Shown here in pieces: positions 1 through 64,000 of a stretch of 64,000 nt of DNA. Positions within the stretch are counted from its first letter, which is position 1. Every line of letters starts with the position of its first letter. The translations under genes and the position numbers were made by a program. The DNA is taken from the NCBI GenBank assembly GCA_020854065.1, contig JADZGF010000005.1, positions 8,925-72,924 on the forward strand, given 5' to 3'. The stretch is from Candidatus Nomurabacteria bacterium (GTDB lineage Bacteria > Patescibacteriota > Minisyncoccia > Phycocordibacterales > SBAW01). The notes under the pieces were generated by a model. That model worked only from the letters and a program-made list of their open reading frames with translations. It did no database searches and had not been told where the DNA came from.

Positions 1-84
1 CCGGTGCAGGTTGGTACTCGCACGGATTGGTCGCAGGCGGCGATGGGTGCAGGTGTTTTAGGTCTGACGGAATAGCAACATTAC
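1..84 (+). CDS. C-terminal end of an upstream RCC1-repeat protein (partial)
   Basis: Frame 1 translates to PVQVGTRTDWSQAAMGAGVLGLTE followed by a stop. The PVQVGT..W motif matches the RCC1 blades of the next gene. Confidence 0.45.
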
Positions 85-501
85 ATGACAAAAATATCAT
101 CAGCGCGGATAGATATGGAGGGCGGTCGCGTAGACGACTCGGTACTTAAAAGTTTTGCTGAAACTTTGGTTGGTGGGGCAGCGGGGACTAACACCACCTC
201 GACCTACACCGTTGATATCCAAACAGGCAACACCTACCATCTTATTTTAAATGCAAACTGCACCTTTACGTTTAGTAACCCGACTCCAGCAGGCACCTCC
301 TGCTATATCACCATACTCTTGAAACAAGACGGCACTGGCGGGTGGACTGCAACCTGGCCCGCTACAGTGGTCTGGCCAGACGACACTGCTCCAACAGTGA
401 CCACCACTGCAAGTACATGGGTGCTGTATCATTTTTTTACCGTAAATGCGGGCAAGACGTGGTTTGGGGCGGCAACTAATCCTTCCTCTGTATATACATA
501 A
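85..501 (+). CDS. hypothetical protein (Thr/Asn-rich, no recognisable domain)
   Basis: 138 aa ORF with an ATG start, tightly packed between two RCC1 genes. No motif recognised. Confidence 0.4.
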   Translation: MTKISSARIDMEGGRVDDSVLKSFAETLVGGAAGTNTTSTYTVDIQTGNTYHLILNANCTFTFSNPTPAGTSCYITILLKQDGTGGWTATWPATVVWPDDTAPTVTTTASTWVLYHFFTVNAGKTWFGAATNPSSVYT

Positions 502-547
502 AAATATACATAAAAAGGCGAGGTGCGAATAGTTTATACTAATTACT

Positions 548-1654
548 ATGCTCCCGCATCGTGTGTTAACAGTTGCAACAATTCCGGAAGGAGGAAGTCT
601 TTGGGCAACCGGTGGATATGGTAATGGTGTTATCGGCAATAATACCAACAATAACTACTCCTCTCCAGTACAAGTGGGCACACTCGCTACTTGGTCGCAG
701 GTGTCGGCGGGGACTTTACACACCACCGCTGTTAAAACCGACGGTACGTTATGGGCGTGGGGAAATAACGGCGCAGGGCAGGTTGGCGACAACACTGTTA
801 TAACTCGCTCCTCACCAGTACAAGTAGGTACCCTCGCCGATTGGTCACAAGTCTCTGCTGGAGGTACTCATACTGCCGCGGTGAAGACCGATGGCACCTT
901 ATGGGCATGGGGTCAAGGCACGACTGGTGTTGTTGGCGACAATGATAACGTTAATCGTTCCTCTCCGGTTAAAGTGGGCACTCTTTCTACCTGGTCGCAG
1001 GTTTCCGCGGGAGGATCCCACACTGCAGCCGTTAGAACCAACGGCACTTTATGGGCGTGGGGGCAAGGAACCTTAGGTCGCATTGGCCAAAATAACACCA
1101 TCACTCGCTCATCGCCGGTGCAGATTGGTGCACTCACCACCTGGTCACAAGTGTCGGCAGGAGGAAGCCACACTGCCGCAGTTAAGACTGACGGTACTCT
1201 GTGGGTGTGGGGGTATGGCACGTTTGGTGCAGTAGGCGATAATACGAACACGATCCGCTCCTCTCCAGTGCAAGTAGGCACGCTCACCACATGGTTGCAG
1301 GTATCGGCGGGGAAATATCACACTGCCGCGGTGAAGACTGACGGCACCATTTGGGCATGGGGATATAACAGCGCAGGGCAGGTTGGCGACAACTCCACGA
1401 CCACTCGCTCATCGCCGGTGCAAGTAGGGACGCTCACTACTTGGTCACAAGTTTCTCTTCCTGTGGGGGCGAGTCACACTACCGCGATTAAGACCGACGG
1501 GACGCTTTGGGCATGGGGGCTTAATAGCTTTGGTTTTCTCGGTGACAATACTGCTGATAGCCGTTCCTCACCTGTACAAATTGGTTCACGTGTTTGGTCG
1601 AACGTTGCCGCGGGGGGTCTACATACGGTGGCTGTTGGAGGGTCAGTAGGTTAA
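548..1654 (+). CDS. RCC1 (regulator of chromosome condensation)-like beta-propeller repeat protein
   Basis: Seven tandem roughly 53 aa repeats of the form DGTLWAWG.N..GQ.GDN....RSSPVQVG.L..WSQVSAG..HTAAVKT, which is the classic RCC1 blade signature. Confidence 0.85.
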   Translation: MLPHRVLTVATIPEGGSLWATGGYGNGVIGNNTNNNYSSPVQVGTLATWSQVSAGTLHTTAVKTDGTLWAWGNNGAGQVGDNTVITRSSPVQVGTLADWSQVSAGGTHTAAVKTDGTLWAWGQGTTGVVGDNDNVNRSSPVKVGTLSTWSQVSAGGSHTAAVRTNGTLWAWGQGTLGRIGQNNTITRSSPVQIGALTTWSQVSAGGSHTAAVKTDGTLWVWGYGTFGAVGDNTNTIRSSPVQVGTLTTWLQVSAGKYHTAAVKTDGTIWAWGYNSAGQVGDNSTTTRSSPVQVGTLTTWSQVSLPVGASHTTAIKTDGTLWAWGLNSFGFLGDNTADSRSSPVQIGSRVWSNVAAGGLHTVAVGGSVG

Positions 1655-1660
1655 AGTCTT

Positions 1661-3613
1661 TTGTTGCGGGAGTTACTCCTTTTTATATACAATGCCTGCA
1701 TGCACAAAGACCCACTCGACCTACAGCTCGAGGCGAGCATCCGCGGCGACATAGATGAAGCATGGCGTTTATCACAGCTTCTTGAGCAAGAGCGGCCCAC
1801 GGACAACCGCGCTGCATTTAACCGCGGATGGCACTACCTGCGTCTTGGTGATTTACAAAAAGGTTTGGCGCTAACTGAACGAGGAAGACTGGAGGGCGTG
1901 TATGGTTCTCCTGCGCTGAAGACAACCAAACCGCGTTGGCAGGGGGAAGATGTACGCGGCAAAACAATATTACTCCGTCTTGAAGGCGGCTTTGGTGATG
2001 AAATTGTTTTTTCTCGTTTTGCAAAGACTTTTGCCGACAGGGGGGCTCGTGTGATACTTGCAGCTTCAGAATCTATTGTTCCGCTACTCTCTCGGGTGTC
2101 GGGTGTTGCGCAGGCGATGCCACATCGGTTTGTTACCGATGATATGTTTGACTACTGGGTGCCGGGCATGGCCGCACCTCTTGATCTTGGTTTTACATAC
2201 GACACATTGCCAGGTGAGCCGTATGTAGTGCCGCGTGCCGACGCAGTGGCGCACTGGGCGCAGATAATAAAAAGTGACAAGCTAAAAGTAGGTATCCGTT
2301 GGTCAGGTAATCCCAAGTTTGAACACGAGCAACATCGACGCTTTCCTTTTGATGAGTTTTTACAGGCGGTATCACTACCAGGTGTAGAGCTATACAGTCT
2401 CCAGCGCGACCACGATATACGCGACTTGCCGGAACATGTCATTGATCTTCAAGACAAGCTCGTAAGCTGGGAAGATACTGCCGCGGCAATTGCTAACCTC
2501 GATTTAGTTATTACTTCCTGCACCTCTATTGCGCATCTTGCAGCAGCAATGGGGAAGGAAACATGGATTATCATCCCTATACTTCCGTATTACTTATGGG
2601 CCCTGCCAGGTGAAGTGAGTCCATGGTATAAAACCGCGAGACTCTTTCGACAAGAGGTGTTTAAAAACTGGAATGCACCTCTGCAAGGTATACATCGAGC
2701 GCTTGCAGAAAGGGTAGGAGTAGAAGCGCGGGTGGACTATACTAAACCATCCCAAAATCCTATGCCCCCAGCCCCTACACCAACACTTTTTCATAAACCC
2801 CACAGCGCACCGGTGCACAAAAACACCATGCATTTTGTAGCAGGATTGCCGCGTTCAGGCTCGACCGCACTTATGTCAGTCATGGCGCAAAATCCGCGCA
2901 TATTCGCATCTCCTATCTCAGGGCTTGCAGGTATATTTGGCGGTGTACACGCTAATTGGGATAAAAGTGAGTTTCATCAAGAGTTGCCCAACATGGCTGC
3001 AAAGAAACGTACTCTCCGTGCGTTGCTTGAGAACTATCACGAGACTGACCGACCTGTCATTTTAGACAAAGACCGAATATGGGTAATGCATATTGCACTC
3101 CTTGAAGAGGTGCTGGGTCGGAGAGTAAAGATCATTGTGCCGGTGCGGCCCTTGGTTGAGGTCATTGCCTCGTTTGAAGTGCTGCGCCAAAAGAATCCTC
3201 TTGAGTTTACGGGTGCTGATGACTCATTGGGCCCCAGCTCGACACTCGAGAGTCGCGCAGCATATTTTACCGACACCAAGGGACCTATTGGGGTGGCGTA
3301 TAACGCGATGAAAGATGCGGTAACTGCTGGATACTTAGACCGCATGTTGTTTGTGGACTATGGTCGCCTTACCTCTGCCCCTAAAATGCAGCTAAAGCGC
3401 ATTTATGAGTTTTTAGAAGAGCCGTACTTTGAGCATGACTTTAATAAAATTGAGCAGGTTGCTAAAGGTAATAGTCGTGGCGCGCATAAGTTCGAAGGGC
3501 TCCACGATATACGTCCACAGTTTAAAAAAGAGAGCCGCTCGGCGCGCGAGGTGCTTGGCGATGTATATGCTAAATATGACCACCCTGAGCCATGGGCGCC
3601 TTGGATACTCTAA
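1661..3613 (+). CDS. fusion protein: TPR-like N-terminus + GT9 (heptosyltransferase-fold) glycosyltransferase + C-terminal sulfotransferase domain
   Basis: The N-terminal half has GT9-like motifs (KTILLRLEGGFGDEIVFSRF near the start of the catalytic domain; ITSCTSIAHLAAAMGKETWII in the C-lobe). The C-terminal third has a sulfotransferase PAPS-binding 5'-PSB motif (GLPRSGSTAL) and a downstream 3'-PB-like region. Confidence 0.65.
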   Translation: MLRELLLFIYNACMHKDPLDLQLEASIRGDIDEAWRLSQLLEQERPTDNRAAFNRGWHYLRLGDLQKGLALTERGRLEGVYGSPALKTTKPRWQGEDVRGKTILLRLEGGFGDEIVFSRFAKTFADRGARVILAASESIVPLLSRVSGVAQAMPHRFVTDDMFDYWVPGMAAPLDLGFTYDTLPGEPYVVPRADAVAHWAQIIKSDKLKVGIRWSGNPKFEHEQHRRFPFDEFLQAVSLPGVELYSLQRDHDIRDLPEHVIDLQDKLVSWEDTAAAIANLDLVITSCTSIAHLAAAMGKETWIIIPILPYYLWALPGEVSPWYKTARLFRQEVFKNWNAPLQGIHRALAERVGVEARVDYTKPSQNPMPPAPTPTLFHKPHSAPVHKNTMHFVAGLPRSGSTALMSVMAQNPRIFASPISGLAGIFGGVHANWDKSEFHQELPNMAAKKRTLRALLENYHETDRPVILDKDRIWVMHIALLEEVLGRRVKIIVPVRPLVEVIASFEVLRQKNPLEFTGADDSLGPSSTLESRAAYFTDTKGPIGVAYNAMKDAVTAGYLDRMLFVDYGRLTSAPKMQLKRIYEFLEEPYFEHDFNKIEQVAKGNSRGAHKFEGLHDIRPQFKKESRSAREVLGDVYAKYDHPEPWAPWIL

Positions 3614-3616
3614 AGT

Positions 3617-4186
3617 ATGAAAGAAACTGCAAAATGCAAAGCAATGCGCGCGGCACGCGGCGACTTTGCAAAGTACCTGCACGGTGATGGGATAGACATT
3701 GGAGCGGGAGACGACACTCTGGCGGTTGAGAGTGGAACAGTGCGAGGATGGGATCAAAAGGACGGCGATGCGCAAGTGCTTGCAGGTGTCCCTACTAATG
3801 CATATGACTTTGTGTACTCGTCGCATTGTCTCGAGCATATGCGCAACGTAGAGGAGGCGCTTGGAAACTGGACCCGCGTGCTTAAACCAAAAGGGTATCT
3901 GTACGTAGTAGTACCGGATTATATTTTGTACGAAAAACTCACCTGGCCTTCTTTGTATAACACTGACCATAAACAGAGTTTTTCTTTTTTGGTAACACGC
4001 AATATGGTGAAGAGAAGCAACCACTACCATCTCGAGCAAGACCTTTTTCCTTTGTTGCAGCGCTTAGGGTATCGGATACTCTCTGCGGGGATAGAAGATA
4101 CCAATTTTAATTACAACGAAGGGCATGCCGACCAAACACTGGGGAGTGCCTTAGCGCAATTGTGTATCATTGCACAAAAGGTATGA
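3617..4186 (+). CDS. class I SAM-dependent methyltransferase
   Basis: Motif I-like GIDIGAGDD and a downstream hCLEHM acidic motif, with a Methyltransf_11/23-like layout. The stop overlaps the next start (ATGA). Confidence 0.55.
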   Translation: MKETAKCKAMRAARGDFAKYLHGDGIDIGAGDDTLAVESGTVRGWDQKDGDAQVLAGVPTNAYDFVYSSHCLEHMRNVEEALGNWTRVLKPKGYLYVVVPDYILYEKLTWPSLYNTDHKQSFSFLVTRNMVKRSNHYHLEQDLFPLLQRLGYRILSAGIEDTNFNYNEGHADQTLGSALAQLCIIAQKV

Positions 4187-4959
4187 AGCTCGACATTGTT
4201 GTACGTACACACTCAAGAGGGAATGTGCATAACGCTAAAGAATGGGGCGAGCGGTATGTTGGTGCACCTAAAAACGAGGTGATGTTTCGATGTGTTAACT
4301 CACTTGTCACTTCAATCAATCTCGCCGAAGCAGATATACGCGTATGGGTGCTTGATGACAGCTCAGATGAAGCGTCATTGCAGACGTTGCACACCATTAT
4401 AAACAAGTGCCGCTACCCTACAGAATTAATACAACTCCCACCTGAGCAGTGTGGGGTGCAGGGGAGTGCCCTAGCGCAGTTTGAAGCTGGGAAGACGTAC
4501 GGGCGCGAGGTGGTGTACTTTGTCGAGGACGACTATTTGCACACATCAAGTGCGATACAGGAAATGATTGATATGTATGAGTTGGGCAAGAAAAATACCA
4601 AAGGCAAAGAGGTGGCACTTTTCCCTTGTGATTATCCGGATCGATACCAACCAGGCGGCATTAAGTCTTCTTTCATAGTGTATGGAAGCAGACGTCATTG
4701 GCGGACCATACAAGAATCGACCAATACCTGCATGCTTAGTCATGCTCTTTTAGTTGCACACTGGCATCAATTTGAAACACTTGCTAGAAACTATCAACTC
4801 GATCCTGCTGTTACGGAAGAAAACACCGTTAATACTGTATGGCGAGAGCATGCTGTTTTGTTTTCCCCCATACCATCGCTTGCACTCCATGTGCAGTTTA
4901 AGCAGCATAAAGATCCGTATATCGACTGGAAGAGTTGGTGGGACGCTGCGAGGTATTAA
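4183..4959 (+). CDS. family 2-like glycosyltransferase (GT-A fold)
   Basis: VWVLDDSSDE and VYFVEDDYLH (DXD) motifs. The start is placed at MKLDIVV (ATG 4183), overlapping the upstream stop. The ORF track shows an earlier in-frame Met at 4162. Confidence 0.6.
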   Translation: MKLDIVVRTHSRGNVHNAKEWGERYVGAPKNEVMFRCVNSLVTSINLAEADIRVWVLDDSSDEASLQTLHTIINKCRYPTELIQLPPEQCGVQGSALAQFEAGKTYGREVVYFVEDDYLHTSSAIQEMIDMYELGKKNTKGKEVALFPCDYPDRYQPGGIKSSFIVYGSRRHWRTIQESTNTCMLSHALLVAHWHQFETLARNYQLDPAVTEENTVNTVWREHAVLFSPIPSLALHVQFKQHKDPYIDWKSWWDAARY

Positions 4960-5555
4960 CCTTTCTTCCAAAGACTCAGTATCTGATTGTGGTTGCCAAG
5001 ATAGGGATAATATCCAACAAGGCTGAAGTGTTTGGTCATAAGATCAGAGACCTTGATACCATCGTCGTGCCATACGGCCATGCCATTTTTTGGTTCAGTG
5101 GGGACGTAACGTGCAGGCTCGTTAAGCAGCACCACTGTGCCGCCAGGTTTTAATACCGAGTTGATCTTTTTTATTTCTTCTTCAGGTTTCTCGGCATGTT
5201 GCAGCGCAAACGCCGCAAGTGCTATGTCGATGTTTTGTTCGTGATGGTTAAACTTTGGGTTAAAGCGGCCATCACTCACATATTTTTGTGCTTCATGAAG
5301 CATCCCCGCGCTTATATCAACCCCAATTACTTTGCAGCCCACGCGCTCGATAAGTCTCTTGGCCACACGACCCATGCCGCAGCCAAAGTCGAGCACTATC
5401 GATGATTGAATAAGAGGGACATTTTTTATCATAAACTCAACCAAATGGTCAGTTTCTTCTGCGAATTTGTGTGGTCGTGTTGGGTCGGGCACCAACACGA
5501 TATCTTTGGCATGCGCTAGGTTAAGAGGATCAAACGTTTCTTTGTGGTATTTCAT
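4956..5555 (-). CDS. class I SAM-dependent methyltransferase
   Basis: VLDFGCGMGR (motif I) and VLLNEP (motif IV-like) in a Methyltransf_11-like arrangement. Confidence 0.65.
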   Translation of the reverse strand: MKYHKETFDPLNLAHAKDIVLVPDPTRPHKFAEETDHLVEFMIKNVPLIQSSIVLDFGCGMGRVAKRLIERVGCKVIGVDISAGMLHEAQKYVSDGRFNPKFNHHEQNIDIALAAFALQHAEKPEEEIKKINSVLKPGGTVVLLNEPARYVPTEPKNGMAVWHDDGIKVSDLMTKHFSLVGYYPYLGNHNQILSLWKKG

Positions 5556-5935
5556 TGTGCGTAGTGCTTTTCGTCGCGGAGCGTCGAGCCTATGTGTTCG
5601 TCAATTTTTTGCTTAGTAGCGATTCGCTTTGCGTTGCTTTTGTGTACAAGTCCCGAATGTTTTGCAGCTTTCTCCCATTCCTTTTTGCGTAGGTATATGC
5701 GTACTTTGTCTTCAAGCTGCCATTGGCGCTTGTTGATGGTAAAGAGGGTGAGGTGTAATTTACGCAGTGCCTTGCTTTTAGGGAGGGTTTTGTAGATTTT
5801 TTTTAGCTCAGTTAAATGTTTTTTGGTATTAGCGATTTTTGCATGATCGGTAAAGTAGAGGAGTTTAATTTCGAGTATGGTTATGCGGTCGATGAGGTCG
5901 CCAGCCGATGAAGGTATTAGGATTTTCATACGCAA
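5552..5935 (-). CDS. hypothetical basic protein
   Basis: 127 aa ORF translationally coupled to its neighbours (4 nt overlap with the downstream gene). Lys-rich with predicted helices. No domain recognised. Confidence 0.4.
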   Translation of the reverse strand: MRMKILIPSSAGDLIDRITILEIKLLYFTDHAKIANTKKHLTELKKIYKTLPKSKALRKLHLTLFTINKRQWQLEDKVRIYLRKKEWEKAAKHSGLVHKSNAKRIATKQKIDEHIGSTLRDEKHYAQ

Positions 5936-7534
5936 CTACTGTACCTCTTGCGTGTATAGTGTTGCAACTTCTTTTGCCACCTCCTCAGGCTCTGGCAGAT
6001 ATACTGACCAATCAGCCACTGGGACATCGACGTGCATTGCCTCGCCATTGACTGGTTCGCCCAAAATGTCGTCGGCCAACAAGCGCTTGTAGAGCGCTTT
6101 TGTTTTGTATCCCGTTGACCCTTTGCGGTATGGAAAGACGAGGTCTGGGTGTTTGCAGGTAGCGAGCATAACTATCCAGTTATCAAACGCCCCTGCAAGC
6201 TGCACCGGTGAACTATCGTTCGTAAGTAATACCGGCGCAGCCTCCATGAGTGCAAAGAGCTCACCAAGCTCAAGAGTGTTGCGCAAGTCTGTACCGCTTG
6301 GTGGGCACACCACTGGCACAAGTCCTGTTTTGTCTCCATCAACAGACGAGTGGCCTTTGCCGATAAGGCATACGATAAGGCCCTCTTTGGCGAGAAGATC
6401 AACAGTCGATTGCCACCAAGGCAGTGGTAATGTTTTGCTTGCCCAACTTTTGCCGGCATGGACAAGTACTACCTTTGACATATCAATGCCCTGCATCCGC
6501 GCAGCAAGACGTTCACGGTCTGTAGCGTTAGGTACCAAACGGATTTCACGATCTTTAAGCGGAAGCATGCGCATGAGCATGGTCATGGCATGGAAGTCGA
6601 TCATGTGGGTAAGGAGAAACGACACCGAGCGAGAGAGTGCCGAGTCGGGGTTGGGGAGCGTCCAAAAGGTGCGGTATACAACTCCTTGAGGATTAAAGGA
6701 ATTGTGTACATGCACGGGTACACCTAAGTGTTCGTACATGCGTGGCCAAAAACAGGAGATACGAACATTGTCAGTTGGATACAGATGCTCGCGCAAGTAT
6801 CGGATAGCGGGCTCAGCAGAGGCGTGATCGCCCAACCCACCAAACACACTCACCATAATATTCTTCTTGTACTGGTGTTTACCTACATTGGCTGACCATG
6901 TTTCTAAATCATTGCGCATGACGGGCACAAGTACCTCGGGAGAAGGGTAATTACTGTAGTGGATGATATAAGAATCAAAGCGCTCTTCGCCTGTCGTGTC
7001 GAGTGCGGGGAGGCGGTTAAATACATAGGGCAGGGGCAGTATGGCGGTTTCTTTAGCGGCAAACACCGCGCTCATATATTGATTGATCGAAAAACCGAGC
7101 ATTGGGTCTTGTGGGTGCGCAAACAAGTCGCGGTTTTGTTTTGACACTACCAACACGCCGCTGTCATAGATGGTTGGTTTTGTAATTTCTGTACCAAGCA
7201 GCATGGTTGCCGATTGGGCAAGTTCTTTGGTTTTTTCATCAGCGTTTTGCAAAGGGTACGCTCCCACCTTTTCTTCGGCGACGATCTCAAACAGGTCGGG
7301 ACAATCTTCGCGCACGATACAATCGGGTGCTATGTATATGACACGGTCGTATTTCTCGAGTGCATCGTAGAGTTGCAATATGCCCCATGCAGGATGCACG
7401 CCTGATAGTTTTTCCTCCTTTATTTCATCAAAGTCGGCACCAATGCGGCTCGCGTACGCTTTAATCGAAGGCGCACTTACATCGGCAAGTGTTTTGTAGT
7501 CTCTCAGGGTTGAGGTAAGGACAAGTTTTTTCAT
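5936..7534 (-). CDS. two-domain glycosyltransferase: N-terminal GT-A (GT8/GT32-like, DXD) + C-terminal GT9-like (heptosyltransferase fold)
   Basis: The N-terminal half has VIYIAPDCIV and DSGVLVV, typical of GT-A nucleotide-sugar transferases. The C-terminal half has VVLVHAGKSWASKTLP....GLIVCLIGKG and LLTNDSSPVQLAGAFD, matching GT9 motifs. The start is placed at MKKLVLTS (7534), which overlaps the upstream gene's stop. The ORF track extends to 7582. Confidence 0.6.
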   Translation of the reverse strand: MKKLVLTSTLRDYKTLADVSAPSIKAYASRIGADFDEIKEEKLSGVHPAWGILQLYDALEKYDRVIYIAPDCIVREDCPDLFEIVAEEKVGAYPLQNADEKTKELAQSATMLLGTEITKPTIYDSGVLVVSKQNRDLFAHPQDPMLGFSINQYMSAVFAAKETAILPLPYVFNRLPALDTTGEERFDSYIIHYSNYPSPEVLVPVMRNDLETWSANVGKHQYKKNIMVSVFGGLGDHASAEPAIRYLREHLYPTDNVRISCFWPRMYEHLGVPVHVHNSFNPQGVVYRTFWTLPNPDSALSRSVSFLLTHMIDFHAMTMLMRMLPLKDREIRLVPNATDRERLAARMQGIDMSKVVLVHAGKSWASKTLPLPWWQSTVDLLAKEGLIVCLIGKGHSSVDGDKTGLVPVVCPPSGTDLRNTLELGELFALMEAAPVLLTNDSSPVQLAGAFDNWIVMLATCKHPDLVFPYRKGSTGYKTKALYKRLLADDILGEPVNGEAMHVDVPVADWSVYLPEPEEVAKEVATLYTQEVQ

Positions 7535-8760
7535 CGGTCGTTTCGTATATACGTGCAGGCGTGGTGCACAGCTCCTACCCAATCACCATACCTTGGCTGG
7601 CGCAGCGCAACCATGTTTGGGTACCATGGCGCACTGTCCAGTGGCAGCCAGTAGTGGTGTGGGGCGTGTGGCAAGAGTACGAGTGTTTTTTTACCCAAGT
7701 TGCCTGCCAAGTGTGCGGTCGAGGTGTCGTTAGTGACTATATAGTCCATAAGGCTCATTACCGAAGCTGTGCTCTCCCACGACGGGAGCCCCGCTTCGGT
7801 GTCATACACAGGAGCGTCTTTAGGGAGTGTGTTGTTGCCTGCGTCGCGCTGTAAGCTGTAGAGTTGCCCCACCTCGTTTAGTTTTAGTATTTCTTGTGCA
7901 GGAGGTGATTTGCGCTCGAGATAATCAAATGCCCAGTTTCCCTGCCAATGTATGCCAATCTTTACGCGGCCATTTGCTACTTCCGTAATTTTTGGTTCCC
8001 ATTTTTTAACCTCTTCCTTAAGTGGTGCAAAAGTAGGAAATTCCATACCAACCAAAGGATCCCTAATAGCAAAGAGCGGGATCATACTCATGGCGGGGAT
8101 GTAGTAGTCGTATTCGTCTGGGTTAATGGTTTTTATCGCCCGTACGTCTTTCATTCCGGACATGCGGGCGATAAGGGGAACAAGCCGTTGATGTGCGCCG
8201 ACTATGACCGTTGCGCCGTGTTTCTCGAGCCACGGGGCAAAGCGTGCGTAGGCCAGTTCATCGCCAAAGCCGCCTTCGAGTGCAAGTAATACTCTTTTGC
8301 CCTCAAGCAACATTCCTTTTATATACTTCTTCTCTATTGGTAGAGCGTGCGAGGCGTCTATGCGATAAATACCAATCTCTGGCTCGAGCTCGGTAAAGCC
8401 ATGAGCCGTGTCGCCATGTCTGAGCATGTGCCAGCCGGTAAGGTATGCGAGTCCAGGAGTCCCTCGAGGAACCTGGCGTGCGAGTCTTTCGCTTTCATCA
8501 AACTCGCCTATGTATCGAAGATAGTGCGCTAATTTTATTTGGTAATTAAAATTCCCTGGCTCTACAGCGAGCAGGGCTCTCATGATCGCCGCTGCTTCTG
8601 GTGCACGCATAAGATTAAAGAGGCACTCTGCTTCGACTGCTTGGAGCAGTTCATCAGTGCGGCCCAGCGCCTGCAGTTGTTTAACACACGCAAGTGCTTC
8701 ACTAAACTGTTTTTGCGCAAAGTACTCTTGGCCCCTGCGTATAAGCTCTTGTTCGTCCAT
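7531..8760 (-). CDS. TPR-repeat + GT9-like (heptosyltransferase-fold) glycosyltransferase
   Basis: N-terminal TPR-like helices. KRVLLALEGGFGDELAYARF and IVTNDTSTAHLAGNLGKKTLVLLP are paralogous to the N-terminal half of the 1661..3613 protein. Confidence 0.65.
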   Translation of the reverse strand: MDEQELIRRGQEYFAQKQFSEALACVKQLQALGRTDELLQAVEAECLFNLMRAPEAAAIMRALLAVEPGNFNYQIKLAHYLRYIGEFDESERLARQVPRGTPGLAYLTGWHMLRHGDTAHGFTELEPEIGIYRIDASHALPIEKKYIKGMLLEGKRVLLALEGGFGDELAYARFAPWLEKHGATVIVGAHQRLVPLIARMSGMKDVRAIKTINPDEYDYYIPAMSMIPLFAIRDPLVGMEFPTFAPLKEEVKKWEPKITEVANGRVKIGIHWQGNWAFDYLERKSPPAQEILKLNEVGQLYSLQRDAGNNTLPKDAPVYDTEAGLPSWESTASVMSLMDYIVTNDTSTAHLAGNLGKKTLVLLPHAPHHYWLPLDSAPWYPNMVALRQPRYGDWVGAVHHACTYIRNDR

Positions 8761-8762
8761 GG

Positions 8763-9401
8763 TTACAGTAAAGCCCCTGGGTTATGTCCCTGTGCCGCGA
8801 GCCACGCTGCTCCGCGCGCAGGCTTAACGACGCGAGGCTTCATAGTTATCTCTACACAAATATTGTTTTGATGTTGCTGCAAATGTTCCAGGTCGTTCAT
8901 GGTAAGGCGGCCCGCTTCTACCTCGGTAGCAATTTTTTGCGTGTAGCTGTAGTTGACGTCTTTTTGTTGCAGGTCGATGTCTACACCGGTGAAGAGTCCA
9001 AGCTTTGTCTCACGGATACCTTGCTCGGCCATCTGTATGTTGCGTGCCTGGTCAAACATAGCTATGCCAACTGGAGTAATTGGTCGCTTATGAGTTGGGT
9101 CATGGGCAAAGTTCTCATGATTCCAATGGGGGACGGTAATATCTATGACTGCACCATTTTTACAAATACGGTAGAGTTCCTTCCAGATATTTAAATAGGC
9201 CGCTGTAGTTTCGCCTAAGTGTTCAAGTGTGTGTTCAAGCTTCACCTCATCAACTGAACTATCTTCCCAAGGCCACGGTGTTTTCTCGAGGTCCCACACC
9301 ACATCAGGTTGGCACTCAGGGGCGGAGTCTACATTGATATAGCCCGGATACTTTTTAAATCCGCATCCGAGGTTGAGCAGTACGGTGGTTTGAGTACTCA
9401 T
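8763..9401 (-). CDS. class I SAM-dependent methyltransferase-like protein
   Basis: VLLNLGCGFKKYPGYINVD (motif I) and a later LEHTLEHL, consistent with Methyltransf_11/23. Confidence 0.55.
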   Translation of the reverse strand: MSTQTTVLLNLGCGFKKYPGYINVDSAPECQPDVVWDLEKTPWPWEDSSVDEVKLEHTLEHLGETTAAYLNIWKELYRICKNGAVIDITVPHWNHENFAHDPTHKRPITPVGIAMFDQARNIQMAEQGIRETKLGLFTGVDIDLQQKDVNYSYTQKIATEVEAGRLTMNDLEHLQQHQNNICVEITMKPRVVKPARGAAWLAAQGHNPGALL

Positions 9402-10792
9402 GATTGTTTTGGTTCGTCCTTAATTTGGGCGGCCCTGCGCCAATCGCTAAAGGGCTCGGCATCCTTCTTTTTATTATGCGCGAGTGTGGGAATAGGGCAG
9501 AGGGCTGGGACACTCCTTAGCTCATCGTATCCCTTTCGGGCTATGGACAGCAACTCTTGCGGGATAAACAACAATTCTTTGTGTGGGGTGCATACTCGCC
9601 AATGTTTTCGCGTGCCGAGTATGAGTTTAGAATCGACCAGTCTGTCCTTTTTATAATGCGTCGCATCATCTGCGGGGCACAAAAGGAGGGGACCAAGTTC
9701 TTTACTCAATAGTTTGTAGGTATAAAAAAGTTCATGCAGAGTCGATGCTTCATAGGCGTACTCCCCGGAAGCGAAAAACAAAAAATCGGCATCATGTGCG
9801 AGTGATACTGCCTGCTCCAAAAGATCTCCTTCCGGCGCGACTATCGTGTAGGGTACGGGGCACAATGACAGTATCTGCTCAACCTCACTTCCGTGAAGAT
9901 TCTCGGCTTCATATATAAAGGTGGCATTGATACGTACGGCGTTGTGCCTCTCGAGCAAGAGCAGCGAGTAGAGTAGTGACTTCAGTAGTTCGGGATATCC
10001 CTGGGGTGGTGCATACACAATATGGAGCGAAGGTTTTTCTGCGTCAGCGGGCAATGCGGCAGAGGCTTGTGGCACCGGCATGTCGTGGTGTTTGTAGTAC
10101 TCAGCGTTAAATACAAGGGCCCCTGATGAGTCAAGCGTGTAGGAAGAATGTCCGAAGTGTTTATGTTGATAGGCAAGTTTGCGCCCGACATCTTCGCGGC
10201 GCCACGTGTGATGTATAACTTTGGCAATCGAAGGTGGCACAATGCCGGGTATGCGAGTGTATAAAGAAGACCCGTCATTAAATGCTACTTCGTTGTCAAA
10301 TTTAAAGTTCCGGATGCCGCCGGAGCGATCGGTGCGGATAATGCGTGGGGGAAAGAATGCGCCAGGAGAGGAAACCCCAAACACGTGGTTATCAAAATGT
10401 ACGTGGTAGTAGTCAAACTGGGGAGTTTTTTCTACAAACGCAATAATGTCTTTTATCTGTTGCGCTGTGTAATGCTCGTCGCCATCAAGGATCCATATAG
10501 CATCGACTCCTTTTGCAAGAAGTGCATAGAGGACGAGTGATCGAACCTCTTTTTCATACATTGGTTGCTCATCAAGAAAGAGTGCATCAAAATGGCGACT
10601 GTTTGCCCGGAGTGCTTCTCGAGTTGTTTGGTCGTTGTCTGGGTAACCAAGTTCGGCGTACTCCTTAAACTGCACGCTTGCAGCGGCAAGAACAATATCG
10701 TATCCCTGCGCTTTAACCTCAAGCCATGGGGTGATAGTTCTCTCTAACAAGTCTGGTGCACCATAAAAACATCCCAAGACGCCGATTTTCAT
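9398..10792 (-). CDS. putative glycosyltransferase (GT-A-like, DXD motif ILDGDEH) with a C-terminal domain of unknown function
   Basis: A DGDEH acidic motif after a Rossmann-like N-terminus. Weak similarity only. Sits inside the glycosyltransferase cluster. Confidence 0.45.
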   Translation of the reverse strand: MKIGVLGCFYGAPDLLERTITPWLEVKAQGYDIVLAAASVQFKEYAELGYPDNDQTTREALRANSRHFDALFLDEQPMYEKEVRSLVLYALLAKGVDAIWILDGDEHYTAQQIKDIIAFVEKTPQFDYYHVHFDNHVFGVSSPGAFFPPRIIRTDRSGGIRNFKFDNEVAFNDGSSLYTRIPGIVPPSIAKVIHHTWRREDVGRKLAYQHKHFGHSSYTLDSSGALVFNAEYYKHHDMPVPQASAALPADAEKPSLHIVYAPPQGYPELLKSLLYSLLLLERHNAVRINATFIYEAENLHGSEVEQILSLCPVPYTIVAPEGDLLEQAVSLAHDADFLFFASGEYAYEASTLHELFYTYKLLSKELGPLLLCPADDATHYKKDRLVDSKLILGTRKHWRVCTPHKELLFIPQELLSIARKGYDELRSVPALCPIPTLAHNKKKDAEPFSDWRRAAQIKDEPKQS

Positions 10793-10869
10793 GGGGCTAT
10801 CATACTATAGAGGGCTTTGTATGGGTACAAAGGGACATTTTTTGCCTTGGCGTGGGCTATACTACAAAC

Positions 10870-11973
10870 ATGAGGTTCTTCAACTTCCTCAAATACAACA
10901 ACGCCGTACCGATCGGTCTTTTCTTGTTGTTTGGTATGGGAAGTGCTGCGCTGGCTTCTACCCCTGAGGTTCAGCAGGCGGTGTATAACACGCAAGAATC
11001 GGTGGTCAGTATCGACAACAGTTATATCGTCAATGCTGATATAGAAAATTTTGAGTATCAGCTCATGGTAACGGGCATAACCGAGGACGAAGAATTGTAT
11101 TACGTAACGTACACGTATCAGACGATTGATTTGCAACAAGAGGTTTGGCAAGAAGTTACAAAAGGAGGAACGCTTAAATTTACAAAAAAAGAATTAGAAG
11201 GTAGAGATCTTGGGCTTGAGGTAAGTAAGCAATTGGGCGAGCTTATCGCAAGCGAGATGAAGTATCTTGCCGACGTACAAAAGTATGAGCGTGCAAACGG
11301 CGAGTCCCGCAAAGTAGTTGCAACTGAGTACTCAGGACTCATCGGCCGTTTCTTCGATCCGACGCAAAAAGAATTCCCGGGGTATAAACCAGTAATTGAG
11401 CCACCGAAACCTGAAGAAGAGGAACAGACTGCTGCGGTAGCGAATGCGGTAACAGATCCTACACAACCTGTTCCTCCTGAGGAGAAGAAACCGAAAGAGA
11501 GCACGGTGTTAAGTCTCCAGGTGCTTGGCGAAAATCCGGTGCGCGTGGCGCTCGGCAGCGAATACCGCGACCTCGGCGCACTTTTAAGTGATCCAACTGA
11601 TCCATCAATAACCTACAAGGCGTTTGTAAACGGTGAGGAGAAAGTCGCTCCGATAACGGTGACCTCAAATGACGATGCGGTATTTGAAATTGAGTATCGT
11701 GCGGTTGATCAGAACGGCATAAAAGTATTTGTGCGTCGCATTGTGCTCTTCGGCGATGCTCCTGATCCAGGCACCGCAAAGACATTTGGAGGAAACCGCG
11801 ACCTACGACAGGAAGAACCACCTGCTGAAGAACCTCCAGCCGAAGAGCCACCGGCAGAGGAACCGCCCGCTGAAACTCCTCCTGCTGAAGAACCTCCCGC
11901 AGAGGAGCCACCTGCGGAAGAACCGCCTGTCGAAGAGTCGTCCACACCGCCTGCCGAAGAGCCGGCACAATAG
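10870..11973 (+). CDS. secreted protein with Ig-like (DUF5011-type) domain and C-terminal (P-A-E-E-P)n tandem repeats
   Basis: Signal peptide MRFFNFLKYNNAVPIGLFLLFGMGSAALAS. A segment LQVLGENPVRVALGSEYRDLGALLSDPTDPSITY resembles bacterial Ig-like surface domains. Eight or more EEPPA repeats precede the stop. Start chosen at ATG 10870; the upstream part of the ORF overlaps the convergent gene. Confidence 0.55.
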   Translation: MRFFNFLKYNNAVPIGLFLLFGMGSAALASTPEVQQAVYNTQESVVSIDNSYIVNADIENFEYQLMVTGITEDEELYYVTYTYQTIDLQQEVWQEVTKGGTLKFTKKELEGRDLGLEVSKQLGELIASEMKYLADVQKYERANGESRKVVATEYSGLIGRFFDPTQKEFPGYKPVIEPPKPEEEEQTAAVANAVTDPTQPVPPEEKKPKESTVLSLQVLGENPVRVALGSEYRDLGALLSDPTDPSITYKAFVNGEEKVAPITVTSNDDAVFEIEYRAVDQNGIKVFVRRIVLFGDAPDPGTAKTFGGNRDLRQEEPPAEEPPAEEPPAEEPPAETPPAEEPPAEEPPAEEPPVEESSTPPAEEPAQ

Positions 11974-11988
11974 CGGTATAGTTACACT

Positions 11989-14895
11989 ATGCGGCTTATG
12001 CCAAATCATCCGCCCCATGTTTTGCGCTACGCGGCGCTTCTAACGGGTGGAGTAATGCTCCTGGTTATGGTGGCGCTCGTAATGTCGGGTAATGTTCCCT
12101 TCGCTCCGAAATTCGTTAAAAATCTAGCAGGTACACTTGAAAGAAACCCAACCTCTCAGGCTGCGGGTATACCTTTTTATGCTGACCATTTTCCGATCTA
12201 CAATGGAGGCGACCCAAATCTGAGGCTGGTGAATGTTATCTTACCTGGTCACCCGGTACCCAATAACTGCGGACTTAATACCTGTGGAAATACAGGAAGC
12301 TGCAGCAATCCCTACATAGGACTCATTAGTATAAGCGATAGCTCCGGCACTAACGGACATGCCGCGCGCGTAAGATTCAACAATACTGTACAATACTTGC
12401 CGTCAACGGGTGTGTTTCAATCGCCATCCGGCAGTACTTTAACACTCAATTGGTCTTGTCAGGACAAGGTTATCAGGCATCAGCTTGACGCATATAATTG
12501 CAGTAACTATGTCGCCGATGGTGTCTGGTACTTCGACAGCGCTGTCGTAACGGGCCCTAGTGGCACCTTGTACAGCGGAACCAACAGGATCGGAAGCGTG
12601 CAAGTCCCTTTTAGTGGGAGTGTGGGCCAAACATTTAACTATACGTTGACGTGTCAAAGAAAAACCAACTCGTGGAGTGCCAGTGTTTCAGCTAGAATAA
12701 TGCCCCCTGCTCCTACTCTTAGTATTACGGGCCAAGTCGGTGCTTCTTCACCGGTAAGCGGTACGGTAAACATGACAGTGGGGCAGTCGGTGCTCATTAC
12801 AGGCACCTTTTCCGCTGCTTCAGGAGATTCCTTAACGGCCACTGCACTCAACGACTCTTCAAACAACGCGCTTCCTGGTGTGTCCAACACAACTAATACT
12901 TCACCAAAGACCTACACTTTTACTCCAACGACGGCGGGCACGTATGTTTTCTACCCAGCAGTTAGAACGACCTTGCATCCAACGTGGAATAATCATGGCA
13001 GTGCACTTACGGTACAAGTGGCCGCCGCTCCTTCAGGGTTCACCCTCACAGTCGACTCAAACGGCTCCTCAGGCGTTGCTATTGGCGGTACTTCAGGCTA
13101 CACCGGTACCACTAACTACACTAAGGTGGGTATCGCAAACGGGACGTCGGTTCAGCTTATCGCTCCTGCTACTACAGACACTGCCTACTTCTCTGGTTGG
13201 AACAACTGTAATTCAGGCAGTGGCACCACATGTACTGTCATCGTGAACTCCAGTAAGACGGTGACGGCAAACTTCGGCACTGGAGGTTACACACTCACCG
13301 TCAACACCTCCGGCGCGTCAGGGATATCCATAAGCGGTTCTCCGACACTTACTGGCGGTACTACTAACTACGTCCGCTCAGGTATTCCTGGCGGAAGTGT
13401 CATTGTCCTCACAGCACCTTCGACTTCGGGTACCGCCACCTTCTCCTCCTGGAGCGGCTGTACTTCGGCAAGTGGGGTCACATGCAACATTACAATGACG
13501 GGCGGGAATAAAACGGTAACGGCAAGCTATACCGCAACCGACCTTTGCCCATCTCTCAGCGGCACACAAACCTCATACCCATCAGGTTCGAGCCCGGCTA
13601 ACTCATGCACCTGTCCTAGTGGCTACACGTATAACAGTGTCTCCAACACGTGTGTTGCGCCGGCGACTGATCTCTGTCCATCACTTGCGGGAACACAAAC
13701 GTCATATCCGTCAGGTTCAAGTCCAGCAAACTCCTGCACCTGCCCCAGTGGGTATACGTACGACAGCGGTTCTAACGCTTGTGTTGCTCCGGACCTCTGC
13801 CCATCACTTGCAGGAACACAGACCTCATATCCATCAGGTTCAAGTCCAGTAAACTCCTGCACCTGCCCAAGTGGGTATACGTACAACAGTGGCTCCAACG
13901 CTTGTGTTGTCGCGAGCGACTCGTGTACGACCATGTATCCAAGTTATTACGGTCCTGTTGTTGTGACGGGTACTACTGCAGGGACTGTGTATGGTAGTGG
14001 TCCGTACCATTTTATCTCTACCACTGCCAAAGCGGCAGTACATGCTGGTATTATCTCTGTCGGACAGACTGCTACTATTATGCGCACAAGCGCTGGTACA
14101 GTAAGTTCTTTCACTGGCTCTACACAAAATGGAATCACTTCCTTTACGACTGGGTCCTCTGCGTGTGGTGTAACACTCTCTAACGCGGCGCCATCAATAC
14201 CTACCTTGACTCTTGCTTCGACGCAGAGTGCTGCCGAGGGTGGGTCAACGGGTATTTTTACTGTTACTGCAAACCAGACTTCAAGCAGCAATATTGCCGT
14301 TAACTACACTGTTACAGGCGGCACTGCCACCGAAGGTGTCGATTACACTTCGCTTTCGGGCTCAGTTACTCTTCCGGCGTACGAGACGAGCGTAACGATA
14401 CTGGTGAGTGCCATTAACGACACTGAGTACGAGGGTACTGAGACAATAGGATTGTCATTGGATTCTTCTTCCAGTTATGACCGTGGGAGTCCGTATACTG
14501 CGACCATGAACCTTATCGACAACGAAACAGCAGCTTCGCTCCCAACATTCTCCACCTGTGCAGACACCGGGACTCCTCCTACCTGCTCGTTGGCACTACT
14601 TTCAGGTCTTACTTCAGTTAATTGGATTAGACAGGGTCTTCCTGTAACTGTGTCCTGGAATGTAGACGGACTCGTCACTGGTTCTCCGGGTAATACTTGT
14701 ACGATACGATCAATTCCTTCTTCAGCATTCACCACGCGAAGCTGGCCACAGACCGGGAGTACGTGGGTGGGCACTGCAACGTCAAATAACATTATACAGA
14801 CTACGATCTTTACCCTCACCTGCACAGCGCCAAATGGTATAGAAACTACAACTGCACGAACGGTGCGCGTGGTGCCTCGCTTCAATGAGATCTAG
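11989..14895 (+). CDS. large multi-domain surface protein: N-terminal TM anchor, two InlB B-repeat-like domains, three Cys-rich roughly 40 aa repeats, Calx-beta-like domain
   Basis: TM helix at residues roughly 15-35. Two roughly 80 aa repeats of the form YTLTV..SG..G...SG......GT.NY.......G..V.L.A......F..W..C.SG..C....N..KTVTA.F (InlB B-repeat pattern). Three DLCPSLxGTQTSYPSGSSPxNSCTCPSGYTY(N/D)SxSNxCV repeats. A Calx-beta-like stretch VNYTVTGGTATEGVDYTSLSGSVTLPAYETSVTILVSAINDTEYEGTETIGLSL. Confidence 0.75.
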   Translation: MRLMPNHPPHVLRYAALLTGGVMLLVMVALVMSGNVPFAPKFVKNLAGTLERNPTSQAAGIPFYADHFPIYNGGDPNLRLVNVILPGHPVPNNCGLNTCGNTGSCSNPYIGLISISDSSGTNGHAARVRFNNTVQYLPSTGVFQSPSGSTLTLNWSCQDKVIRHQLDAYNCSNYVADGVWYFDSAVVTGPSGTLYSGTNRIGSVQVPFSGSVGQTFNYTLTCQRKTNSWSASVSARIMPPAPTLSITGQVGASSPVSGTVNMTVGQSVLITGTFSAASGDSLTATALNDSSNNALPGVSNTTNTSPKTYTFTPTTAGTYVFYPAVRTTLHPTWNNHGSALTVQVAAAPSGFTLTVDSNGSSGVAIGGTSGYTGTTNYTKVGIANGTSVQLIAPATTDTAYFSGWNNCNSGSGTTCTVIVNSSKTVTANFGTGGYTLTVNTSGASGISISGSPTLTGGTTNYVRSGIPGGSVIVLTAPSTSGTATFSSWSGCTSASGVTCNITMTGGNKTVTASYTATDLCPSLSGTQTSYPSGSSPANSCTCPSGYTYNSVSNTCVAPATDLCPSLAGTQTSYPSGSSPANSCTCPSGYTYDSGSNACVAPDLCPSLAGTQTSYPSGSSPVNSCTCPSGYTYNSGSNACVVASDSCTTMYPSYYGPVVVTGTTAGTVYGSGPYHFISTTAKAAVHAGIISVGQTATIMRTSAGTVSSFTGSTQNGITSFTTGSSACGVTLSNAAPSIPTLTLASTQSAAEGGSTGIFTVTANQTSSSNIAVNYTVTGGTATEGVDYTSLSGSVTLPAYETSVTILVSAINDTEYEGTETIGLSLDSSSSYDRGSPYTATMNLIDNETAASLPTFSTCADTGTPPTCSLALLSGLTSVNWIRQGLPVTVSWNVDGLVTGSPGNTCTIRSIPSSAFTTRSWPQTGSTWVGTATSNNIIQTTIFTLTCTAPNGIETTTARTVRVVPRFNEI

Positions 14896-14922
14896 GTAAA
14901 AATCATGCGCTAGAATAAGCGT

Positions 14923-15939
14923 ATGAGTGTTAAGGTTGCAATTAACGGCTTTGGACGTATCGGTCGCGCGTTCGTGCGCGCAGCGGTGCATGATCCGAAG
15001 ATCGAACTTGTTGCGATCAATGACCTGGGTGAGATTGATAATCTTGCGTATCTTCTTCAGTACGATTCGGTGTACCGGCGCTTTCCCGCACAAATTAAAG
15101 TAGAGGGTGGCGATCTGGTGATTGGCGCAAAGCCAGTTAAGTTTTTAAGCGTCAAAGATCCTGCACAATTGCCGTGGGGTCAGCTTGGTGTTGATGTAGT
15201 GATTGAATCAACAGGCGTGTTTGATAGTTTTGAAAAATCGCAGGCACATATAACAGCTGGCGCGAAGCGTGTGGTTATTACCGCTCCAGTTAAAGACGAG
15301 TTACAAAACGCCGCAACGGTGCTGGTCGGAGTGAATGAGGATAAGCTCCAAAATGTTACCGTTACTTCCAATGCGTCGTGCACCACCAACTCAGCATCTC
15401 CTCTGATTGCGATTCTTGATGAATCGATTGGGATTGAGAAGGCGTTACTTAACACCGTGCACGCATACACCGCAACACAGTCGTTAGTGGATGCGCCGGT
15501 TAAAGGGTCAGATAAACGACGTGGTCGTGCTGCAGCGCAAAACATTGTGCCCTCATCCACAGGCGCTGCAGTTGCGGTGACAAAAGCATATCCAAATCTT
15601 TCAGGACTTTTTGATGGTGTCTCGGTACGGGTACCTACAGTTTCTGGTTCGCTCGTTGATATTACGTTCGTCGCGAAACGTGCAACGACTGCTGAGGAAG
15701 TAAACGACATACTGCGCAAAGCAGCGCTCGAACCGCGCTGGCAGGGGATTTTTGCTGCAAGTGACGAGCCGCTTGTTTCTGGTGACATTATCGGCACTGA
15801 ACATGCATCAATTGCGGATCTTGAGATGACACGGGTGGTTGGAGGTACCCTCGTTAAGGTAATGGCGTGGTACGACAACGAAATGGGGTATGCGCATACA
15901 CTTCTTCGACACGTACAATTGCTCGGTGCGCATATATAA
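14923..15939 (+). CDS. gap: type I glyceraldehyde-3-phosphate dehydrogenase
   Basis: VAINGFGRIGR NAD-binding motif, catalytic ASCTTN, and full-length (338 aa) colinearity with GapA. Confidence 0.9.
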   Translation: MSVKVAINGFGRIGRAFVRAAVHDPKIELVAINDLGEIDNLAYLLQYDSVYRRFPAQIKVEGGDLVIGAKPVKFLSVKDPAQLPWGQLGVDVVIESTGVFDSFEKSQAHITAGAKRVVITAPVKDELQNAATVLVGVNEDKLQNVTVTSNASCTTNSASPLIAILDESIGIEKALLNTVHAYTATQSLVDAPVKGSDKRRGRAAAQNIVPSSTGAAVAVTKAYPNLSGLFDGVSVRVPTVSGSLVDITFVAKRATTAEEVNDILRKAALEPRWQGIFAASDEPLVSGDIIGTEHASIADLEMTRVVGGTLVKVMAWYDNEMGYAHTLLRHVQLLGAHI

Positions 15940-15946
15940 TAGAAGA

Positions 15947-16384
15947 GTGAAAATCTTCATTGCATCTGATCATGCAGGGTTTGAACTCAAAGAAACTCTT
16001 GGGCATTACTTGCGGATGAAAGGCCGCGAGGTGGAAGATCTTGGTCCTGCTGAATTTAATCCGGAGGACGACTATCCACATACCATTGCGCCGTTGGCTA
16101 AAAAAGTTGCAAAGACAAAAGGCGCCATGGGTATTGCGATTGGAGGTTCAGGACAAGGCGAGGCGATGGAATGTAATCGTGTGAAAGGAGTACGCGCTGC
16201 TGTCTTCTATGGTGGCTCCCATGAGATCCTTAAACTCTCACGCCAGCACAATAGCGCTAATGTACTCTCGCTTGGCGCGCGATTTCTTTCTCCAAAAGAA
16301 GCGATACAGGCAGTGGAGCTGTGGCTTTCAACTCCGTTTAGTCACGAAGAGCGCCATGCGCGCCGTATTAAAGAACTGGGATGA
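15947..16384 (+). CDS. rpiB: ribose-5-phosphate isomerase B (RpiB/LacAB family)
   Basis: KIFIASDHAGFELKE...GIAIGGSGQGEAMECNRVKGVRAA, which is RpiB family. A GTG start at 15947 is chosen just after the gap stop. The ORF track begins at 15890, overlapping gap. Confidence 0.8.
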   Translation: MKIFIASDHAGFELKETLGHYLRMKGREVEDLGPAEFNPEDDYPHTIAPLAKKVAKTKGAMGIAIGGSGQGEAMECNRVKGVRAAVFYGGSHEILKLSRQHNSANVLSLGARFLSPKEAIQAVELWLSTPFSHEERHARRIKELG

Positions 16385-17016
16385 TAAAAATAATTCCCGC
16401 CATTTTACCGAAGACGTTTGACGAACTCGTTTCGGGACTCGAGCGTTTAAGTAGTGTCTCAAATGAAATACAAATAGATTTGGTAGGAAGGAATGTGCTC
16501 AAGGATCAAGAGATGCCACACTGGCAGGAATTTGAGTTCGAAATTGATGTCATGCTTCCTGAGCCGCACACCGAATTGGATAGCATATTAGCACTTGGTC
16601 CTTCCCGTATTGTTATCCATGCAGCAAACCAGCACGCCAAAGAAGCGCTCACACAACTACAGAGTATGCGCGACGGAAATTACCCGACTCTTGTCGGTAT
16701 AGCGCTCTTACCCACCGCAGAGCCTGAGGTGCTTGATGAGTACGCAGGACTCTATGATTTCATACAAGTCATGGGTATTGATGAGGTTGGCGCACAAGGC
16801 AGGCCCTTTAATCCCAAAGCTATTGAGTTGGTCTCACGTCTCCGCGCGCTTCATCCTCAGGTACTTATACAGGTTGATGGTCATGCGGCTGGAAATGAAA
16901 AAGAGTTGGTTGCAGCGGGTGCTGAACGCTTAGTTATTGGCTCTGCAATATTGAATGCTGATAATCCAAAAGCAGCACTCCATGAAGCGCTCGCTCGTGC
17001 AAATGCCGGAGTATAA
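16381..17016 (+). CDS. ribulose-phosphate 3-epimerase-like TIM-barrel protein (divergent)
   Basis: The N-terminus KIIPAILPKTFDEL resembles the Rpe start (IAPSILSADF). The fold and length fit, and the context is pentose-phosphate. The canonical His/Asp metal-ligand motif (HxDxMDG) is not evident. Confidence 0.45.
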   Translation: MIKIIPAILPKTFDELVSGLERLSSVSNEIQIDLVGRNVLKDQEMPHWQEFEFEIDVMLPEPHTELDSILALGPSRIVIHAANQHAKEALTQLQSMRDGNYPTLVGIALLPTAEPEVLDEYAGLYDFIQVMGIDEVGAQGRPFNPKAIELVSRLRALHPQVLIQVDGHAAGNEKELVAAGAERLVIGSAILNADNPKAALHEALARANAGV

Positions 17017-17024
17017 TAGAGCAA

Positions 17025-17909
17025 ATGGCTCTGAGCGATACGCAGGTTAATAGCCTTGAACTGCGCGCGCGCGACATCCGCGCCACTATTATTGAGATGC
17101 TCACCGCTGCAGGCTCCGGGCACACCGCGGGACCTCTCGGCATGGCGGATATCTTTGCGGCGCTCTATTTTCACATCCTCTCGCACGATCCCGCACATCC
17201 TGAATGGGATTTGCGCGATCGTCTTATCCTCTCCAATGGCCACATCACGCCGGTACGCTATGCTGCGATGGCACATGCAGGCTATTTCCCCGTTGAAGAG
17301 TGTTTAACGCTTCGTAAGTTTGGGTCGCGTCTGCAAGGTCACCCGGAGCGTCAAAAGCTCCCTGGGGTAGAGACTACTTCAGGTCCTCTCGGTTCGGGAC
17401 TCGGTCAGGCTGCCGGATATGCATATGCGGCTCGGATGGACGGAAAGAAATTCCGCACCTTTTGTTTAATGAGCGACGGGGAACAAGATACCGGCAACAT
17501 CTGGGAGTCTGCGATGTTTGCGGGGAATAATCGACTGAGCAACCTCACCGCTATTATTGATCGCAACAATATTCAGATAAACGGAATGACGGAGAATGTT
17601 ATGCCACTTGAGAACATGCGTGCAAAATACGAAGCGTTTAACTGGCATGTACTTGAGATTGATGGACATAACATGCGTGCCATTGTTGATGCGTGTGATG
17701 AAGCAGCGGCAATTTATGAGCGTCCAACCGTAATCATTGCACACACCATCCCTGGCAGAGGAGTACGTGAAATAGAGTTTGACTATCGCTGGCATGGCGT
17801 GCCGCCGGGCAAAGGTCCAACTGACAAAGTTCCGGCAGACAAACAGGCAGAAGTGTTCTTAAAAGAACTCCGGACTTTGAAAGGCAAAATTCAAAGCGAA
17901 CATGAATAG
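17025..17909 (+). CDS. tktA: transketolase, N-terminal (TPP-binding) subunit
   Basis: GSGHTAGPLGMADIFAALYF......LSNGH matches the transketolase PP-domain motifs. 294 aa, typical of split Tkt. Confidence 0.9.
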   Translation: MALSDTQVNSLELRARDIRATIIEMLTAAGSGHTAGPLGMADIFAALYFHILSHDPAHPEWDLRDRLILSNGHITPVRYAAMAHAGYFPVEECLTLRKFGSRLQGHPERQKLPGVETTSGPLGSGLGQAAGYAYAARMDGKKFRTFCLMSDGEQDTGNIWESAMFAGNNRLSNLTAIIDRNNIQINGMTENVMPLENMRAKYEAFNWHVLEIDGHNMRAIVDACDEAAAIYERPTVIIAHTIPGRGVREIEFDYRWHGVPPGKGPTDKVPADKQAEVFLKELRTLKGKIQSEHE

Positions 17910-17916
17910 CTTTTTT

Positions 17917-18468
17917 ATGCGCAAATCGCGAGGTTTTACCCTTATCGAACTCCTGGTTGTTATTGCCATCATCGGCATACTTGCCTCTATTGTGATGGTT
18001 AGTCTCAATGGTGCGCGTGCTAAAGGGCGAGATGCTCGGCGACTTGCTGACTTGAAGTCATTTGAATTTGCACTCAATCTCTACTATGAGGCGAACGAAC
18101 ACTATCCATATACCAACTGCTCTGGCTCTAACAGCTGGGCCAGTTTTGACAGTCCTACCTATTCGCCCAATTTGGTATGTGATACGCCAGGTGGAGCAGG
18201 AGTTACGCTTTCACAAAAGATGAGCCCATACACCGATCCCTTAAAAGACCCGGGAGGTGCAACTGGTGATGCGGGTTATTTGTATATCAACCAAGGAGGA
18301 CGATTCGATTATTGCGTCTTGGTATGGCGCACCCCTGAAAACCTCAACAATTTCCCGCCTGAGACGATACCCGCATCTCAGTGCACTGCATGGAATAGTT
18401 CCGGAGTGTGCACCAGTGGCACTAATGCGTTGTATATAGGGAAAGGTATCTATCAAAACGGCTGTTAA
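17917..18468 (+). CDS. type IV pilin / pseudopilin (prepilin with class III signal peptide)
   Basis: MRKSRG|FTLIELLVVIAIIGILASIV: a short basic leader ending in Gly, Phe at +1, Glu at +5. A C-terminal Cys pair (CTAWNSSGVCTSG...NGC) is consistent with a disulfide-bonded D-region. The start overlaps the tktA stop by a few nt. Confidence 0.8.
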   Translation: MRKSRGFTLIELLVVIAIIGILASIVMVSLNGARAKGRDARRLADLKSFEFALNLYYEANEHYPYTNCSGSNSWASFDSPTYSPNLVCDTPGGAGVTLSQKMSPYTDPLKDPGGATGDAGYLYINQGGRFDYCVLVWRTPENLNNFPPETIPASQCTAWNSSGVCTSGTNALYIGKGIYQNGC

Positions 18469-18478
18469 TCTTGTATAT

Positions 18479-19462
18479 ATGCTCCACGCTACTTTTTCAC
18501 AAGATGTATTTGAGAAGCCCGATATGTCCGCAACACGTGATGGGTTTGGCAAGGCACTCTTAGAGCTGGGTGAGTCTAATAAAGATGTAGTGGTGGTCTG
18601 TGCCGACTTGGCTGAGAGTACGCGCGTATTAGCGTTTAAAGAAAAGTATCCTGAGCGGTATGTCGAAGCGGGTGTTGCCGAGCAAAATATGGCGACCGTA
18701 GCAAGTGGTCTCGCAAATTACGGAAAAGTCCCTTTTATTACTTCATATGCTGCATTTTCACCCGGGAGAAATAATGAGCAGATCCGTACCACTATTTCAC
18801 TCAATTATGTGCCGGTTAAAATTGTTGGTGCGCACGCTGGTATTTCAGTAGGACCTGACGGCGCAACACACCAAGCGCTTGAAGATATGGCGCTGATGCG
18901 TGTGCAGCCTAATATGTTGGTGCTTTCTCCATGTGATAGCGAAGAGGCGCGTAAAGCGACACTTGCTGCAGCAACGCATCCAGGACCCGTGTATATCCGT
19001 CTGACACGAGAAAAGTCTCCGGTCATGACTGCAACGGAAACTCCCTTTACACTCGGTGCCGCAAACGTGGCGTGGGAGAGCGACCATGCGCCTGAAGTGG
19101 TGGTGTTTGCGACTGGGCCTCTGCTCTACCATGCACTCCTTGCTGCGAAAGAGTTGGAACATGCGGTAGCAACGATGGTGGTGAATGTGCACACAATCAA
19201 ACCGCTTGATAGGGCAGTTATCGATTTTGCAAAACAAGCCGGGGCCGTCGTTACGGTGGAAGAACATCAGGTGGCTGGAGGGTTAGGAAGTGCAGTTGCT
19301 GAACTTTTGGCACAAGAGCATCCCGTACCAATTGAGTTTATCGGTGTGAAAGACCAGTTTGGGCAGTCCGGCGAGCCGTCTGAATTGTATGAGCACTACG
19401 GCATGGCGCCGAAGCACATTGTGGAGGCAATTAAAAAAGCAGAGAGTCGCAAAGTGAAGTAA
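18479..19462 (+). CDS. tktB: transketolase, C-terminal (Pyr + C-terminal domain) subunit
   Basis: YVEAGVAEQNMATVASGLA...GPDGATHQALEDMALMR are pyrimidine-binding-domain motifs of transketolase. Confidence 0.9.
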   Translation: MLHATFSQDVFEKPDMSATRDGFGKALLELGESNKDVVVVCADLAESTRVLAFKEKYPERYVEAGVAEQNMATVASGLANYGKVPFITSYAAFSPGRNNEQIRTTISLNYVPVKIVGAHAGISVGPDGATHQALEDMALMRVQPNMLVLSPCDSEEARKATLAAATHPGPVYIRLTREKSPVMTATETPFTLGAANVAWESDHAPEVVVFATGPLLYHALLAAKELEHAVATMVVNVHTIKPLDRAVIDFAKQAGAVVTVEEHQVAGGLGSAVAELLAQEHPVPIEFIGVKDQFGQSGEPSELYEHYGMAPKHIVEAIKKAESRKVK

Positions 19463-19467
19463 ACACT

Positions 19468-20001
19468 ATGCTGCATACGACGCATCGGTTTATAAAAAGG
19501 AGATTTGCAAAGCTCGGCATCGAGGGAGGCGTCATGGCGATATGCGCACTCATTCTCTTTAGTGGCGTTGTATATAAATACGGTGAGTACTCACAGAGTC
19601 TGCAGTGTTTAACGCATCTTTTGTATGTCGAAGCACGGGGCATGGATGAACAAGCGCAGTATGATGTGGCGCACTCGGTGATGAATCGTGTCGAAGCAAA
19701 CCGTCCGTATTTTGGTGGCAACACGGTGTGCGGTGTGGTGTATTACGTGCAAGATGGTGTACGTCAGTATTCGGGAGTGTCCCGTAACTTTGGTATGCCG
19801 GAGGATATGGAATCCTGGAAACGGTCAATGGCAATTGCGAGTGATGTGTTGACTGGCAGGGTGGAGCCTGTTGGCGCAATGCGGGATGCGCTCTATTATC
19901 TCAATCCTAAATATTCAAGCTCACGAAGTATTGTGTGGTTCAGAGCAAATCTCCGTGAGGTGGGATCCTCCGGTGCCCATATTTTTTACACTGACAGATA
20001 A
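19468..20001 (+). CDS. cell wall hydrolase, SleB/CwlJ (Hydrolase_2) family
   Basis: LYVEARGMDEQAQYDVAHSVMNRV matches the Hydrolase_2 core (AEARGE....VA.VILNRV). Confidence 0.55.
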   Translation: MLHTTHRFIKRRFAKLGIEGGVMAICALILFSGVVYKYGEYSQSLQCLTHLLYVEARGMDEQAQYDVAHSVMNRVEANRPYFGGNTVCGVVYYVQDGVRQYSGVSRNFGMPEDMESWKRSMAIASDVLTGRVEPVGAMRDALYYLNPKYSSSRSIVWFRANLREVGSSGAHIFYTDR

Positions 20002-20004
20002 AGG

Positions 20005-20994
20005 TTAGAGCGACTCGACGCTCCACGGTGCTGGGGGATTTGCTAAATTCTTTTCCAATTGCTCGCGCGTAAGGAGTCCTTTTTGTGCACCAATACCCTG
20101 CAAGACCGATGATGCGTTAACTGAGCCCCAACGCAACGCTTCTTCAAGTGTCTTCCCGAGGCTTAATGCAACCGTGGTGGTTGAGGCGAGTGCGTCTCCT
20201 GCGCCCGTTACCTCATACGGCTGCTTTGGATCGGGATAGCGGGGAAGATGAAACATTGCTCCTTGTTCGTCTCGTGCGTAGCATCCGTTGGTGCCGTCGG
20301 TAATGACGACGGTCTTGGGACCGAGTGCGTGCATAGCGTCAAGGAGCTGTTTAAATTCTTGTCCTGCGGGTAATCCTAAAATACGTTCAGCCTCCTCTTT
20401 GTTGCAGAAAAATAGATCGCTTCTTTTATACACCTCTGCAAGTGCTTCTTTACCCATCTTCATCTGGTATGTCCCCGGCTGGAAGGCGAGTTTCGTGTCT
20501 GGATACTTCTCAAGCATCTGCATCAAAGCGCGGTGATAGGGAAGCGAGGAGTCTCCGAGCGAGGAGAGATAGAGCCATTGTGGTTTCTCGCGCAAAGAGG
20601 GCACGGCATAATCGAACGTTTCGTGCTTAACCAATATAGTGCGTTGCGATTCATACCACAGTACGTAGTGGTAGTTGGTAAATTTGCCTGGCTGCGTTTC
20701 CATATACGCAACATCGACGCCTTCACGGCGCAACACTTCAATACATTGTGCACCGTATGCATCTTTGCCGACATATGCACGCAACCCTGAAGACACCCCA
20801 AGACGTGCTGCAGAAACTGCGGCATTTGCAGCGTTTCCCACTGCAGGCACGATCTCGTGGAGCTCATACGGGATCTTATCTCCCCACTTCATAGAGATCT
20901 CGCAATCTTCGTTATCAAGTCGGCAATGCACCCTCGCATCTTTAAGTCTGATAAAGGCGTCAGTCACTATGTCACCAACTGCAAAGAAGTTCAT
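20005..20994 (-). CDS. PfkB-family carbohydrate kinase (ribokinase/phosphofructokinase-B-like)
   Basis: A Gly-rich N-terminal motif and the C-terminal anion-hole motif EVTGAGDAL (DTxGAGD). 329 aa. Confidence 0.75.
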   Translation of the reverse strand: MNFFAVGDIVTDAFIRLKDARVHCRLDNEDCEISMKWGDKIPYELHEIVPAVGNAANAAVSAARLGVSSGLRAYVGKDAYGAQCIEVLRREGVDVAYMETQPGKFTNYHYVLWYESQRTILVKHETFDYAVPSLREKPQWLYLSSLGDSSLPYHRALMQMLEKYPDTKLAFQPGTYQMKMGKEALAEVYKRSDLFFCNKEEAERILGLPAGQEFKQLLDAMHALGPKTVVITDGTNGCYARDEQGAMFHLPRYPDPKQPYEVTGAGDALASTTTVALSLGKTLEEALRWGSVNASSVLQGIGAQKGLLTREQLEKNLANPPAPWSVESL

Positions 20995-21020
20995 GTTGTT
21001 TTCTATTATATAGTAAGTAC

Positions 21021-21887
21021 ATGAAGCCTCTCCGCGAGGTGCTCAAGGAGTACAGAAATGCCACCAAGGCGTTGGCGCATTTTAACTTCTCCGATTCTAA
21101 TCAACTCAAAGCAATTGCTGAGGCGAGTAAAGAAACAGGATTACCGGTACTCGCAGCGCTCTCGGAAGGTGAACGTGAGCATTTTCCTCTGGTGCATGCG
21201 CGCGCATTGATTGATGCGTACCAGCGTGAAGGGGTGCAGATGTACTTAAGTGCTGATCACACGTATTCACTTGAAAAAGCGAAAGCGGCTATTAATGCAG
21301 GAGTAGATGCGATTGTGGTTGATGGGGCAGAACTTAGTTTTGCCGACAATGAAAAGTTGCTTATGCAAGTCGTTGCATACGCGCACAGCAAAAAGCGCTT
21401 CCGCGGATACCACGACACCATTATTGAAGGAGAGTTGGGGTATATTGGTAAATCTTCGTCTTTACACGATTCACTCCCGGAGGGGGTGAGTGAAGCAAAC
21501 CTCACTACGCCCGAGGATGCGGCACGTTTGGTTAAAGAAACAGGTATCGATGCGCTTGCGCCAGCGGTGGGGAATGTACACGGCATGTTGAAGAATGCAA
21601 AAGAGCCACGATTGCACCCGGATCGGATGAAAGAGATTGCAAAAGCGGCGGGGGTTCCACTCGTATTGCATGGTGCTTCCGGAAACAGCGAAGAGGACAT
21701 TAAGGCTTGTATTGCGGTAGGTGTCTCAATTGTTCATATCAATACCGAGCTCCGGGTGCTCTATCGAGATTCACTCCGTGATTCACTAAAAGGAGAGGAA
21801 ACAACGCCGTATAAGTTTTTGACCCCGGCAGTCGATGCTATGCGCGAGTACCTTATCCACAGGGTGCGGTTATGTGCAGGTCTCTAG
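21021..21887 (+). CDS. fba: class II fructose-bisphosphate aldolase family protein
   Basis: EGELG, AIGNVHGM-like AVGNVHGM and LVLHGASG motifs of class II FBA/tagatose-bisphosphate aldolase. Confidence 0.8.
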   Translation: MKPLREVLKEYRNATKALAHFNFSDSNQLKAIAEASKETGLPVLAALSEGEREHFPLVHARALIDAYQREGVQMYLSADHTYSLEKAKAAINAGVDAIVVDGAELSFADNEKLLMQVVAYAHSKKRFRGYHDTIIEGELGYIGKSSSLHDSLPEGVSEANLTTPEDAARLVKETGIDALAPAVGNVHGMLKNAKEPRLHPDRMKEIAKAAGVPLVLHGASGNSEEDIKACIAVGVSIVHINTELRVLYRDSLRDSLKGEETTPYKFLTPAVDAMREYLIHRVRLCAGL

Positions 21888-21963
21888 CTATATACTTAAG
21901 CGAGTTACGGAGACGCTCTACGCATATCTGAATTTTTAAAAATTATAAACTGAGCTGCTTTTT

Positions 21964-22344
21964 ATGAATACATTTAACGGGATACTTATTGGGCTCATTG
22001 TAGCCATCGTCGCTTCGGCAGGTTCTTTTTATCTTGGGTACAGCATTAACCCCGCTGTTCTCGGGCCTTATATAGCACCAAATGCGGTAGAAGGTTTACC
22101 TGAGGGAGTTGTCCAGATTCTTGGTACGGTTGAATCTCAAGAAGCTGGAAATCTTACGGTCCGCCTCAATACCGGCGAGCAGCGCACAGTCATGCTTAAC
22201 GAAGATACTTCAGTGGTTGTAAGTGTCCTCGCGGCAGACCTCTCCGTTCTTATCCCAGGGACGGAAGTTTTGATCTCTGCATTTGAGCAGCAAGACGGCT
22301 CTCTGCAGACGGAATACATTACGGTAGTACCTCAAGACGAGTAA
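21964..22344 (+). CDS. small N-terminally anchored membrane protein
   Basis: TM helix ILIGLIVAIVASAGSFYLGY. The stop lies 3 nt before the start of the large surface protein, so probably co-transcribed. Confidence 0.4.
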   Translation: MNTFNGILIGLIVAIVASAGSFYLGYSINPAVLGPYIAPNAVEGLPEGVVQILGTVESQEAGNLTVRLNTGEQRTVMLNEDTSVVVSVLAADLSVLIPGTEVLISAFEQQDGSLQTEYITVVPQDE

Positions 22345-22346
22345 CA

Positions 22347-24587
22347 ATGGAGTTTTTTCCAAAACATAAGGGTCGTTTTATCGGCGCAAGCGTTGCTGCG
22401 GTGTATCTTCTTTTAATCGGTGCCGCATTTATCGGGAATGATTCATTGGCGCAGTTTGCGAACGTCTCTCCCGGTAGTCAGACAGCACTGTCGATCTGCG
22501 ACATTCCTGGTGTGGGTTGTGGAGATGGCATTATCTACACGAACGACCTGAAGGTAACCATAGTTTCTTGGGCACTCCCGCCATATGGTGGGAGTGGAGA
22601 ATTGTATGTAAAGACCCATGGTTATACGTCTTATACGGGGGTTAACGCGCTTTGTGTGTATAAAAATCTCACGACAGGCGTCGGGAGGACCGCGAAGAGT
22701 GGTGCTAAAGGAGAGGCTAGAATTAAAGATTTCGGTCCAATTAATGGCACTACACAAGTAAAGATTACCTGCACCAACTACTACGCTACGTACTCCTCTT
22801 CCGATTCGACCAAAATAACCCTTAAAAATGCGCCAGACATTACGTTCCAGGCGGACCCAACAGAGCTTACCTACAGCGGCGCTCCAGTCACGAGTAACAT
22901 TACGTGGAAGGTAGGGAACGATTACAAATGTCGACTGACGGGTCCTGGTGTTTCTATAAGTAAGACAGAGGCGGAGTGCCAAAATAGTACGGTAACTGCT
23001 GTGCCGTTTAGTAGCCCAGGTTCTTATACGTACGATCTTGAGTATGTTCCATATTCTGACAAAGACGGAAATGATGTATGGGCTACAATCCAGAGTGTAA
23101 CAGTTGATGTCTTGCCACCGGCCGACCTCTGTCCATCGCTTGCAGGTACACAGACCTCATATCCATCAGGTTCAAGTCCTGCAAACTCCTGCACCTGCCC
23201 CAGTGGGTATACGTACGACAGCGGTTCTAACGCTTGTGTTGCTCTGGACCTCTGCCCATCACTTGCAGGTACACAGACTTCGTATCCTTCTGGTTCGAGT
23301 CCTACAAACTCTTGTACGTGCCCCTCAACTTCGACCTACAACAGCTCAACGAATAGCTGTGCAGCCGCCACTGACCTTTGCCCGTCCCTCGGGGGCACAC
23401 AAACCTCATATCCATCAGGTTCAAGTCCTGCAAACTCTTGTACGTGCCCCGCGACATATACCTACAATAGTGGTACCAACAGATGCACAGCTCCTGTTGC
23501 CGCTGATCTCTGTCCATCACTTGCAGGCACACAGACTTCGTATCCTTCTGGTTCGAACCCACCTAATTCATGCACATGCCCTGGAGACTATATCAGCGCC
23601 ACTAATAGATGCATGGCTCCTGTAACGGGAACGCCAACGTTGAACATTACAGGCAACGGGCAGCAAAATACAGTAACTGTCACTCCAGGGACGCCGGTTA
23701 CTGTTGTTGGAACTTTTGTGGCTGCTTCCGGTGACTCTTTGGTAGCTACAGCTCTTAATGACAACGCAAGTAATCCACTTCCTGGCGTGCCAAACAGCAC
23801 TGCAACATCGCCTAAGACATATGTCTTTACGCCAACAGCAGTCGGTAGTTACGTATTTTATCCAGCGGCGAGGACTTCGGCATATCCATCATGGAACAAT
23901 TACGGCAAAGCGTTGGTCGTAAACGTAATACCTGCTAGCGTCTTTACCTGCACAGGCGCTGTTCCTTCAAACGCCACACTTTGTACTGCAGATGATACTG
24001 GTTTGACTTCCAATACCGCACGAACACTCACTTCTTCCTGCAGCATACCTAGGGGGAGTGCGCCAAAATGCCAATACACGTGCCAGTCGGGCTACACCAT
24101 ACAAGGCAGCACGTGTGAGCCAAACGCTACATGCTCAGGGGCACATCAGCTCGGTACGCCACCTAACTGCACCTGTGAAGTTGGATACATCATGCAGTAT
24201 GGAAGTTGTGTTGCTGTAGCTTGCCCGGGTGCGCATGAGGTTAACTATCCGGCATGTACCTGTGGGTCCGGCTACACTCGTGATGCCGGAAGTGGTCAAT
24301 GTGTTATGCAACCAGCGCTTGAGCTTCAAGTAAACGGAGCAGATGCAGCTCGGGTTCGTGCGGGGAGTGGGGTAGAGATTATATGGAATGCAACTGGAGT
24401 TCAGGCTGGATCCTGCACCGTACGCACTTCGGCTGGTACGACAATCTCAAGTGGAGTCAACAGCGGTTCTAGTGAGTACACTGTTGCGGGGCAGACAATC
24501 TTCCGCCTCAGCTGCCTTAATGATGCTGGTGGGGTAGTAACGGATGAAGCGGTCGTCAATATCATCCCTACCTTTATAGAGTCCTAG
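22347..24587 (+). CDS. large surface protein, paralog of 11989..14895 (TM anchor, four Cys-rich roughly 40 aa repeats, shared Ig-like domain, C-terminal Cys-rich modules)
   Basis: N-terminal TM helix. Four DLCPSL(A/G)GTQTSYPSGS.P.NSCTCP repeats. The domain TPGTPVTVVGTFVAASGDSLVATALNDNASNPLPGV...YVFYPAARTS is homologous to TVGQSVLITGTFSAASGDSLTATALNDSSNNALPGV...YVFYPAVRTT in the 968 aa protein. Confidence 0.75.
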   Translation: MEFFPKHKGRFIGASVAAVYLLLIGAAFIGNDSLAQFANVSPGSQTALSICDIPGVGCGDGIIYTNDLKVTIVSWALPPYGGSGELYVKTHGYTSYTGVNALCVYKNLTTGVGRTAKSGAKGEARIKDFGPINGTTQVKITCTNYYATYSSSDSTKITLKNAPDITFQADPTELTYSGAPVTSNITWKVGNDYKCRLTGPGVSISKTEAECQNSTVTAVPFSSPGSYTYDLEYVPYSDKDGNDVWATIQSVTVDVLPPADLCPSLAGTQTSYPSGSSPANSCTCPSGYTYDSGSNACVALDLCPSLAGTQTSYPSGSSPTNSCTCPSTSTYNSSTNSCAAATDLCPSLGGTQTSYPSGSSPANSCTCPATYTYNSGTNRCTAPVAADLCPSLAGTQTSYPSGSNPPNSCTCPGDYISATNRCMAPVTGTPTLNITGNGQQNTVTVTPGTPVTVVGTFVAASGDSLVATALNDNASNPLPGVPNSTATSPKTYVFTPTAVGSYVFYPAARTSAYPSWNNYGKALVVNVIPASVFTCTGAVPSNATLCTADDTGLTSNTARTLTSSCSIPRGSAPKCQYTCQSGYTIQGSTCEPNATCSGAHQLGTPPNCTCEVGYIMQYGSCVAVACPGAHEVNYPACTCGSGYTRDAGSGQCVMQPALELQVNGADAARVRAGSGVEIIWNATGVQAGSCTVRTSAGTTISSGVNSGSSEYTVAGQTIFRLSCLNDAGGVVTDEAVVNIIPTFIES

Positions 24588-24642
24588 CGGTCAGGTCCTC
24601 TAGCTTGCCGCGTATAGGTTTTTCTGTTACAGTACCTCCGTT

Positions 24643-25293
24643 ATGGAGTTGACCGTCAATAAGCGCGAAACTACGCAAAATCCTAATACCCTACGCCGCG
24701 AGGGCTTCTTGCCTGCGGTTATCTATGGTTGTGCCGCAGAGTCCACTCCGGTTACGATCGACCGCAAGACCTTCCAGAAAGTCTATAAGGCTGCAGGCGA
24801 GTCGAGCGTTATCACCATTAAGGGCCTTGGTGAGGATAAAGACGCCCTTATCCACGATGTACAGCACGATGCAGTAACGGGTGAGCCGTTGCATGCAGAT
24901 TTTTATGCAATTCAGAAGGGTCAAACGGTGACGGTCTCCGTACCACTCGAGTTCGATGGTGTCGCTCCTGCAGTGAAGGATCTTGGTGGTATTTTGACCA
25001 AAGTCATGCACGAGCTTGAAATCACGGTACAACCGAAAGATCTCCCACATGCTATTCATGTAGACATTTCTGCATTGAAGACCCTTGAAGATCAGATTAA
25101 GGTCTCTGACCTTAAACTTCCGGCATCTGCTGAGATATCTGCTGATCCTGAGGAGGTTGTTGCAATGGTATCGACTGCAACGGAAGAGCCTGCGGAGCCT
25201 GCAGCACCAATTGATCTCTCGGCAATCGCTATCTCCGAAGAGCGCGGCAAGAAGGAGGAAGAAGCTCCTGCTGAAGGCGAAACAAAAGAGTAA
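24643..25293 (+). CDS. rplY: 50S ribosomal protein L25 / general stress protein Ctc
   Basis: RREGFLPAVIYG....PVTID and HADFY..Q...V.V.VPLEF match the L25/Ctc signatures. An acidic C-terminal tail is typical of the Ctc form. Confidence 0.8.
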   Translation: MELTVNKRETTQNPNTLRREGFLPAVIYGCAAESTPVTIDRKTFQKVYKAAGESSVITIKGLGEDKDALIHDVQHDAVTGEPLHADFYAIQKGQTVTVSVPLEFDGVAPAVKDLGGILTKVMHELEITVQPKDLPHAIHVDISALKTLEDQIKVSDLKLPASAEISADPEEVVAMVSTATEEPAEPAAPIDLSAIAISEERGKKEEEAPAEGETKE

Positions 25294-25298
25294 CAAAA

Positions 25299-25325
25299 GC
25301 GACCCTGAAAGGGGTCGTTTTAGGT
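25299..25325 (+). terminator. putative rho-independent terminator after rplY
   Basis: GCGACCC-TGAAA-GGGGTCG hairpin followed by TTTTAGG. Confidence 0.45.
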
Positions 25326-25378
25326 CTTCATAAGTAATTTTTGAGAGTCTCTTGCGTCTGTTAAGATATAAAGAACGC

Positions 25379-26719
25379 ATGAGTTTTAAGCTCTCCATAG
25401 GGGCTCTGTTCCTCTTCCTGGCACTCTCAGGTGCCGCTATGGCGCAGACCCTCTCTCCGGAGGAACGCGCAAAACTCCAAGCTGAATACGACCAACTGCA
25501 AGAGGAAATAGTAAAGTGGCAGAAAGTGCTCGACGAGACGCGAGCAAAGAAGAACACCATTCAAGGAGATGTGTCTGCCCTTGATGCACAGATTAAGAAG
25601 GCGCAGGCTGAGATTAATCAACGTAATAATACTATTTCGCGGCTCTCTTCTGAGATTCGCCAAAAATCAGCACGCATCTCTACATTAGAAGAGCGCCTTG
25701 ATCGGGGGAAAGAGTCTTTGGCAAAACTTCTGCGTGAAAAATACCAGAGTGATCAACAGTCGCTTGCGGTATTAGCACTCTCAGCACAAGACCTTTCTGA
25801 TTTCTATGCCACCGTCGACTCTATCGACATTATCGACCGCGAGTTGCAATCCCTTTTTGATGAGCTCCGTGGCGTTAAACAGCAGACTGAGGAAGAGAAG
25901 GCGGCATTAGCCGAGCGCCAGGATAAAGAGTTTGATGCGCGCTATGAGGTGGAGGTAAAAAAGAAGGAGATAGCAACGGACCAGGCACAAAAGAAGGAAT
26001 TGCTCGCCGTCACCGCAAGCGAAGAGAGATCATACAGCCAGGTGCTGGCGGATAGGCAGCGTAGAGCTGAGGAAATCCGTAGCGCACTCTTCGAGTTGCG
26101 TGACACGCAAGGTATTTCCTTTGAGACCGCACTTGCGTACGCACAAGAGGCTTCCGGCAAAACAGGAGTACGTGCTGCCTTTATTCTCGGCATTCTGCGC
26201 CAAGAGTCTAACTTGGGTAAAAACGTAGGGCAGTGTCTCTTAACCGATGCTACAACCGGGGCTGGCAAGGGTAAAAATACCGGTACACCATTTGCTCGGG
26301 TAATGCGTGCGGATGAGGTACGTAACGACGCTGCAGTCTTCCTCAACTTAATGCAAAAACTTGGTCGCGATCCGTACTCGACCCCGGTGTCCTGTCCTAT
26401 TGCAGGAGTGGGGTATGGCGGCGCTATGGGACCGTCCCAATTTATCCCCACCACCTGGGTTGGGCTTGAGAGCCGCATCAGCTCCCTCGTCGGTGTATCG
26501 ACTCCTGATCCGTGGAGCCCGAAACACGCCATTCATGCAACCGCTCTTTTCTTAGCAGATCTCGGTGCGGGCAGGGGTACGCCAAGCGCCGAGCGCGAGG
26601 CTGCAGGCCGATACTATGCGGGAGGCAATTGGGCTACCTTGGGGCTTGGGTATGCCAATTCGGTCTTAGGTTTTGCCGCCGAATACCAGGCAAATATCGA
26701 CTTCTTGAACGACTTGTAA
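25379..26719 (+). CDS. secreted coiled-coil protein fused to an MltB-like lytic transglycosylase domain
   Basis: Signal peptide [23 protein letters not shown] roughly 230 aa coiled-coil (heptad-rich, Q/E/K/R). C-terminal motifs ILRQESNLG and [13 protein letters not shown] match the lytic murein transglycosylase B family (ESxxG ... GAMGQxQFMPST). Confidence 0.6.
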
Positions 26720-26741
26720 TCGTGTGTTACACTGCTCACAC

Positions 26742-26954
26742 ATGAAAAAGGAGACCCATCCGACATATTTTGCCAAAGCCACCGTTGCGTGCGTATGCGG
26801 GGCGTCTTTTCCGGTGGGTTCGACCAAAGAAAAACTGGAGGTTGAGATCTGCTCGAGCTGCCATCCGTTCTATACGGGGAATGAGAAGATCCTCGATGCC
26901 GCTGGTCGTGTCGAGAAGTTTAAGGCTCGTCGCGCTGCAGCAAAGAAGAAATAA
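26742..26954 (+). CDS. rpmE: 50S ribosomal protein L31 (Zn-ribbon type)
   Basis: [10 protein letters not shown]...VACVCG...[12 protein letters not shown]. Confidence 0.8.
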
Positions 26955-26996
26955 CTACGCTACACTGAGAGCGTAGAAGAAGTAAGTCGAAAGGGC

Positions 26997-27896
26997 TTGG
27001 CTTCTACGAAGCTACCCATGGACGATTTGCAAAAATACAAAGAAAACCCAAAAACTGCCTATATGGTGGAGACGTTGCAGTACCTTACCAACGAGTCTGA
27101 TCGTGCAGCACTCATCACGCAGATGGATGAGATTCTCAAAGCAGAAGAGGGGAGCGATGAACTCCCGAACGAAGCTATTTTAGAAGTCCGTGCCGGTGTG
27201 GGTGGGCAAGAAGCTGCCCTCTTTGCTGAAGAGTTGGCAAACATGTACCAGGCATATGTGGTGGCGCAGGGGTGGAGTGTCCGCACGCTCTCTGAGGCAA
27301 AAACTGATCTTGGGGGGTATAAAGAGGCGGTATTTGAAATTCGGGGGAAGGGAGTGTATGAAAAATTGCGGTATGAGACAGGGGTACATCGCATCCAGCG
27401 TGTTCCTGCAACTGAAAAGAGTGGTCGTGTGCACACGTCCACTGCATCGGTTGCAATCTTGCCGATCCGTAAGAAGCACACCATTGTTATAAATCCCGCT
27501 GATATTGAGTGGGAGTTTTCGCGTGCAGGGGGTGCCGGTGGCCAAAACGTGAATAAGGTTGAGACTGCTGCGCGGGTGATACACAAACCAACGGGTCTTG
27601 ATGCCCGCTCGCAAGCAGAGCGTTCGCAAAACGCCAACCGCGAGCGCGCCATGGCTGTCCTTATGGCCAGACTTGAGCAGCTTGAGGAGGAGAAAGAGGC
27701 TCAAAAATATGCTGCGCATCGTGCATCCCAAATTGGTACCGCGGATCGCTCTGAGAAGATTAGAACCTATAACATCCTGCAGGATCGCGTAACCGACCAT
27801 CGCATCAAGCAGGACTGGCATAATCTTCCTAAAATTTTTGCAGGTTCGCTTGACCCTATTATTGATGCCCTACTCTCGTATACAGCGACTGAGTAA
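26997..27896 (+). CDS. prfA: peptide chain release factor 1 (short N-terminal domain)
   Basis: GGQ motif ([14 protein letters not shown]), a PAT tripeptide ([14 protein letters not shown], which is RF1-type rather than the SPF of RF2), and [13 protein letters not shown]. Confidence 0.85.
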
Positions 27897-28866
27897 ACAG
27901 GCGGGTGTTGCCGCTGTAGCGCTGGTGGCAGCATTTGGTTTGGCGCAAGGTACTGCCGAGGCACCTCACGCTTTTATTTCTCAACAGAATGCCACCGATA
28001 TTCTTTTCTTAGGGGATGTCATGCTCGATCGGGGTGTTGCGCGTCGTGCTGCAACCACAACGCCTGGGCTTGGTGGTGGAGCAATGGTCTCCGGTATGCA
28101 ACCGTTAGTGCATAGTGCCGATGTGGTGGTACTTAATTTCGAAGGCACTATTACCACCAATCCTTCAATTGCACAGCAAGACAACACTATTTTGCGCTTT
28201 ACCTTTACACCTGAGCTTGCCAAGACAATCCTCGAAGCGCTCGAGGTAGATGTGGTTTCCTTAGCAAACAACCATGCACTCGATTTTTATGCAGCGGGGT
28301 ATGAAAGTACCAAGACGTATTTAGACGAGTGGGGAATTGGTCATTTTGGGCATCCGTTAAACAGTCAACATCTCTCCACTATATTTGAGCACGAAGGGAG
28401 AGTGTTGTGCTTTGTGGGATACCACGAGCTCTATGATGCGAATACCGCTTCTGTCGTTGCGGAGATTATTCGTCTGCGCCCGGAGTGCACGAAGATTATC
28501 GTCTTCCCGCACTGGGGTCCGGAATATGAGCCCCTTCCAAGCGCTTCTCAAGTGTCCGAAGCACATGCGTTTATCGATGCAGGTGCCGATATGGTTATTG
28601 GGGCTCACCCCCATGTCGTGCAGCCAATTGAGGTGTACAACGGGAAGCCAATCGCGTACTCCTTGGGCAACTTTATCTTCGACCAGGACTTTTCTTGGGA
28701 GACCAGGCACGGGTTAGCCCTTATGGTGCGCTTACGCGACGAGGGTACCCGTATAACCCTCATCCCTATTGCTATAGAGGGGTCGCGTCCGAGCCCTGCT
28801 CTCGGGGAAGAGAGGACCCGGATTATTGAGGCTGCAGGTGGAGTGGACACCCTAGAGCTGCCATGA
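27865..28866 (+). CDS. CapA/PGA_cap family metallophosphatase (poly-gamma-glutamate-capsule-synthesis-like), secreted
   Basis: A signal-peptide-like N-terminus ([27 protein letters not shown]), [19 protein letters not shown] and SLGNFIF motifs. Start uncertain: the ORF track starts at 27838, overlapping the prfA end. Confidence 0.65.
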
Positions 28867-28876
28867 TATGGTAGCT

Positions 28877-28900
28877 GCACAAGGGCTTGTGCCCTTTTTT
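28877..28900 (+). terminator. putative rho-independent terminator
   Basis: GCACAAGGGCTTGTGCC hairpin followed by CTTTTTT. Confidence 0.5.
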
Positions 28901-28908
28901 GTTACAGC

Positions 28909-29598
28909 ATGACTAAAAACACCTTAATTGAGCGGCTTTTCAGCGTTGGCGCGCATTTTGGCTATGCGGCCCGCTACCGCCATCCATCAACTACTTCGTT
29001 TCTCTTTGGTGCAAAGGGCTCGGTGGAGCTTTTCGATCTTGAGAAGACGGCATCTCTTCTTGATCAGGCACTTGCGTTCGTCAAATCTCTCGCAGCGGAG
29101 AAAAAGGTTATTCTCTTCGTCTCTGGCAAAGCTGAGTCTCGCGATACTCTTCGCAGGGTTGCGGAACGCATTGGCCAGCCATATGCTTCAGGTCGTTGGA
29201 TAGGAGGTACCCTCACTAACTGGAATGAGATTAAAAAGCGCCTCGCTCGTTTAGAGGAGCATATCGCTATGCGTGATGGTGGGCAGCTTGCCAAGTTCAC
29301 TAAGCGTGAGCGCCTCCTTATCGATCGCGAGATCACTGATCTTGAGGCTATGTTTGGGGGTCTTCGTGGTATGAGTAAACTCCCTGATGCACTTGTTATC
29401 GTCGACCCACGAGCTGAGAAGGGTGCAGCCGAGGAGGCACGTCAACTCAATATCCCGGTGGTTGCTTTTCTTAACTCTGATTGCGATGCCTCGAGTATTC
29501 AGTATCCAATCCCCGGCAACGATGCGTCTGCAGCGGCAGTCACACTTGTGCTTGATGAAATTGCGAAAGCATATCAGGACGCGACTCCTGCAGCATAA
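28909..29598 (+). CDS. rpsB: 30S ribosomal protein S2
   Basis: LFSVGAHFGY...R..P....F..G.......DLEKT and GGTLTNW, full S2 colinearity. Confidence 0.9.
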   Translation: MTKNTLIERLFSVGAHFGYAARYRHPSTTSFLFGAKGSVELFDLEKTASLLDQALAFVKSLAAEKKVILFVSGKAESRDTLRRVAERIGQPYASGRWIGGTLTNWNEIKKRLARLEEHIAMRDGGQLAKFTKRERLLIDREITDLEAMFGGLRGMSKLPDALVIVDPRAEKGAAEEARQLNIPVVAFLNSDCDASSIQYPIPGNDASAAAVTLVLDEIAKAYQDATPAA

Positions 29599-29615
29599 GG
29601 CACTATAATAGGGTA

Positions 29616-30065
29616 ATGATTACGACGGAGCAAATAAAAGAACTTCGGGAGAAGACCGGTATTTCGATTGCTGAGTGCAAGAAGGCACTTGAGGCAACAG
29701 AAGGAGACATGGCAAAGGCTATGGATATTCTGCGCGAGCGTGCTGCTGCTGCAGTGGGTAAGAAGGCTGATCGTGACTTGGGTGCAGGCTCTGTTGCATC
29801 CTATGTACACGGCACTGCCCAGGTGGGTGCCATGGTTAAGTTGGCCTGCGAGACTGACTTCGTATCCAAGAATGAAGAGTTCGTAGCCCTTGCTCGCGAC
29901 ATTGCTATGCACGCCACTGCGATGAAGCCAACATCAATCGTTGAGCTTCTCGAGCAGCCGTTCATCAAGAACCCTGAGAGTATGATTAAAGACCTCATTT
30001 CTGCCGCTACGCAGAAGTTTGGCGAGCGTATTGAGGTCTCGGAACTCAGTGTTTTCTCCGTCTAA
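29616..30065 (+). CDS. tsf: elongation factor Ts (short form, 149 aa)
   Basis: ITTEQIKELREKTGISIAECKKALEATEGDMAKAMDILRE is the N-terminal UBA-like EF-Ts signature. Immediately downstream of rpsB (conserved rpsB-tsf pairing). Confidence 0.85.
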   Translation: MITTEQIKELREKTGISIAECKKALEATEGDMAKAMDILRERAAAAVGKKADRDLGAGSVASYVHGTAQVGAMVKLACETDFVSKNEEFVALARDIAMHATAMKPTSIVELLEQPFIKNPESMIKDLISAATQKFGERIEVSELSVFSV

Positions 30066-30084
30066 ACTGGTACAATAAGGGGGT

Positions 30085-30495
30085 ATGGCAACCTTCTTCA
30101 TGGCAACCCTTGCCGTCTCAATTGTGGGACTTATCACCCTTATCTCGCTTAAGCATTGGGAACTGACCAGCGGTAAAGTCGTTCTAGGAAGTATTCGTCC
30201 CACCGTGGGAGAGTTTCTTCACAGACTTGTGTACTTCTTTGAGTATTCGCTTCCGCTCCTTATCAAAGCATTCATCGTGCGCGCTATCGCAGCGCTGCGT
30301 CGCGGCATGCACGCTGCAGTTGCGTGGGCCGTCTTCTTCACCGAGCGAGTTCTTGAATCAACCTTGGTTCGCTTGCGTCGCAAGACAGATCTTCCGTTAG
30401 TGCGTCGCACCCAGTCATCTCACTTCTTGCGCGAGGTTGCGGAGCATAAGAAAAAGCTCCAGGAGATAGAAGATCGGGCTATCTACGAGGATTAA
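30085..30495 (+). CDS. hypothetical membrane protein
   Basis: 136 aa with two predicted TM helices. No motif recognised. Confidence 0.35.
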   Translation: MATFFMATLAVSIVGLITLISLKHWELTSGKVVLGSIRPTVGEFLHRLVYFFEYSLPLLIKAFIVRAIAALRRGMHAAVAWAVFFTERVLESTLVRLRRKTDLPLVRRTQSSHFLREVAEHKKKLQEIEDRAIYED

Positions 30496-30530
30496 AAATA
30501 GGGTATAGTAACCCCGTTCCGCACTCTTTT

Positions 30531-30606
30531 GCCGGAGTAGCTCAGTTGGTAGAGCGCCGCTTTTGTAAAGCGAGGGTCGCCGGTTCAAGCCCGGCCTCCG
30601 GCTCCA
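30531..30606 (+). tRNA. tRNA-Thr (anticodon TGT), CCA encoded
   Basis: Cloverleaf folds by hand: acceptor GCCGGAG/CTCCGGC, D-arm GCTC-AGTTGGTA-GAGC, anticodon stem CCGCT/AGCGA with loop TTTGTAA (U33, anticodon TGT, A37), 5 nt variable loop, T-arm GCCGG-TTCAAGC-CCGGC, discriminator T and a CCA tail. Confidence 0.8.
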
Positions 30607-30608
30607 AT

Positions 30609-31286
30609 TTATCGTTCCGTGGTCGTTGCAGTGGTCGTCGAGAGCGTAGAAAGTTCAGGGATGAGCTCTTCCATCTGCTCGAGATTGCGGAAGCCGTATA
30701 CCGGTGCGCGATCGTTGATGATCAGTGCAGGGAGGTCGCCGCGTACTTTACGCAAGGCGATCAGTGTCTGAAGTGCCGAGAGGTTTAGATTGTAGTCAAA
30801 CGAGTATACGCGGAGTCCCGGGTACGTCTGGCGCAAGTAGGTGAGTACTTCGCCGAGGCGAGCACAGTCGGTGCAGTCTCCCGTGTTGCTGTAGAAGTAG
30901 AGCACATATACCGGCTCAAAAGATGAGCACTTCTGTGACACCTCTTGGAGGAGAAGATAGTCTTTGATCTGGAGAAGTGAGTATTGTTTCTTAAGAGAAA
31001 TTACTTCTGCGTTGTCGCTGCCGAGGTTTCCTTCTGCGACACTGAGGCGACTTGCAAGCTCATCAAGCTCATCCGAGAGAACTGGATTATCTGCAATGAT
31101 GGAGCAGGGCAAGTTGCCCAATAGATCAAACTGAGTTTCAAGCGAGAGTATGTCGATAGAGACTGCCTCTTGCGTTGCGCGAATATCCGCGACGCGGGCG
31201 CTATCAAATCGTGCGGCAATATAAAAGGCTGTGCCGAAAATGGCAGCAGTAATACCAAACGCAAGGATATATTTTTGCCAACTCAT
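30609..31286 (-). CDS. membrane-anchored thioredoxin-like CxxC protein (putative)
   Basis: N-terminal TM helix (ILAFGITAAIFGTAFYIAA) and a CTDC motif in an otherwise thioredoxin-sized soluble domain. Weak. Confidence 0.35.
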   Translation of the reverse strand: MSWQKYILAFGITAAIFGTAFYIAARFDSARVADIRATQEAVSIDILSLETQFDLLGNLPCSIIADNPVLSDELDELASRLSVAEGNLGSDNAEVISLKKQYSLLQIKDYLLLQEVSQKCSSFEPVYVLYFYSNTGDCTDCARLGEVLTYLRQTYPGLRVYSFDYNLNLSALQTLIALRKVRGDLPALIINDRAPVYGFRNLEQMEELIPELSTLSTTTATTTER

Positions 31287-31298
31287 GACGTACGTGTT

Positions 31299-32531
31299 TT
31301 ACCGCCAAACGCTCTCGCGCGCAAGGAGTGCACCCCAAGCCGCCTTTACAAGCCACAATGGTGCGATAAAGCCGTAGAGTGCAAAGTATGCAACAAACGA
31401 GCGGGGTTTAAGAGAGGTTTGAGATATTTTGGCACCCATATAGATCGCAAAGAGTGTCAGTGAGATCACCGTTACGGTGACGAAGATAATCATACTGGTT
31501 TGGATGTAGAACCAATCAAAGTGGAAGGATGGCATGTGAAGTGGAATGCCCGTTGCTGAGTAATCTGCGATGCGATTCACTATGAGCGACGTTACGGTGT
31601 AGAGCATGTATCCTGCGGTATAGAGACCTGCGGCAAATGCAGCAAGACCAAAGGGCAGGACGAGCATACCGAAGTTTCCATATTTGCGATTAAAGAACAT
31701 GTGTGCGTAGTCTTTGCTGTTTTGGAGGAACCCTTGTGACCAGCGTGTTCGCTGCTTTACCAACGCACGCACTGTTTTCGGTACGGTCGTGTATACATAC
31801 GCAGTGTGTGCATTCACAATCTTGAGTCCATGAGAGTGCATGCGGAATGCGATTTCCATGTCTTCGGTGTTGTGCGCGTGTTTAAAGAGACCAATCTTTT
31901 TAAATACCTCGCGGCGATAGAGAGAGAAGGGGCCAGGCAATACTGAGATAGCCGAGAGGTTGTCGAACATTTTTTTATAGAAAATACCGAATGTATATTC
32001 GACTGCCTGCATCAGTTCAAGTGCATTCTTTGGCTCATGTACCTTCATTGCTGGAGTAATGGCCATGATGCTCGGATTATCATTTAAACTCTTTATCACT
32101 TCGATCAGCGCATCTTGAGCAACAAACGAGTCAGCGTCCAGGCATCCCACAATGTCTGCAGTTGCGTTCTCGATACCGAAGTTAAGTGCAGTGTATTTGC
32201 CACCATTTTCTTTGGTGTAGAAACGGACGTTTGGATATTTTGCAGCATAGGTCTGGGCAATAGAAGCGGTATTATCCGTGGATCCATCATCAACAACTGT
32301 CACGGTCAATTTGTCCTGCGGATACTCCATCGCAAGGAGAGATTCGATGGTCTTGCCTACCGTCTCTTGCTCGTTAAAGCAGGGCACCAAGATATCTACC
32401 GTCGGGTAGAAGGCAGGACGGAGCGCGCTCTTTTTGCTAGGGCGTTTTTCTAGGAAGCTAATGAGCAAAAACACCTCAAAGTAGAGGGCAATAAAAAGAC
32501 ACACATACAGGCCAAGGGCCCCGATTTCCAT
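31299..32531 (-). CDS. processive family 2 glycosyltransferase (cellulose/chitin/PNAG synthase-like) with C-terminal TM helices
   Basis: VDILVPCFNE...VVDDGSTDNT (DXD region), the Q(Q/R)XRW motif as KQRTRWSQG, and multiple TM segments at both ends. Confidence 0.75.
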   Translation of the reverse strand: MEIGALGLYVCLFIALYFEVFLLISFLEKRPSKKSALRPAFYPTVDILVPCFNEQETVGKTIESLLAMEYPQDKLTVTVVDDGSTDNTASIAQTYAAKYPNVRFYTKENGGKYTALNFGIENATADIVGCLDADSFVAQDALIEVIKSLNDNPSIMAITPAMKVHEPKNALELMQAVEYTFGIFYKKMFDNLSAISVLPGPFSLYRREVFKKIGLFKHAHNTEDMEIAFRMHSHGLKIVNAHTAYVYTTVPKTVRALVKQRTRWSQGFLQNSKDYAHMFFNRKYGNFGMLVLPFGLAAFAAGLYTAGYMLYTVTSLIVNRIADYSATGIPLHMPSFHFDWFYIQTSMIIFVTVTVISLTLFAIYMGAKISQTSLKPRSFVAYFALYGFIAPLWLVKAAWGALLARESVWR

Positions 32532-32587
32532 ACGCTACAGTATAGCATTTTTGCCCATATTTGACACCCCCTAGCTTTGTGGTCCGA

Positions 32588-33721
32588 TTATCGGACCTGG
32601 GCACCATATTCGGCAGCGGTTTTCTGCTCAAGTGCTTTATGGAGCGCGTCTACCTCCTCACTGGTGAGTGTTCGATCAAGTGAGCGGTACACAATGCGAT
32701 ACGTGTAGCTTATCTTATCCGCCCCGAACTTTTCTGCACTTTCGAACTTGTCTAAAAGGGAGACTTCTTCGATGAGATCTTCGCCCACAGTCTCGCGGAT
32801 AAGGTCAAAGTAGTCATTGGGGGCAAAACGTTTGTCGACAATGAAAGAAATGTCGCGCACTACTGCTGGGTACTTGCTAACCTCTTTGTACTTCTGCCCA
32901 AGCTTCAGCTGAGCTGTTACGCGCGGGTCTGTGGACCATAAAAGGCGTATGTCAGGGAGTTCCATGCTGATAATAGCAAGACGCTCTAACCCAAAGCCGA
33001 ACGCCCATCCGTTGTATCCCTCAAGCCCCATCTTTTTGAGTACTGATTTCTTTGGCATACCGCTGCCAAGAATCTCAATCCAGCGATCTCCCACCTTTAC
33101 CTCAACTTGGAGCGACGGATCAGTGTAGGGGAAAGTATCATCCAAAAAGCGGTATTCAATACCACTGCCAAAGAGTCCTTCAACGACTTCGGTTAAGACA
33201 CGCTTCAATTCATCAAGCGGCATGATGCCTTTTGAATCAGGCTGCAAGAGCCATCCACCAAACTGGTGGAAGACATTCATGTGACGATTATCTATCTCGT
33301 CTTTGCGGTATACCTTGCCATAGCAGACGCAACCGACATCTTCGCCGCGAGCAATACGCTCTTTAACCTCGGGCAAATTGAGGTAGTAATACCACATGAC
33401 CGTGTCATGGGGGCGTAAGATATCAGTCTTAGTTGCGTAGTAGGTGTCCGAGGGGCTGCGTGCCGGGTGATCAGGAGGGAAATCAAAGAGATCAAAGGCA
33501 ATGGTGGTCGGTACGATCTCCGGAATGATGATGTTGTCGAGTGTTGAGAGGGTAGGAGTTGCCCGGGCACGCTCTACTAACTCATAGAGCGGGTGTCCAG
33601 GTGTGCGGGAGAGATCCGGCATCGACAATACGCGCTTCATACGCAAAGCGTCGGTGTCTTGCCGTGACTCAAGACTTTTTTTGGTCTCCTCTTCGGTCTT
33701 TGTGTCTATACGGTATTCCAT
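32588..33721 (-). CDS. pheS: phenylalanine--tRNA ligase, monomeric mitochondrial-like type (PheS catalytic core + C-terminal FDX-ACB anticodon-binding domain)
   Basis: Class II PheRS alpha motifs (DHPARSPSDTYY, LRPHDTVMWYYY, GKVYRKDEIDNRHMNVFHQFGG, GFGLERLA). The C-terminal roughly 95 aa (SKYPAVVRDISFIV...NDYFDLIRETVGEDLIEEVSLLDKF...YRIVYRSLDRTLTSEEV) matches the FDX-ACB domain that ends monomeric mitochondrial PheRS. Confidence 0.75.
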   Translation of the reverse strand: MEYRIDTKTEEETKKSLESRQDTDALRMKRVLSMPDLSRTPGHPLYELVERARATPTLSTLDNIIIPEIVPTTIAFDLFDFPPDHPARSPSDTYYATKTDILRPHDTVMWYYYLNLPEVKERIARGEDVGCVCYGKVYRKDEIDNRHMNVFHQFGGWLLQPDSKGIMPLDELKRVLTEVVEGLFGSGIEYRFLDDTFPYTDPSLQVEVKVGDRWIEILGSGMPKKSVLKKMGLEGYNGWAFGFGLERLAIISMELPDIRLLWSTDPRVTAQLKLGQKYKEVSKYPAVVRDISFIVDKRFAPNDYFDLIRETVGEDLIEEVSLLDKFESAEKFGADKISYTYRIVYRSLDRTLTSEEVDALHKALEQKTAAEYGAQVR

Positions 33722-33754
33722 AAAATGTCGCTCTCATACTATATGATAAGTCAT

Positions 33755-33790
33755 TAAAAAAGAAGACCGCCATGTGATTACATGGCGGAA
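33755..33790 (-). terminator. putative rho-independent terminator downstream of 33803..34246 (minus strand)
   Basis: CCGCCATGT-GATT-ACATGGCGG hairpin. On the minus strand it is followed by UCUUCUUUUUU. Confidence 0.5.
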
Positions 33791-33802
33791 GTGGTAAAAG
33801 AT

Positions 33803-34246
33803 TCAGCAGCGCTTGTAGAAACCGTTCAGTACGCTTGCTGGCATCATTTTCAGATCTTGTGTCAGGCCACCTTGGTGCCTAATCCACTCCTGCACCACTT
33901 TCGGGTAAGAGTTCATCATGGAGTTGGTGACCTTTGGGTTGGGGCCAGCGTAGTGCTGGGTCGCGAAGAATCCGTAATTGCGCAGCTCCACATCGAATGC
34001 CGCATGGAAACCAAAGACTGCACGGTTCGTGACACACACCTTCTTGCGCGGCACGTAGCTCAGGACCAGTGTGCAGGCCGAGAGGCATTTTCCGTCGATC
34101 ATCACCGAGTATCCGGCTGCCCGGATACCTTTGTATAACTCGATGTACGCTTCAACTCTGCCGCCCGGGTCATCACTAATTCGGACCTGGGCGTGTGCCG
34201 GAGCACTCATGAGTGCCGCAAAGAGCAAAAGCAAAACGTATCGCAT
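33803..34246 (-). CDS. secreted ClpP/SppA-like (crotonase-fold) protease-family protein, putative
   Basis: Signal peptide MRYVLLLLFAALMSAPAHA. DDPGGRVEAYIELYKGIRAAGYSVMIDGKCLSACTLVL resembles the INSPGG....Y......GxAAS region of ClpP/S49 peptidases. Start taken at the internal Met; the ORF track extends to 34378. Confidence 0.4.
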   Translation of the reverse strand: MRYVLLLLFAALMSAPAHAQVRISDDPGGRVEAYIELYKGIRAAGYSVMIDGKCLSACTLVLSYVPRKKVCVTNRAVFGFHAAFDVELRNYGFFATQHYAGPNPKVTNSMMNSYPKVVQEWIRHQGGLTQDLKMMPASVLNGFYKRC

Positions 34247-34394
34247 AGGAGTCCTTCTCCTCCACCAGTTGCTCTGCCACAACGGTACCACTTTATCCTT
34301 ATTTAGCAAGCTTATTTGTGGGTGGAGGGGCTTCCAAAAAGGGTTAAAATTTGTTAATATATAGGGGTAGGCCCGCATAGGGTTTAGCTAACTA

Positions 34395-36452
34395 ATGGCC
34401 GAGGAAAAGACTAAAAAATCCAATTACGGTGCCGACGCCATTACCGTCCTCGAGGGTCTCGAGGCAGTCCGGCGCCGTCCGGGTATGTACATCGGTACCA
34501 CGGGTCCCGATGGTCTTCATCATTTGCTCTGGGAGGTATTTGATAACAGCCGGGATGAAGCAATGGGTGGTTTTGCTGATGAAATTGAGGTCGTGCTCTT
34601 GCCGGGCAACATGGTTCGCAATGCGGACAATGGGCGTGGTATTCCGGTTGAAGTACACAAGCAAACCAAGGTTTCTACACTTGAGACCGTTCTCACGATT
34701 TTGCATGCGGGTGGTAAGTTCGGTGGTGAAGGATACAAAGTATCCGGCGGTTTACACGGTGTCGGTGTCTCGGTGGTGAACGCGCTTTCAACGAAGCTGG
34801 TTGCGGAGGTTCATCGCGATGGGGCAGCCCATGTGCAGGAGTACTCAATTGGCAAACCGAAAGGGAAGATAAAAAAGATAGGAGCAAGTAAACTCCACGG
34901 TACCGTTATTACCTTCACCCCAGACGATTCCATCTTTACAGGGGGTATCGAAATGAGCTTCGAAAAAATAGTCTCGCATTTGCGTGAGCAAGCATATCTC
35001 GTCAAAGGGCTGCGCATTCGGATTATTGATGCACGTAACTCTTCGGTAAAAATCCCTGCATCAGGCGAAGAGCTATTTGTGGGGCATCTGTTCACCGATT
35101 GTCCATCGCAAACCTTCTATTTCGAAGGAGGCCTTCGTTCGCTCATTTCCTTCCACAACCGATACCTCAAACCGATTCATAAGAATATCTTCTATATCGA
35201 GAAGGAGATAGATGATGTATCAGTCGAGATTGCACTCCAATATGTAGATGACATCTCTTCCCGCGTATTTCCGTTTGCAAACAACATATACAACACCGAG
35301 GGAGGTACCCATATCACGGGTTTTAAGACTGCACTTACCCGCACTCTTAACTCATATGGCCGCAAGGCAGGGATTGTAAAAGAGAGTGAAGAAAACTTCA
35401 CCGGGGATGACGTGCTTGAGGGTCTCTCGGCAGTCGTATCGGTAAAACTTCGGGAGATTCAATTCGAAGGCCAGACCAAAGGCAAACTTGGGTCTGTTGA
35501 AGCACGTGGCGCTGTTGAAAGCGTCTTTAGCGAAGCATTCGGGGTTTTTCTCGAAGAGAACCCTGACGATGCAAAAGCGATAATCAGCAAGTCGGTCTTG
35601 GCGATGAAGGCGCGTAAAGCGGCTAAAGCTGCCAAAGACTCGATATTGCGCAAAGGCGCACTTGAGGGCATGACGCTCCCAGGCAAACTCGCTGATTGCC
35701 AAAGCAAAGATGCATCAGAGTCTGAGCTCTTTGTGGTGGAGGGCGATTCTGCAGGTGGTTCAGCAAAAATGGGTCGTGATCGCCGTACACAAGCAATCTT
35801 GCCGCTTCGTGGCAAGATCCTCAACGTTGAACGTGCACGGCTCGATAAGATGCTGGGCTCTGAGCAGATCAAAAACTTGGTCGTGGCGTTAGGCACCGCA
35901 ATCGGTGAGACATTTAATATCGAGAAACTCCGCTACCATAAAATCATCCTCGCTACCGATGCCGATGTTGACGGTGCACACATTCGCACACTGCTTTTGA
36001 CACTACTCTTCCGCCATTTCCGACCCATCATCGAGGGTGGTTTTGTCTACATTGCACAACCACCGCTCTATAAGATTAAGAAGGGTAAAGAGGTTCACTA
36101 CGCATACTCTGATGAGGAGAAGTTTAAGATCGTCGGCGATGAGCCGGTTGAGGAAGGCGAACCACAGGAGTCTCCAGAAGGGGAAACACCAACTGAAGAA
36201 GCGGAGGAGAAAGCAGCGTCTAACCCTAAGAAATCAAAATTCCAAATCCAGCGCTACAAAGGTCTTGGAGAGATGAACCCTGAGGAATTGTGGGAGACCA
36301 CGATGAACCCGGAAAACCGCGTGCTTAAACAAGTTACGATCGACGATGCAGCGGATGCAGATCGTGTATTCGATATTTTGATGGGTGAGGATGTTTCAAG
36401 CCGCAAGAGCTTTATCCAAAGCAATGCGAAGTCGGCAAACTTGGATATCTAA
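34395..36452 (+). CDS. gyrB: DNA gyrase subunit B (type IIA topoisomerase ATPase subunit)
   Basis: GHKL ATPase motifs (LHHLLWEVFDNSRDEA, GLHGVGVSVVNALS), TOPRIM (EGDSAGGSA, LATDADVDGAHI) and C-terminal QRYKGLGEMNPE. Confidence 0.9.
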   Translation: MAEEKTKKSNYGADAITVLEGLEAVRRRPGMYIGTTGPDGLHHLLWEVFDNSRDEAMGGFADEIEVVLLPGNMVRNADNGRGIPVEVHKQTKVSTLETVLTILHAGGKFGGEGYKVSGGLHGVGVSVVNALSTKLVAEVHRDGAAHVQEYSIGKPKGKIKKIGASKLHGTVITFTPDDSIFTGGIEMSFEKIVSHLREQAYLVKGLRIRIIDARNSSVKIPASGEELFVGHLFTDCPSQTFYFEGGLRSLISFHNRYLKPIHKNIFYIEKEIDDVSVEIALQYVDDISSRVFPFANNIYNTEGGTHITGFKTALTRTLNSYGRKAGIVKESEENFTGDDVLEGLSAVVSVKLREIQFEGQTKGKLGSVEARGAVESVFSEAFGVFLEENPDDAKAIISKSVLAMKARKAAKAAKDSILRKGALEGMTLPGKLADCQSKDASESELFVVEGDSAGGSAKMGRDRRTQAILPLRGKILNVERARLDKMLGSEQIKNLVVALGTAIGETFNIEKLRYHKIILATDADVDGAHIRTLLLTLLFRHFRPIIEGGFVYIAQPPLYKIKKGKEVHYAYSDEEKFKIVGDEPVEEGEPQESPEGETPTEEAEEKAASNPKKSKFQIQRYKGLGEMNPEELWETTMNPENRVLKQVTIDDAADADRVFDILMGEDVSSRKSFIQSNAKSANLDI

Positions 36453-36489
36453 CGGAGTTGAGTATAATCGGGGAAGAAAGGAGAACACT

Positions 36490-36732
36490 ATGCGGTACAA
36501 AGATGCGCGCCGGAATGTGGATCTCGCTCATCGTGGGTATCGGTATGAACGAGTTGTTTGGGCATGCCAAAACCTCTTTGTGCTCGGTGTGCCTATCTCG
36601 TACAAAGCAATTGCTCGGTGGCTGGGCCTGACTATCGACCATTTCTATCGAGTCTGGCTCCGGCGAAGCCTCCTGCTCACCAATGTTGTTCACCACTATA
36701 GAAAGCTGCAGAGAACACTAGCGGCAGCATAA
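36490..36732 (+). CDS. small hypothetical protein with HTH-like segment
   Basis: An 80 aa ORF with a strong Shine-Dalgarno (AAAGGAG, 9 nt before ATG 36490) lying inside the 3' end of gyrB. ISYKAIARWLGLT resembles an HTH recognition unit. The ORF track starts at 36385, inside gyrB. Confidence 0.35.
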   Translation: MRYKDARRNVDLAHRGYRYERVVWACQNLFVLGVPISYKAIARWLGLTIDHFYRVWLRRSLLLTNVVHHYRKLQRTLAAA

Positions 36733-36748
36733 TATGTTTCGATAACGA

Positions 36749-36780
36749 AAAACCCCGGCCAGGAGCCGGGGGTTTTTGTT
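36749..36780. terminator. bidirectional rho-independent terminator
   Basis: AAAACCCCGGCC-AGGA-GCCGGGGGTTTTTGTTTT lies between convergent genes (36732 + / 36781 -), with A-run and T-run flanks. Confidence 0.7.
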
Positions 36781-37824
36781 TTAGTAGAAGCTGCGGGAGG
36801 CAGTGTTGTTTACCTCATTCATCTCCGGGACGATATTGTATGGATCCACATGGATCGTTACGCTCTGTGATCCGTAGTCGTAGTTGTATACGTTGTAGCT
36901 TGAATGGCATGGTGCAACGTAGCTTGCGTTCGGACCGTAGTAGCTTGGTGGGCAGTAGCTGTTCGTCCAGTTGCCGGTTGCTTGATATCCCATTGTAAAG
37001 ACAATGCGATCGCCAGGGTAGAGTGCCTGCTGCGTTGGCGATTGATAGGTGTATCCACCATCGATCGGCAAGTTTGCGGTGAAGAACCAATTTGCTGGAG
37101 CAACATTGGTGCCAATGTTTTGCACGGTAAACTGGATCGCTGCACGTCCACTAGAGACGTATGCTGAGTTAATACCAACTTGGAGGTCAGAGTATCCGTA
37201 GAGGTTTTGGGTACGGCCACTTGGGTAATATGTTGAAGCAGGTTTTGCAGTCGAGGTTGCAGGTTTTGGAGTGGTGGTCGTTGTCTTTGCTGCTGCTACC
37301 GTCGTGCCGCCGGTCGAAGTTGCCGTGATTGCGCCGGTGCTGTCAGTTGCGGCAACGCTCACACCGATTGGTGTAGCAGTGGTGCCTGCGAGCGTTGGGG
37401 TGATGCGCACGGAGCTGGTTGCACCATCGAGTTTAAACGGCGTATCGCAAGCAACCTTTTGCGCTGCCTTACCCGGCAGTGTTACCTCAAAGGAAACCCC
37501 TTCTTTACACTGATATGCCAAACCATAGGTACGGCTGCCGGATGCGTTGCGGCTTGCCCACGAAAGAGTGAAGGCATCACCTGAAGTAGTTTGTGCAGGC
37601 AAAGAGAGTGTTACTGCCTCTTTTGCGGGCTCACCCTTAAAGATCCCACCGATTGAACCGGTTACATTGCCCACCAAAGAGGGGAGCCAAAATGCGAGCT
37701 GGATAATACCCCAGGCGCCTAAGAGTAAAACGACGATAAGTCCTAACACTGCGACGATGCGCAGCACGTTATCTTTAAACGTATGCATATCCGGCAAGGT
37801 ACCACTAGTGAATAAACTTGTCAA
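36781..37824 (-). CDS. N-terminally anchored surface protein with Thr/Ala-rich linker and C-terminal CARDB-like domain
   Basis: TM helix LRIVAVLGLIVVLLLGAWGII. The low-complexity T/A/S stretch (TTTTTPKPATSTAKPAST) looks like a glycosylation-linker. The C-terminus AAIQFTVQNIGTNVAP....DPYNIVPEMNEVNNTASRSF matches the CARDB pattern (V.N.G...A......D..N.V.EsNE.NN). Confidence 0.6.
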   Translation of the reverse strand: MTSLFTSGTLPDMHTFKDNVLRIVAVLGLIVVLLLGAWGIIQLAFWLPSLVGNVTGSIGGIFKGEPAKEAVTLSLPAQTTSGDAFTLSWASRNASGSRTYGLAYQCKEGVSFEVTLPGKAAQKVACDTPFKLDGATSSVRITPTLAGTTATPIGVSVAATDSTGAITATSTGGTTVAAAKTTTTTPKPATSTAKPASTYYPSGRTQNLYGYSDLQVGINSAYVSSGRAAIQFTVQNIGTNVAPANWFFTANLPIDGGYTYQSPTQQALYPGDRIVFTMGYQATGNWTNSYCPPSYYGPNASYVAPCHSSYNVYNYDYGSQSVTIHVDPYNIVPEMNEVNNTASRSFY

Positions 37825-37870
37825 ATCTTATAAAACGTGGTTTTATATACCATACTATACTATCACAAAT

Positions 37871-38485
37871 ATGAAATTCCTCGGATTTCTCGCAACATTT
37901 GTCATCCTCTTTTTTGTTACCGTCGCCTTTTTGGGCGTGGTTGATGCGCTGCCTGAGCCAATTGGGGGAAATGGCGAGTCTGTACCGCAAGAAGAAAACC
38001 GTGCGTTTCGGGTGGAGAGTGACAGTACGCTCCCAGAAGGGGGCGAGTTTCCTACCCGCGTTGTCTCCAAGGCAATCGACATGGATGTAACAGTCTTAAA
38101 CACTCCTTCGACTGACGTTGTTGCCCTTGATGCTGATTTACTCAAAGGAGCGGTGCGCTATCCAAGTTCCGGCAGACTTGGCACAAATGGCACCGTGCTT
38201 TTGCTTGGTCATAGCTCATATTTGCCGGTGGTTCGCAACCAAAATTACAAAGCGTTTAATAATATTCAAAAACTCAAAGCAGGTGATGAGATTTCAGTCT
38301 ACTCAGACGCGCGCGAGTACCGCTATGAGGTCACGGGCGTACGACTTGCCGATGCAAGTGAAGATGTCGTAGAGTTGCCCACGGACGGCATGTACCTTAC
38401 CTTGGTAACCTGCAATACCTTTGCCGCAAAGACTGCACGCTATGTAGTCACGGCAAAACTCTCTTCGGTAAGCGAAGTTCAGTAA
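37871..38485 (+). CDS. sortase (transpeptidase) family protein
   Basis: N-terminal TM anchor, conserved His in VLLLGHSSY, the catalytic TLVTC motif (TLxTC) and the conserved Arg in TARYVVTAKL. Confidence 0.75.
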   Translation: MKFLGFLATFVILFFVTVAFLGVVDALPEPIGGNGESVPQEENRAFRVESDSTLPEGGEFPTRVVSKAIDMDVTVLNTPSTDVVALDADLLKGAVRYPSSGRLGTNGTVLLLGHSSYLPVVRNQNYKAFNNIQKLKAGDEISVYSDAREYRYEVTGVRLADASEDVVELPTDGMYLTLVTCNTFAAKTARYVVTAKLSSVSEVQ

Positions 38486-38565
38486 CGCTTCATCTAAAGA
38501 GCGCATCGTGGGCAGTAGATACCTACGGGTGCTGTTCTTCAAATCAAACACAAGGAGACGGTGAT

Positions 38566-38868
38566 ATGGCGAAAGCCACTAAGAAAGATGACGAAGTGGA
38601 CTCAATGGCTCAAGAAGCACATGAAGTGATCGAAGGGCTTCTTCAAAAGCTCAAAAGCTCGGAAGACGAGAAGGCTAAGATCAAAGAGAACAATGAGAAG
38701 GCCAAAGGCATACTTAAGTCCGCTATCGAGTTAGGGAGAAAATCCCTCTTGGTATTGTTCTTTATAGGCACCTTCGCGCTCACTCTCTACTACATGCCGA
38801 AGAGTGCTCCGACGGAGGAGGTGGCGGCTAACCCGCCTGCACATTTTCTCCTGAGCTTGGTCGCATAG
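38566..38868 (+). CDS. small membrane protein, hypothetical
   Basis: 100 aa with a Lys/Glu-rich N-terminus and one TM helix (LLVLFFIGTFALTLYY). Confidence 0.35.
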   Translation: MAKATKKDDEVDSMAQEAHEVIEGLLQKLKSSEDEKAKIKENNEKAKGILKSAIELGRKSLLVLFFIGTFALTLYYMPKSAPTEEVAANPPAHFLLSLVA

Positions 38869-39147
38869 CGGCTGAGCTAAAGGCCGATATTGCTGCGGTT
38901 GTTGCGCAGAATAACGACCTCCAGAAGGCACTTAATGCCCTCAGTGAACGACTGAAGGCTTCACAGGAAGAAGCCTTGCAGGACAAGGCGGAATGGGGTA
39001 AAACCCTAACAGATTTGGAGGCCCGTCAAGAGGGGCTTGACAAAAGGCTAACTTCGGTATATACTGATCTCAGCGAAACAGTAAAGCAGGTCGAGGGTTT
39101 GAAAGCCCAAATTTCGACTCTGCCAAAACAAGAGGAGATCAGAGAAA

Positions 39148-39392
39148 TGAAGAAGCAGCTTTTAGCGGTTTGCGCCGCTTTCGTTGCTCTTGCTGGCGCC
39201 GGTTGTACGCAGTATGGCGTGCAGGCGAATGCTCAGTCTTATCACCACAACAACCGTGGCCCGATCGCCCCACAGCGACTCATCACTGAGCACGCACCGC
39301 GGGAGGAAGGCCAGTTCCGCTGCAATGCAGATGGGACTCCTAGTGGGGGACCGGGTACTGGTACTGGCTGGTGCATGCGCCGAAGTCAGTAA
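39148..39392 (+). CDS. small lipoprotein (lipobox LAGAGC)
   Basis: MKKQLLAVCAAFVALAGAG|C carries a type II signal peptide with a lipobox. A strong SD (AAGAGGAG) sits 9 nt upstream of ATG 39148. The ORF track frame is open upstream to 38976 (MQDK...), giving an alternative longer product with a coiled-coil N-extension. Confidence 0.5.
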
Positions 39393-39400
39393 CATCGTGC

Positions 39401-39440
39401 GGGGCTTGTCCATGGACAAGCCCCCACAATTCTTTTCGTT
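39401..39440 (+). terminator. putative rho-independent terminator
   Basis: GGGGCTTGTCC-ATG-GACAAGCCCC perfect hairpin followed by a T-rich stretch (TTCTTTTCG). Confidence 0.55.
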
Positions 39441-39525
39441 AGAGACTTTTGTAAACCTTAGATGAGGTTTCCAATATGACTCTCGCGATTCGAGAGTAAC
39501 AGCTTTACAGACAAGGAGTAAGCTG

Positions 39526-39948
39526 ATGATCAAGTACTTTGCAATCGTGTTAGTGGTCGCAGGATTCTGTTCTACCGCTCAGGCTGAGCAGAACCGGCTC
39601 GACCAAGCTGTCGAGGCGTGCAAATATCGCGGTGCCATCCTCAAACAGAGGATTGCGACCGGTCAACTGTCTCGTGCTGAAAACGAACAGTATTTCGACA
39701 AAATGACCGCTGATCAATTTCGCCAGTTTCTGGTGAAGTGTCATCAGACGGACAACCGTTTCGTCGAGCCTCGGGCACCTAAAAATACAATCATGGCGTG
39801 TCCCTCTGGTCCTCCGCAACAAATTGTTGCTCGGCCTGGTGGCGCACCCATGAGCGAATGCTACAGGTGCAATGCAGAAACCAAGTTGCCCGATATTAAC
39901 GGCACGAAAATCTGCGGACCGCTGCACGCATCTCATCGCAAACAATGA
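39526..39948 (+). CDS. small secreted Cys-rich protein, hypothetical
   Basis: Signal peptide MIKYFAIVLVVAGFCSTAQA, and six Cys in the mature part. Confidence 0.45.
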   Translation: MIKYFAIVLVVAGFCSTAQAEQNRLDQAVEACKYRGAILKQRIATGQLSRAENEQYFDKMTADQFRQFLVKCHQTDNRFVEPRAPKNTIMACPSGPPQQIVARPGGAPMSECYRCNAETKLPDINGTKICGPLHASHRKQ

Positions 39949-40077
39949 TGGTCCATGGGCCATCTACTGGGGTTACTTCGGTAGCCCCTCATTCTCTGGT
40001 CTTAATAGATTTCTATTGAGTCCGGAGCGTGAGTATTCATTATTAGGTTCGTCGTTTACAATTAATTAATAGCAATT

Positions 40078-41190
40078 ATGACTCGCTATAACCACTTCGT
40101 TCGGAATAGCACCATCGCACTCCTTGCGTTTATGGCACTTGCTCTTCCGACTGCCTTTGTCCAAGCGGACTTCGGCGATGATATTGGTGTGTGGGATATG
40201 GGTGGCGGTTACGACTACTATCCGGATACGTATACTGATTACTACCCGGACACGTACACTGACTATTACCCAGATACGTACACTGATTATTACCAGGATT
40301 CGTACTCTGATTACTACACTGCTCCTTCGTACAGCTCAGGTTACTCGTCTGGTGGCTCGTACTCGTATCCTTCGTACAGCTCGGGTTACTCGTACGGTTC
40401 TTCGTACAGCACCCCTTCGTACTCGGTACCGTCGTACAGCTACTCCAATACGAATGTTGAGACTTGCAATGCTACAAATAGCTGCAACGACAACAGCGTA
40501 GAGGACAACGATACGTACGAGGATAACGACACTCATACGGAGACTTGTTCGGCAACGAACAGCTGTAACGATAACAGCAACCACTCGTACGATTACACGT
40601 CGAACTACACGTCGACTTGGACTGACAACAGTGTCCACGACTACAGCTCTACGTGGATTGACAACTCGGTGTTCCACAGCGATGACCACTCGGTGGTAAA
40701 CATCCAGAACCCGGCTCCACAGCCATACATCGTATACAAAGACCGCGAGCGTGATCGTGACCGTGATCGTGATGACGATCGTCACTACGACCGCGACTAC
40801 GATGTCTGCTACAACCTTCCAGGTTTCCAGGACTACGTACCAAATGGTTACTATGTCTCTGGTGGTAACTGCTTCTACCAGCAGTACAACACTCCCGCTC
40901 CGTACGTATCTCTCTCGGCTGTGCCATACACTGGCCTCGAGATGGGTCCTACCGCAGCCGCTCTCTACTGGGGCTTCCTGGTACTGTGGTGCGCAGTAGC
41001 GGCATACCTCATCGCAGTGAAGAAGGTTCAGAACAAGCTCGTGAATGGTCTCAACACCTTCCTCTTCCCGGCAACTGCTCATACTTCGAGCCATGCTCAG
41101 GTATCGGTTTCCGAGACCAAAGAGGTAGCAAAGACCAATACCGATGGTATTGACCCCTTCATCGCTTCGCAGCTCGGCAAATATCGCTAA
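40078..41190 (+). CDS. secreted low-complexity protein (YYPDTYTD x4, Ser/Tyr-rich, CN(A/D)TNSCNDNS x2, RD-repeat) with C-proximal TM helix
   Basis: Signal peptide ALLAFMALALPTAFVQA. In-frame tandem repeats are visible at the nucleotide level at 40207-40310. A hydrophobic helix AAALYWGFLVLWCAVAAYLIAV followed by KK sits 55 aa from the C-terminus. Confidence 0.55.
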   Translation: MTRYNHFVRNSTIALLAFMALALPTAFVQADFGDDIGVWDMGGGYDYYPDTYTDYYPDTYTDYYPDTYTDYYQDSYSDYYTAPSYSSGYSSGGSYSYPSYSSGYSYGSSYSTPSYSVPSYSYSNTNVETCNATNSCNDNSVEDNDTYEDNDTHTETCSATNSCNDNSNHSYDYTSNYTSTWTDNSVHDYSSTWIDNSVFHSDDHSVVNIQNPAPQPYIVYKDRERDRDRDRDDDRHYDRDYDVCYNLPGFQDYVPNGYYVSGGNCFYQQYNTPAPYVSLSAVPYTGLEMGPTAAALYWGFLVLWCAVAAYLIAVKKVQNKLVNGLNTFLFPATAHTSSHAQVSVSETKEVAKTNTDGIDPFIASQLGKYR

Positions 41191-41243
41191 GCGCGATTAA
41201 AGCGGATGCAGGGCTCACGGCTCTAGACTCCAAAACATTGTAG

Positions 41244-41284
41244 CAAAACCCCCCGGCACTACGCCGGGGGGTTTTGCATTTTCT
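41244..41284. terminator. bidirectional rho-independent terminator
   Basis: AAAACCCCCCGGC-ACTAC-GCCGGGGGGTTTTGCATTTT between convergent genes (41190 + / 41296 -). Confidence 0.7.
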
Positions 41285-41295
41285 CATGTGGAGCT

Positions 41296-42561
41296 TTATG
41301 CCCTCGTCTTAATCTCCTCAACCAATTTTGAAACAATCTCAGTAACAGGGAGTACTCCTACTTTACCTTTGTCGCGACTCTCTAAACTTGCGGTGCCTGC
41401 CGATACTTCAGCGTCACCAATAACGAGCGTGTAGGGGATTTTTTCTGCTTTAGCTTCACGGATCTTCTTACCCAAACTCTCGCCACCTGCATCAATGTCG
41501 GCACGGATTCCTGCATCTTTAAGTTGGGCAAGCACCTCTTCTGCAAATGCAGCGTGCCCTTCACCGATAGGGAGGACGCGTGCTTGTACCGGAGAGAGCC
41601 AGGTAGGGAAGGCGCCTGCGTAGTGTTCAATCAAGAAAGCCATGATGCGCTCAATGGCGCCGATTGAAGAACGGTGTATTACAAATGCGCGATGTGGTTT
41701 GCCGTCCTCACCTACATAGGTCAAATCGAAGCGGTCTGGCATGCAGAAGTCGTATTGGACGGTAAAGGCAGTGTCTTCCTTGCCGTTTACGTTTTTCATC
41801 TGCACATCGATCTTGGGGCCGTAAAATGCTGCCTCATCTTTTGCTTCTTCGAATTCAACACCACGGCTTACCATGTGCTTGCGCAAGAGATCCTCAGCTT
41901 TTTCCCACGCAGCATCGTTCTTGTAGTATTTCTCGCTGTTACTGCGATCGCCAAGCGAAAGGCGGAAGCGGTAATGCTCGCCCATCTTAAGTCCAAATAC
42001 GCCAGCCATGTGCTCGATAAGATCAAGAGCTTTGCCGGCTTCTTCAACTGCTTGTTCTTCGCTCGTACAAATAATGTGCGCGTCTGCGAGGCAGAAGGTG
42101 CGTACACGCTGGAGACCCATAAGTTCACCAGACTGTTCGTAGCGGTACAGCTGCGCTAGCTCAGCGATACGCATAGGAAGTTCGCGGTAGCTGTGGGGAC
42201 GCGAGAGGTAGAGTTGGAAGTGATGCGGACAGGTCATCGGTCGGAGCATGAATTGCTCGTCGTCGATAACGATAGGTGCGTACATGCTGTCCTTGTAGTG
42301 TGGGTAGTGACCTGATTTTTCATAGAGCTCTAGCCGAGCCAGGTCTGGTGTGTGTACGTGGCTGTAGCCACGTTTGGTCTCCTCCTCAATTACAAAGTTC
42401 TCAAGCTCGCGTTTAACGATTGCTCCTTTAGGCAAGAACATTGGCAGTCCTTTGCCGATAGTCTGGTCGATATAAAAGAGTCCCAGCTCGGGACCTAGTT
42501 TTTTATGATCGCGCTCCTCCATATATTCTTCATATACTACCTCTTTAAGGTGTTTTGGCAA
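41296..42561 (-). CDS. thrS: threonine--tRNA ligase, minimal form (catalytic + anticodon-binding domains only; no TGS/editing domains)
   Basis: ERDHKKLGPELGLF (ThrRS RDHRKLG motif), class II motifs 2/3, MTCPHH (Zn-binding CPxH), and a C-terminal anticodon-binding domain. 421 aa versus roughly 640 for canonical bacterial ThrRS. The ORF-track start at 42561 is TTG. The first in-frame ATG is at 42522 (MEERDHKKLG). Confidence 0.8.
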   Translation of the reverse strand: MPKHLKEVVYEEYMEERDHKKLGPELGLFYIDQTIGKGLPMFLPKGAIVKRELENFVIEEETKRGYSHVHTPDLARLELYEKSGHYPHYKDSMYAPIVIDDEQFMLRPMTCPHHFQLYLSRPHSYRELPMRIAELAQLYRYEQSGELMGLQRVRTFCLADAHIICTSEEQAVEEAGKALDLIEHMAGVFGLKMGEHYRFRLSLGDRSNSEKYYKNDAAWEKAEDLLRKHMVSRGVEFEEAKDEAAFYGPKIDVQMKNVNGKEDTAFTVQYDFCMPDRFDLTYVGEDGKPHRAFVIHRSSIGAIERIMAFLIEHYAGAFPTWLSPVQARVLPIGEGHAAFAEEVLAQLKDAGIRADIDAGGESLGKKIREAKAEKIPYTLVIGDAEVSAGTASLESRDKGKVGVLPVTEIVSKLVEEIKTRA

Positions 42562-42597
42562 AAGCGAAAGGCCCGTACTCTCTGGTGAGTACGGGCC
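42553..42597 (-). terminator. intrinsic terminator / attenuator hairpin immediately upstream of thrS (minus strand)
   Basis: 11 bp perfect hairpin GGCCCGTACTC-(6 nt loop)-GAGTACGGGCC, followed on the minus strand by UUUCGCUUUUGCC, which abuts the thrS start. Confidence 0.55.
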
Positions 42598-42832
42598 GAA
42601 GTATCAAGTTGAAATTCTCTTTTTTTGGCGGCCGGGCGACCGCATCTGCTGAACGATGTCGTCCAGCATTGCCGTGGTTTTCTGATCCCGCATCTCTGCA
42701 GAATCGAAATCTGTTTGAGCGCTGTCGCGCTCGGACGGTACGCCAAACTCAGCAGGCAGTGATTCGCGGATATTCTCCACAGAAACCTCCCTCGTTGATC
42801 ATGGAGACCCTACCAAAGTTCTTTCATTTATA

Positions 42833-42860
42833 AGTATAGCAAATTTAAGCTAAATGTCAA
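42833..42860 (-). promoter_or_regulatory. candidate sigma70-type promoter driving the thrS leader (minus strand)
   Basis: On the minus strand: TTGACA - 16 nt - TATACT, located about 15 nt downstream of the dnaE stop. Confidence 0.4.
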
Positions 42861-42872
42861 GTGAAGGTGTGT

Positions 42873-45812
42873 TTATAGCGCTTTCATAGCTTCGGTCACT
42901 AAGGAGAGTTCTCCGTTGCGGTTGCTTAATCTTCCTTTGAGCGCAACACATGCGTCGGGTTTTAGTATCTCGCGATATTCAACAAAGCTTTTCGGGAAGA
43001 CCACCGCCTCTATCGTATCGCCTTCGTCTGCCAATTTGATAAACGCCATCTGGTCACCGCCTTTGGTGAGTATAGTGCGTATGTCGCTGATCATCCCTGC
43101 AGCCACAGCGCTGGTGCCTGGTATTGCTCGTTCGCGTAGATCTTTGATGGAATGAGCTGCTCCTTTCTTGCGTGCAGCATCGAGACGTTCGCGGTGTGCA
43201 TCAAGTGGATGTCCCGAGACATAGAGTCCGAGCAACTCCTTCTCCCATGCAAGCCGCTCTTTCATTGGTGTCTCGGGTGCAGGAGGAAGGGTTAACTCCA
43301 TCACTTCATCCATGCCCATAAAGAGGGAATCGTGGCCATGATCTTCAACTGCATCGCGGTGATACTTCAACAACATCTCCATGTGAGCGTGCATAGCGCC
43401 CCGCTCGCCAAAGGAGTCGAGCGCCCCGCACATAATGAGTGCCTCAAGAGATTTCTTGTTGAGGTGCTGTGTGGTTATGCGTTTCAGAAAATCAGAGAGC
43501 GAGACAAAGGCACCTGCGTTTCGCTCAGCGATGATTTGATCTGCAATACCTCTGCCAAAGTTTTTGATTGAGTAGAGGCCGAAGCGGATAGCGCCGGATT
43601 CTGGGATGACTGTAAAGTCACCGAAGCTTTCATTGATATCAGGTGGCAAGATGGTAATGCCCATTCGTTTGCATTCATTCACCATGATAGAGACGGTATC
43701 GATGTCTCCTGCTTCTGCCGTTAACACCGCTGCCATGTACTCCACCGGGTAGTTGGCTTTCATGTATGCAGTTTGGTATGCCACACGACCATAGCTTGCG
43801 GCATGTGCTTTGTTAAACCCGTACGCGGCAAACGGTTCAATTAATTTCCAGAGTTTTTCTGCAAGTGGTTTGGAGAGTTTTCCATATTCGATAAATCCTT
43901 TGATCAGTTTTTCTTTCTCTGCGGCCATAACCTCAGGAATCTTCTTACCCATCGCTTTGCGCAACTTATCAGCTTCAAGCCAGCTATATCCGGCAAGTTT
44001 AATAGCGGTCAAAAGCACGTCGTCCTGATACACCAACACGCCGTATGAGAAGTCGAGATATTCCTTCATGCGTGGGTCGAGGTAGTGAATGAGTGCAGCG
44101 TTATGTTTGCGCTCAATATACATAGGAATGGTTTCCATTGGTCCCGGGCGGAAGAGCGCCACCATGGCGTTAATATCGTGAATGGTCGAAGGCTTCAGTT
44201 CTTTGAGGCAGCGCGTCATACCCGCACCGTTTAACTGGAATGTTCCTTCAGTCTCACCACGGGAGAGCATTTCAAATGTCTTTGTGTCCGCAACATCAAT
44301 GTTTTCGATATCAATCGTGATGCCGCGTGTCTTCTGCACCATCTTCACGGTGTGCGCCAATATGGCCAGGTTGCGGATGCCAAGGAAGTCAAACTTCAAA
44401 AGTCCCGCTTCCTCAATTGAGTACATGTCGTACTGGGTGATGACTTTTCCGCCCTTCGGGTCGAGCTGTATCGGAGAGAAGTCGGTTAACGGAGTCGGGG
44501 CGATAACCACACCGGCAGCGTGCACTCCCACGTGGCGCGCACAGCCTTCAATCTTTTTGCCGAGATCAATAATCTCGCGCACGTCACGCTCTGCTTTATA
44601 CATTTTGGCGAGTTCAGGATTTTCACTCAGCGCGCGCTCCAGAGTCATGGGAAACCCTTGCGAACCAAACGGAACTTCTTTGGCGATGCGATCTCCAAGA
44701 CCATAGGGATATCCGAGTGCACGGGCAACGTCGCGCACGACGCCGCGTGCAAGCATGGTGCCAAAAGTACCAATTTGTCCTACTTGTTCAGTCCCATAGG
44801 TTCTACGTGCGTAATCAATCATTTCGTCACGGCGATCGTCGGCGTAGTCCATGTCGATATCGGGAGCGGACGGACGTTCAGGGTTTAGGAAGCGTTCAAA
44901 GGGGAGTTTGTATTCAAGTGGGTTTACGTTGGTAATGCCTGTTACGTATGTGACGAGACTTCCGGCGACGGAACCGCGGATGGTGGTGAGGATTCCGCTT
45001 TCTCTTGCGTATCGTAAAAGATCGGCGACCACCAAGAAATATGGTGCGTATCCTTTGTCGATAATAATTTTGTACTCGTATTCAATACGCTCCCGCACTG
45101 CAGGGTCTTGGTCGAGACCACGACGCACAAGTCCATTTTCAATTAAGTTGCGTAACTCTTGGTTGTAGTTTGAACCTTCAGGGATGGGGAGATTAGGGAA
45201 CACCCACTGGCCAAGTTTCAACTCTACGTTGCACTCTGCTGCAAGGTCCACTGTTTTTTGCAGAGCCTCAGGACTAAAACGACTCCCCATATCTTCGGCA
45301 GAACGAAAATAAAAACCTTCGTCATCGTCCGTTAGGTCGCCCTCTTCAGCGGGGCCGCGATTTTCAATGGCACGGATAGTTTCCCATGCGCGACGATCTT
45401 CAGGGTTGAGATAAAATACTTCACTTAATGCAATGGAGGGATCCTTGGGGTCAACCATTAAGAGTCCCTCGCCATGCTCCTTCAGCATCTCTTGAGTAAT
45501 GGGAGTTCCTTGTGCGTCAGTTAAATGAGAAATAGAAACTAACTTAATGAGATTTTTATACCCCTCATTGTTTTTCGCATACAACAGTAACCGCTTGCCA
45601 TCACCTATGTTTGCGTCAAGTCCGATGATCGGTTTAATGCCTGCATCTTTGCACTCTTTATAAAACTCAATGGCACCATAGAGATTGTCTATGTCGGTTA
45701 GTGCAAGTGCTTCGCAACCCATCTCTTTGGCACGCGCCACGAGTTCAGGGACTTTTGGCAGAGCCTTCAGGAGTGAGTAATGCGAATGTACGTGTAAGGG
45801 GACAAACGCCAT
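42873..45812 (-). CDS. dnaE: DNA polymerase III alpha subunit (short, 979 aa)
   Basis: N-terminal PHP domain (VPLHVHSHYSLL), polymerase core motifs and colinearity with DnaE. Lacks much of the C-terminal extension of E. coli DnaE. Confidence 0.9.
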   Translation of the reverse strand: MAFVPLHVHSHYSLLKALPKVPELVARAKEMGCEALALTDIDNLYGAIEFYKECKDAGIKPIIGLDANIGDGKRLLLYAKNNEGYKNLIKLVSISHLTDAQGTPITQEMLKEHGEGLLMVDPKDPSIALSEVFYLNPEDRRAWETIRAIENRGPAEEGDLTDDDEGFYFRSAEDMGSRFSPEALQKTVDLAAECNVELKLGQWVFPNLPIPEGSNYNQELRNLIENGLVRRGLDQDPAVRERIEYEYKIIIDKGYAPYFLVVADLLRYARESGILTTIRGSVAGSLVTYVTGITNVNPLEYKLPFERFLNPERPSAPDIDMDYADDRRDEMIDYARRTYGTEQVGQIGTFGTMLARGVVRDVARALGYPYGLGDRIAKEVPFGSQGFPMTLERALSENPELAKMYKAERDVREIIDLGKKIEGCARHVGVHAAGVVIAPTPLTDFSPIQLDPKGGKVITQYDMYSIEEAGLLKFDFLGIRNLAILAHTVKMVQKTRGITIDIENIDVADTKTFEMLSRGETEGTFQLNGAGMTRCLKELKPSTIHDINAMVALFRPGPMETIPMYIERKHNAALIHYLDPRMKEYLDFSYGVLVYQDDVLLTAIKLAGYSWLEADKLRKAMGKKIPEVMAAEKEKLIKGFIEYGKLSKPLAEKLWKLIEPFAAYGFNKAHAASYGRVAYQTAYMKANYPVEYMAAVLTAEAGDIDTVSIMVNECKRMGITILPPDINESFGDFTVIPESGAIRFGLYSIKNFGRGIADQIIAERNAGAFVSLSDFLKRITTQHLNKKSLEALIMCGALDSFGERGAMHAHMEMLLKYHRDAVEDHGHDSLFMGMDEVMELTLPPAPETPMKERLAWEKELLGLYVSGHPLDAHRERLDAARKKGAAHSIKDLRERAIPGTSAVAAGMISDIRTILTKGGDQMAFIKLADEGDTIEAVVFPKSFVEYREILKPDACVALKGRLSNRNGELSLVTEAMKAL

Positions 45813-45867
45813 GGGCTCAGTATACGCTTCATGCTTCCTCTTGTACCACCACTGATATAATGGTGGT

Positions 45868-46497
45868 ATGCAGCGATGGATGATAGGGGTCGACGAGGCG
45901 GGCCGTGGCCCTCTTGCGGGCCCTGTCGCCGTTGGACTTATTGCCGCACCAGCGGATCTCGATATCCTTGAAGCATTTCCGGGGGTTGCTGATTCAAAGC
46001 GCTTAACCGCTGGTGCTCGTGAAAATATCTATGCGTTAGTTGAGATGCGAGCACGTCGTGGCGACATCAAGTTTGTTGCGCGTTTCGCATCCGCCCGCTT
46101 TATCGACCGATATGGCATTACGCGTGCTGTGGAGCGGGCAACAGTTAACGGGATGCGTCGTCTCGATATTCCGTCCAAAAGCGCTCACGTGATGCTCGAT
46201 GGATTGCTCAAAGCGCCACCGCACTATTCGCAAGAGACTATTGTGCGGGGTGATGCCGCGGTTCCACTTATCTCACTTGCATCCGTTGTCGCAAAAGTAC
46301 GACGCGATCGACTCATGCGCCGCTTAGCTGCAGAGTATCCACAGTGGGGTTTTGAAGTGCATAAGGGATATCCCACAGCGGGACACTATGCCGCGCTCAC
46401 GGAGTGGGGATTAAGCGATATTCATCGACGTAGTTTCTGCAAGAAGTTTGTCCTTGACTCGTCTCTTGATGTAGGAGTACCATTGATATCCAGGTAG
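45868..46497 (+). CDS. rnhB: ribonuclease HII
   Basis: IGVDEAGRGPLAGPV is the RNase HII N-terminal catalytic motif. 209 aa. Confidence 0.85.
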   Translation: MQRWMIGVDEAGRGPLAGPVAVGLIAAPADLDILEAFPGVADSKRLTAGARENIYALVEMRARRGDIKFVARFASARFIDRYGITRAVERATVNGMRRLDIPSKSAHVMLDGLLKAPPHYSQETIVRGDAAVPLISLASVVAKVRRDRLMRRLAAEYPQWGFEVHKGYPTAGHYAALTEWGLSDIHRRSFCKKFVLDSSLDVGVPLISR

Positions 46498-46575
46498 TTC
46501 GTTTATCCGTTTTCGACCCTTGTACGCCATGGGGACGTACGGGACATTCACCACCAGACCGAAGGGCATCGGTAC

Positions 46576-46824
46576 ATGACGTCTATTATTAGACGGAAGG
46601 CTCTCCGAGAAGAGCCAAAGACGAACTGGAAGATTCCATGCGAGCGTAACTGCCCGCATTATGAAAAAGGAGGAAGTGCGACCAAGGTCGCCTGCGGCGT
46701 GAATGGTACCTTTTGTACCCGTCCTGCGCCGGAGAAATCAAGCTTTATATCTTGTCCTGATCATCCGGACTTCAAGCCGGACCCTGCACATCGTGTTCCA
46801 ATTGCTCAGCTCCTTCGGGTCTGA
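46576..46824 (+). CDS. hypothetical small Cys-containing protein
   Basis: 82 aa ORF between rnhB and rpmF. No motif recognised. Confidence 0.25.
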   Translation: MTSIIRRKALREEPKTNWKIPCERNCPHYEKGGSATKVACGVNGTFCTRPAPEKSSFISCPDHPDFKPDPAHRVPIAQLLRV

Positions 46825-46837
46825 GCCCCCTCACCAG

Positions 46838-46871
46838 AGCCCCCGCCAACAGGTGGGGGTTCCTTATTTTA
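46838..46871 (+). terminator. putative rho-independent terminator
   Basis: CCCCGCC-AACAG-GTGGGGG hairpin followed by TTCCTTATTTT. Confidence 0.45.
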
Positions 46872-46895
46872 TAGAGATATGCTATATATAGAGCC

Positions 46896-47132
46896 ATGGT
46901 AGTCCGAATGAGACACACCCGGTCGCACACGGCTAATCGCCGTTCGCACCATGCCCTCAAGGCGCAAAAGCTCGCAACCTGCGAGTGTGGCGCTGCGCGC
47001 GTGTCTCACCGCGCTTGTGCGTCGTGCGGTCGCTACCGTGGACGTGTTGTAGTTGACCTTGCTGCAAAACAGCAGGCAAAGGCTGCAAAGCGTGCAAAGA
47101 AGGAGGGGAATAAGGCCGAGGCGCAGAAGTAA
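46896..47132 (+). CDS. rpmF: 50S ribosomal protein L32 (Zn-ribbon type)
   Basis: MVVRMRHTRSHTANRRSHHALKA (L32 N-terminal RRSH.AL signature) plus a C..C...C..C motif. Confidence 0.8.
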   Translation: MVVRMRHTRSHTANRRSHHALKAQKLATCECGAARVSHRACASCGRYRGRVVVDLAAKQQAKAAKRAKKEGNKAEAQK

Positions 47133-47180
47133 ATCTGCATTGGGCTTTGTTTCCGGTTCGCAGGTCGTTCTTTTACACAT

Positions 47181-48080
47181 ATGGCCAATAGGCATCTATC
47201 ACGCTCAGTAGTTCTCCAATCGCTCTTCGAGCGGGATGTGCGCCATTTGTCAGCCCCTGCAACCAAAGAAGCACTCGTGCGTATTGCCGGAGAGTTTGCT
47301 CCCGGTGGCTCTGACCTTTCTTTTATGGAAGGTTTGCTTGGTGGCATCATTGATCGAGAAAAAGATCTTGATCTCGTGATTGAAAAGGCTGCTCCGGAGT
47401 GGCCCATTGATCGGATTGCACCGGTTGATCGCAACGTGCTCCGTTTAGGTCTCTACGAACTTCTGTTTGCTGATCGTTCTGTGGTTCCGGCTAAGGTAGC
47501 AATCAACGAAGCGATTGAGCTTGCCAAGAGTTTTGGTGGCGATCATTCAGGTCGCTTTGTAAACGGTGTGTTGGGTGCAGTGTATAAAGAGCTGGGCGAA
47601 CCGGGTAAAGACGAGACGAGTAAGAAAAAGAAGGATGTTCCGTGGGAGGAGATGCCACAGGAGCGATTGGTGGGAGCGGTAGTCTATGCCCGCAACGGTG
47701 GTGAACTCTATCTCGCTCTGGTACACGATATCTTTGGCCATTGGACGCTCTCCAAGGGCAAGCTCGTTCCAGAGGAAACTCCCGAGGATGGCGTAGTCCG
47801 CAAGATTAAAGAGGAGATCGGACTTGATATTACGCCCATCGAACGTCTGGGAGAGAATGAGTATGTTGCCAGCGATCCCAAGGAGGGCAAAAAACGCAAA
47901 CATGTGATATTCTTCCTCGCCGAGAGTCCCTTTATGGAAGTGGCCTTGGCAAAGAAGGGTGGACTTGATGACGCCCGCTGGTTTAAGGTAAAAGACGCAA
48001 TTGACCTCAACTTTTATGAGGACATGCTTCCCATCGTTCAAAAAGGAGTCCAAAAACTCTCACAAACAATAAATACATAA
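47181..48080 (+). CDS. nusB: fusion protein: transcription antitermination factor NusB domain + NUDIX hydrolase domain
   Basis: The N-terminal roughly 140 aa carry NusB motifs (RNVLRLGLYELLF....VP.KVAINEAIELAKSFGG...GRFVNGVLG). The C-terminal roughly 150 aa carry a Nudix box GKLVPEETPEDGVVRKIKEEIGL (Gx5Ex7REUxEExGU). Confidence 0.7.
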   Translation: MANRHLSRSVVLQSLFERDVRHLSAPATKEALVRIAGEFAPGGSDLSFMEGLLGGIIDREKDLDLVIEKAAPEWPIDRIAPVDRNVLRLGLYELLFADRSVVPAKVAINEAIELAKSFGGDHSGRFVNGVLGAVYKELGEPGKDETSKKKKDVPWEEMPQERLVGAVVYARNGGELYLALVHDIFGHWTLSKGKLVPEETPEDGVVRKIKEEIGLDITPIERLGENEYVASDPKEGKKRKHVIFFLAESPFMEVALAKKGGLDDARWFKVKDAIDLNFYEDMLPIVQKGVQKLSQTINT

Positions 48081-48086
48081 AATACC

Positions 48087-48779
48087 GTGCCAAAAGATTT
48101 TTCTGCATTTGAGCGGGCAATAAATATTTCGTTTAACGAGGCTGAGCTTTTGTGTCAAGCGTTTACGCATCGCTCGTATCTCAACGAACACCGGGGCGAA
48201 GTACAAGGACACAACGAACGGTTGGAGTTTTTGGGGGATGCCGTACTTGAGTTGGTCATCACCCATTTTCTCTACAAACAGTTTCCTGAGAAGCCGGAAG
48301 GTGAACTAACGGCGTATCGCGCAGCATTGGTTAATGCCACGACGTGCGCAGAAGTTGCAAACGACATTGGTATGAACGAATATTTGCTCCTCTCTCGTGG
48401 TGAGGCGAAAGACACCGGTCGTGCACGCGGTGTACTTCTCGCGAATGCACTTGAAGCATTGGTTGGTGCAATCTATATCGATCAGGGCTACGAAGCTGCT
48501 GAACGTTTTATCAAAGAGCGTCTCGCTCCAAAACTCGACGATATTTTGAAGCAACGTTTGTGGCAGGATCCGAAGTCGGCTCTACAAGAGAAAGCACAAG
48601 AAGAGGAAGGAGTTACACCTTCATATGCCGTATTAAAGGAAGAGGGTCCAGACCACGACAAACAATTTACAGTTGGCGTCTATTTACGTGAAGAGCTTCT
48701 TGCGGAGGGTATTGGTCGCAGCAAGCAGGAGGCTGAGGCAGCGGCTGCAAAGGCAGCGCTCGGAGCGCGCGGGTGGTAA
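48087..48779 (+). CDS. rnc: ribonuclease III
   Basis: RNase III signature ERLEFLGDAVLELVI plus a C-terminal dsRBD. Conserved rnc-smc adjacency. Confidence 0.85.
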   Translation: MPKDFSAFERAINISFNEAELLCQAFTHRSYLNEHRGEVQGHNERLEFLGDAVLELVITHFLYKQFPEKPEGELTAYRAALVNATTCAEVANDIGMNEYLLLSRGEAKDTGRARGVLLANALEALVGAIYIDQGYEAAERFIKERLAPKLDDILKQRLWQDPKSALQEKAQEEEGVTPSYAVLKEEGPDHDKQFTVGVYLREELLAEGIGRSKQEAEAAAAKAALGARGW

Positions 48780-48788
48780 CATAGCAGC

Positions 48789-50918
48789 ATGCGTCTTCTT
48801 TCGATCGAGCTTTCAGGCTTTAAATCGTTTGCAAAAAAGACCACTCTCGAGTTTGGTTCTGCCATAACCTCGGTAGTGGGTCCCAATGGCTCCGGCAAAT
48901 CAAACGTTGCCGAGTCATTTCGTTTTGTCTTGGGCGAGCAGTCAATGAAATCAATGCGCGGCAAGCGCGGAGAGGACATGATTTGGAATGGTTCCGGATC
49001 TGTGCCACGCGCAGGTCGCGCGGGAGTGAAGCTTGTGTTTGATAACACTGACCGTGCACTGAATCTCGACTTTGATGAAGTAGCGATTGAGCGTGTTGTG
49101 CACCGGGACGGTAACAACGAATATCTCCTTAATGGTTCTCAGGTGCGTCTGCGCGACATTTCTGAGCTTCTTTCGCGTGCCAATATTGGCGCCTCGGGCC
49201 ACCATATTATTTCTCAGGGTGAAGCTGATCGTGCGCTTTCTGCTTCTTCACGAGAGCGCCGAGAAATGCTCGAAGATGCACTCGGCCTCACGACCTATTT
49301 GTATAAGCGCGAAGAGGCTGAGAAGAAACTGGAGAAGACTGCAGAGAACATGCGCGAGGTTGAATCTTTGCGTCGTGAACTCTCTCCGCATCTTAAGTTC
49401 TTAAACGCACAGGTTAAGAAGATTGAAGATGCACATGTGTTGCGCGAAGAACTCTTTGAGCGCTATACCGATTATCTTTCTCGCGAACATATTTATTTGC
49501 GTTTGGCACGTGCAGAACTTGGAGAGGGTAAAGAGCTTGAGGACGAACACACGACGCTCGATCACCGTATAACTCAGTTACGCAAAGAGCTTGAGAAGAA
49601 GCATGATGCAGGAAGTGATGAGTTGATGGCGCTTGAGCGTGAAGGTCGCGAGACTGCTCATGCACGTGAGGCCGCAGTTCGAGAATTAGGCGGTATTGAA
49701 GGCGAGCTACGCGCGCTTGAGCGCATGCAAGGTGATGGTCCTGCGCTTCCTGCGCGTGAAGCACGAGACTTTGCTGAATCCATCCTTAGCCTTGCGGAAG
49801 GTTCAAAGATTTCAGAACTTATTTCATTAGCCCGTTCTTTTATTCAAAAACTGTCCGTCTCGAGCGGTGTTCATTCACGTGCCGAGTTGCTTGAAAAGAA
49901 ACAAGTACTTGAGTCTCAATTGAAGGATCTTCAAGAAAAGGAAGAGCATGTTGCGGGGGAGGTGTCCGTGCTGCGCAAAAAGATAGAAGGGGAGAAGGAT
50001 GCGTCGCGCGAGGCTGAGCGTGAACTGTTTGCTGCAATGGCACGTCGCTCTGAATTGGAAGGTGCGCGTATGGCACTGCGTGCGCGTGAAGATGCGCTCA
50101 AGTTGGAAGAGGAGCGCTTTAAAGAAGAGTTGCGTGAAGCAGCAATCCTTCTTGAGCGAGTTCCCGACTATGAGCAAGAAACAATGTTTGAAGATGAGCC
50201 ACGCAGTGCGCAGGAAGAGCGTCGTCGCAAACTTGAGAGACAAAAGATCCGGCTTGAGGAGGCTGGGTTAGGAAACTCTGCTGAGATATTGAAAGAACAC
50301 CAAGAAACTACTGAGCGTGATCAGTTCCTTCTGCGAGAACTTGCAGATCTTGAGACAAGTGCACAATCGCTTCGCCTACTCATTGAGGACTTAACCGCAA
50401 CGCTTGAAGAGCGTTTTGTGGGAGGTGTTGAGAAGATTAATGCAGAGTTCGATGCGTTCTTTAAACTCATGTTTGGTGGGGGCTCAGCGTCACTGCAAGT
50501 GGTGAAAGAGACGAAGTTAAGACGCGGTGTGAGTGAAGAAGGAAGTGAGGATATGGATGTTGAGGAAGGTGTCGAAATTAGCGTTACGTTGCCGCATAAG
50601 CGTATCAAAGGACTCCATATGCTCTCGGGTGGTGAGCGTGCGCTTACTTCGATTGCGCTTATCTTTGCGATGAGTCAGGTCAACCCGCCTCCATTCCTTA
50701 TTCTCGATGAGACGGATGCAGCACTCGATGAAGCAAACTCTCGCCGCTATGGTGACATGATTGAAACGTTGGCGAAGAAGTCTCAGCTCATTTTGATCAC
50801 GCACAATCGTGAGACGATGTCTCGGGCAAGTGTCCTCTATGGTGTGACGATGGGATCTGATGGCGTTTCGAAGTTACTCTCCGTTAAGTTTGAAGAAGCG
50901 GTAGCGGTTGCAAAATAA
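48789..50918 (+). CDS. smc: SMC-like ATPase, short hingeless form (709 aa)
   Basis: N-terminal Walker A (GPNGSGKSN), a long coiled-coil, and a C-terminal ABC signature plus Walker B (LSGGERALTSIALIFAM....FLILDETDAALD). No hinge domain is recognisable. Confidence 0.65.
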   Translation: MRLLSIELSGFKSFAKKTTLEFGSAITSVVGPNGSGKSNVAESFRFVLGEQSMKSMRGKRGEDMIWNGSGSVPRAGRAGVKLVFDNTDRALNLDFDEVAIERVVHRDGNNEYLLNGSQVRLRDISELLSRANIGASGHHIISQGEADRALSASSRERREMLEDALGLTTYLYKREEAEKKLEKTAENMREVESLRRELSPHLKFLNAQVKKIEDAHVLREELFERYTDYLSREHIYLRLARAELGEGKELEDEHTTLDHRITQLRKELEKKHDAGSDELMALEREGRETAHAREAAVRELGGIEGELRALERMQGDGPALPAREARDFAESILSLAEGSKISELISLARSFIQKLSVSSGVHSRAELLEKKQVLESQLKDLQEKEEHVAGEVSVLRKKIEGEKDASREAERELFAAMARRSELEGARMALRAREDALKLEEERFKEELREAAILLERVPDYEQETMFEDEPRSAQEERRRKLERQKIRLEEAGLGNSAEILKEHQETTERDQFLLRELADLETSAQSLRLLIEDLTATLEERFVGGVEKINAEFDAFFKLMFGGGSASLQVVKETKLRRGVSEEGSEDMDVEEGVEISVTLPHKRIKGLHMLSGGERALTSIALIFAMSQVNPPPFLILDETDAALDEANSRRYGDMIETLAKKSQLILITHNRETMSRASVLYGVTMGSDGVSKLLSVKFEEAVAVAK

Positions 50919-51110
50919 GCATGCTACAGTCGAATCAGCTGCACCATTGTTGTGTTGCAGCAGAACGCACGAGGTTCCAATGCTCCAGAACGCTGTCGCT
51001 CATAGTGCAACAACGGACAGGAGGACACGGCCCAAAGTTCTTTTTCTCATCGTCGCGCTTTCTCGCGAAAGGGGGTAGTCCCGCACTACGCATCCAGTTT
51101 TGATATTCAG

Positions 51111-51142
51111 AACGCCCGGCGAGTATGCCGGGCGTTTTCTTA
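51111..51142 (+). terminator. putative rho-independent terminator after smc
   Basis: AACGCCCGGC-GAGTAT-GCCGGGCGTT hairpin followed by TTCTT. Confidence 0.6.
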
Positions 51143-51357
51143 TGCAGTTCTTATGCTTGCTTTTGTACTCCGGTTGGTGTTTAGTGAATGTGGCAAACAG
51201 GGGAGTTGTGCCAATGGATACCTACAAACGGGAGATGGAACGGGTGTTCAGTAAGCAGGGTTCGACTTATCCCGAGCCCCGGGAAGATAAGAGAGACGAA
51301 GATGCTCGGTGGGTGGTCCGCTCTCAAGCGGCCCAAAAAGAAGCGGGCGAAGGTCCC

Positions 51358-53313
51358 TTAAGCTAGCTCGAAGTCGAGCTGCCGTGCCGAGAGATCGGCG
51401 TTCACTAGTTTTATACGCACTCGATCTCCGAGTGCGTATTTCTTTTTATTCCGCTGGCCCACAAGGGCATACTCTCTCTGAACGAAGTTATAGAAATCAT
51501 TTCCAATGGTTGAGACGCGTACCAATCCTTCTGCGGCACTCTCATCTTCCTCCACATAGAGACCCCACTCAGTTACACCACTGATGGTGCCCTCAAAGGT
51601 CTGGCCAATTTTAGGCAACATATACTCCACTTGTTTGTAGCGGATACTCTCACGCTCAGCATCTACCGCTTTAGCTTCAGCGGCGCTTGCTTCAAGGCAG
51701 AGTTTTTCTAGGTTGCTAAACTCGGTGCGGGTAATCGGTTTACCATCGAGATGGCTCTCCAAGATGCGGTGTGCCAACATGTCCGGATAGCGCCGAATAG
51801 GAGAGGTGAAGTGGGTGTAGTATTCAAAACTCAAACCAAAGTGACCAATATTTTTGGTGCTGTAAATTGCTTTGGCCATGCTGCGGAGCGTTGCGGTGCG
51901 AATGAGATGTTCTTCCGGCTTACCCTCAACTTGTTTAAGGAGTTTTTGAATATCCTTGGTCGAGTACTTCTTTTGTTTCTCACGTCCGAACTCATAGCCA
52001 ATAGCGCGTACGAACGTCGCTAACTCTTCAATGCGGTCAGCTTTTGGTTCGTCGTGGATTCGGTAGAGGAAGATGAGATTTTTCTCAGGAACCTTTTCCG
52101 CCAATTTAGATACATACAAGGATACCTCACGGTTGGCCAAGAGCATGAACTCCTCAATGAGCCAGTTTGTATCGATTCGCTTTTTGCGGATAACACGAAT
52201 CGGCTTGCCTTGTGCATCAAGTTCAAATCTGACCTCGTTATCACCAAAGTCGATAGCGCCTTCTTGGCTGCGTCGGGTACGCATCTCGGTTGCAATTGAA
52301 AGGAGAGTATTAAGCTCCTTGAGATACGGTCCATCTTGCGCATCCAATACTGCCTGCGCTGCTTCATAGCTAAAGCGCTTCTTTGAGCGGATCACGGTCT
52401 TTTCAAATTTCTTCTCAAGTACGTGGCCTTTGCTGTCGAGCGTAAAGAAGGCGGAGAAGGCGAGGCGGTCCTCATCAGGTTTGAGCGATGCAACGCCTGC
52501 TGATATCTCATGCGGGAGCATGGGGATCGTTGCGTCTACGAGATAGACGCTAGTGCCTCGTCTCTTTGCTTCATCATCAATTGCAGTGCCGGGACGGCAA
52601 TAGTAGCTTGCGTCTGCAATATGCACGCCCACCTCAAAGGTGCCGTTCTCGAGCGTGCGTACGTGGAGGGCATCGTCAAAGTCTTTGGCGTCCACCGGGT
52701 CGATCGTCATTATGTCGAGATCGCGGCAGTCGCGGCGTACCTGTAACTCTTTTTGAATAGTCTCAGCGTGAGCGGCCTCTATTCTTTGTGCTTCAAGTGC
52801 TACTTCAACCGGAAATGTGGTGGAGAAGCCGTGTTCGATAACAATGGCATTCATTTCGGCGCGATGTTCTCCTGCGCGACCGATAATGCCAACGAGGCTT
52901 CCATGCGCTTCGGTGCCATCAAAGCTCTCAAGTCGTATTAGTACTTTGTCGCCTTCGTTGGCTTGCAAGTCTTCAGCGTTAAGCGGTACGTGAATCGGTG
53001 CGTAAAACTTTTGATCAGCAGGTATTGCTTTCCCGCCTTTTATAGTTGCAACGAATTCAGTCTTGGCACGTGAGATGACTTGTACAATCTTGCCCTTGGG
53101 GCGAGGGAAGAGAGCGGTGAGTTCGACTGCTACCTCGTCGCCGTTTAGGGCGCCACGGAGATCCTCTTTACGGATTTCTATATCCTCTGTATGTTCCTCC
53201 CACGGTAAAAAGCCTCGACCCGAGCGGGTGAGTTGTAGAATGCCTACTATCTTCTTTTTCGGTACGTCCCCCTTCTTTGGGAGCTCTCTAGCACGGGACA
53301 TTAGTGGCGCCAC
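51358..53313 (-). CDS. rnr: ribonuclease R / RNase II family 3'-5' exoribonuclease
   Basis: Central RNB domain motifs (DPVDAKDFDDALHV), N-terminal cold-shock/OB region and a C-terminal S1 domain (GTISGVTEWGLYVEE). Confidence 0.85.
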   Translation of the reverse strand: MAPLMSRARELPKKGDVPKKKIVGILQLTRSGRGFLPWEEHTEDIEIRKEDLRGALNGDEVAVELTALFPRPKGKIVQVISRAKTEFVATIKGGKAIPADQKFYAPIHVPLNAEDLQANEGDKVLIRLESFDGTEAHGSLVGIIGRAGEHRAEMNAIVIEHGFSTTFPVEVALEAQRIEAAHAETIQKELQVRRDCRDLDIMTIDPVDAKDFDDALHVRTLENGTFEVGVHIADASYYCRPGTAIDDEAKRRGTSVYLVDATIPMLPHEISAGVASLKPDEDRLAFSAFFTLDSKGHVLEKKFEKTVIRSKKRFSYEAAQAVLDAQDGPYLKELNTLLSIATEMRTRRSQEGAIDFGDNEVRFELDAQGKPIRVIRKKRIDTNWLIEEFMLLANREVSLYVSKLAEKVPEKNLIFLYRIHDEPKADRIEELATFVRAIGYEFGREKQKKYSTKDIQKLLKQVEGKPEEHLIRTATLRSMAKAIYSTKNIGHFGLSFEYYTHFTSPIRRYPDMLAHRILESHLDGKPITRTEFSNLEKLCLEASAAEAKAVDAERESIRYKQVEYMLPKIGQTFEGTISGVTEWGLYVEEDESAAEGLVRVSTIGNDFYNFVQREYALVGQRNKKKYALGDRVRIKLVNADLSARQLDFELA

Positions 53314-53387
53314 TATAGCACGGTTGACCCGTCCTGGCTAATCTGGTAGGGTAGAGCCAACCCCGGACGGGGTCATTTTTTCGAAAC

Positions 53388-53825
53388 ATGCTAACTATTC
53401 GTCTCACCCGCGTCGGCAAAAAGAAAGACAGCTCTTTCCGCGTGGTTGTCGTAGACAGCAAACGGAAGGTTCAGGCAGGCAACTACCTTGAGATGGTGGG
53501 GTCATATGACCCGCGCGTTGATACGGTGTCGCTTAATGCCGAGCGTATCAAGCATTGGATTTCCAATGGTGCGCAGCCTTCGGACACCGTCCACAATCTC
53601 CTCGTATCTCAAAAGGTCATTGATGGAAAGAAGAGAAACGTTCTTCCTAAGAAGACAGTCGCAAAAGTTGAGGAGCCTGCTCCTGCAGCTGAGGCAGTAG
53701 CGCCGGTTGTTGCGGAAGCAGAGGAAACTCCTGCTGAAACTCCTGTCGTTGCTGATGCCCCTGTGGCAGATGCTCCTGCAAGTGCTGACGCTGGTGCTTC
53801 GGGCGGCGATGGTGCAAGTGCATAA
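53388..53825 (+). CDS. rpsP: 30S ribosomal protein S16 with Ala/Glu-rich C-terminal extension
   Basis: MLTIRLTRVGKKK..FRVVVVDS..KRDG..LE.VG.YDP is the S16 signature. Confidence 0.85.
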   Translation: MLTIRLTRVGKKKDSSFRVVVVDSKRKVQAGNYLEMVGSYDPRVDTVSLNAERIKHWISNGAQPSDTVHNLLVSQKVIDGKKRNVLPKKTVAKVEEPAPAAEAVAPVVAEAEETPAETPVVADAPVADAPASADAGASGGDGASA

Positions 53826-53886
53826 GTGACTTCCGCAGATTTTTTTCACGGTACACTACAGGTAGTTATCAACTAAATATCCCGCT

Positions 53887-54243
53887 ATGGCAGAAAGAGA
53901 TCAGGAATTTCTAGAGTTTGTTGTTAAAGGTTTGGTTGAACATCCGGAAGATGTAAAGATTGTACGTGTAGTGGATGAGATGGGAGTCCTTTTGACCCTC
54001 GATCTTAATGCCGAGGACATGGGTAAGGTTATCGGCCGCTCAGGTAATACTGCGAAGGCCATCCGCACTCTTCTTCGCGTCGTTGGCATGAAGCACAATG
54101 CGCGCGTTAACCTCAAAATTAACGAACCTGAAGGTGGTATGCGCGGAAGTGCAAACACCGGTTGGGACGGGACGCACGAAGCACCAGCTACTCTTCAAAT
54201 GAAGTCAGTCGATGAGGCCATGGAGGACCTCTCCAAGTTTTAA
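53887..54243 (+). CDS. KH-domain RNA-binding protein (KhpA/YlqC, UPF0109 family)
   Basis: VKGLVEHPEDVKI.....VLLTLDLNAEDMGKVIGRSGNTAKAIRTLL contains the KH GxxG loop (GRSG). Canonical position after rpsP. Confidence 0.7.
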   Translation: MAERDQEFLEFVVKGLVEHPEDVKIVRVVDEMGVLLTLDLNAEDMGKVIGRSGNTAKAIRTLLRVVGMKHNARVNLKINEPEGGMRGSANTGWDGTHEAPATLQMKSVDEAMEDLSKF

Positions 54244-54254
54244 CTGAAAGAATA

Positions 54255-54288
54255 AGGCCCCCTGAAAAGGGGGCCGATTTCGTTCTTG
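54255..54288 (+). terminator. putative rho-independent terminator
   Basis: GGCCCCC-TGAAAA-GGGGGCC hairpin followed by GATTTCGTTCTT. Confidence 0.5.
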
Positions 54289-54571
54289 GGCTATTTCTTT
54301 TTCTTTTTTGCGCGAGCGTCTTTGCCGTTCGCAAGGAGCTTGAGTCCCGCGATGATCCATCGACGCCCTCGGCTACTGATCGTGGCAGCAGGGGCACGGT
54401 CACCACTAGGGACCTCGATCACGGCGTTTTTGAGAGCCGCGGCCAGAGCCAAGATATCCTCACGCTGCTTCATACGTTCCTCCTGAGCTGTTCTGGCACA
54501 GTTGTACTCATTTTTGTAATCAAACACAAGCGCAGCTTTTGTTTTTGAGGCTTTCACGCTAGTCTAACTGT

Positions 54572-55006
54572 ATGGAAAAGGGTCTTATTCGAATTTCAGT
54601 AATAGCAATTTGTCACGACGGCAAAGGTAAATATCTGTTGGGTAGACGATCAATGTCTTGTCGCGATGAGCAGGGGAAATGGGATCCAGTTGCAGGTGGT
54701 GGACTCAAATTTGGTGAGAGTATTGAGGATGCTGCTCGCCGAGAGATAAAAGAGGAAGGTTGTGCTGATGTTGAGGAACTTGAGTTCATGGGGTATCGAG
54801 ATGTTTTTCGTGAACAGGATGGCCAGCAAACACACTGGGTTGCTTTTGATTTCCGCGCTAAGATCGACCCTGCCCAGGCAAAAATAGGTGAGCCTCATAA
54901 ATGTGATGAGCAGCGCTGGGTCTCCATTGCTGAGTTAGAAGTAATGGACAACCTGCACTCTCAATTTCCAGCTTTCATCGAAAAATATCGTGAAAAATTA
55001 ATATGA
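54572..55006 (+). CDS. NUDIX hydrolase
   Basis: Nudix box GGGLKFGESIEDAARREIKEEGC. 144 aa. The stop overlaps the trmD start (ATGA). Confidence 0.7.
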   Translation: MEKGLIRISVIAICHDGKGKYLLGRRSMSCRDEQGKWDPVAGGGLKFGESIEDAARREIKEEGCADVEELEFMGYRDVFREQDGQQTHWVAFDFRAKIDPAQAKIGEPHKCDEQRWVSIAELEVMDNLHSQFPAFIEKYREKLI

Positions 55007-55650
55007 CATTTCATGTCGTCACCCTATTTCCTGAAGTTATTGAAAGCTACGCACAGGCGTCGATCGTAGGTCGTGCCCAAAAAGCAAAACTTCTGAAAGT
55101 AAAAACATATCAGTTGCGCGATACGGCAGGTAATAAATGGGGAAAAGTTGATGAGCGTCCCTATGGTGGGGGTCCCGGCATGGTGTTGCGCGCTGAGCCA
55201 GTTATCAAGGCGGTGCAGAAGATTGCGAAAGGCAAAAAGGTAAAAGTCATTATCACCTCTGCCGGGGGGAAACCCTTGACCAATGCATACGCCAAAGCGC
55301 TCACCAAACACAAAGATGTCGTTATTGTCTGCGGTCGCTACGAAGGAATCGATGCCCGGGCCAAGGCAGCATTGAAAGCCGAAGAAGTCTCCGTGGGTCC
55401 ATATATATTGACTGGAGGTGAACTTCCAGCCCTTTCTATCATCGATGCCACTGCACGACAGGTAAAAGGAGTGTTGGGGAAGTTCGAGAGTCTTGAAGAA
55501 GGTCGGGTTGCCTCCCACGACGTATACACCCGTCCCGAAGTACTCACTGTTAAAACAAAGTCATACCGCGTACCGAAGGTTCTGCTCTCTGGTCACCATG
55601 CCAAAAAGGATGAGTGGAAGGGGAAGCGCCGCAGCAATCCGGGTGCATAA
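55003..55650 (+). CDS. trmD: tRNA (guanine37-N1)-methyltransferase
   Basis: HVVTLFPE...GGGPGMV...CGRYEGID...ILTGGELPA are TrmD SPOUT motifs. Confidence 0.85.
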   Translation: MTFHVVTLFPEVIESYAQASIVGRAQKAKLLKVKTYQLRDTAGNKWGKVDERPYGGGPGMVLRAEPVIKAVQKIAKGKKVKVIITSAGGKPLTNAYAKALTKHKDVVIVCGRYEGIDARAKAALKAEEVSVGPYILTGGELPALSIIDATARQVKGVLGKFESLEEGRVASHDVYTRPEVLTVKTKSYRVPKVLLSGHHAKKDEWKGKRRSNPGA

Positions 55651-56195
55651 CCACTGTTGTCTTAACGCTCTAAATACGGTATCTTCATCGGTGGTAATTC
55701 TGACGTAGGGAGGTTACGGTATGCCCCAACAGGAGCATGGCACGCAAGGTGAAATCCCCACCGGTTGGAAGAAGGATCTCAGTCTCAAGTACATTTTTGC
55801 CCATCCCATCGTCCCCCGCGACACCCCTCCGCCTCGGCGGCCCGGCACGGTGCCGTTTATCAAGACCGAGGAGTGAACTCCTCCATGGCCGCCCTCATCA
55901 GGGCGGCCATTACTGTTCAAGGCTAAAACCCACGGGGAAGAGCAGTTTGACAACCCTCTGGGGCCGAGTATACTCACTATTGAAACCAACAGGGCTGCGA
56001 TTGTGTATCGAGGAGGGGGTTTCGATACAAATAGAGTGCTAAGGATTTTATCCTAAAGCTTCATATAAGAAGCGAGCGGGAGCGTTACGCGCGCCCGAAA
56101 TTTTCGTGTATTAGGACTGTGCATAACGTTCTTGCGTTTAAGGTCAAAAATTAGTAGCCGCAATTTATCACTAAGCCGCTTCACGAAATTGTCAT
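55651..56195. other. 545 nt GC-rich, highly structured region without a credible long ORF (candidate structured ncRNA and/or rpoBC leader)
   Basis: Multiple strong local hairpins, for example GAGGAG-TGAA-CTCCTC, GGCCGCCCT-CATCA-GGGCGGCC and GTATCGA-(10)-TCGATAC. The two ORF-track ORFs here (55714-55989 on the minus strand, 55737-56042 on the plus strand) have implausible composition. A 50-codon ORF (ATG about 55721) has an AGGGAGG SD. Confidence 0.3.
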
Positions 56196-63044
<6,849 letters not shown>

Positions 63045-63056
63045 TAGAAAAGAAAA

Positions 63057-63088
63057 AACACCGGCCCAGAAATGGGTCGGTGTTTTTG
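63057..63088. terminator. bidirectional rho-independent terminator after rpoBC
   Basis: AAAAAACACCGGCCCA-GAAA-TGGGTCGGTGTTTTTG between convergent genes. Confidence 0.7.
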
Positions 63089-63094
63089 AACAAG

Positions 63095-63427
63095 TCAGAG
63101 AGGATCAAATTTCTCAAGCCCCATGTTTTTGAGCGCGATTGATGTTGCTTTCGCGCCAAACGCTACGCGGCTTTGAAGTATGCCTTCCCGGACCGCTTTC
63201 TCGACGACGGGCCAGGGATGGTTGGTGGGGTAGAGGAGCAGTTCCTTGGTCGCATCCGCAAGCCGCTCGCGGATGACGCGATACGCTTCGCCTGGTGCCT
63301 GCGATTCTCGCAGCTTTCTGATTTCGTCGAGAGAGGAGAGTCCTCTCGTTGTGATTGGATGTCTGCGTCGAACAGGTCTCACGGTGCCCTCCTTGTGAAC
63401 GCCAATAGTATTCTCCATATAATTCAT
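63095..63427 (-). CDS. hypothetical protein
   Basis: 110 aa ORF convergent with rpoBC. No motif recognised. Confidence 0.35.
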   Translation of the reverse strand: MNYMENTIGVHKEGTVRPVRRRHPITTRGLSSLDEIRKLRESQAPGEAYRVIRERLADATKELLLYPTNHPWPVVEKAVREGILQSRVAFGAKATSIALKNMGLEKFDPL

Positions 63428-63456
63428 AATTATGTCAAGTGTTATACTATAGCTCT

Positions 63457-64000
63457 GTGGACTCAGACGTACAGAAAGTAAAGGACCGTCTTAACATCAC
63501 CGATGTAATCGGGCAGTACGTGCAATTGCGTCGTGCAGGACGCACGTATATTGGCCGTTGTCCGTTCCATAAAGAGCGGACACCATCTTTCCACGTGTCT
63601 CCTGAGCGAGGCACGTTTAAGTGTTTTGGTTGCGGGGAAGGTGGTGATGTCTTTACCTTCATAGAAAAGATCGATGGTGTCGATTTTAAAACTGCCCTTA
63701 AACAGTTGGCCGAAAAGGCAGGCGTCACACTTGATCAAAGCAGCTATGCACCGAAAGACCCGGGCGTTAAAGAATATGAGGAGCGGTTGCGCGAGGTGTG
63801 CGAATCTGCCACACAGTTTTTTGAACTTGAATTACGCCGCCGCAAAGACGTGAGCGACTATCTCCATACTCGCGGACTTCTTGAGGCAACCGCAACGCAC
63901 TGGCGATTGGGGTATGCGCCGGCGAGCTGGGATACACTCTCGCTCCATCTACAAAAGCTTGGCTACTCTGCGGAAGAAATAGTTGATGCGGGCTTTGCGG
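63457..64000 (+). CDS. dnaG: DNA primase (N-terminal zinc-binding domain; partial, continues beyond window)
   Basis: ITDVIGQYVQLRRAGRTYIGRCPFHKERTPSFHVSPERGTFKCFGCGEGGDVF is the DnaG zinc-ribbon signature (CPFH.E.TPSF...CFGCG). The start is set at GTG 63457; alternative in-frame TTG/GTG starts exist at 63430 and 63439. Confidence 0.75.
   Translation, partial: MDSDVQKVKDRLNITDVIGQYVQLRRAGRTYIGRCPFHKERTPSFHVSPERGTFKCFGCGEGGDVFTFIEKIDGVDFKTALKQLAEKAGVTLDQSSYAPKDPGVKEYEERLREVCESATQFFELELRRRKDVSDYLHTRGLLEATATHWRLGYAPASWDTLSLHLQKLGYSAEEIVDAGFA

What the first reader, a model, noticed from the sequence alone, without database searches (positions are those of the whole stretch)
32588..33721. Mitochondrial-type monomeric phenylalanyl-tRNA synthetase in a bacterium
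The 377 aa protein has the PheS class II catalytic core. It then ends in a domain that closely matches the FDX-ACB anticodon-binding fold used by monomeric mitochondrial PheRS (SKYPAVVRDISF..., NDYFDLIRE..GEDLIEEVSLLDKF, YRIVYRSLDRTLTSEEV) instead of stopping as a bacterial alpha subunit. Bacteria normally use an (alpha-beta)2 PheST enzyme. No pheT follows this gene: the neighbours are a GT2 and a ClpP-like gene. If no pheT exists in the genome, this lineage charges tRNA-Phe with a single-chain enzyme lacking the beta-subunit editing site.
Basis: partly seen in the sequence, partly recalled or inferred. Interest (0 to 1): 0.7.

Follow-up and report, generated by a model that had tools for sequence, protein, structure and literature searches.

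The report
Single-chain mitochondrial-type PheRS in CPR bacteria
This gene encodes a one-piece phenylalanine-tRNA synthetase of the kind otherwise known from mitochondria, and related genomes suggest it has displaced the usual two-subunit bacterial enzyme, proofreading domain included, in a very large group of ultra-small bacteria.

Summary
Window 32588-33721 (minus strand) is an intact 377-aa ORF with a class IIc PheS catalytic core (Pfam E 4.5e-47) fused to a full FDX-ACB domain (E 4.9e-21). Its best solved relative is human mitochondrial PheRS, by sequence (E 1e-60) and by predicted fold (TM 0.77-0.80). The source is a Candidatus Nomurabacteria MAG (Patescibacteria/CPR). At least 555 species-level genomes carry the gene. 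It is about as conserved as GyrB and usually lies beside gyrB.

Phe-pocket and ATP residues are kept, unlike in the related NCBIfam 'mystery ligase' SrmL. No pheS or pheT lies in the 64-kb window.

Doudnabacteria-labelled relatives have canonical pheS - X - pheT - gyrB. Their close kin carry, in the same slot, X - a 130-150-aa remnant of the PheT B2 domain - the single-chain gene - gyrB, and pheS is gone. That is an in-situ displacement of PheST.

I conclude (about 0.8) that this is the lineage's housekeeping PheRS and that it lacks the beta-subunit editing site. Absence of pheT from the whole source genome could not be tested. I found no paper describing this. Verdict: new variant of a known kind.

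The parts
32588..33721 (-). Single-chain PheRS gene, 377 aa including the stop codon: PheS-type core fused to the FDX-ACB (B8) domain.
   Evidence: ORF. Pfam. NCBIfam. PDB sequence search. 100% identical to 'hypothetical protein IT396_01535 [Candidatus Nomurabacteria bacterium]'. AF2 pLDDT 92.2.
33596..33721 (-). Short N-terminal segment (residues 1-42, two predicted helices). It takes the place of the long coiled-coil N-domain of bacterial PheS.
   Evidence: No PF02912 match. AF2 helices at residues 8-17 and 23-33. R20, R27, P35, D36 and L37 are invariant in alignment A1.
32909..33595 (-). Class IIc catalytic core (residues 43-271) with motifs 1-3. It keeps HPAR/DTYY, YR139xD141, FHQ153, F197-P-Y199-T200 and GWA240-F241-G242..ER247. 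The lineage-specific pair is D106/G155.
   Evidence: Pfam PF01409 E 4.5e-47. Column analysis.
32591..32878 (-). FDX-ACB anticodon-binding domain (residues 282-377), homologous to domain B8 of PheT and to the C-domain of mitochondrial PheRS.
   Evidence: PF03147 E 4.9e-21 over the full profile. Matches pheT_bact profile positions 697-798. E. coli PheT residues 696-794 align here.
33767..33788 (-). Terminator-like hairpin with a T-run after orf191. A TATAGT-like -10 element follows about 20 nt before the ATG. This suggests the PheRS gene starts its own transcript.
   Evidence: These are consensus matches only.
34395..36452 (+). gyrB, the conserved neighbour (context). In Doudnabacteria-labelled genomes the same position next to gyrB holds canonical pheT.
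   Evidence: gyrB lies within 3 kb of the gene in 57 of 85 related loci. pheT-gyrB adjacency is seen in L098 and L173.
31299..32531 (-). GT2 glycosyltransferase, 56 nt downstream on the same strand (context). It may be co-transcribed. No functional link is shown.
   Evidence: Pfam. The GT2 plus 225-aa ORF pair lies directly downstream in about 30 of 85 loci.

Best explanation
The gene encodes the housekeeping phenylalanyl-tRNA synthetase of this Nomurabacteria/Parcubacteria lineage. It is a single polypeptide built like mitochondrial PheRS.

Inferred mechanism, by homology with human mitochondrial PheRS: the class IIc core (motifs 1-3) binds Phe and ATP and makes Phe-AMP. The C-terminal FDX-ACB domain reads the GAA anticodon of tRNA-Phe. 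Aminoacylation needs a hinge movement from a closed to an open form.

The protein has no B3/B4 editing domain, so Tyr-tRNA-Phe or meta-Tyr-tRNA-Phe cannot be cleared in cis. Fidelity must rest on the active site or on factors acting in trans.

Shown here: the architecture, the fold, the conservation of catalytic and Phe-pocket residues, the wide distribution, the housekeeping synteny, and in-situ displacement of canonical pheS/pheT in related genomes. Inferred, not shown: enzymatic activity, the monomeric state, and absence of pheS/pheT from the rest of this particular genome.
For: 1. Architecture and fold. PF01409 plus PF03147 are found in one 377-aa chain. Human mitochondrial PheRS is the best PDB hit, E 1e-60. 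The AF2 model (pLDDT 92.2, pTM 0.88) superposes on closed-state 3CMQ/5MGH over about 387 columns, with TM 0.77-0.80 and rmsd 3.4 A.

2. Active site. R139, D141, Q153, F197, T200, A240, G242 and R247 are each kept in at least 120 of 121 family members, and HPAR/DTYY and F241 are conserved in the aligned representatives. The SrmL clade has remodelled exactly these pocket positions. The motif-2 carboxylate (E/D155 elsewhere) is Gly here, but it co-varies perfectly with a new Asp at position 106. The pair is D/G in 116+74 sequences, T or N with D in basal ones, and never T/G. That pattern implies selection to keep an acidic group at the amino-acid site.

3. Housekeeping behaviour. At least 555 of 600 pattern hits in species-representative genomes encode it. 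The best 80 carry CPR/Patescibacteria or generic 'bacterium' titles, none naming another phylum, and include closed 808-kb and 829-kb chromosomes. Identity between genomes is equal to or higher than that of GyrB, and higher than that of RpsB and EF-Ts. gyrB is adjacent in 57 of 85 loci.

4. No rival gene nearby. There is no pheS or pheT in the window. None appears in 1.27 Mb of related loci either, apart from one B2 stump.

5. Displacement. L173 (Ca. Doudnabacteria) and L098 have pheS - TSP3-like gene - pheT - gyrB, extended in L173 by an upstream UvrD-like gene and downstream secE - nusG - rplK. Their PheS and PheT pass the curated NCBIfam cut-offs. Close relatives (GyrB 73-75% identical) have UvrD-like - TSP3-like - 125-154-aa B2 stump - single-chain gene - gyrB - secE - nusG - rplK, with no pheS. 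The stump is 51-68% identical (about 60-67% in most loci) to residues ~45-165 of those PheTs.

6. Scarcity of PheT. Full-length PheTs close to L098's are few, and none is named for the Nomura-, Kaiser- or Paceibacterota groups that carry the single-chain gene.
Against: The rest of the source genome could not be searched. The contig is 92 kb, the window is 64 kb, and the genome is probably about 0.8 Mb.

The protein scores below the curated cut-offs of TIGR00469 (217 against 258) and of every other PheRS model. NCBI therefore calls it 'hypothetical'.

Its nearest bacterial relatives outside the family look like accessory paralogues. These are the Oligoflexia protein P0124, which sits among non-housekeeping genes, and SrmL, named a 'mystery ligase'.

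Two pocket positions differ from all characterised PheRS. The FPF motif is FPY (Y199), and the motif-2 Glu is Gly.

No activity, oligomeric-state or tRNA-Phe data exist. No tRNA-Phe gene lay in any fetched locus.
Confidence: 0.8

Rival explanations
1. It is an extra PheS-like paralogue, like the NCBIfam 'PheS-related mystery ligase SrmL' or a spare or resistance-type synthetase. On this reading it coexists with a canonical PheS/PheT encoded elsewhere in the genome and does something other than bulk Phe-tRNA-Phe synthesis.
For: The best NCBIfam hit is SrmL (232 bits), although this is below its cut-off of 300. In the NJ tree the family groups with SrmL and the P0124 group with 91% bootstrap support. 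P0124 lies in an accessory-looking neighbourhood in an Oligoflexia MAG. The whole source genome was not searched.
Against: SrmL has lost HPAR/DT, changed FPF to HPY, and replaced F241. This family keeps them all. The family shows GyrB-level conservation and a fixed place beside gyrB. In related genomes pheS is gone and pheT is cut down to a B2 stump exactly where this gene sits. That would be lethal unless this gene supplies PheRS activity. Genomes of about 0.8 Mb rarely keep redundant synthetases (general knowledge).
Confidence: 0.1
2. It is the PheRS but not a true stand-alone chain. On this reading it needs a small partner, such as the free PheT-B2-like tRNA-binding protein seen in relatives, encoded elsewhere in this genome. 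The enzyme would then be a minimal two-part system.
For: In all 15 loci (several of them duplicate copies of one contig) that have enough flanking sequence, the B2 mini-gene sits immediately upstream of the single-chain gene, separated by between -4 and about +120 nt. The search with the mini-protein returned 735 hits. The 120 best listed are well conserved (60-79% identity to the query) and carry only the tRNA_bind domain. This implies the mini-protein has a function.
Against: No B2-like sequence is found in the 64-kb window, or in 79 of the 80 loci most similar to the window gene. The window's clade is the B2-less crown of the tree. Human mitochondrial PheRS works without such a partner (established knowledge). 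The B2 domain of bacterial PheRS is reported to be dispensable for aminoacylation (Roy & Ibba 2006, as cited in PMC5370408).
Confidence: 0.07
3. It is an aminoacyl-tRNA synthetase with shifted amino-acid specificity, for example towards Tyr, meta-Tyr or another aromatic substrate. The shift would arise from the FPF-to-FPY change and the Glu-to-Gly change in motif 2.
For: Y199 is present in 120 of 121 members and G155 in 116 of 121. Both positions line the substrate site in characterised PheRS (combined with knowledge of the T. thermophilus and human structures).
Against: A240 and G242, which set ring size and para-position selectivity, are unchanged, as are F197 and T200. Basal members that displaced canonical PheST still carry D155 together with Y199. 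Y199 is therefore compatible with PheRS function. The D106/G155 swap looks compensatory.
Confidence: 0.03

Closest known systems
Mitochondrial (organellar) monomeric PheRS: human FARS2, yeast Msf1 (PDB 3CMQ, 3TUP; TIGR00469; 'PheRS-M' in AARS Online)
   Same: The two-module chain is the same: a PheS-type core followed by FDX-ACB. There is no editing domain and no coiled-coil N-domain. It is the best sequence match (E 1e-60) and the best fold match (TM 0.77-0.80 to the closed form). Motifs 1-3 and the Phe pocket are shared.
   Different: This protein is encoded in a bacterial chromosome among bacterial housekeeping genes. It lacks the insertion of about 40 residues that splits the human alignment into two stretches. 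It is shorter (377 aa against about 415-450). It scores below the TIGR00469 cut-off. It carries FPY and the D106/G155 swap. In the NJ bootstrap tree it belongs to a bacterial clade (91% support) and is not nested among eukaryotic sequences.
Canonical bacterial (alpha-beta)2 PheRS: PheS (TIGR00468) plus PheT (TIGR00472)
   Same: The catalytic core is homologous to PheS (27-32% identity to E. coli PheS). The C-domain is homologous to PheT B8. The gene occupies the chromosomal position next to gyrB that pheT holds in Doudnabacteria-labelled relatives.
   Different: It is one chain. There is no B1-B7, and therefore no B3/B4 editing site and no B5 or B6/7. The PheS N-terminal tRNA-binding coiled coil is absent. 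It scores 147 against the pheS cut-off of 237.
NCBIfam NF051887 'PheS-related mystery ligase SrmL'
   Same: It has the same two-domain layout. It is the highest-scoring NCBIfam model (232 bits). It falls in the same bacterial clade in the tree.
   Different: The score is below the cut-off of 300. True SrmL members (P0228 scores 376 bits) have lost HPAR/DTYY, have HPY in place of FPF/FPY, and have replaced F241. They therefore probably bind another substrate. I found no paper on SrmL.
PheT B2 domain / YtpR-type tRNA-binding proteins (relevant to the mini-gene in related genomes, not in the window)
   Same: The 125-154-aa proteins carry HPNADRL, VCGA.N and RG.ES.GM.C..ELG. They match pheT_bact profile positions 40-149 (98 bits), PDB 3BU2, and the PheT B2 domains.
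   Different: They are free-standing and lie immediately upstream of a single-chain PheRS gene, in one case overlapping it by 4 nt. They score below the YtpR cut-off (75 against 100). They match Trbp111/YgjH only weakly (E 0.007).

Membership tests
Mitochondrial-type single-chain PheRS (TIGR00469 / PheRS-M) | Class IIc PheS-type catalytic core with motifs 1-3 | tested here: met
   PF01409 E 4.5e-47 at residues 43-271. The motif residues are conserved.
Mitochondrial-type single-chain PheRS (TIGR00469 / PheRS-M) | FDX-ACB anticodon-binding domain fused to the C-terminus of the same chain | tested here: met
   PF03147 E 4.9e-21, 75.4 bits against a cut-off of 31.1, profile positions 1-94 of 94.
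Mitochondrial-type single-chain PheRS (TIGR00469 / PheRS-M) | No beta-subunit domains B1-B7 (in particular no B3/B4 editing domain) and no PheS N-terminal coiled coil | tested here: met
   The only Pfam matches above their gathering cut-offs are PF01409 and PF03147 in 377 aa. E. coli PheT aligns only through residues 696-794.
Mitochondrial-type single-chain PheRS (TIGR00469 / PheRS-M) | Curated whole-protein score of the equivalog model TIGR00469 (at least 258.35 bits) | tested here: not met
   216.9 bits. Family members straddle the line: P0121 scores 264, L086 scores 242 and L082 scores 228.
Mitochondrial-type single-chain PheRS (TIGR00469 / PheRS-M) | Overall two-domain fold of human mitochondrial PheRS | tested here: met
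   The AF2 model has pLDDT 92.2. Foldseek gives 5MGH/3CMQ at E about 1e-34 to 1e-33, TM 0.77-0.80, rmsd 3.4 A. The open form 3TUP gives TM 0.59. This rests on a predicted model, not a solved structure.
Mitochondrial-type single-chain PheRS (TIGR00469 / PheRS-M) | Active as a monomer, charging tRNA-Phe with Phe | not testable with these tools
   This needs enzymology and SEC-MALS.
Mitochondrial-type single-chain PheRS (TIGR00469 / PheRS-M) | It is the only PheRS of its genetic compartment (no PheS/PheT alongside) | tested here: inconclusive
   None is present in the 64-kb window. Relatives show in-situ loss of pheS and truncation of pheT. The rest of the source genome could not be read.
NCBIfam NF051887 SrmL | Curated score of at least 300 bits | tested here: not met
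   232.2 bits.
NCBIfam NF051887 SrmL | SrmL-type remodelled pocket, as seen in members that pass the cut-off | tested here: not met
   The window family keeps HPAR, DTYY, F197 and F241. The SrmL clade does not.
Bacterial PheS alpha subunit (TIGR00468) | Curated score of at least 237.45 bits, an N-terminal PF02912 domain, and an ending directly after motif 3 | tested here: not met
   147 bits. There is no PF02912 match, and about 100 extra C-terminal residues form the FDX-ACB domain. For comparison, the L098 and L173 PheS proteins score 280 and 278 bits.

The most novel reading that the evidence does not exclude
The single-chain 'mitochondrial' PheRS is not a eukaryotic invention. On this reading it is an old, mobile bacterial or viral gene that can take over from the (alpha-beta)2 enzyme. 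It did so at the root of the huge Parcubacteria/Paceibacteria radiation. It is caught mid-takeover in Doudnabacteria-like genomes, where pheT is reduced to a retained B2 mini-subunit. Eukaryotic FARS2 would come from the same pool. A large fraction of bacterial diversity would then translate Phe codons without any PheRS editing site.
Probability: 0.3. Interest if true: 0.85.

Novelty: new variant of a known kind. Interest (0 to 1): 0.72.

Why it matters
Textbooks, and the reviews I could reach, list three PheRS forms: bacterial (alpha-beta)2, archaeal/eukaryotic (alpha-beta)2, and the mitochondrial monomer (PMC3275996 abstract; AARS Online, PMC11580382).

If this holds, the 'mitochondrial' form is also the standard cytoplasmic PheRS of one of the most species-rich bacterial groups. 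Three consequences follow.

1. These cells would lack cis-editing of Tyr-tRNA-Phe and meta-Tyr-tRNA-Phe. That is a testable case for how genome-reduced symbionts handle translational fidelity.

2. It reopens the origin of FARS2. All fused forms are monophyletic against PheS, and the bacterial clade is not nested inside eukaryotes.

3. The Doudnabacteria-like genomes are a natural before-and-after pair for synthetase displacement. A retained B2 mini-protein there may be a trans-acting tRNA-binding factor.

There is also a practical point. NCBI annotates these genes as 'hypothetical' and IMG as 'alpha chain'. Marker sets that expect pheT, or a TIGR00468-type pheS, will therefore under-score such genomes (inference).

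Tried and rejected
Literature. Nine searches found no paper on a bacterial single-chain PheRS or on SrmL. The terms were SrmL+PheS; monomeric/mitochondrial-like PheRS; PheRS with CPR, Patescibacteria or Parcubacteria; pheT with Parcubacteria; FARS2 with CPR; TIGR00472; and PheRS-beta with single-copy genes. Mukai 2017 (PMC5370408) notes only that many CPR PheRS-beta proteins lack B2. Supplement searches of four CPR genome papers for K01889, K01890 or pheT gave nothing useful. The one exception is that the 43-gene CPR marker list has a single 'Phenylalanyl-tRNA' entry, which is weak evidence.

Whole-genome check. The exact window protein is not in the contig index. Absence of pheT from the source genome therefore stays untested.

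Contamination or a eukaryotic fragment. Rejected. The gene is embedded in 64 kb of bacterial genes, including dnaE, smc, RNase R, gyrB, rpsB and tsf. It recurs in hundreds of MAGs.

A recent fusion of the local pheS and pheT. Rejected. The core is only about 28-32% identical to L098 PheS, and the C-domain at most about 29% to L098 PheT B8. The B2 stump, by contrast, is about 50-67% identical to the same PheT. The gene arrived already fused.

GT2 as a functional partner. The adjacency is conserved in about 30 of 85 loci. I found no reason for a functional link and treat it as synteny only.

Structural test of the D106/G155 swap. Model coordinates are not exposed, so I could not measure distances.
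Full report
**What is there.** Window 32588-33721 holds one ATG-started ORF of 377 aa on the minus strand. Pfam finds the PheRS class II core (PF01409) at residues 43-271 (E 4.5e-47). It also finds a complete ferredoxin-fold anticodon-binding domain (PF03147) at residues 282-377, covering profile positions 1-94 of 94 (E 4.9e-21, 75 bits against a cut-off of 31). Against PDB sequences the best matches are the human mitochondrial PheRS entries (E 1e-60). Bacterial PheS chains reach only E 1.8e-26, and PheT chains match only through their C-terminal ~100 residues. An AlphaFold2 model built on 66 homologues is confident (pLDDT 92.2, pTM 0.88). It superposes over its whole length on closed-state human mitochondrial PheRS (5MGH/3CMQ; TM 0.77-0.80, rmsd 3.4 A, about 387 columns). 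It fits the open tRNA-bound form 3TUP less well (TM 0.59). One detail is not: the upstream 191-aa ORF called 'ClpP-like' has no Pfam match even at E = 1.

**Whose gene it is.** The protein is 100% identical to 'hypothetical protein IT396_01535 [Candidatus Nomurabacteria bacterium]', carried on a 92-kb contig. The window carries ordinary bacterial housekeeping genes, including dnaE, smc, an RNase R-like gene, a class IIa synthetase, gap, gyrB, rpsB and tsf. The 120 best database hits are 66-95% identical. All carry both Pfam domains and nearly all are 375-399 aa. The names they carry are Parcubacteria, Kaiserbacteria, Paceibacterota, Minisyncoccia and Patescibacteria. The best 80 carry CPR/Patescibacteria or generic 'bacterium' titles, none naming another phylum, and include two closed chromosomes of 808 and 829 kb. 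Many of those titles read 'uncultured Candidatus Saccharibacteria', which looks like a generic submitter label. I could not check GTDB classes. NCBI calls these proteins 'hypothetical' because they fall between models: SrmL 232 against 300, pheS_mito 217 against 258, pheS 147 against 237. IMG calls them 'PheRS alpha chain'.

**Is it a working PheRS or a look-alike?** NCBIfam holds a related model for a 'PheS-related mystery ligase SrmL', so I took the look-alike reading seriously. An exhaustive search of 1.84 billion representatives gave 198 clusters at E <= 1e-30. Nearly all of the 107 listed representatives of at least 320 aa that I aligned carry both domains. These fused proteins fall into several groups:
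- eukaryotic mitochondrial enzymes (Schizosaccharomyces Msf1, Branchiostoma, Salpingoeca, Euglena and Vitrella);
- short forms, two of which lie on virus-like contigs;
- true SrmL (P0228 scores 376 bits);
- a small group that includes an Oligoflexia MAG protein;
- the Parcubacteria family.

In a 100-replicate NJ bootstrap, the fused proteins are monophyletic against three PheS outgroups (100%). The Parcubacteria family is monophyletic (100%). It joins the Oligoflexia-type group and SrmL in a bacterial clade (91%) that is not nested among eukaryotes. This is a distance tree on a small sample.

The column-by-column comparison is what separates the family from SrmL. SrmL has lost the HPAR and DT(F/Y)Y elements, has HPY in place of FPF, and has replaced the Phe of GWAFG. 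The window's family keeps the motif-2 Arg and Asp, FHQ, F197, T200, A240, G242 and the motif-3 Arg, each in at least 120 of 121 members, and the aligned representatives all keep HPAR/DTYY and F241.

Two differences from characterised PheRS remain. FPF is FPY (Y199). The motif-2 acidic residue (Glu in E. coli and human) is Gly155. That second change co-varies without exception with a new Asp in the neighbouring 'HTS' strand. The pair (106,155) is D/G in 116 database sequences and 74 loci, T or N with D in basal members, and never T/G. I read this as a relocated carboxylate kept by selection. That is what one expects if the site still binds the alpha-amino group of an amino acid. I could not test the geometry.

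**Is it the only PheRS?** I could not search the rest of the source genome. The 64-kb window has no other pheS- or pheT-like sequence. The same holds for 1.27 Mb of loci around the gene in 84 relatives, with one exception described below.

The gene behaves like a core gene. Its identity between genomes equals or exceeds that of GyrB and clearly exceeds that of RpsB and EF-Ts. gyrB lies within 3 kb in 57 of 85 loci. A GT2 plus 225-aa ORF pair, followed by tsf-rpsB, recurs downstream. In the window a terminator-like hairpin separates the gene from the upstream ORF. A -10-like TATAGT element precedes the ATG.

**The displacement.** The exception was L082. There a 136-aa ORF lies 16 nt upstream of the gene and matches E. 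coli PheT residues 45-144, the B2 tRNA-binding OB fold. Searching with that ORF returned 735 hits. The 120 best listed are all free-standing proteins of 119-186 aa with only the tRNA_bind domain. They are 60-79% identical to the query, and several lie on contigs of 730-852 kb. They match pheT_bact profile positions 40-149 (98 bits) and the PheT B2 domains. They match Trbp111-type proteins far less well.

In all 15 loci (several are duplicate copies of one contig) with enough flanking sequence, the mini-gene sits directly upstream of a single-chain PheRS gene of 370-380 aa. The gap ranges from a 4-nt overlap to about 120 nt. These cases comprise four database look-ups, L082, and ten metagenome contigs. 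gyrB follows wherever enough downstream sequence was fetched, in all but L101 and L172.

The same metagenome scan also returned L098. It has a canonical pheS (343 aa) - 504-aa TSP3-like gene - pheT (795 aa) - gyrB. Residues 45-165 of its PheT are 51-67% identical (60-67% in most loci) to the mini-proteins. The match includes a family-specific NIHSxEHESF insertion. A named counterpart is L173, from a Candidatus Doudnabacteria MAG with a 540-kb contig. Its gene order is UvrD-like - pheS - TSP3-like - pheT - gyrB - secE - nusG - rplK. Both PheS and both PheT proteins pass the curated cut-offs (280 and 278 bits; 611 and 632 bits).

The genomes carrying the mini-gene are collinear with these: UvrD-like - TSP3-like - B2 stump - single-chain PheRS - gyrB - secE - nusG - rplK. 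They have no pheS. Their GyrB, NusG and RplK are 73-75%, 79-85% and 67-75% identical to L173's. Close relatives thus differ by having either canonical pheS/pheT or, in the same slot, a pheT stump plus the single-chain gene.

The single-chain gene is not a local fusion. Its core is about 28-32% identical to L098 PheS, and its C-domain at most about 29% identical to L098 PheT B8. It arrived already fused. Losing pheS and truncating pheT is survivable only if the incoming gene supplies PheRS activity. This is the strongest functional evidence I have.

The B2-bearing loci branch early in the family tree. The window belongs to the B2-less crown and still lies beside gyrB, now in divergent orientation. 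Finally, full-length PheTs close to L098's are few: about 28 clusters at 46% identity or more. They are named Doudnabacteria, Patescibacteria, Saccharibacteria or Kerfeldbacteria, plus one broad 'Parcubacteria group' entry. None is named for the Nomura-, Kaiser- or Paceibacterota groups that carry the single-chain gene in large numbers.

**Mechanism proposed.** By homology with human mitochondrial PheRS, the core makes Phe-AMP and the FDX-ACB domain reads the GAA anticodon. A large hinge motion converts the closed form, which AF2 predicts, into the open tRNA-binding form. This step rests on established knowledge of 3CMQ and 3TUP. With no B3/B4 domain there is no cis-editing. Whether Y199 or the D106/G155 arrangement tightens discrimination against Tyr is speculation. 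In the Doudnabacteria-like genomes the retained B2 protein probably helps bind tRNA in trans. The window's lineage appears to manage without it. I put 0.8 on 'housekeeping, sole PheRS'. I put 0.1 on 'paralogue beside a canonical enzyme', about 0.07 on 'needs a partner encoded elsewhere', and about 0.03 on 'shifted specificity'.

**Novelty.** The kind of enzyme is known from organelles. What appears new is its use as the cytoplasmic PheRS of a very large bacterial radiation, the in-situ displacement series, the B2 mini-subunit, and the carboxylate swap. Nine full-text searches found no description of any of this. The reviews and the database paper I checked list the monomer only under a mitochondrial label (PMC3275996 abstract; PMC11580382; PMC10810186). 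The sequences are public but mis-annotated or unannotated. I rate this a new variant of a known kind, with interest about 0.7.

Noticed in passing
L082:4763-5173; L086:10001-10399; L088:10001-10408; L089:6001-6447; L091:6001-6429; L093, L096, L099, L101-L104, L106, L113, L172: A conserved free-standing protein of 125-154 aa (132-148 aa at the coordinates listed), derived from the PheT B2 (tRNA_bind) domain, sits immediately upstream of the single-chain PheRS gene in Doudnabacteria-like CPR genomes. In L088 the two genes overlap by 4 nt. The search with it returned 735 hits, and the 120 listed are all free-standing tRNA_bind-only proteins. IMG labels them 'PheRS beta chain'. The mini-gene is absent from the window.
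   Followed up: yes
L098:288-6345; L173:3374-10552; L105: Sister genomes keep canonical pheS - TSP3-like gene - pheT - gyrB in the same chromosomal slot. Together with the mini-gene loci they form a before-and-after pair for synthetase displacement. An unrelated gene of about 500 aa (TSP3-like) separates pheS from pheT.
   Followed up: yes
window 33406-33404 (D106) and 33259-33257 (G155) within the ORF: There is a perfect co-variation in the family. Either the 'HTS' strand carries Asp and motif 2 carries Gly, or the strand carries Thr or Asn and motif 2 carries Asp. The combination of Thr with Gly never occurs. The structural reason is untested.
   Followed up: partly
L175 (160-kb contig, gene 6001-7065); L177 (252-kb contig, gene 7001-8083): Short fused PheRS genes (354-360 aa) lie on contigs made mostly of densely packed ORFans. 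The contigs also carry dCMP deaminase, thymidine kinase and ankyrin genes. They look like jumbo-phage or giant-virus genomes, so viruses may carry and move this gene.
   Followed up: partly
P0227, P0228, P0230, P0258 (SrmL clade); L176 (Oligoflexia MAG, gene 6001-7245): True SrmL proteins have a remodelled amino-acid pocket (no HPAR/DT, HPY, F241 replaced). The Oligoflexia relative sits among beta-lactamase and enolase-superfamily genes. Both look like accessory ligases with other substrates.
   Followed up: partly
window 30609-32531 (GT2 plus 225-aa ORF), 30531-30606 (tRNA-Thr UGU): The GT2 and the 225-aa unknown ORF follow the PheRS gene in about 30 of 85 related loci. tRNA-Thr(UGU) is the commonest tRNA in those loci (41 copies). 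This is a conserved block of unknown meaning.
   Followed up: partly
window 33803-34378 (-): This 191-aa ORF lies between gyrB and the PheRS gene. It has no Pfam match and no homologue in any of the other 84 loci. It ends in a strong terminator-like hairpin. It is probably a lineage-specific insertion.
   Followed up: partly
window 29616-30065 (+): EF-Ts is only 149 aa here, against 195 aa in relatives (L003). The Pfam match covers only profile positions 1-75 of 204. It is either a shortened EF-Ts or a truncated gene.
   Followed up: no
window 548-1654, 1661-3613, 11989-14895, 56196-63044: Several proteins are unusual for a tiny genome. They are an RCC1-repeat protein (E 1.9e-81), a 650-aa protein with a sulfotransferase domain, a 968-aa protein with Calx-beta/LCCL/cEGF matches, and an unexamined 2282-aa ORF.
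   Followed up: no

Follow-up and report, generated by a model that had tools for sequence, protein, structure and literature searches.

The open reading frame at positions 40078..41190 (forward strand, 370 aa) of the 64-kb stretch of DNA analyzed here, which we call the window, is a genuine, conserved gene, and the conserved tail of its product looks like a variant cell-wall sorting signal built on the sequence PYTG. Together with the constant presence of a sortase gene nearby, this tail points to a dedicated surface-anchoring system that has not been described. We think it somewhat probable that the sortase encoded 1.6 kb upstream has the PYTG protein as its dedicated substrate and that this protein forms a variable surface coat. 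The protein is on record as MCC7500473.1, a "hypothetical protein" from a "Candidatus Nomurabacteria" MAG, which we found via the cluster table. A first-pass annotation, made from the letters alone, had portrayed it as a secreted, compositionally biased surface protein without known kin that might vary by repeat slippage; the first part of this portrait is supported, and the claims of orphan status and slippage are not.

Most of the individual features in that annotation are indeed present, with corrections to the repeat count and to the position of the C-terminal elements. The Sec-type signal peptide (40078..40167, aa 1–30, ...AFVQA|DFG) is as described: read from the sequence, it has a basic n-region, a hydrophobic core and VQA|D, its position is kept across the family alignment, and AF2 predicts a helix at aa 4–27. 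The N-proximal tandem array (40216..40311) had been said to hold four exact YYPDTYTD units; reading the sequence, we count three (40216..40287) and a degenerate fourth, YYQDSYSD, at 40288..40311. TRF calls the array at 40216..40317 (period 24, 4.2 copies, 83% matches) with a score of 134, which places the repeats far beyond chance. Neighboring DNA copies of the three exact units are separated by 4 synonymous positions; thus, they are not the identical 24-nt DNA repeats that had been assumed. The Ser/Tyr/Gly-rich block (40321..40446, aa 82–123) was confirmed. Compared with the relative L087, it is 95% identical at the nucleotide level (flanks, 83–85%) and shows 10 synonymous and no non-synonymous changes in 69 codons.

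Downstream of this block, sequence and family alignment delimit a duplicated Asn-rich two-Cys module (NTNVETCNATNSCNDNS ... ETCSATNSCNDNS; 40447..40578). Both copies of ETC(N/S)ATNSCNDNS are where they had been seen (40459..40497 and 40540..40578), and they differ at 9 of 39 nt and by one amino acid. The module is single in most relatives (NTNVNTNTCTxGSCNTxINAPT), and L087 has an assembly gap at this site. The Arg/Asp dipeptide tract DRERDRDRDRDDDRHYDRDYD (40741..40803, aa 222–242), evident both in the sequence and to TRF, had likewise been recognized correctly; it consists of units of 6/12 nt with copy matches of 80–88% and also occurs in a close relative (P0001/L087), most family members lacking it and having a PVY-rich stretch instead. 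The earlier list did not include a duplication of STW(T/I)DNSV at aa 179–198 or a single copy of a hairpin motif, CxNxPGxQxxxPxGYxxxxGxC (40804..40875; as CxNxxGxQxxxPxGYxxxxGxC, aa 244–265; AF2 beta-hairpin, aa 258–267), which other Parcubacteria surface proteins (P0122, P0128 and P0067) carry in tandem repeats. Overall, Tyr makes up 17% of the ectodomain and Asp and Ser 15% each, and acidic residues (41) outnumber basic ones (8). AF2 predicts disorder for aa 29–241 (pLDDT < 50), and the signal-peptide helix, the small hairpin, the TM helix and a C-terminal helix are the sole structured parts of the full-length model. Pfam and NCBIfam scans (E ≤ 0.1) detected no family in this protein save one spurious transporter match, a PDB sequence search gave nothing meaningful, and Pfam revealed no wall-binding domain (SLH, LysM, choline-binding, etc.).

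A homolog search, as the first-pass annotation had advised, showed that the protein belongs to a large conserved family: 272 cluster representatives match it, every named one is from Parcubacteria, and no homologs were found outside Parcubacteria surface proteins. The region common to the family comprises the C-terminal ~95 residues and does not include the low-complexity part. This module consists, in order, of PYV(S/T)LSxVPYTGL(D/E)LG, a TM helix that is highly conserved, K(K/R)VQN, a cytoplasmic linker that varies, and (I/V)DxF(I/V)xSQIxR at the terminus. In the window protein, its sorting-signal-like portion, PYVSLSAVPYTG|LEMG, the TM helix and KKVQNK, lies at 40900..41037 (AF2 helix, aa 287–329, pLDDT 84–93), with VPYTG at aa 282–286 (PYTG at aa 283–286, 40924..40935), the TM helix at aa 291–314 (40948..41019) and KK at aa 315–316. 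The order PYTG, TM helix, KK had been pointed out before, and it turned out to be the key conserved element of the family; the placement of the helix near the C-terminus was inaccurate, as 54 residues extend beyond KK. This predicted cytoplasmic tail (41038..41190, stop codon included) has a variable linker and ends in the conserved motif GIDPFIASQLGKYR, modeled by AF2 as a helix at aa 360–369. Among the 177 family members, the P, Y, T and G are invariant (177/177), the preceding residue is V in 146 and otherwise A, T, I or L, and the residues flanking PYTG and those in the TM helix are near-invariant. The K and K/R after the helix are kept in 170+ members and a terminal D-x-F-[IVLM]-x-x-Q-[IVL] motif in 165. 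The distance from PYTG to the end has a median of 94 aa and a maximum of 289 in these members; distant ones have up to ~250 aa after the basic residues, forming a folded-looking cytoplasmic domain. Tandem paralogs occur in 14 loci, and some of them end 42–58 aa after PYTG, which brings them close to a classical sorting signal, and have no terminal motif.

The ectodomains are far more diverse. The PKD or cohesin ectodomains of distant members confirm the outside location. The ectodomain is Lys-free in 105 of 152 family members, and 67 of the 152 have at least three tandem copies of lineage-specific Tyr/Asp/Pro/Ser units. PYTG genes were found in ~77 species-level genomes, with one locus per genome. 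We considered whether the C-terminal module serves many surface proteins in each genome as a portable anchor and rejected this reading, because nearly all genome matches are in one syntenic locus with 1–2 genes per genome.

The sortase gene (37871..38485, forward strand), which had been missed in the first pass, encodes a membrane-anchored protein with an N-terminal TM helix that matches PF04203 (2.9e-21, 75.9 bits against a cutoff of 26.6). Its sortase motifs comprise the GHSS His, the TLVTC Cys and a conserved Arg; H113, C180 and R189 are invariant in 18 orthologs. Its best PDB relatives are 2kw8 and 4d70. With the curated models for sortase classes A–F and GN, it scores under every class cutoff, the best being class E with 40 bits versus 160. 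A gene for a CARDB-like surface protein (36781..37824, reverse strand), with a weak Pfam CARDB match at the C-terminus and a highly conserved N-terminal TM anchor, is divergently transcribed from the sortase gene, and an ortholog occupies this position in almost every related locus. Three small variable genes (38566..38868, 38976..39392 and 39526..39948, all forward) separate the sortase from the PYTG gene; their products are membrane or secreted, Cys-containing proteins that match no Pfam or NCBIfam family. Relatives have 1–5 small genes in this position, unrelated or weakly related, and from 39066 onward the small-gene region has no nucleotide similarity to that of the closest relative.

The order of the locus is fixed: CARDB-like membrane protein, sortase, variable small secreted genes, PYTG protein. 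The sortase is on the same strand as the PYTG gene in 48/48 genome loci that have at least 5 kb of upstream DNA, with a median gap of 1.46 kb. When the search was started from the sortase, a PYTG gene was found 1.3–4.7 kb downstream in 26 of 27 metagenome loci, and in the most distant loci (L082 and L084–L086) the two genes are directly adjacent. General synteny and common ancestry account for part of this linkage, because the whole region (GyrB ... aaRS, DnaE, RNase HII) is syntenic in all loci. A six-frame scan of the window found no other credible P-x-T-G plus TM signal, leaving the PYTG gene as the sole sortase-signal-like ORF there. An SLT-type transglycosylase is also encoded in the window, which implies the presence of peptidoglycan.

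Alignment of upstream regions revealed a conserved non-coding element at 39994..40062 (forward strand). It is composed of a 12-bp inverted repeat (39994..40005 / 40016..40027), a CGTGAGTA box and the promoter-like hexamers TTCATT (40036..40041) and TACAAT (40057..40062). The exact pattern was identified in 28 loci, in each case ahead of the PYTG gene, and occurs once in the window. In the element, 94% of cells are paired, with 3 compensatory pairs; an Rfam search with the element gave no match. Downstream of the gene is an intrinsic terminator (41243..41277, forward strand) with a 15-bp stem, 11 GC pairs and a T-run.

How the precursor might be processed can be sketched from these features. 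Sec would export it via aa 1–30, and the C-terminal TM helix with the KK stop-transfer signal would retain it in the membrane, its ectodomain facing outward. The sortase would then recognize the invariant (L-S-x-V)-P-Y-T-G just outside the membrane, probably cut between Thr285 and Gly286, and pass the ~255-residue ectodomain to the cell wall or another acceptor. The remaining membrane stub (aa 286–370) would stay behind, and its conserved cytoplasmic end, GIDPFIxSQ, may have an additional docking or localization role. The anchored product would be a disordered, strongly acidic, almost Lys-free chain rich in Tyr, Ser, Asp and Asn that could make a flexible coat or adhesive layer on the Parcubacteria cell, with the N-terminal tandem Tyr/Asp repeats as its outward-facing, fast-evolving distal tip. 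A matrix or adhesive role, proposed from the beginning, persists as the most plausible function, in the broader form of matrix, coat or adhesive. On the one hand, the protein has the hallmarks of a sortase substrate: a Sec signal, an LPXTG-like pentapeptide (VPYTG follows the rule of Pro at position 2, Thr at 4 and Gly/Ala/Asn at 5, and a non-Leu residue at position 1 is known from the C. difficile (S/P)PXTG), a hydrophobic segment followed by basic residues, and a cognate sortase in the genome. On the other hand, it does not end within a few residues of the charged tail and matches no curated sorting-signal model, and its conserved, predicted cytoplasmic tail is atypical for a sortase substrate.

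That atypical tail underlies the main competing explanation, which we regard as a distinct but lesser possibility: an uncleaved type I membrane tether. The intact protein would hold its disordered ectodomain outside, and the cytoplasmic GIDPFIxSQ would dock to a cytoplasmic partner; the TM helix might pack against a membrane partner, such as the conserved TM segment of the CARDB-like neighbor, PYTG would be a juxtamembrane structural or recognition motif, and the sortase would serve other proteins. The terminal motif in 165/177 members, the ~250-aa cytoplasmic domain of distant members and the unusually conserved TM helix would all fit such a tether, as would the fusion of the CARDB-like protein to the PYTG-module protein in one distant genome (L081) and a sortase linkage that, in a syntenic locus, may be inherited rather than functional. 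However, several points speak against a tether. The P, T and G of a sortase pentapeptide never vary, and their spacing from the TM helix and basic residues that follow is exactly that of a sortase signal. Furthermore, neither the locus nor the 64-kb window offers another candidate substrate, sortase–PYTG adjacency persists where the intervening genes vary or are absent, and the short-tailed paralogs lack the terminal motif. Against cleavage, ordinary sortase substrates show far less conservation in their TM helix, which suggests that the helix of the PYTG family has a lasting function in the membrane. Cleavage and a lasting function of the stub may be combined in a Parcubacteria-specific sortase system, an extension that we consider improbable at present: the precursor would be split at PYT|G into two functional products, a wall coat and a membrane stub, whose cytoplasmic peptide or domain would couple processing to a cytoplasmic machine, with the CARDB-like protein as a third partner. 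In such a split, the coat would be disordered, Tyr/Asp-rich and Lys-free with a hypervariable distal tip, and the stub would act in localization, signaling or envelope assembly.

The remaining explanations concern the repetitive ectodomain, and we give them little weight. That the protein is a phase-variable antigen, whose expression is switched or varied as the 24-nt or RD tracts gain or lose units, is quite unlikely. It is a surface protein with tandem repeats, its repeat cassette is wholly different in two genomes whose flanking sequences share ~84% identity, and its N-terminus is a mosaic, the window version being nearer to P0043 than to its nearest relative. However, slipped-strand variation involves identical short units that change the frame or the promoter, whereas the 24-nt and 6/12-nt units here are in frame with imperfect copies: slippage cannot switch the frame, because all repeat units are multiples of 3 nt, and the DNA copies, only 83% alike with synonymous differences, indicate no recent slippage or homogenization. 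The closest relative has GGDYGYDSYDYY x4 in place of the YYPDTYTD array, a replaced sequence with a period of 12 aa rather than 8 aa; thus, as judged by sequence comparison, relatives vary by replacement of the whole N-terminal cassette and not by copy-number change. We consider it very unlikely that this is a calcium-, metal- or mineral-binding surface protein, with acidic Tyr/Asp repeats chelating cations or nucleating mineral, whichever way the protein is anchored. The excess of acidic residues, the 15% Asp and the Tyr/Asp-rich units across the family would suit this role, but Pfam and PDB sequence searches found no known Ca-binding motifs or domains in the protein, and many members have a Gly-rich or Ig-like/PKD ectodomain in place of the acidic stretch, which places the conserved function in the anchor rather than in cation binding. 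Finally, the notion that a non-coding repeat region was mis-called as a gene has practically no chance of being right. Low complexity and the lack of Pfam, NCBIfam or PDB matches might favor it, but it is refuted by 272 homologous cluster representatives with the same architecture and by the purifying pattern of change in the Ser/Tyr block. Lack of conservation and anomalous codon usage had been named as signs of such an artifact; the annotated frame is the best of six for fit to window codon usage, and the gene is flanked by the promoter-like element and the strong terminator.

To our knowledge, very little has been established about the cell envelope of CPR/Patescibacteria or about the surface with which they contact their hosts. 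Sortases are enriched in CPR (PMC6744442). The substrates and recognition motifs of CPR sortases are not known to have been described, and literature searches on sortases in Parcubacteria/Patescibacteria and on PYTG/VPYTG turned up neither this motif nor this family. The locus offers a concrete candidate enzyme–substrate pair, an invariant PYTG signal and one sortase, and the PYTG protein may be one of the major components of the surface and one that diversifies rapidly. Should the sortase cleave PYTG, sortase-mediated ligation would gain a new specificity, the annotation of Parcubacteria surface proteins would gain a marker, and there would be a way to study how these episymbionts change the surface that they expose.

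Classical sortase substrates are among the closest known systems. Like them, the PYTG protein has an N-terminal signal peptide, xPxTG, a ~24-residue hydrophobic helix and Lys-Lys, and a gene for a sortase whose His-Cys-Arg triad is intact lies close by. Unlike them, it carries the motif VPYTG, in which Tyr is invariant and whose flanks (LSxV...L(D/E)LG) are strongly conserved, and the family has a highly conserved TM sequence and at least 54 cytoplasmic residues leading to a conserved terminal motif; classical substrates have no long conserved cytoplasmic tail. The marine proteobacterial "class GN" sortase (TIGR03784) has a single adjacent target protein in a dedicated one-sortase/one-target system. 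The resemblance lies in one divergent sortase with 1–2 adjacent substrate genes, one locus per genome and an unusually conserved motif, but the phylum, motif and substrate are different, and the window sortase scores only 33 bits on TIGR03784, for which the cutoff is 158. Plant extensins, glycine-/proline-rich and other Tyr-rich matrix proteins are similarly secreted, repetitive, disordered, rich in Tyr/Ser/Gly/Pro and built into a wall, and the PVY repeats of PYTG relatives add to the likeness; it is an analogy only, as the PYTG protein is bacterial, shares no homology with them and has a sorting-signal-like tail. The prion-like resemblance noted in the first-pass annotation holds for the SYSSGYS-type, [G/S]Y[G/S]-rich composition and predicted disorder of aa 82–123, as in FUS-type domains, but not beyond: the PYTG protein has a signal peptide and outside topology, is extracellular and strongly acidic, and has neither RNA-binding domains nor homology to FUS-type proteins. 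In streptococci, SrtA leaves part of an LPXTG adhesin in the membrane as a stub, and this C-peptide is detected by an intramembrane two-component system. This is a precedent for a function of the stub left by sortase cleavage, although streptococcal stubs are short and show no family-wide conservation, whereas the PYTG stub would carry a conserved cytoplasmic tail or domain.

The ORF at 40078..41190(+), which encodes a protein of 370 aa, is a gene (database record MCC7500473.1, a 'hypothetical protein' from a 'Candidatus Nomurabacteria' MAG). Against a codon usage reference built from eight housekeeping genes of the window, its annotated frame scores best of the six (-4.06 versus -4.33 to -4.70 per codon), and its codon bias is stronger than that of the reference genes (TAC 83%, GGT 70%). 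Comparison with the closest relative shows 10 synonymous and no non-synonymous changes in the 69 codons of the Ser/Tyr block, and a strong intrinsic terminator follows the gene (41243..41277).

Exact mapping placed the signal peptide at aa 1-30 (40078..40167). The first-pass annotation had counted four exact YYPDTYTD units; three are exact (aa 47-70; 40216..40287), whereas the fourth has diverged to YYQDSYSD (aa 71-78; 40288..40311). TRF reports this array as 4.2 copies with a period of 24 and 83% matches, and the DNA encoding the three identical peptides has four synonymous differences between neighboring copies. There follow a Ser/Tyr/Gly block (aa 82-123; 40321..40446), two copies of the ETC(N/S)ATNSCNDNS module (aa 128-140, 40459..40497; aa 155-167, 40540..40578) that differ at 9 of 39 nt and in one amino acid, an STW(T/I)DNSV duplication (aa 179-198; 40612..40671), an RD tract (aa 222-242; 40741..40803), and a CxNxPGxQ...GxC motif (aa 244-265; within 40804..40875). 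The C-terminal part comprises PYVSLSAVPYTGLEMG (aa 275-290; 40900..40947), a TM helix (aa 291-314; 40948..41019), KK (aa 315-316; 41020..41025), and a tail ending in GIDPFIASQLGKYR (aa 317-370; 41026..41187).

The protein has no match in Pfam, NCBIfam, or PDB. Its C-terminal 171 aa matched 41 proteins, one of them named as Kaiserbacteria, and phmmer, run over all 1.84 billion representatives, yielded 272 at E <= 1e-3. Aligned family members are usually 275-300 aa long and share a common plan: a signal peptide, lineage-specific Tyr/Asp/Pro/Ser/Gly tandem repeats, a Gly/Ser/Tyr region, NTNVNTNTCTxGSCNTxINAPT, a PVY-rich stretch, and a C-terminal module. Family-wide conservation is limited to this module, the last ~95 residues, which reads PY(V/I)(T/S)L(S/A)xVPYTGL(D/E)LGPxGTxxYWxFLVLWCLxAAYLI(A/V)VK(K/R)VQN, followed by a variable linker and a terminal (D/E)xF(I/V)xxQ(I/V)xR motif. 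PYTG is invariant in all 177 family members, 165 of which also contain the terminal motif. Other members bear the same module on Ig-like-repeat, PKD, cohesin, or CPNxxGxQ-repeat ectodomains; therefore, the N-terminal part is extracellular. In distant members, a ~250-aa cytoplasmic domain replaces the short tail. It is conserved among protein P0128 and the proteins encoded at four loci (L074 3136..5940, L078 2..2299, L080 8807..10873, and L081 60..1946), with the motifs TIDDIVKGLSRE ... ALDDAYRARV ... AIDSSYS ... AKLALTRAL, and has no Pfam match.

The AlphaFold2 model, run with a 17-sequence alignment, has pLDDT below 50 over aa 29-241, a small hairpin (aa 258-267), a confident helix (aa 287-329), and a short C-terminal helix (aa 360-369). 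The ectodomain is rich in Tyr (17%), Asp (15%), and Ser (15%), with 41 acidic versus 8 basic residues. It contains a single Lys, a residue that is absent from 105 of 152 family ectodomains. Eukaryote-like domains occur in three window proteins: an RCC1-repeat protein with seven repeats (548..1654), a sulfotransferase-domain protein of 650 aa (1661..3613), and one of 968 aa that combines cEGF, LCCL, and Calx-beta domains (11989..14895). It is purely speculative that the sulfotransferase might modify the Tyr/Asp-rich surface protein.

At least three tandem copies were found in 67 of 152 members, with lineage-specific units and periods, and the arrays mostly begin in the first 100 residues. The flanks of the closest relative's locus (L087) are 83-85% identical to the window in nucleotide sequence, but similarity to this locus (8030..9673) is undetectable over window positions 39066..40300, which take in the last part of one small secreted gene, the one after it, and the target 5' end with the signal peptide and repeats. 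The adjoining S/Y-rich segment (40301..40511) is 95% identical, exceeding the flank level. In place of the three YYPDTYTD units, L087 has four copies of GGDYGYDSYDYY. The first 80 residues of the window's protein are closer to those of P0043, a more distant relative (53% identity, score 240), than to those of L087 (40%, score 106), whereas the middle block and C-terminus are 100% and 86% identical to L087; the distal cassette is therefore mosaic. In the L087 assembly, an N run (9887..9985) falls precisely at the duplicated ETCxATNSCNDNS module, so that gene calling returned a 160-aa fragment (P0001). This internal duplication disrupts short-read assembly.

Directly upstream of the PYTG gene lies a conserved non-coding element (39994..40062) with no Rfam match. 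It has an inverted repeat with 12-bp arms (CTCTGRNCTTAA / TTGAGNNYGGAG) around a loop that ranges from 4 to 18 nt across genomes, so a hairpin is likelier than a dimer binding site. On its 3' side are CGTGRGTA and, in relatives, a near-consensus promoter, TTGACA-N16-TAnAAT, which in the window reads TTCATT-N15-TACAAT. Exact matches to the pattern occur at 28 loci, always in the same position, and only once in the window.

The same strand carries a sortase gene (37871..38485) 1.6 kb upstream of the PYTG gene. Its product matches PF04203 (2.9e-21) and contains the GHSS His, TLVTC Cys, and Arg, a triad invariant in 18 orthologues; it falls under the cut-offs of all curated sortase classes, and its closest solved structures are 2kw8 and 4d70. 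In four relatives the gene order is a divergent CARDB-like TM protein, sortase, one to five variable small genes, and the PYTG protein. The module alignment, searched against 185,579 species genomes, gave 79 loci, whose named hosts are Parcubacteria/Paceibacterota throughout (Adler-, Kaiser-, and 'Nomura'-bacteria and further Patescibacteria); about 25 more records have the same syntenic locus but were submitted under the title 'uncultured Candidatus Saccharibacteria'. Wherever 5 kb or more of upstream DNA is available (48 loci), a same-strand sortase is present (gap 10-4011 bp, median 1464), although the loci are non-independent samples because synteny extends to the flanking GyrB, class II aaRS (ThrRS-like), DnaE, and RNase HII genes in essentially all of them. 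In the 16 loci lacking a sortase, the contig ends less than 1.7 kb upstream. The search from the sortase side covered 27 metagenome loci that extend 4 kb or more past the sortase, and 26 of them have the module 1.3-4.7 kb downstream; the sole exception (L165) is rearranged and adjoins a phage-like gene.

Among the neighbors, the CARDB-like protein (36781..37824(-)) and its orthologues have an N-terminal TM segment, LRxxAVxGLxxxLLLGAWGIIQLAF, much more conserved than the ectodomain, paralleling the PYTG protein, whose TM is also unusually conserved. At a different locus, in a distant Paceibacterota genome (L081 4691..6700), one ORF encodes a cohesin domain, the PYTG module and its TM, a loop in the cytoplasm, another TM, and a CARDB domain. 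This apparent fusion of the two proteins, a single case and a possible assembly error, hints that they work jointly. The adjoining class II aaRS (41296..42561(-)), ThrRS-like by sequence motifs, has 421 aa, versus 579-603 aa at the same position in some relatives (L001, L005), so its N-terminal domains are apparently missing. Farther away, rpoB and rpoC are fused into one gene (56196..63044(+)), a single 2282-aa ORF in which the complete set of RpoB domains (aa 20-1048) precedes the complete RpoC set (aa 1067-2162).

An enrichment of sortases in CPR has been described (PMC6744442); we found no literature description of, or curated model match to, the PYTG motif, module, or locus, which we regard as a putative sortase system. 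Architecture and linkage fit a dedicated sortase-substrate pair, and on this sequence evidence we lean toward processing of the PYTG protein by the sortase. C. difficile SrtB cleaves between T and G in xPxTG whose first residue is non-Leu (PMC4155245). Two tandem module genes occur in 14 loci, and several second copies, which end 42-58 aa past PYTG, thereby look like a classical sorting signal; no other ORF in the 64-kb window has a sortase-type signal. Anchoring by the C-terminus would make the N-terminal repeats the exposed tip, a placement that would agree with their rapid turnover.

That the protein instead remains intact, as an uncleaved transmembrane tether, is a possible but weaker candidate than sortase processing, and the remaining explanations carry little probability. 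What speaks for the tether is also what sets the PYTG protein apart from a classical sortase substrate: its highly conserved TM helix and its conserved cytoplasmic tail or domain.

Follow-up and report, generated by a model that had tools for sequence, protein, structure and literature searches.

NusB is among the most conserved single-domain transcription factors of bacteria and works as the partner of NusE (S10) on boxA RNA. The canonical protein is a single domain of 130–150 amino acids, and the gene described here, which lies in a stretch of DNA of 64,000 nucleotides (the window), adds to it a C-terminal Nudix fold of about 140 amino acids on a flexible linker. Its N-terminal 140 amino acids share with NusB the fold, the motifs (DRNVLRLGLYELLF, AINEAIELAKSFG and FVNGVLG) and the genomic slot that plain nusB occupies where it is unfused.

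The arrangement resembles that of NrtR in that a degenerate, presumably nucleotide-binding Nudix domain is covalently joined to a nucleic-acid-binding transcription module. NrtR itself consists of an N-terminal Nudix domain of the ADPR-pyrophosphatase type followed by a C-terminal winged-helix DNA-binding domain, and within this family an unconserved Nudix signature marks proteins that have lost catalysis and kept effector binding, members with an intact signature being active (PMC2330246). Both families contain a minority of proteins with an intact box and thus bear the same evolutionary signature. Unlike NrtR, however, the fusion starts with the RNA- and NusE-binding NusB domain, has the two modules in the reverse order and carries a Nudix domain that looks like an ApnA hydrolase; it is not a member of the NrtR family.

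The best matches of the C-terminal domain are the asymmetrical Ap4A/ApnA hydrolases (Aquifex aq_158, CT771, C. elegans and human NUDT2, and Ndx1), with which it shares the W-T-x-x-K-G strand, the phosphate-binding lysines and the base-stacking aromatic pair. In contrast to these enzymes, it has Lys at the position of NUDT2 E58, its triad is not conserved, it is joined to NusB and it reaches no equivalog threshold. Other described systems are similar in part. RsmB/Sun also places a NusB-type helical RNA-binding domain N-terminal to an rRNA-related module, but there the NusB-like domain is diverged and the C-terminal part is a SAM-dependent m5C methyltransferase, whereas the fusion has an orthologous NusB and a Nudix fold. 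In Dcp2, too, the N-terminal part is a regulatory domain made of alpha-helices, and the Nudix domain behind it recognises an RNA end with a 5'-5' polyphosphate linkage; Dcp2 is nevertheless a eukaryotic protein with an intact catalytic box and an N-terminal domain unrelated to NusB, and whole-chain superpositions of the fusion and Dcp2 gave rmsd values of 10–15 Å. Finally, SuhB brings a fold of the small-molecule-phosphatase type together with NusB/NusE–boxA, rRNA maturation and RNase III, although it is a separate protein with an IMPase fold, neither Nudix nor fused, and a functional equivalence would be speculative.

One gene encodes NusB and a Nudix fold

The fusion gene, nusB-Nudix, is a single uninterrupted ORF on the forward strand (47181–48080, stop included) that starts with ATG and encodes 299 amino acids. 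An earlier reading made from the letters alone (the sequence-only reading) had placed one NusB plus NUDIX ORF at exactly these positions and had suggested a Pfam scan as a check. The ORF list and Pfam agree with it, both domains scoring above their cut-offs: PF01029 over amino acids 7–136 (E=1.3e-30, 107 bits against a cut-off of 23.1) and PF00293 over amino acids 163–283 (E=2.7e-15, 57 bits against 21.1), the latter also confirming the Nudix identity that had been given to the C-terminal part.

In nucleotides, the all-alpha NusB domain, which was delimited with Pfam PF01029, TIGR01951 and Foldseek, covers 47199–47588 (+). It is followed by a Lys-rich interdomain linker at 47595–47660 (+; amino acids 139–160), placed from the model pLDDT and the family alignment, and by the Nudix-fold domain of the Ap4A/ApnA-hydrolase type at 47667–48029 (+), which Pfam, Foldseek and the family profile all support. 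An AlphaFold2 model of the fusion, computed from an alignment of 55 sequences (mean pLDDT 90.8, pTM 0.69), predicts two folded domains and a disordered linker. Seven helices span amino acids 4–138, with pLDDT mostly above 90, and the alpha/beta/alpha Nudix domain begins at about amino acid 160, with the helix of the box at 201–213; pLDDT falls below 50 solely at residues 142–149, which are predicted to be disordered. The linker is flexible, about 20 residues long and of different lengths across the family alignment. The NCBI protein that is 100% identical to the fusion is named 'transcription antitermination factor NusB [Candidatus Nomurabacteria bacterium]'.

The fusion recurs across Paceibacteria

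The best 120 matches in a protein search were all about 300 amino acids long and all contained both Pfam domains. They came from NCBI, JGI, ENA and Logan assemblies, and their database label was plain 'transcription antitermination factor NusB', from Candidatus Nomurabacteria, Paceibacterota or Parcubacteria. When one genome per species was scanned, relatives were found to be encoded in at least 487 Paceibacteria species genomes, which answers the question, raised by the sequence-only reading, of whether other genomes have the same fusion. The best 80 of these (at least 487) relatives were colinear over residues 1–293 or more, and their hosts were Adler-, Kaiser-, Nomura-, Campbell-, Taylorbacteria and other Paceibacteria. 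An exhaustive search for representatives recovered about 57 fusions of full length, the most distant of them at 32% identity.

With the window included, 81 of 81 genes had their ATG at the colinear position and none had an internal stop; the stop or frameshift between two genes against which the sequence-only reading had cautioned was thus absent from every copy. Since the intact ORF recurs across independently assembled genomes, the fusion is a real gene and no assembly artefact, and this cross-genome evidence makes read support across the junction needless. It is practically impossible that an assembly or sequencing error, such as a frameshift or a lost stop, joined two adjacent genes, given the continuous ORF in all 81 species genomes and the thousands of proteins with the fusion that the NCBI, JGI, ENA and Logan collections hold. 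What seemed to be split-gene forms, the Nudix-only proteins P0230 and P0226, have their starts 23–39 nt from contig ends and RNase III after them; because of this position at contig ends, upstream of RNase III, they are fragments of the fusion and not separate genes.

In a neighbour-joining tree of the NusB domain, built without support values, 52 fused and 10 unfused sequences were interspersed, and this tree of 140 amino acids fits one gain with several losses as well as it fits several gains.

The fusion gene is the positional orthologue of nusB

The gene is preceded by rpmF (ribosomal protein L32; 46896–47132, +) and followed by rnc (RNase III; 48087–48779, +), both identified with Pfam and both conserved neighbours, with rnc starting 7 nt past the stop codon of the fusion. 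The order dnaE (on the opposite strand), rnhB, rpmF, nusB-Nudix, rnc, smc was found in 80 of 80 loci, up to the contig ends. Two unfused NusB proteins of relatives (P0216 and P0220, at loci L083 and L084) are about 50% identical to the N-terminal half of the fusion, and their genes lie between that of L32 and a gene that opens with an RNase III signature. Because the unfused relatives have plain nusB in this slot, nusB-Nudix is the positional orthologue of nusB.

The N-terminal half scored 111.5 bits with the NCBIfam equivalog model for nusB, TIGR01951 (cut-off 88.35), so that the claim of the sequence-only reading that the first 140 amino acids are NusB holds, with PF01029 and TIGR01951 both above their cut-offs. 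With Foldseek, the NusB half superposed on Aquifex NusB from a NusB–NusE–RNA complex (3r2d) with a TM score of 0.87 and an rmsd of 1.8 Å, and matched M. tuberculosis NusB (1eyv) with a TM score of 0.85. The family profile found T. maritima NusB with E=9e-38 and, in solved structures of antitermination complexes, the NusB chains from E. coli with E=3e-29, and the NusB residues R4, R8, Q13, E93, F126, N128 and G129 were at least 90% conserved in the family alignment.

We also considered that the N-terminal domain might not be a true NusB but an RsmB-like RNA-binding domain of the NusB type that targets an rRNA-acting module, with a separate nusB gene elsewhere. Fusions of a NusB-like N-terminal domain to an enzyme are known in RsmB, and NCBIfam did return weak RsmB matches. 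These covered the NusB part only and reached at most 52.6 bits against cut-offs of 269–540 (the 52.6 bits standing against 319), whereas the TIGR01951 cut-off was passed; moreover the gene sits in exactly the L32–RNase III slot of unfused nusB, and no second NusB gene was found within the 64-kb window. We therefore consider this alternative highly improbable.

The catalytic glutamates of the Nudix box are eroded

The nearest structural match of the Nudix half by Foldseek was the Aquifex Ap4A hydrolase 3i7u (TM 0.88), followed by mycobacterial MutT1/Rv2985, the Thermus Ap6A hydrolase Ndx1 and Chlamydia CT771, and further down by C. elegans and human Ap4A hydrolases, the Nudix domain of NrtR (3gz8) and Dcp2. 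The family profile gave a similar picture, with E-values of 2e-19 for the Aquifex enzyme, 1e-14 for CT771, 3e-13 for the C. elegans Ap4A hydrolase (1kt9), 2e-12 for NUDT2, 1e-10 for Ndx1 and 2e-9 for Dcp2. None of the NCBIfam Nudix equivalog cut-offs was reached, the best model being MutT1 with 27.7 bits against 475. The module is derived from the Ap4A/ApnA-hydrolase–Dcp2 branch, and the characterised proteins closest to it have 5'-5' polyphosphate-linked nucleotides, RNA caps and PPP-RNA as their substrates.

The Nudix box, GKLVPEETPEDGVVRKIKEEIGL, lies at 47757–47825 (+; amino acids 193–215, as read from the sequence) and is degenerate. It reads G193-KLVPE-E199-TPEDGVV-R207-K208-I-K-E211-E212-I-G214-L215 and departs from the intact GX5EX7REUXEEXGU pattern in having R-K instead of R-E. 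The sequence-only reading had called the box canonical, which it is not: the codon AAG at 47802–47804 (+) places Lys (K208) where the 'RE' pair has its metal-coordinating Glu. Alignments pair this residue with NUDT2 E58, the wild-type enzyme reading LRETQEEAG, its E58A chains (4ick/4ijx) LRATQEEAG and the window protein VRKIKEEIG, and K208 also aligns with the Glu of REIKEE in a stand-alone Nudix protein encoded in the window. E58 is a metal-coordinating Glu of NUDT2, and its replacement by Ala abolishes the removal of 5' phosphate from PPP-RNA (PMC8616924).

The loss extends well beyond the window protein. Among 52 diverse representatives of the family, the first Glu of the box (E1, position 208) was Glu in 12, Ile in 11, Lys in 10, Val in nine and Ala in seven; the second (E2, 211) was Glu in 27 and the third (E3, 212) in 40, and just 10 of the 52 had all three. 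Acidic residues were found at E1, E2 and E3 in 23%, 65% and 81% of these representatives, respectively, and Lys, Asn or Arg at E2 or E3 in many family members. The sequence-only reading had named loss of the catalytic Glu residues as the finding that would speak against its proposal, and such a loss is partial in the window protein, where it concerns K208, and widespread in the family.

Within the clade of the window (81 species), E1 was Glu in 36, Lys in 19, Ala in 12, Val in seven and Ser in four, and the fully canonical REuxEE box was present in 36. E1 ranked 113th of 132 positions of the clade's Nudix domain in conservation and differed between nearest neighbours in 10 of 81 pairs. Among the best 120 homologues of the fusion (74–100% identity), RKEE was found in 82 and REEE in 36. 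The remainder of the metal site in this clade is better preserved, R207 and E212 being present in 100%, position 211 acidic in 96% and position 199 acidic in 90%, with G193 largely conserved. Since R207, E212, E211 and E199 are conserved, the site is only partly dismantled here, and the clade's proteins may have residual or unusual catalysis.

The stand-alone Nudix family of the same organisms behaves differently: in 116 homologues (46–100% identity) the three Glu were present in 116, 114 and 116. Because this family keeps its Glu residues, the erosion is specific to the fused domain.

The ligand pocket is conserved and the domain is under purifying selection

The positions that align with the ligand pocket of NUDT2 are much more constant than the catalytic ones. 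K192 and K240, which align with NUDT2 K42 and K89, were basic in 100% and 90% of the 52 representatives, and Y228 and Y279, which align with NUDT2 Y82 and F128, were aromatic in 94% and 96%; W188, T189 and W267 were conserved in at least 90%. We take K42 and K89 of NUDT2 to be phosphate contacts, and Y82 and F128 to be the aromatic pair that sandwiches the adenine. As far as an alignment to NUDT2 at about 25% identity allows these positions to be assigned, the ligand pocket of the fused Nudix domain is conserved.

In 23 gene pairs with dS below 1.2, the Nudix part had a median dN/dS of 0.119 and the NusB part one of 0.167. The fused Nudix domain is under strong purifying selection and is not decaying.

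A nucleotide-recognising module on NusB and its alternatives

On balance we lean towards a NusB that carries a non-catalytic or weakly catalytic module for binding nucleoside polyphosphates or RNA 5' ends, in analogy to NrtR. In this scheme the gene provides the NusB of the cell, with fold and motifs intact, to which a Nudix-fold module has been added C-terminally in Paceibacteria. The family does not maintain this module as a canonical hydrolase, its three metal-binding Glu residues drifting while the phosphate-contacting Lys residues and the aromatic pair stay nearly invariant; it would bind a nucleoside-polyphosphate moiety and hydrolyse it slowly or not at all. One candidate ligand is the end of the nascent pre-rRNA leader, with its 5'-triphosphate or an NpnN cap; another is a dinucleoside polyphosphate, or a nucleotide like it, in free form. 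Through binding, the ligand signal would be coupled to the NusB–NusE–boxA complex, which loops the pre-rRNA for processing by RNase III. It is known that Nus factors promote looping between boxA and RNA polymerase for correct processing of pre-rRNA by RNase III, and that nusB interacts genetically with rnc (PMC4807359). The leader 5' end and a dinucleoside polyphosphate are plausible ligands because of the ancestry of the module, the adjacency of rnc and this link between Nus factors and RNase III. That a ligand is bound, which ligand it is and how it affects Nus function are steps that we infer. Since the constraint is strong and the pocket conserved, a nucleotide-recognising module on NusB is still a good idea, and these two features together with the dispensable catalytic triad make a reader or sensor likelier than a hydrolase. 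In the sequence-only reading the module was an enzyme borne by NusB; its idea of coupling a nucleotide module to NusB stands, but hydrolysis as a property of the family does not, with the triad in 10 of 52 representatives.

The alternative of an active hydrolase that NusB brings to the transcription complex, where it would strip nascent RNA of 5' pyrophosphate or of non-canonical caps (NAD, Np4A) or locally degrade Ap4A or (p)ppGpp, seems to us possible but doubtful. In its favour, active ApnA hydrolases and Dcp2 are the closest relatives, together with NUDT2, an enzyme that dephosphorylates PPP-RNA; the pocket is intact; and the window's clade has largely retained R207, E211/E212, E199 and G193, with a complete REuxEE box in 36 of 81 species. 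Against it, the window protein has Lys at the metal-coordinating position at which Ala inactivates NUDT2 (PMC8616924), E1 is among the most variable sites of the domain and flips between close relatives, few representatives have the triad and Lys, Asn or Arg often takes the place of E2 or E3, whereas a true enzyme family of the same genomes retains all three Glu; nor were the NCBIfam Nudix equivalog cut-offs approached. An active enzyme is more plausible for the orthologues with an REuxEE box than for the window protein, and by analogy with the NrtR family those orthologues may still be active. Dispensable catalytic residues, strong purifying selection and the adjoining rnc gene would also suit a purely structural adaptor between proteins that has no nucleotide ligand and may, for example, recruit RNase III or form a bridge from NusB/NusE–boxA to RNA polymerase, NusA or NusG; SuhB, which has an inositol-monophosphatase fold, offers a precedent from the rRNA antitermination complex of E. 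coli, as an enzyme fold in the Nus complex that promotes boxA–RNA polymerase looping (PMC4807359). A pure scaffold, however, would not need pocket residues, and it is at the phosphate- and base-binding positions (K192, K240, Y228, Y279 and W188) that the most conserved residues of the Nudix domain align, the conserved patch not being an obviously different surface. We consider an adaptor of this kind unlikely.

Returning to the favoured reading of a nucleotide-binding module, its most specific version is a good deal more speculative, and we propose it as a long shot only: across an entire class of ultra-small bacteria, NusB might carry a catalytically silenced reader of caps or 5'-triphosphates which, at the NusB–NusE–boxA complex, either grips the nascent pre-rRNA leader by its 5' end or senses alarmones of the Ap4A type. 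The transcription of rRNA, its looping and its processing by RNase III would thereby be tied to the chemical state of the RNA end or to signals of nucleotide stress. The reader might replace bridging of the SuhB type, and its gene would perhaps be autoregulated through a boxA that overlaps the ribosome-binding region.

We found no description of a NusB–Nudix protein in the full-text searchable literature, which agrees with the remark in the sequence-only reading that such a coupling had not been seen described, and the databases already hold the architecture under the label of plain NusB. What is new is the pairing of NusB with a degenerate Nudix domain used in the manner of NrtR; the system is not categorically new. 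In hundreds of uncultured species of Paceibacteria, a group of the candidate phyla radiation (CPR), no form of NusB other than this one is visible. If the module is indeed a reader, it would be the first case of Nus/boxA machinery with a direct small-molecule or 5'-end input, and, next to NrtR, a second instance in which a Nudix enzyme was independently turned into the sensor of a transcription factor. Annotators who reconstruct metabolism from CPR genomes should leave NusB–Nudix proteins out of their count of Nudix hydrolases.

A boxA-like element and other features of the window

A boxA-like element, GTTCTTTTACA, is located at 47167–47177 (+), has one mismatch to GYTCTTTAANA and ends 4 nt before the start codon of nusB-Nudix. 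With up to two mismatches allowed, a match to boxA was found upstream of nusB-Nudix in 20 of 80 orthologous loci, position-locked at −12 to −15, compared with 1–7% at five neighbouring genes and 4% in shuffles under the same criterion. Over the whole window boxA matches occurred at chance level (10 observed against 7.7 expected), and the comparison of orthologues lent support to the site before nusB-Nudix alone. The consensus GYTCTTTAANA comes from a study that showed how NusB/E can repress the translation of a Nus-factor gene through a boxA close to its ribosome-binding site (PMC5725501). GTTCTTTTACA is a putative autoregulatory site for NusB/NusE, and we hold this reading tentatively because the consensus is gamma-proteobacterial and because the signal is concentrated in the nearest sub-clade. 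A scan for promoters and terminators around nusB-Nudix gave results at chance level, save for one strong hairpin before rpmF, and no rRNA genes were found in the 64-kb window.

The second, stand-alone NUDIX gene that the sequence-only reading had seen in the rpsP–trmD operon is indeed there, at 54572–55006, downstream of rpsP and between a KH-domain gene and trmD, and its Nudix box, with REIKEE, is intact. A recent duplication as the origin of the two Nudix domains was considered and rejected, since at 24% identity the fused and the stand-alone Nudix are not recent paralogues. A fused rpoB–rpoC gene was also found.

A candidate regulatory element of the fusion gene

The gene that joins a NusB domain to a degenerate Nudix domain (nusB-Nudix; 47181-48080, + strand) is preceded by a boxA-like element, GTTCTTTTACA (47167-47177, +), which ends 4 nt before its ATG. 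With boxA-like defined as at most two mismatches to GYTCTTTAANA (PMC5725501), a gamma-proteobacterial consensus, such an element occurred in 20 of the 80 orthologous loci, its position fixed at -12 to -15, compared with 1-7% for neighbouring genes. The element may allow NusB/NusE to autoregulate nusB-Nudix by occluding the ribosome-binding region.

Further upstream, a strong terminator-like hairpin lies between rnhB and rpmF (46837-46872, +), with a stem of 11 bp that includes 8 G-C pairs and is followed by a T-rich tail, suggesting that rpmF, nusB-Nudix, rnc and smc form a transcription unit of their own. Across the region around nusB-Nudix, the total count of terminators found by the scan was no higher than expected by chance.

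The stand-alone Nudix gene

A second Nudix protein, of 144 aa and with an intact REIKEE box, is encoded at 54572-55006 (+); its gene is flanked upstream by a KH-domain gene (53887-54243) and downstream by trmD (55003-55650), whose start it overlaps by 4 nt. Its catalytic Glu residues are kept in homologues (114-116 of 116 per position). This is probably the true housekeeping Nudix enzyme of the genome, and its name differs by source (ADP-ribose pyrophosphatase or 8-oxo-dGTPase).

Other fused, short or split genes

RNA polymerase beta and beta' are joined in frame in a single ORF of 2,282 aa (56196-63044, +), the beta part carrying Rpb2 domains 1-7 (aa 20-1048) and the beta' part Rpb1 domains 1-5 (aa 1067-2162). 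Fusions of rpoB and rpoC are known from Helicobacter and Wolbachia, and here rpoB-rpoC is a second transcription gene in fused form in the same genome as nusB-Nudix.

Unusually short versions of two housekeeping proteins are encoded: an SMC-like protein has only 709 aa, with half of the SMC_N head at each end (48789-50918, +), and EF-Ts has 149 aa (29616-30065, +). Both are in keeping with the reduced genomes typical of CPR bacteria. Transketolase occupies two genes (17025-19462, +), N-terminal (17025-17909) and C-terminal (18479-19462), separated by a small gene whose product has an N-terminal methylation motif like that of type IV pilins (17902-18468).

Near the start of the window, in a block of genes for glycosyltransferases, sulfotransferases and methyltransferases, a 368-aa protein (548-1654, +) consists almost entirely of RCC1 repeats, seven in number (RCC1-like domain, 275 bits).

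Fusion-bearing records with unexpected titles

Two fusion-bearing loci, L046 and L073, come from genome records of which one is titled 'Candidatus Azotimanducaceae bacterium' and the other 'Acidimicrobiales bacterium', and in both the fusion sits in standard Paceibacteria synteny; many other fusion-carrying genome records bear the title 'uncultured Candidatus Saccharibacteria'. Such titles probably reflect MAGs that were mislabelled or mis-binned, and do not count as evidence for the fusion outside Paceibacteria.
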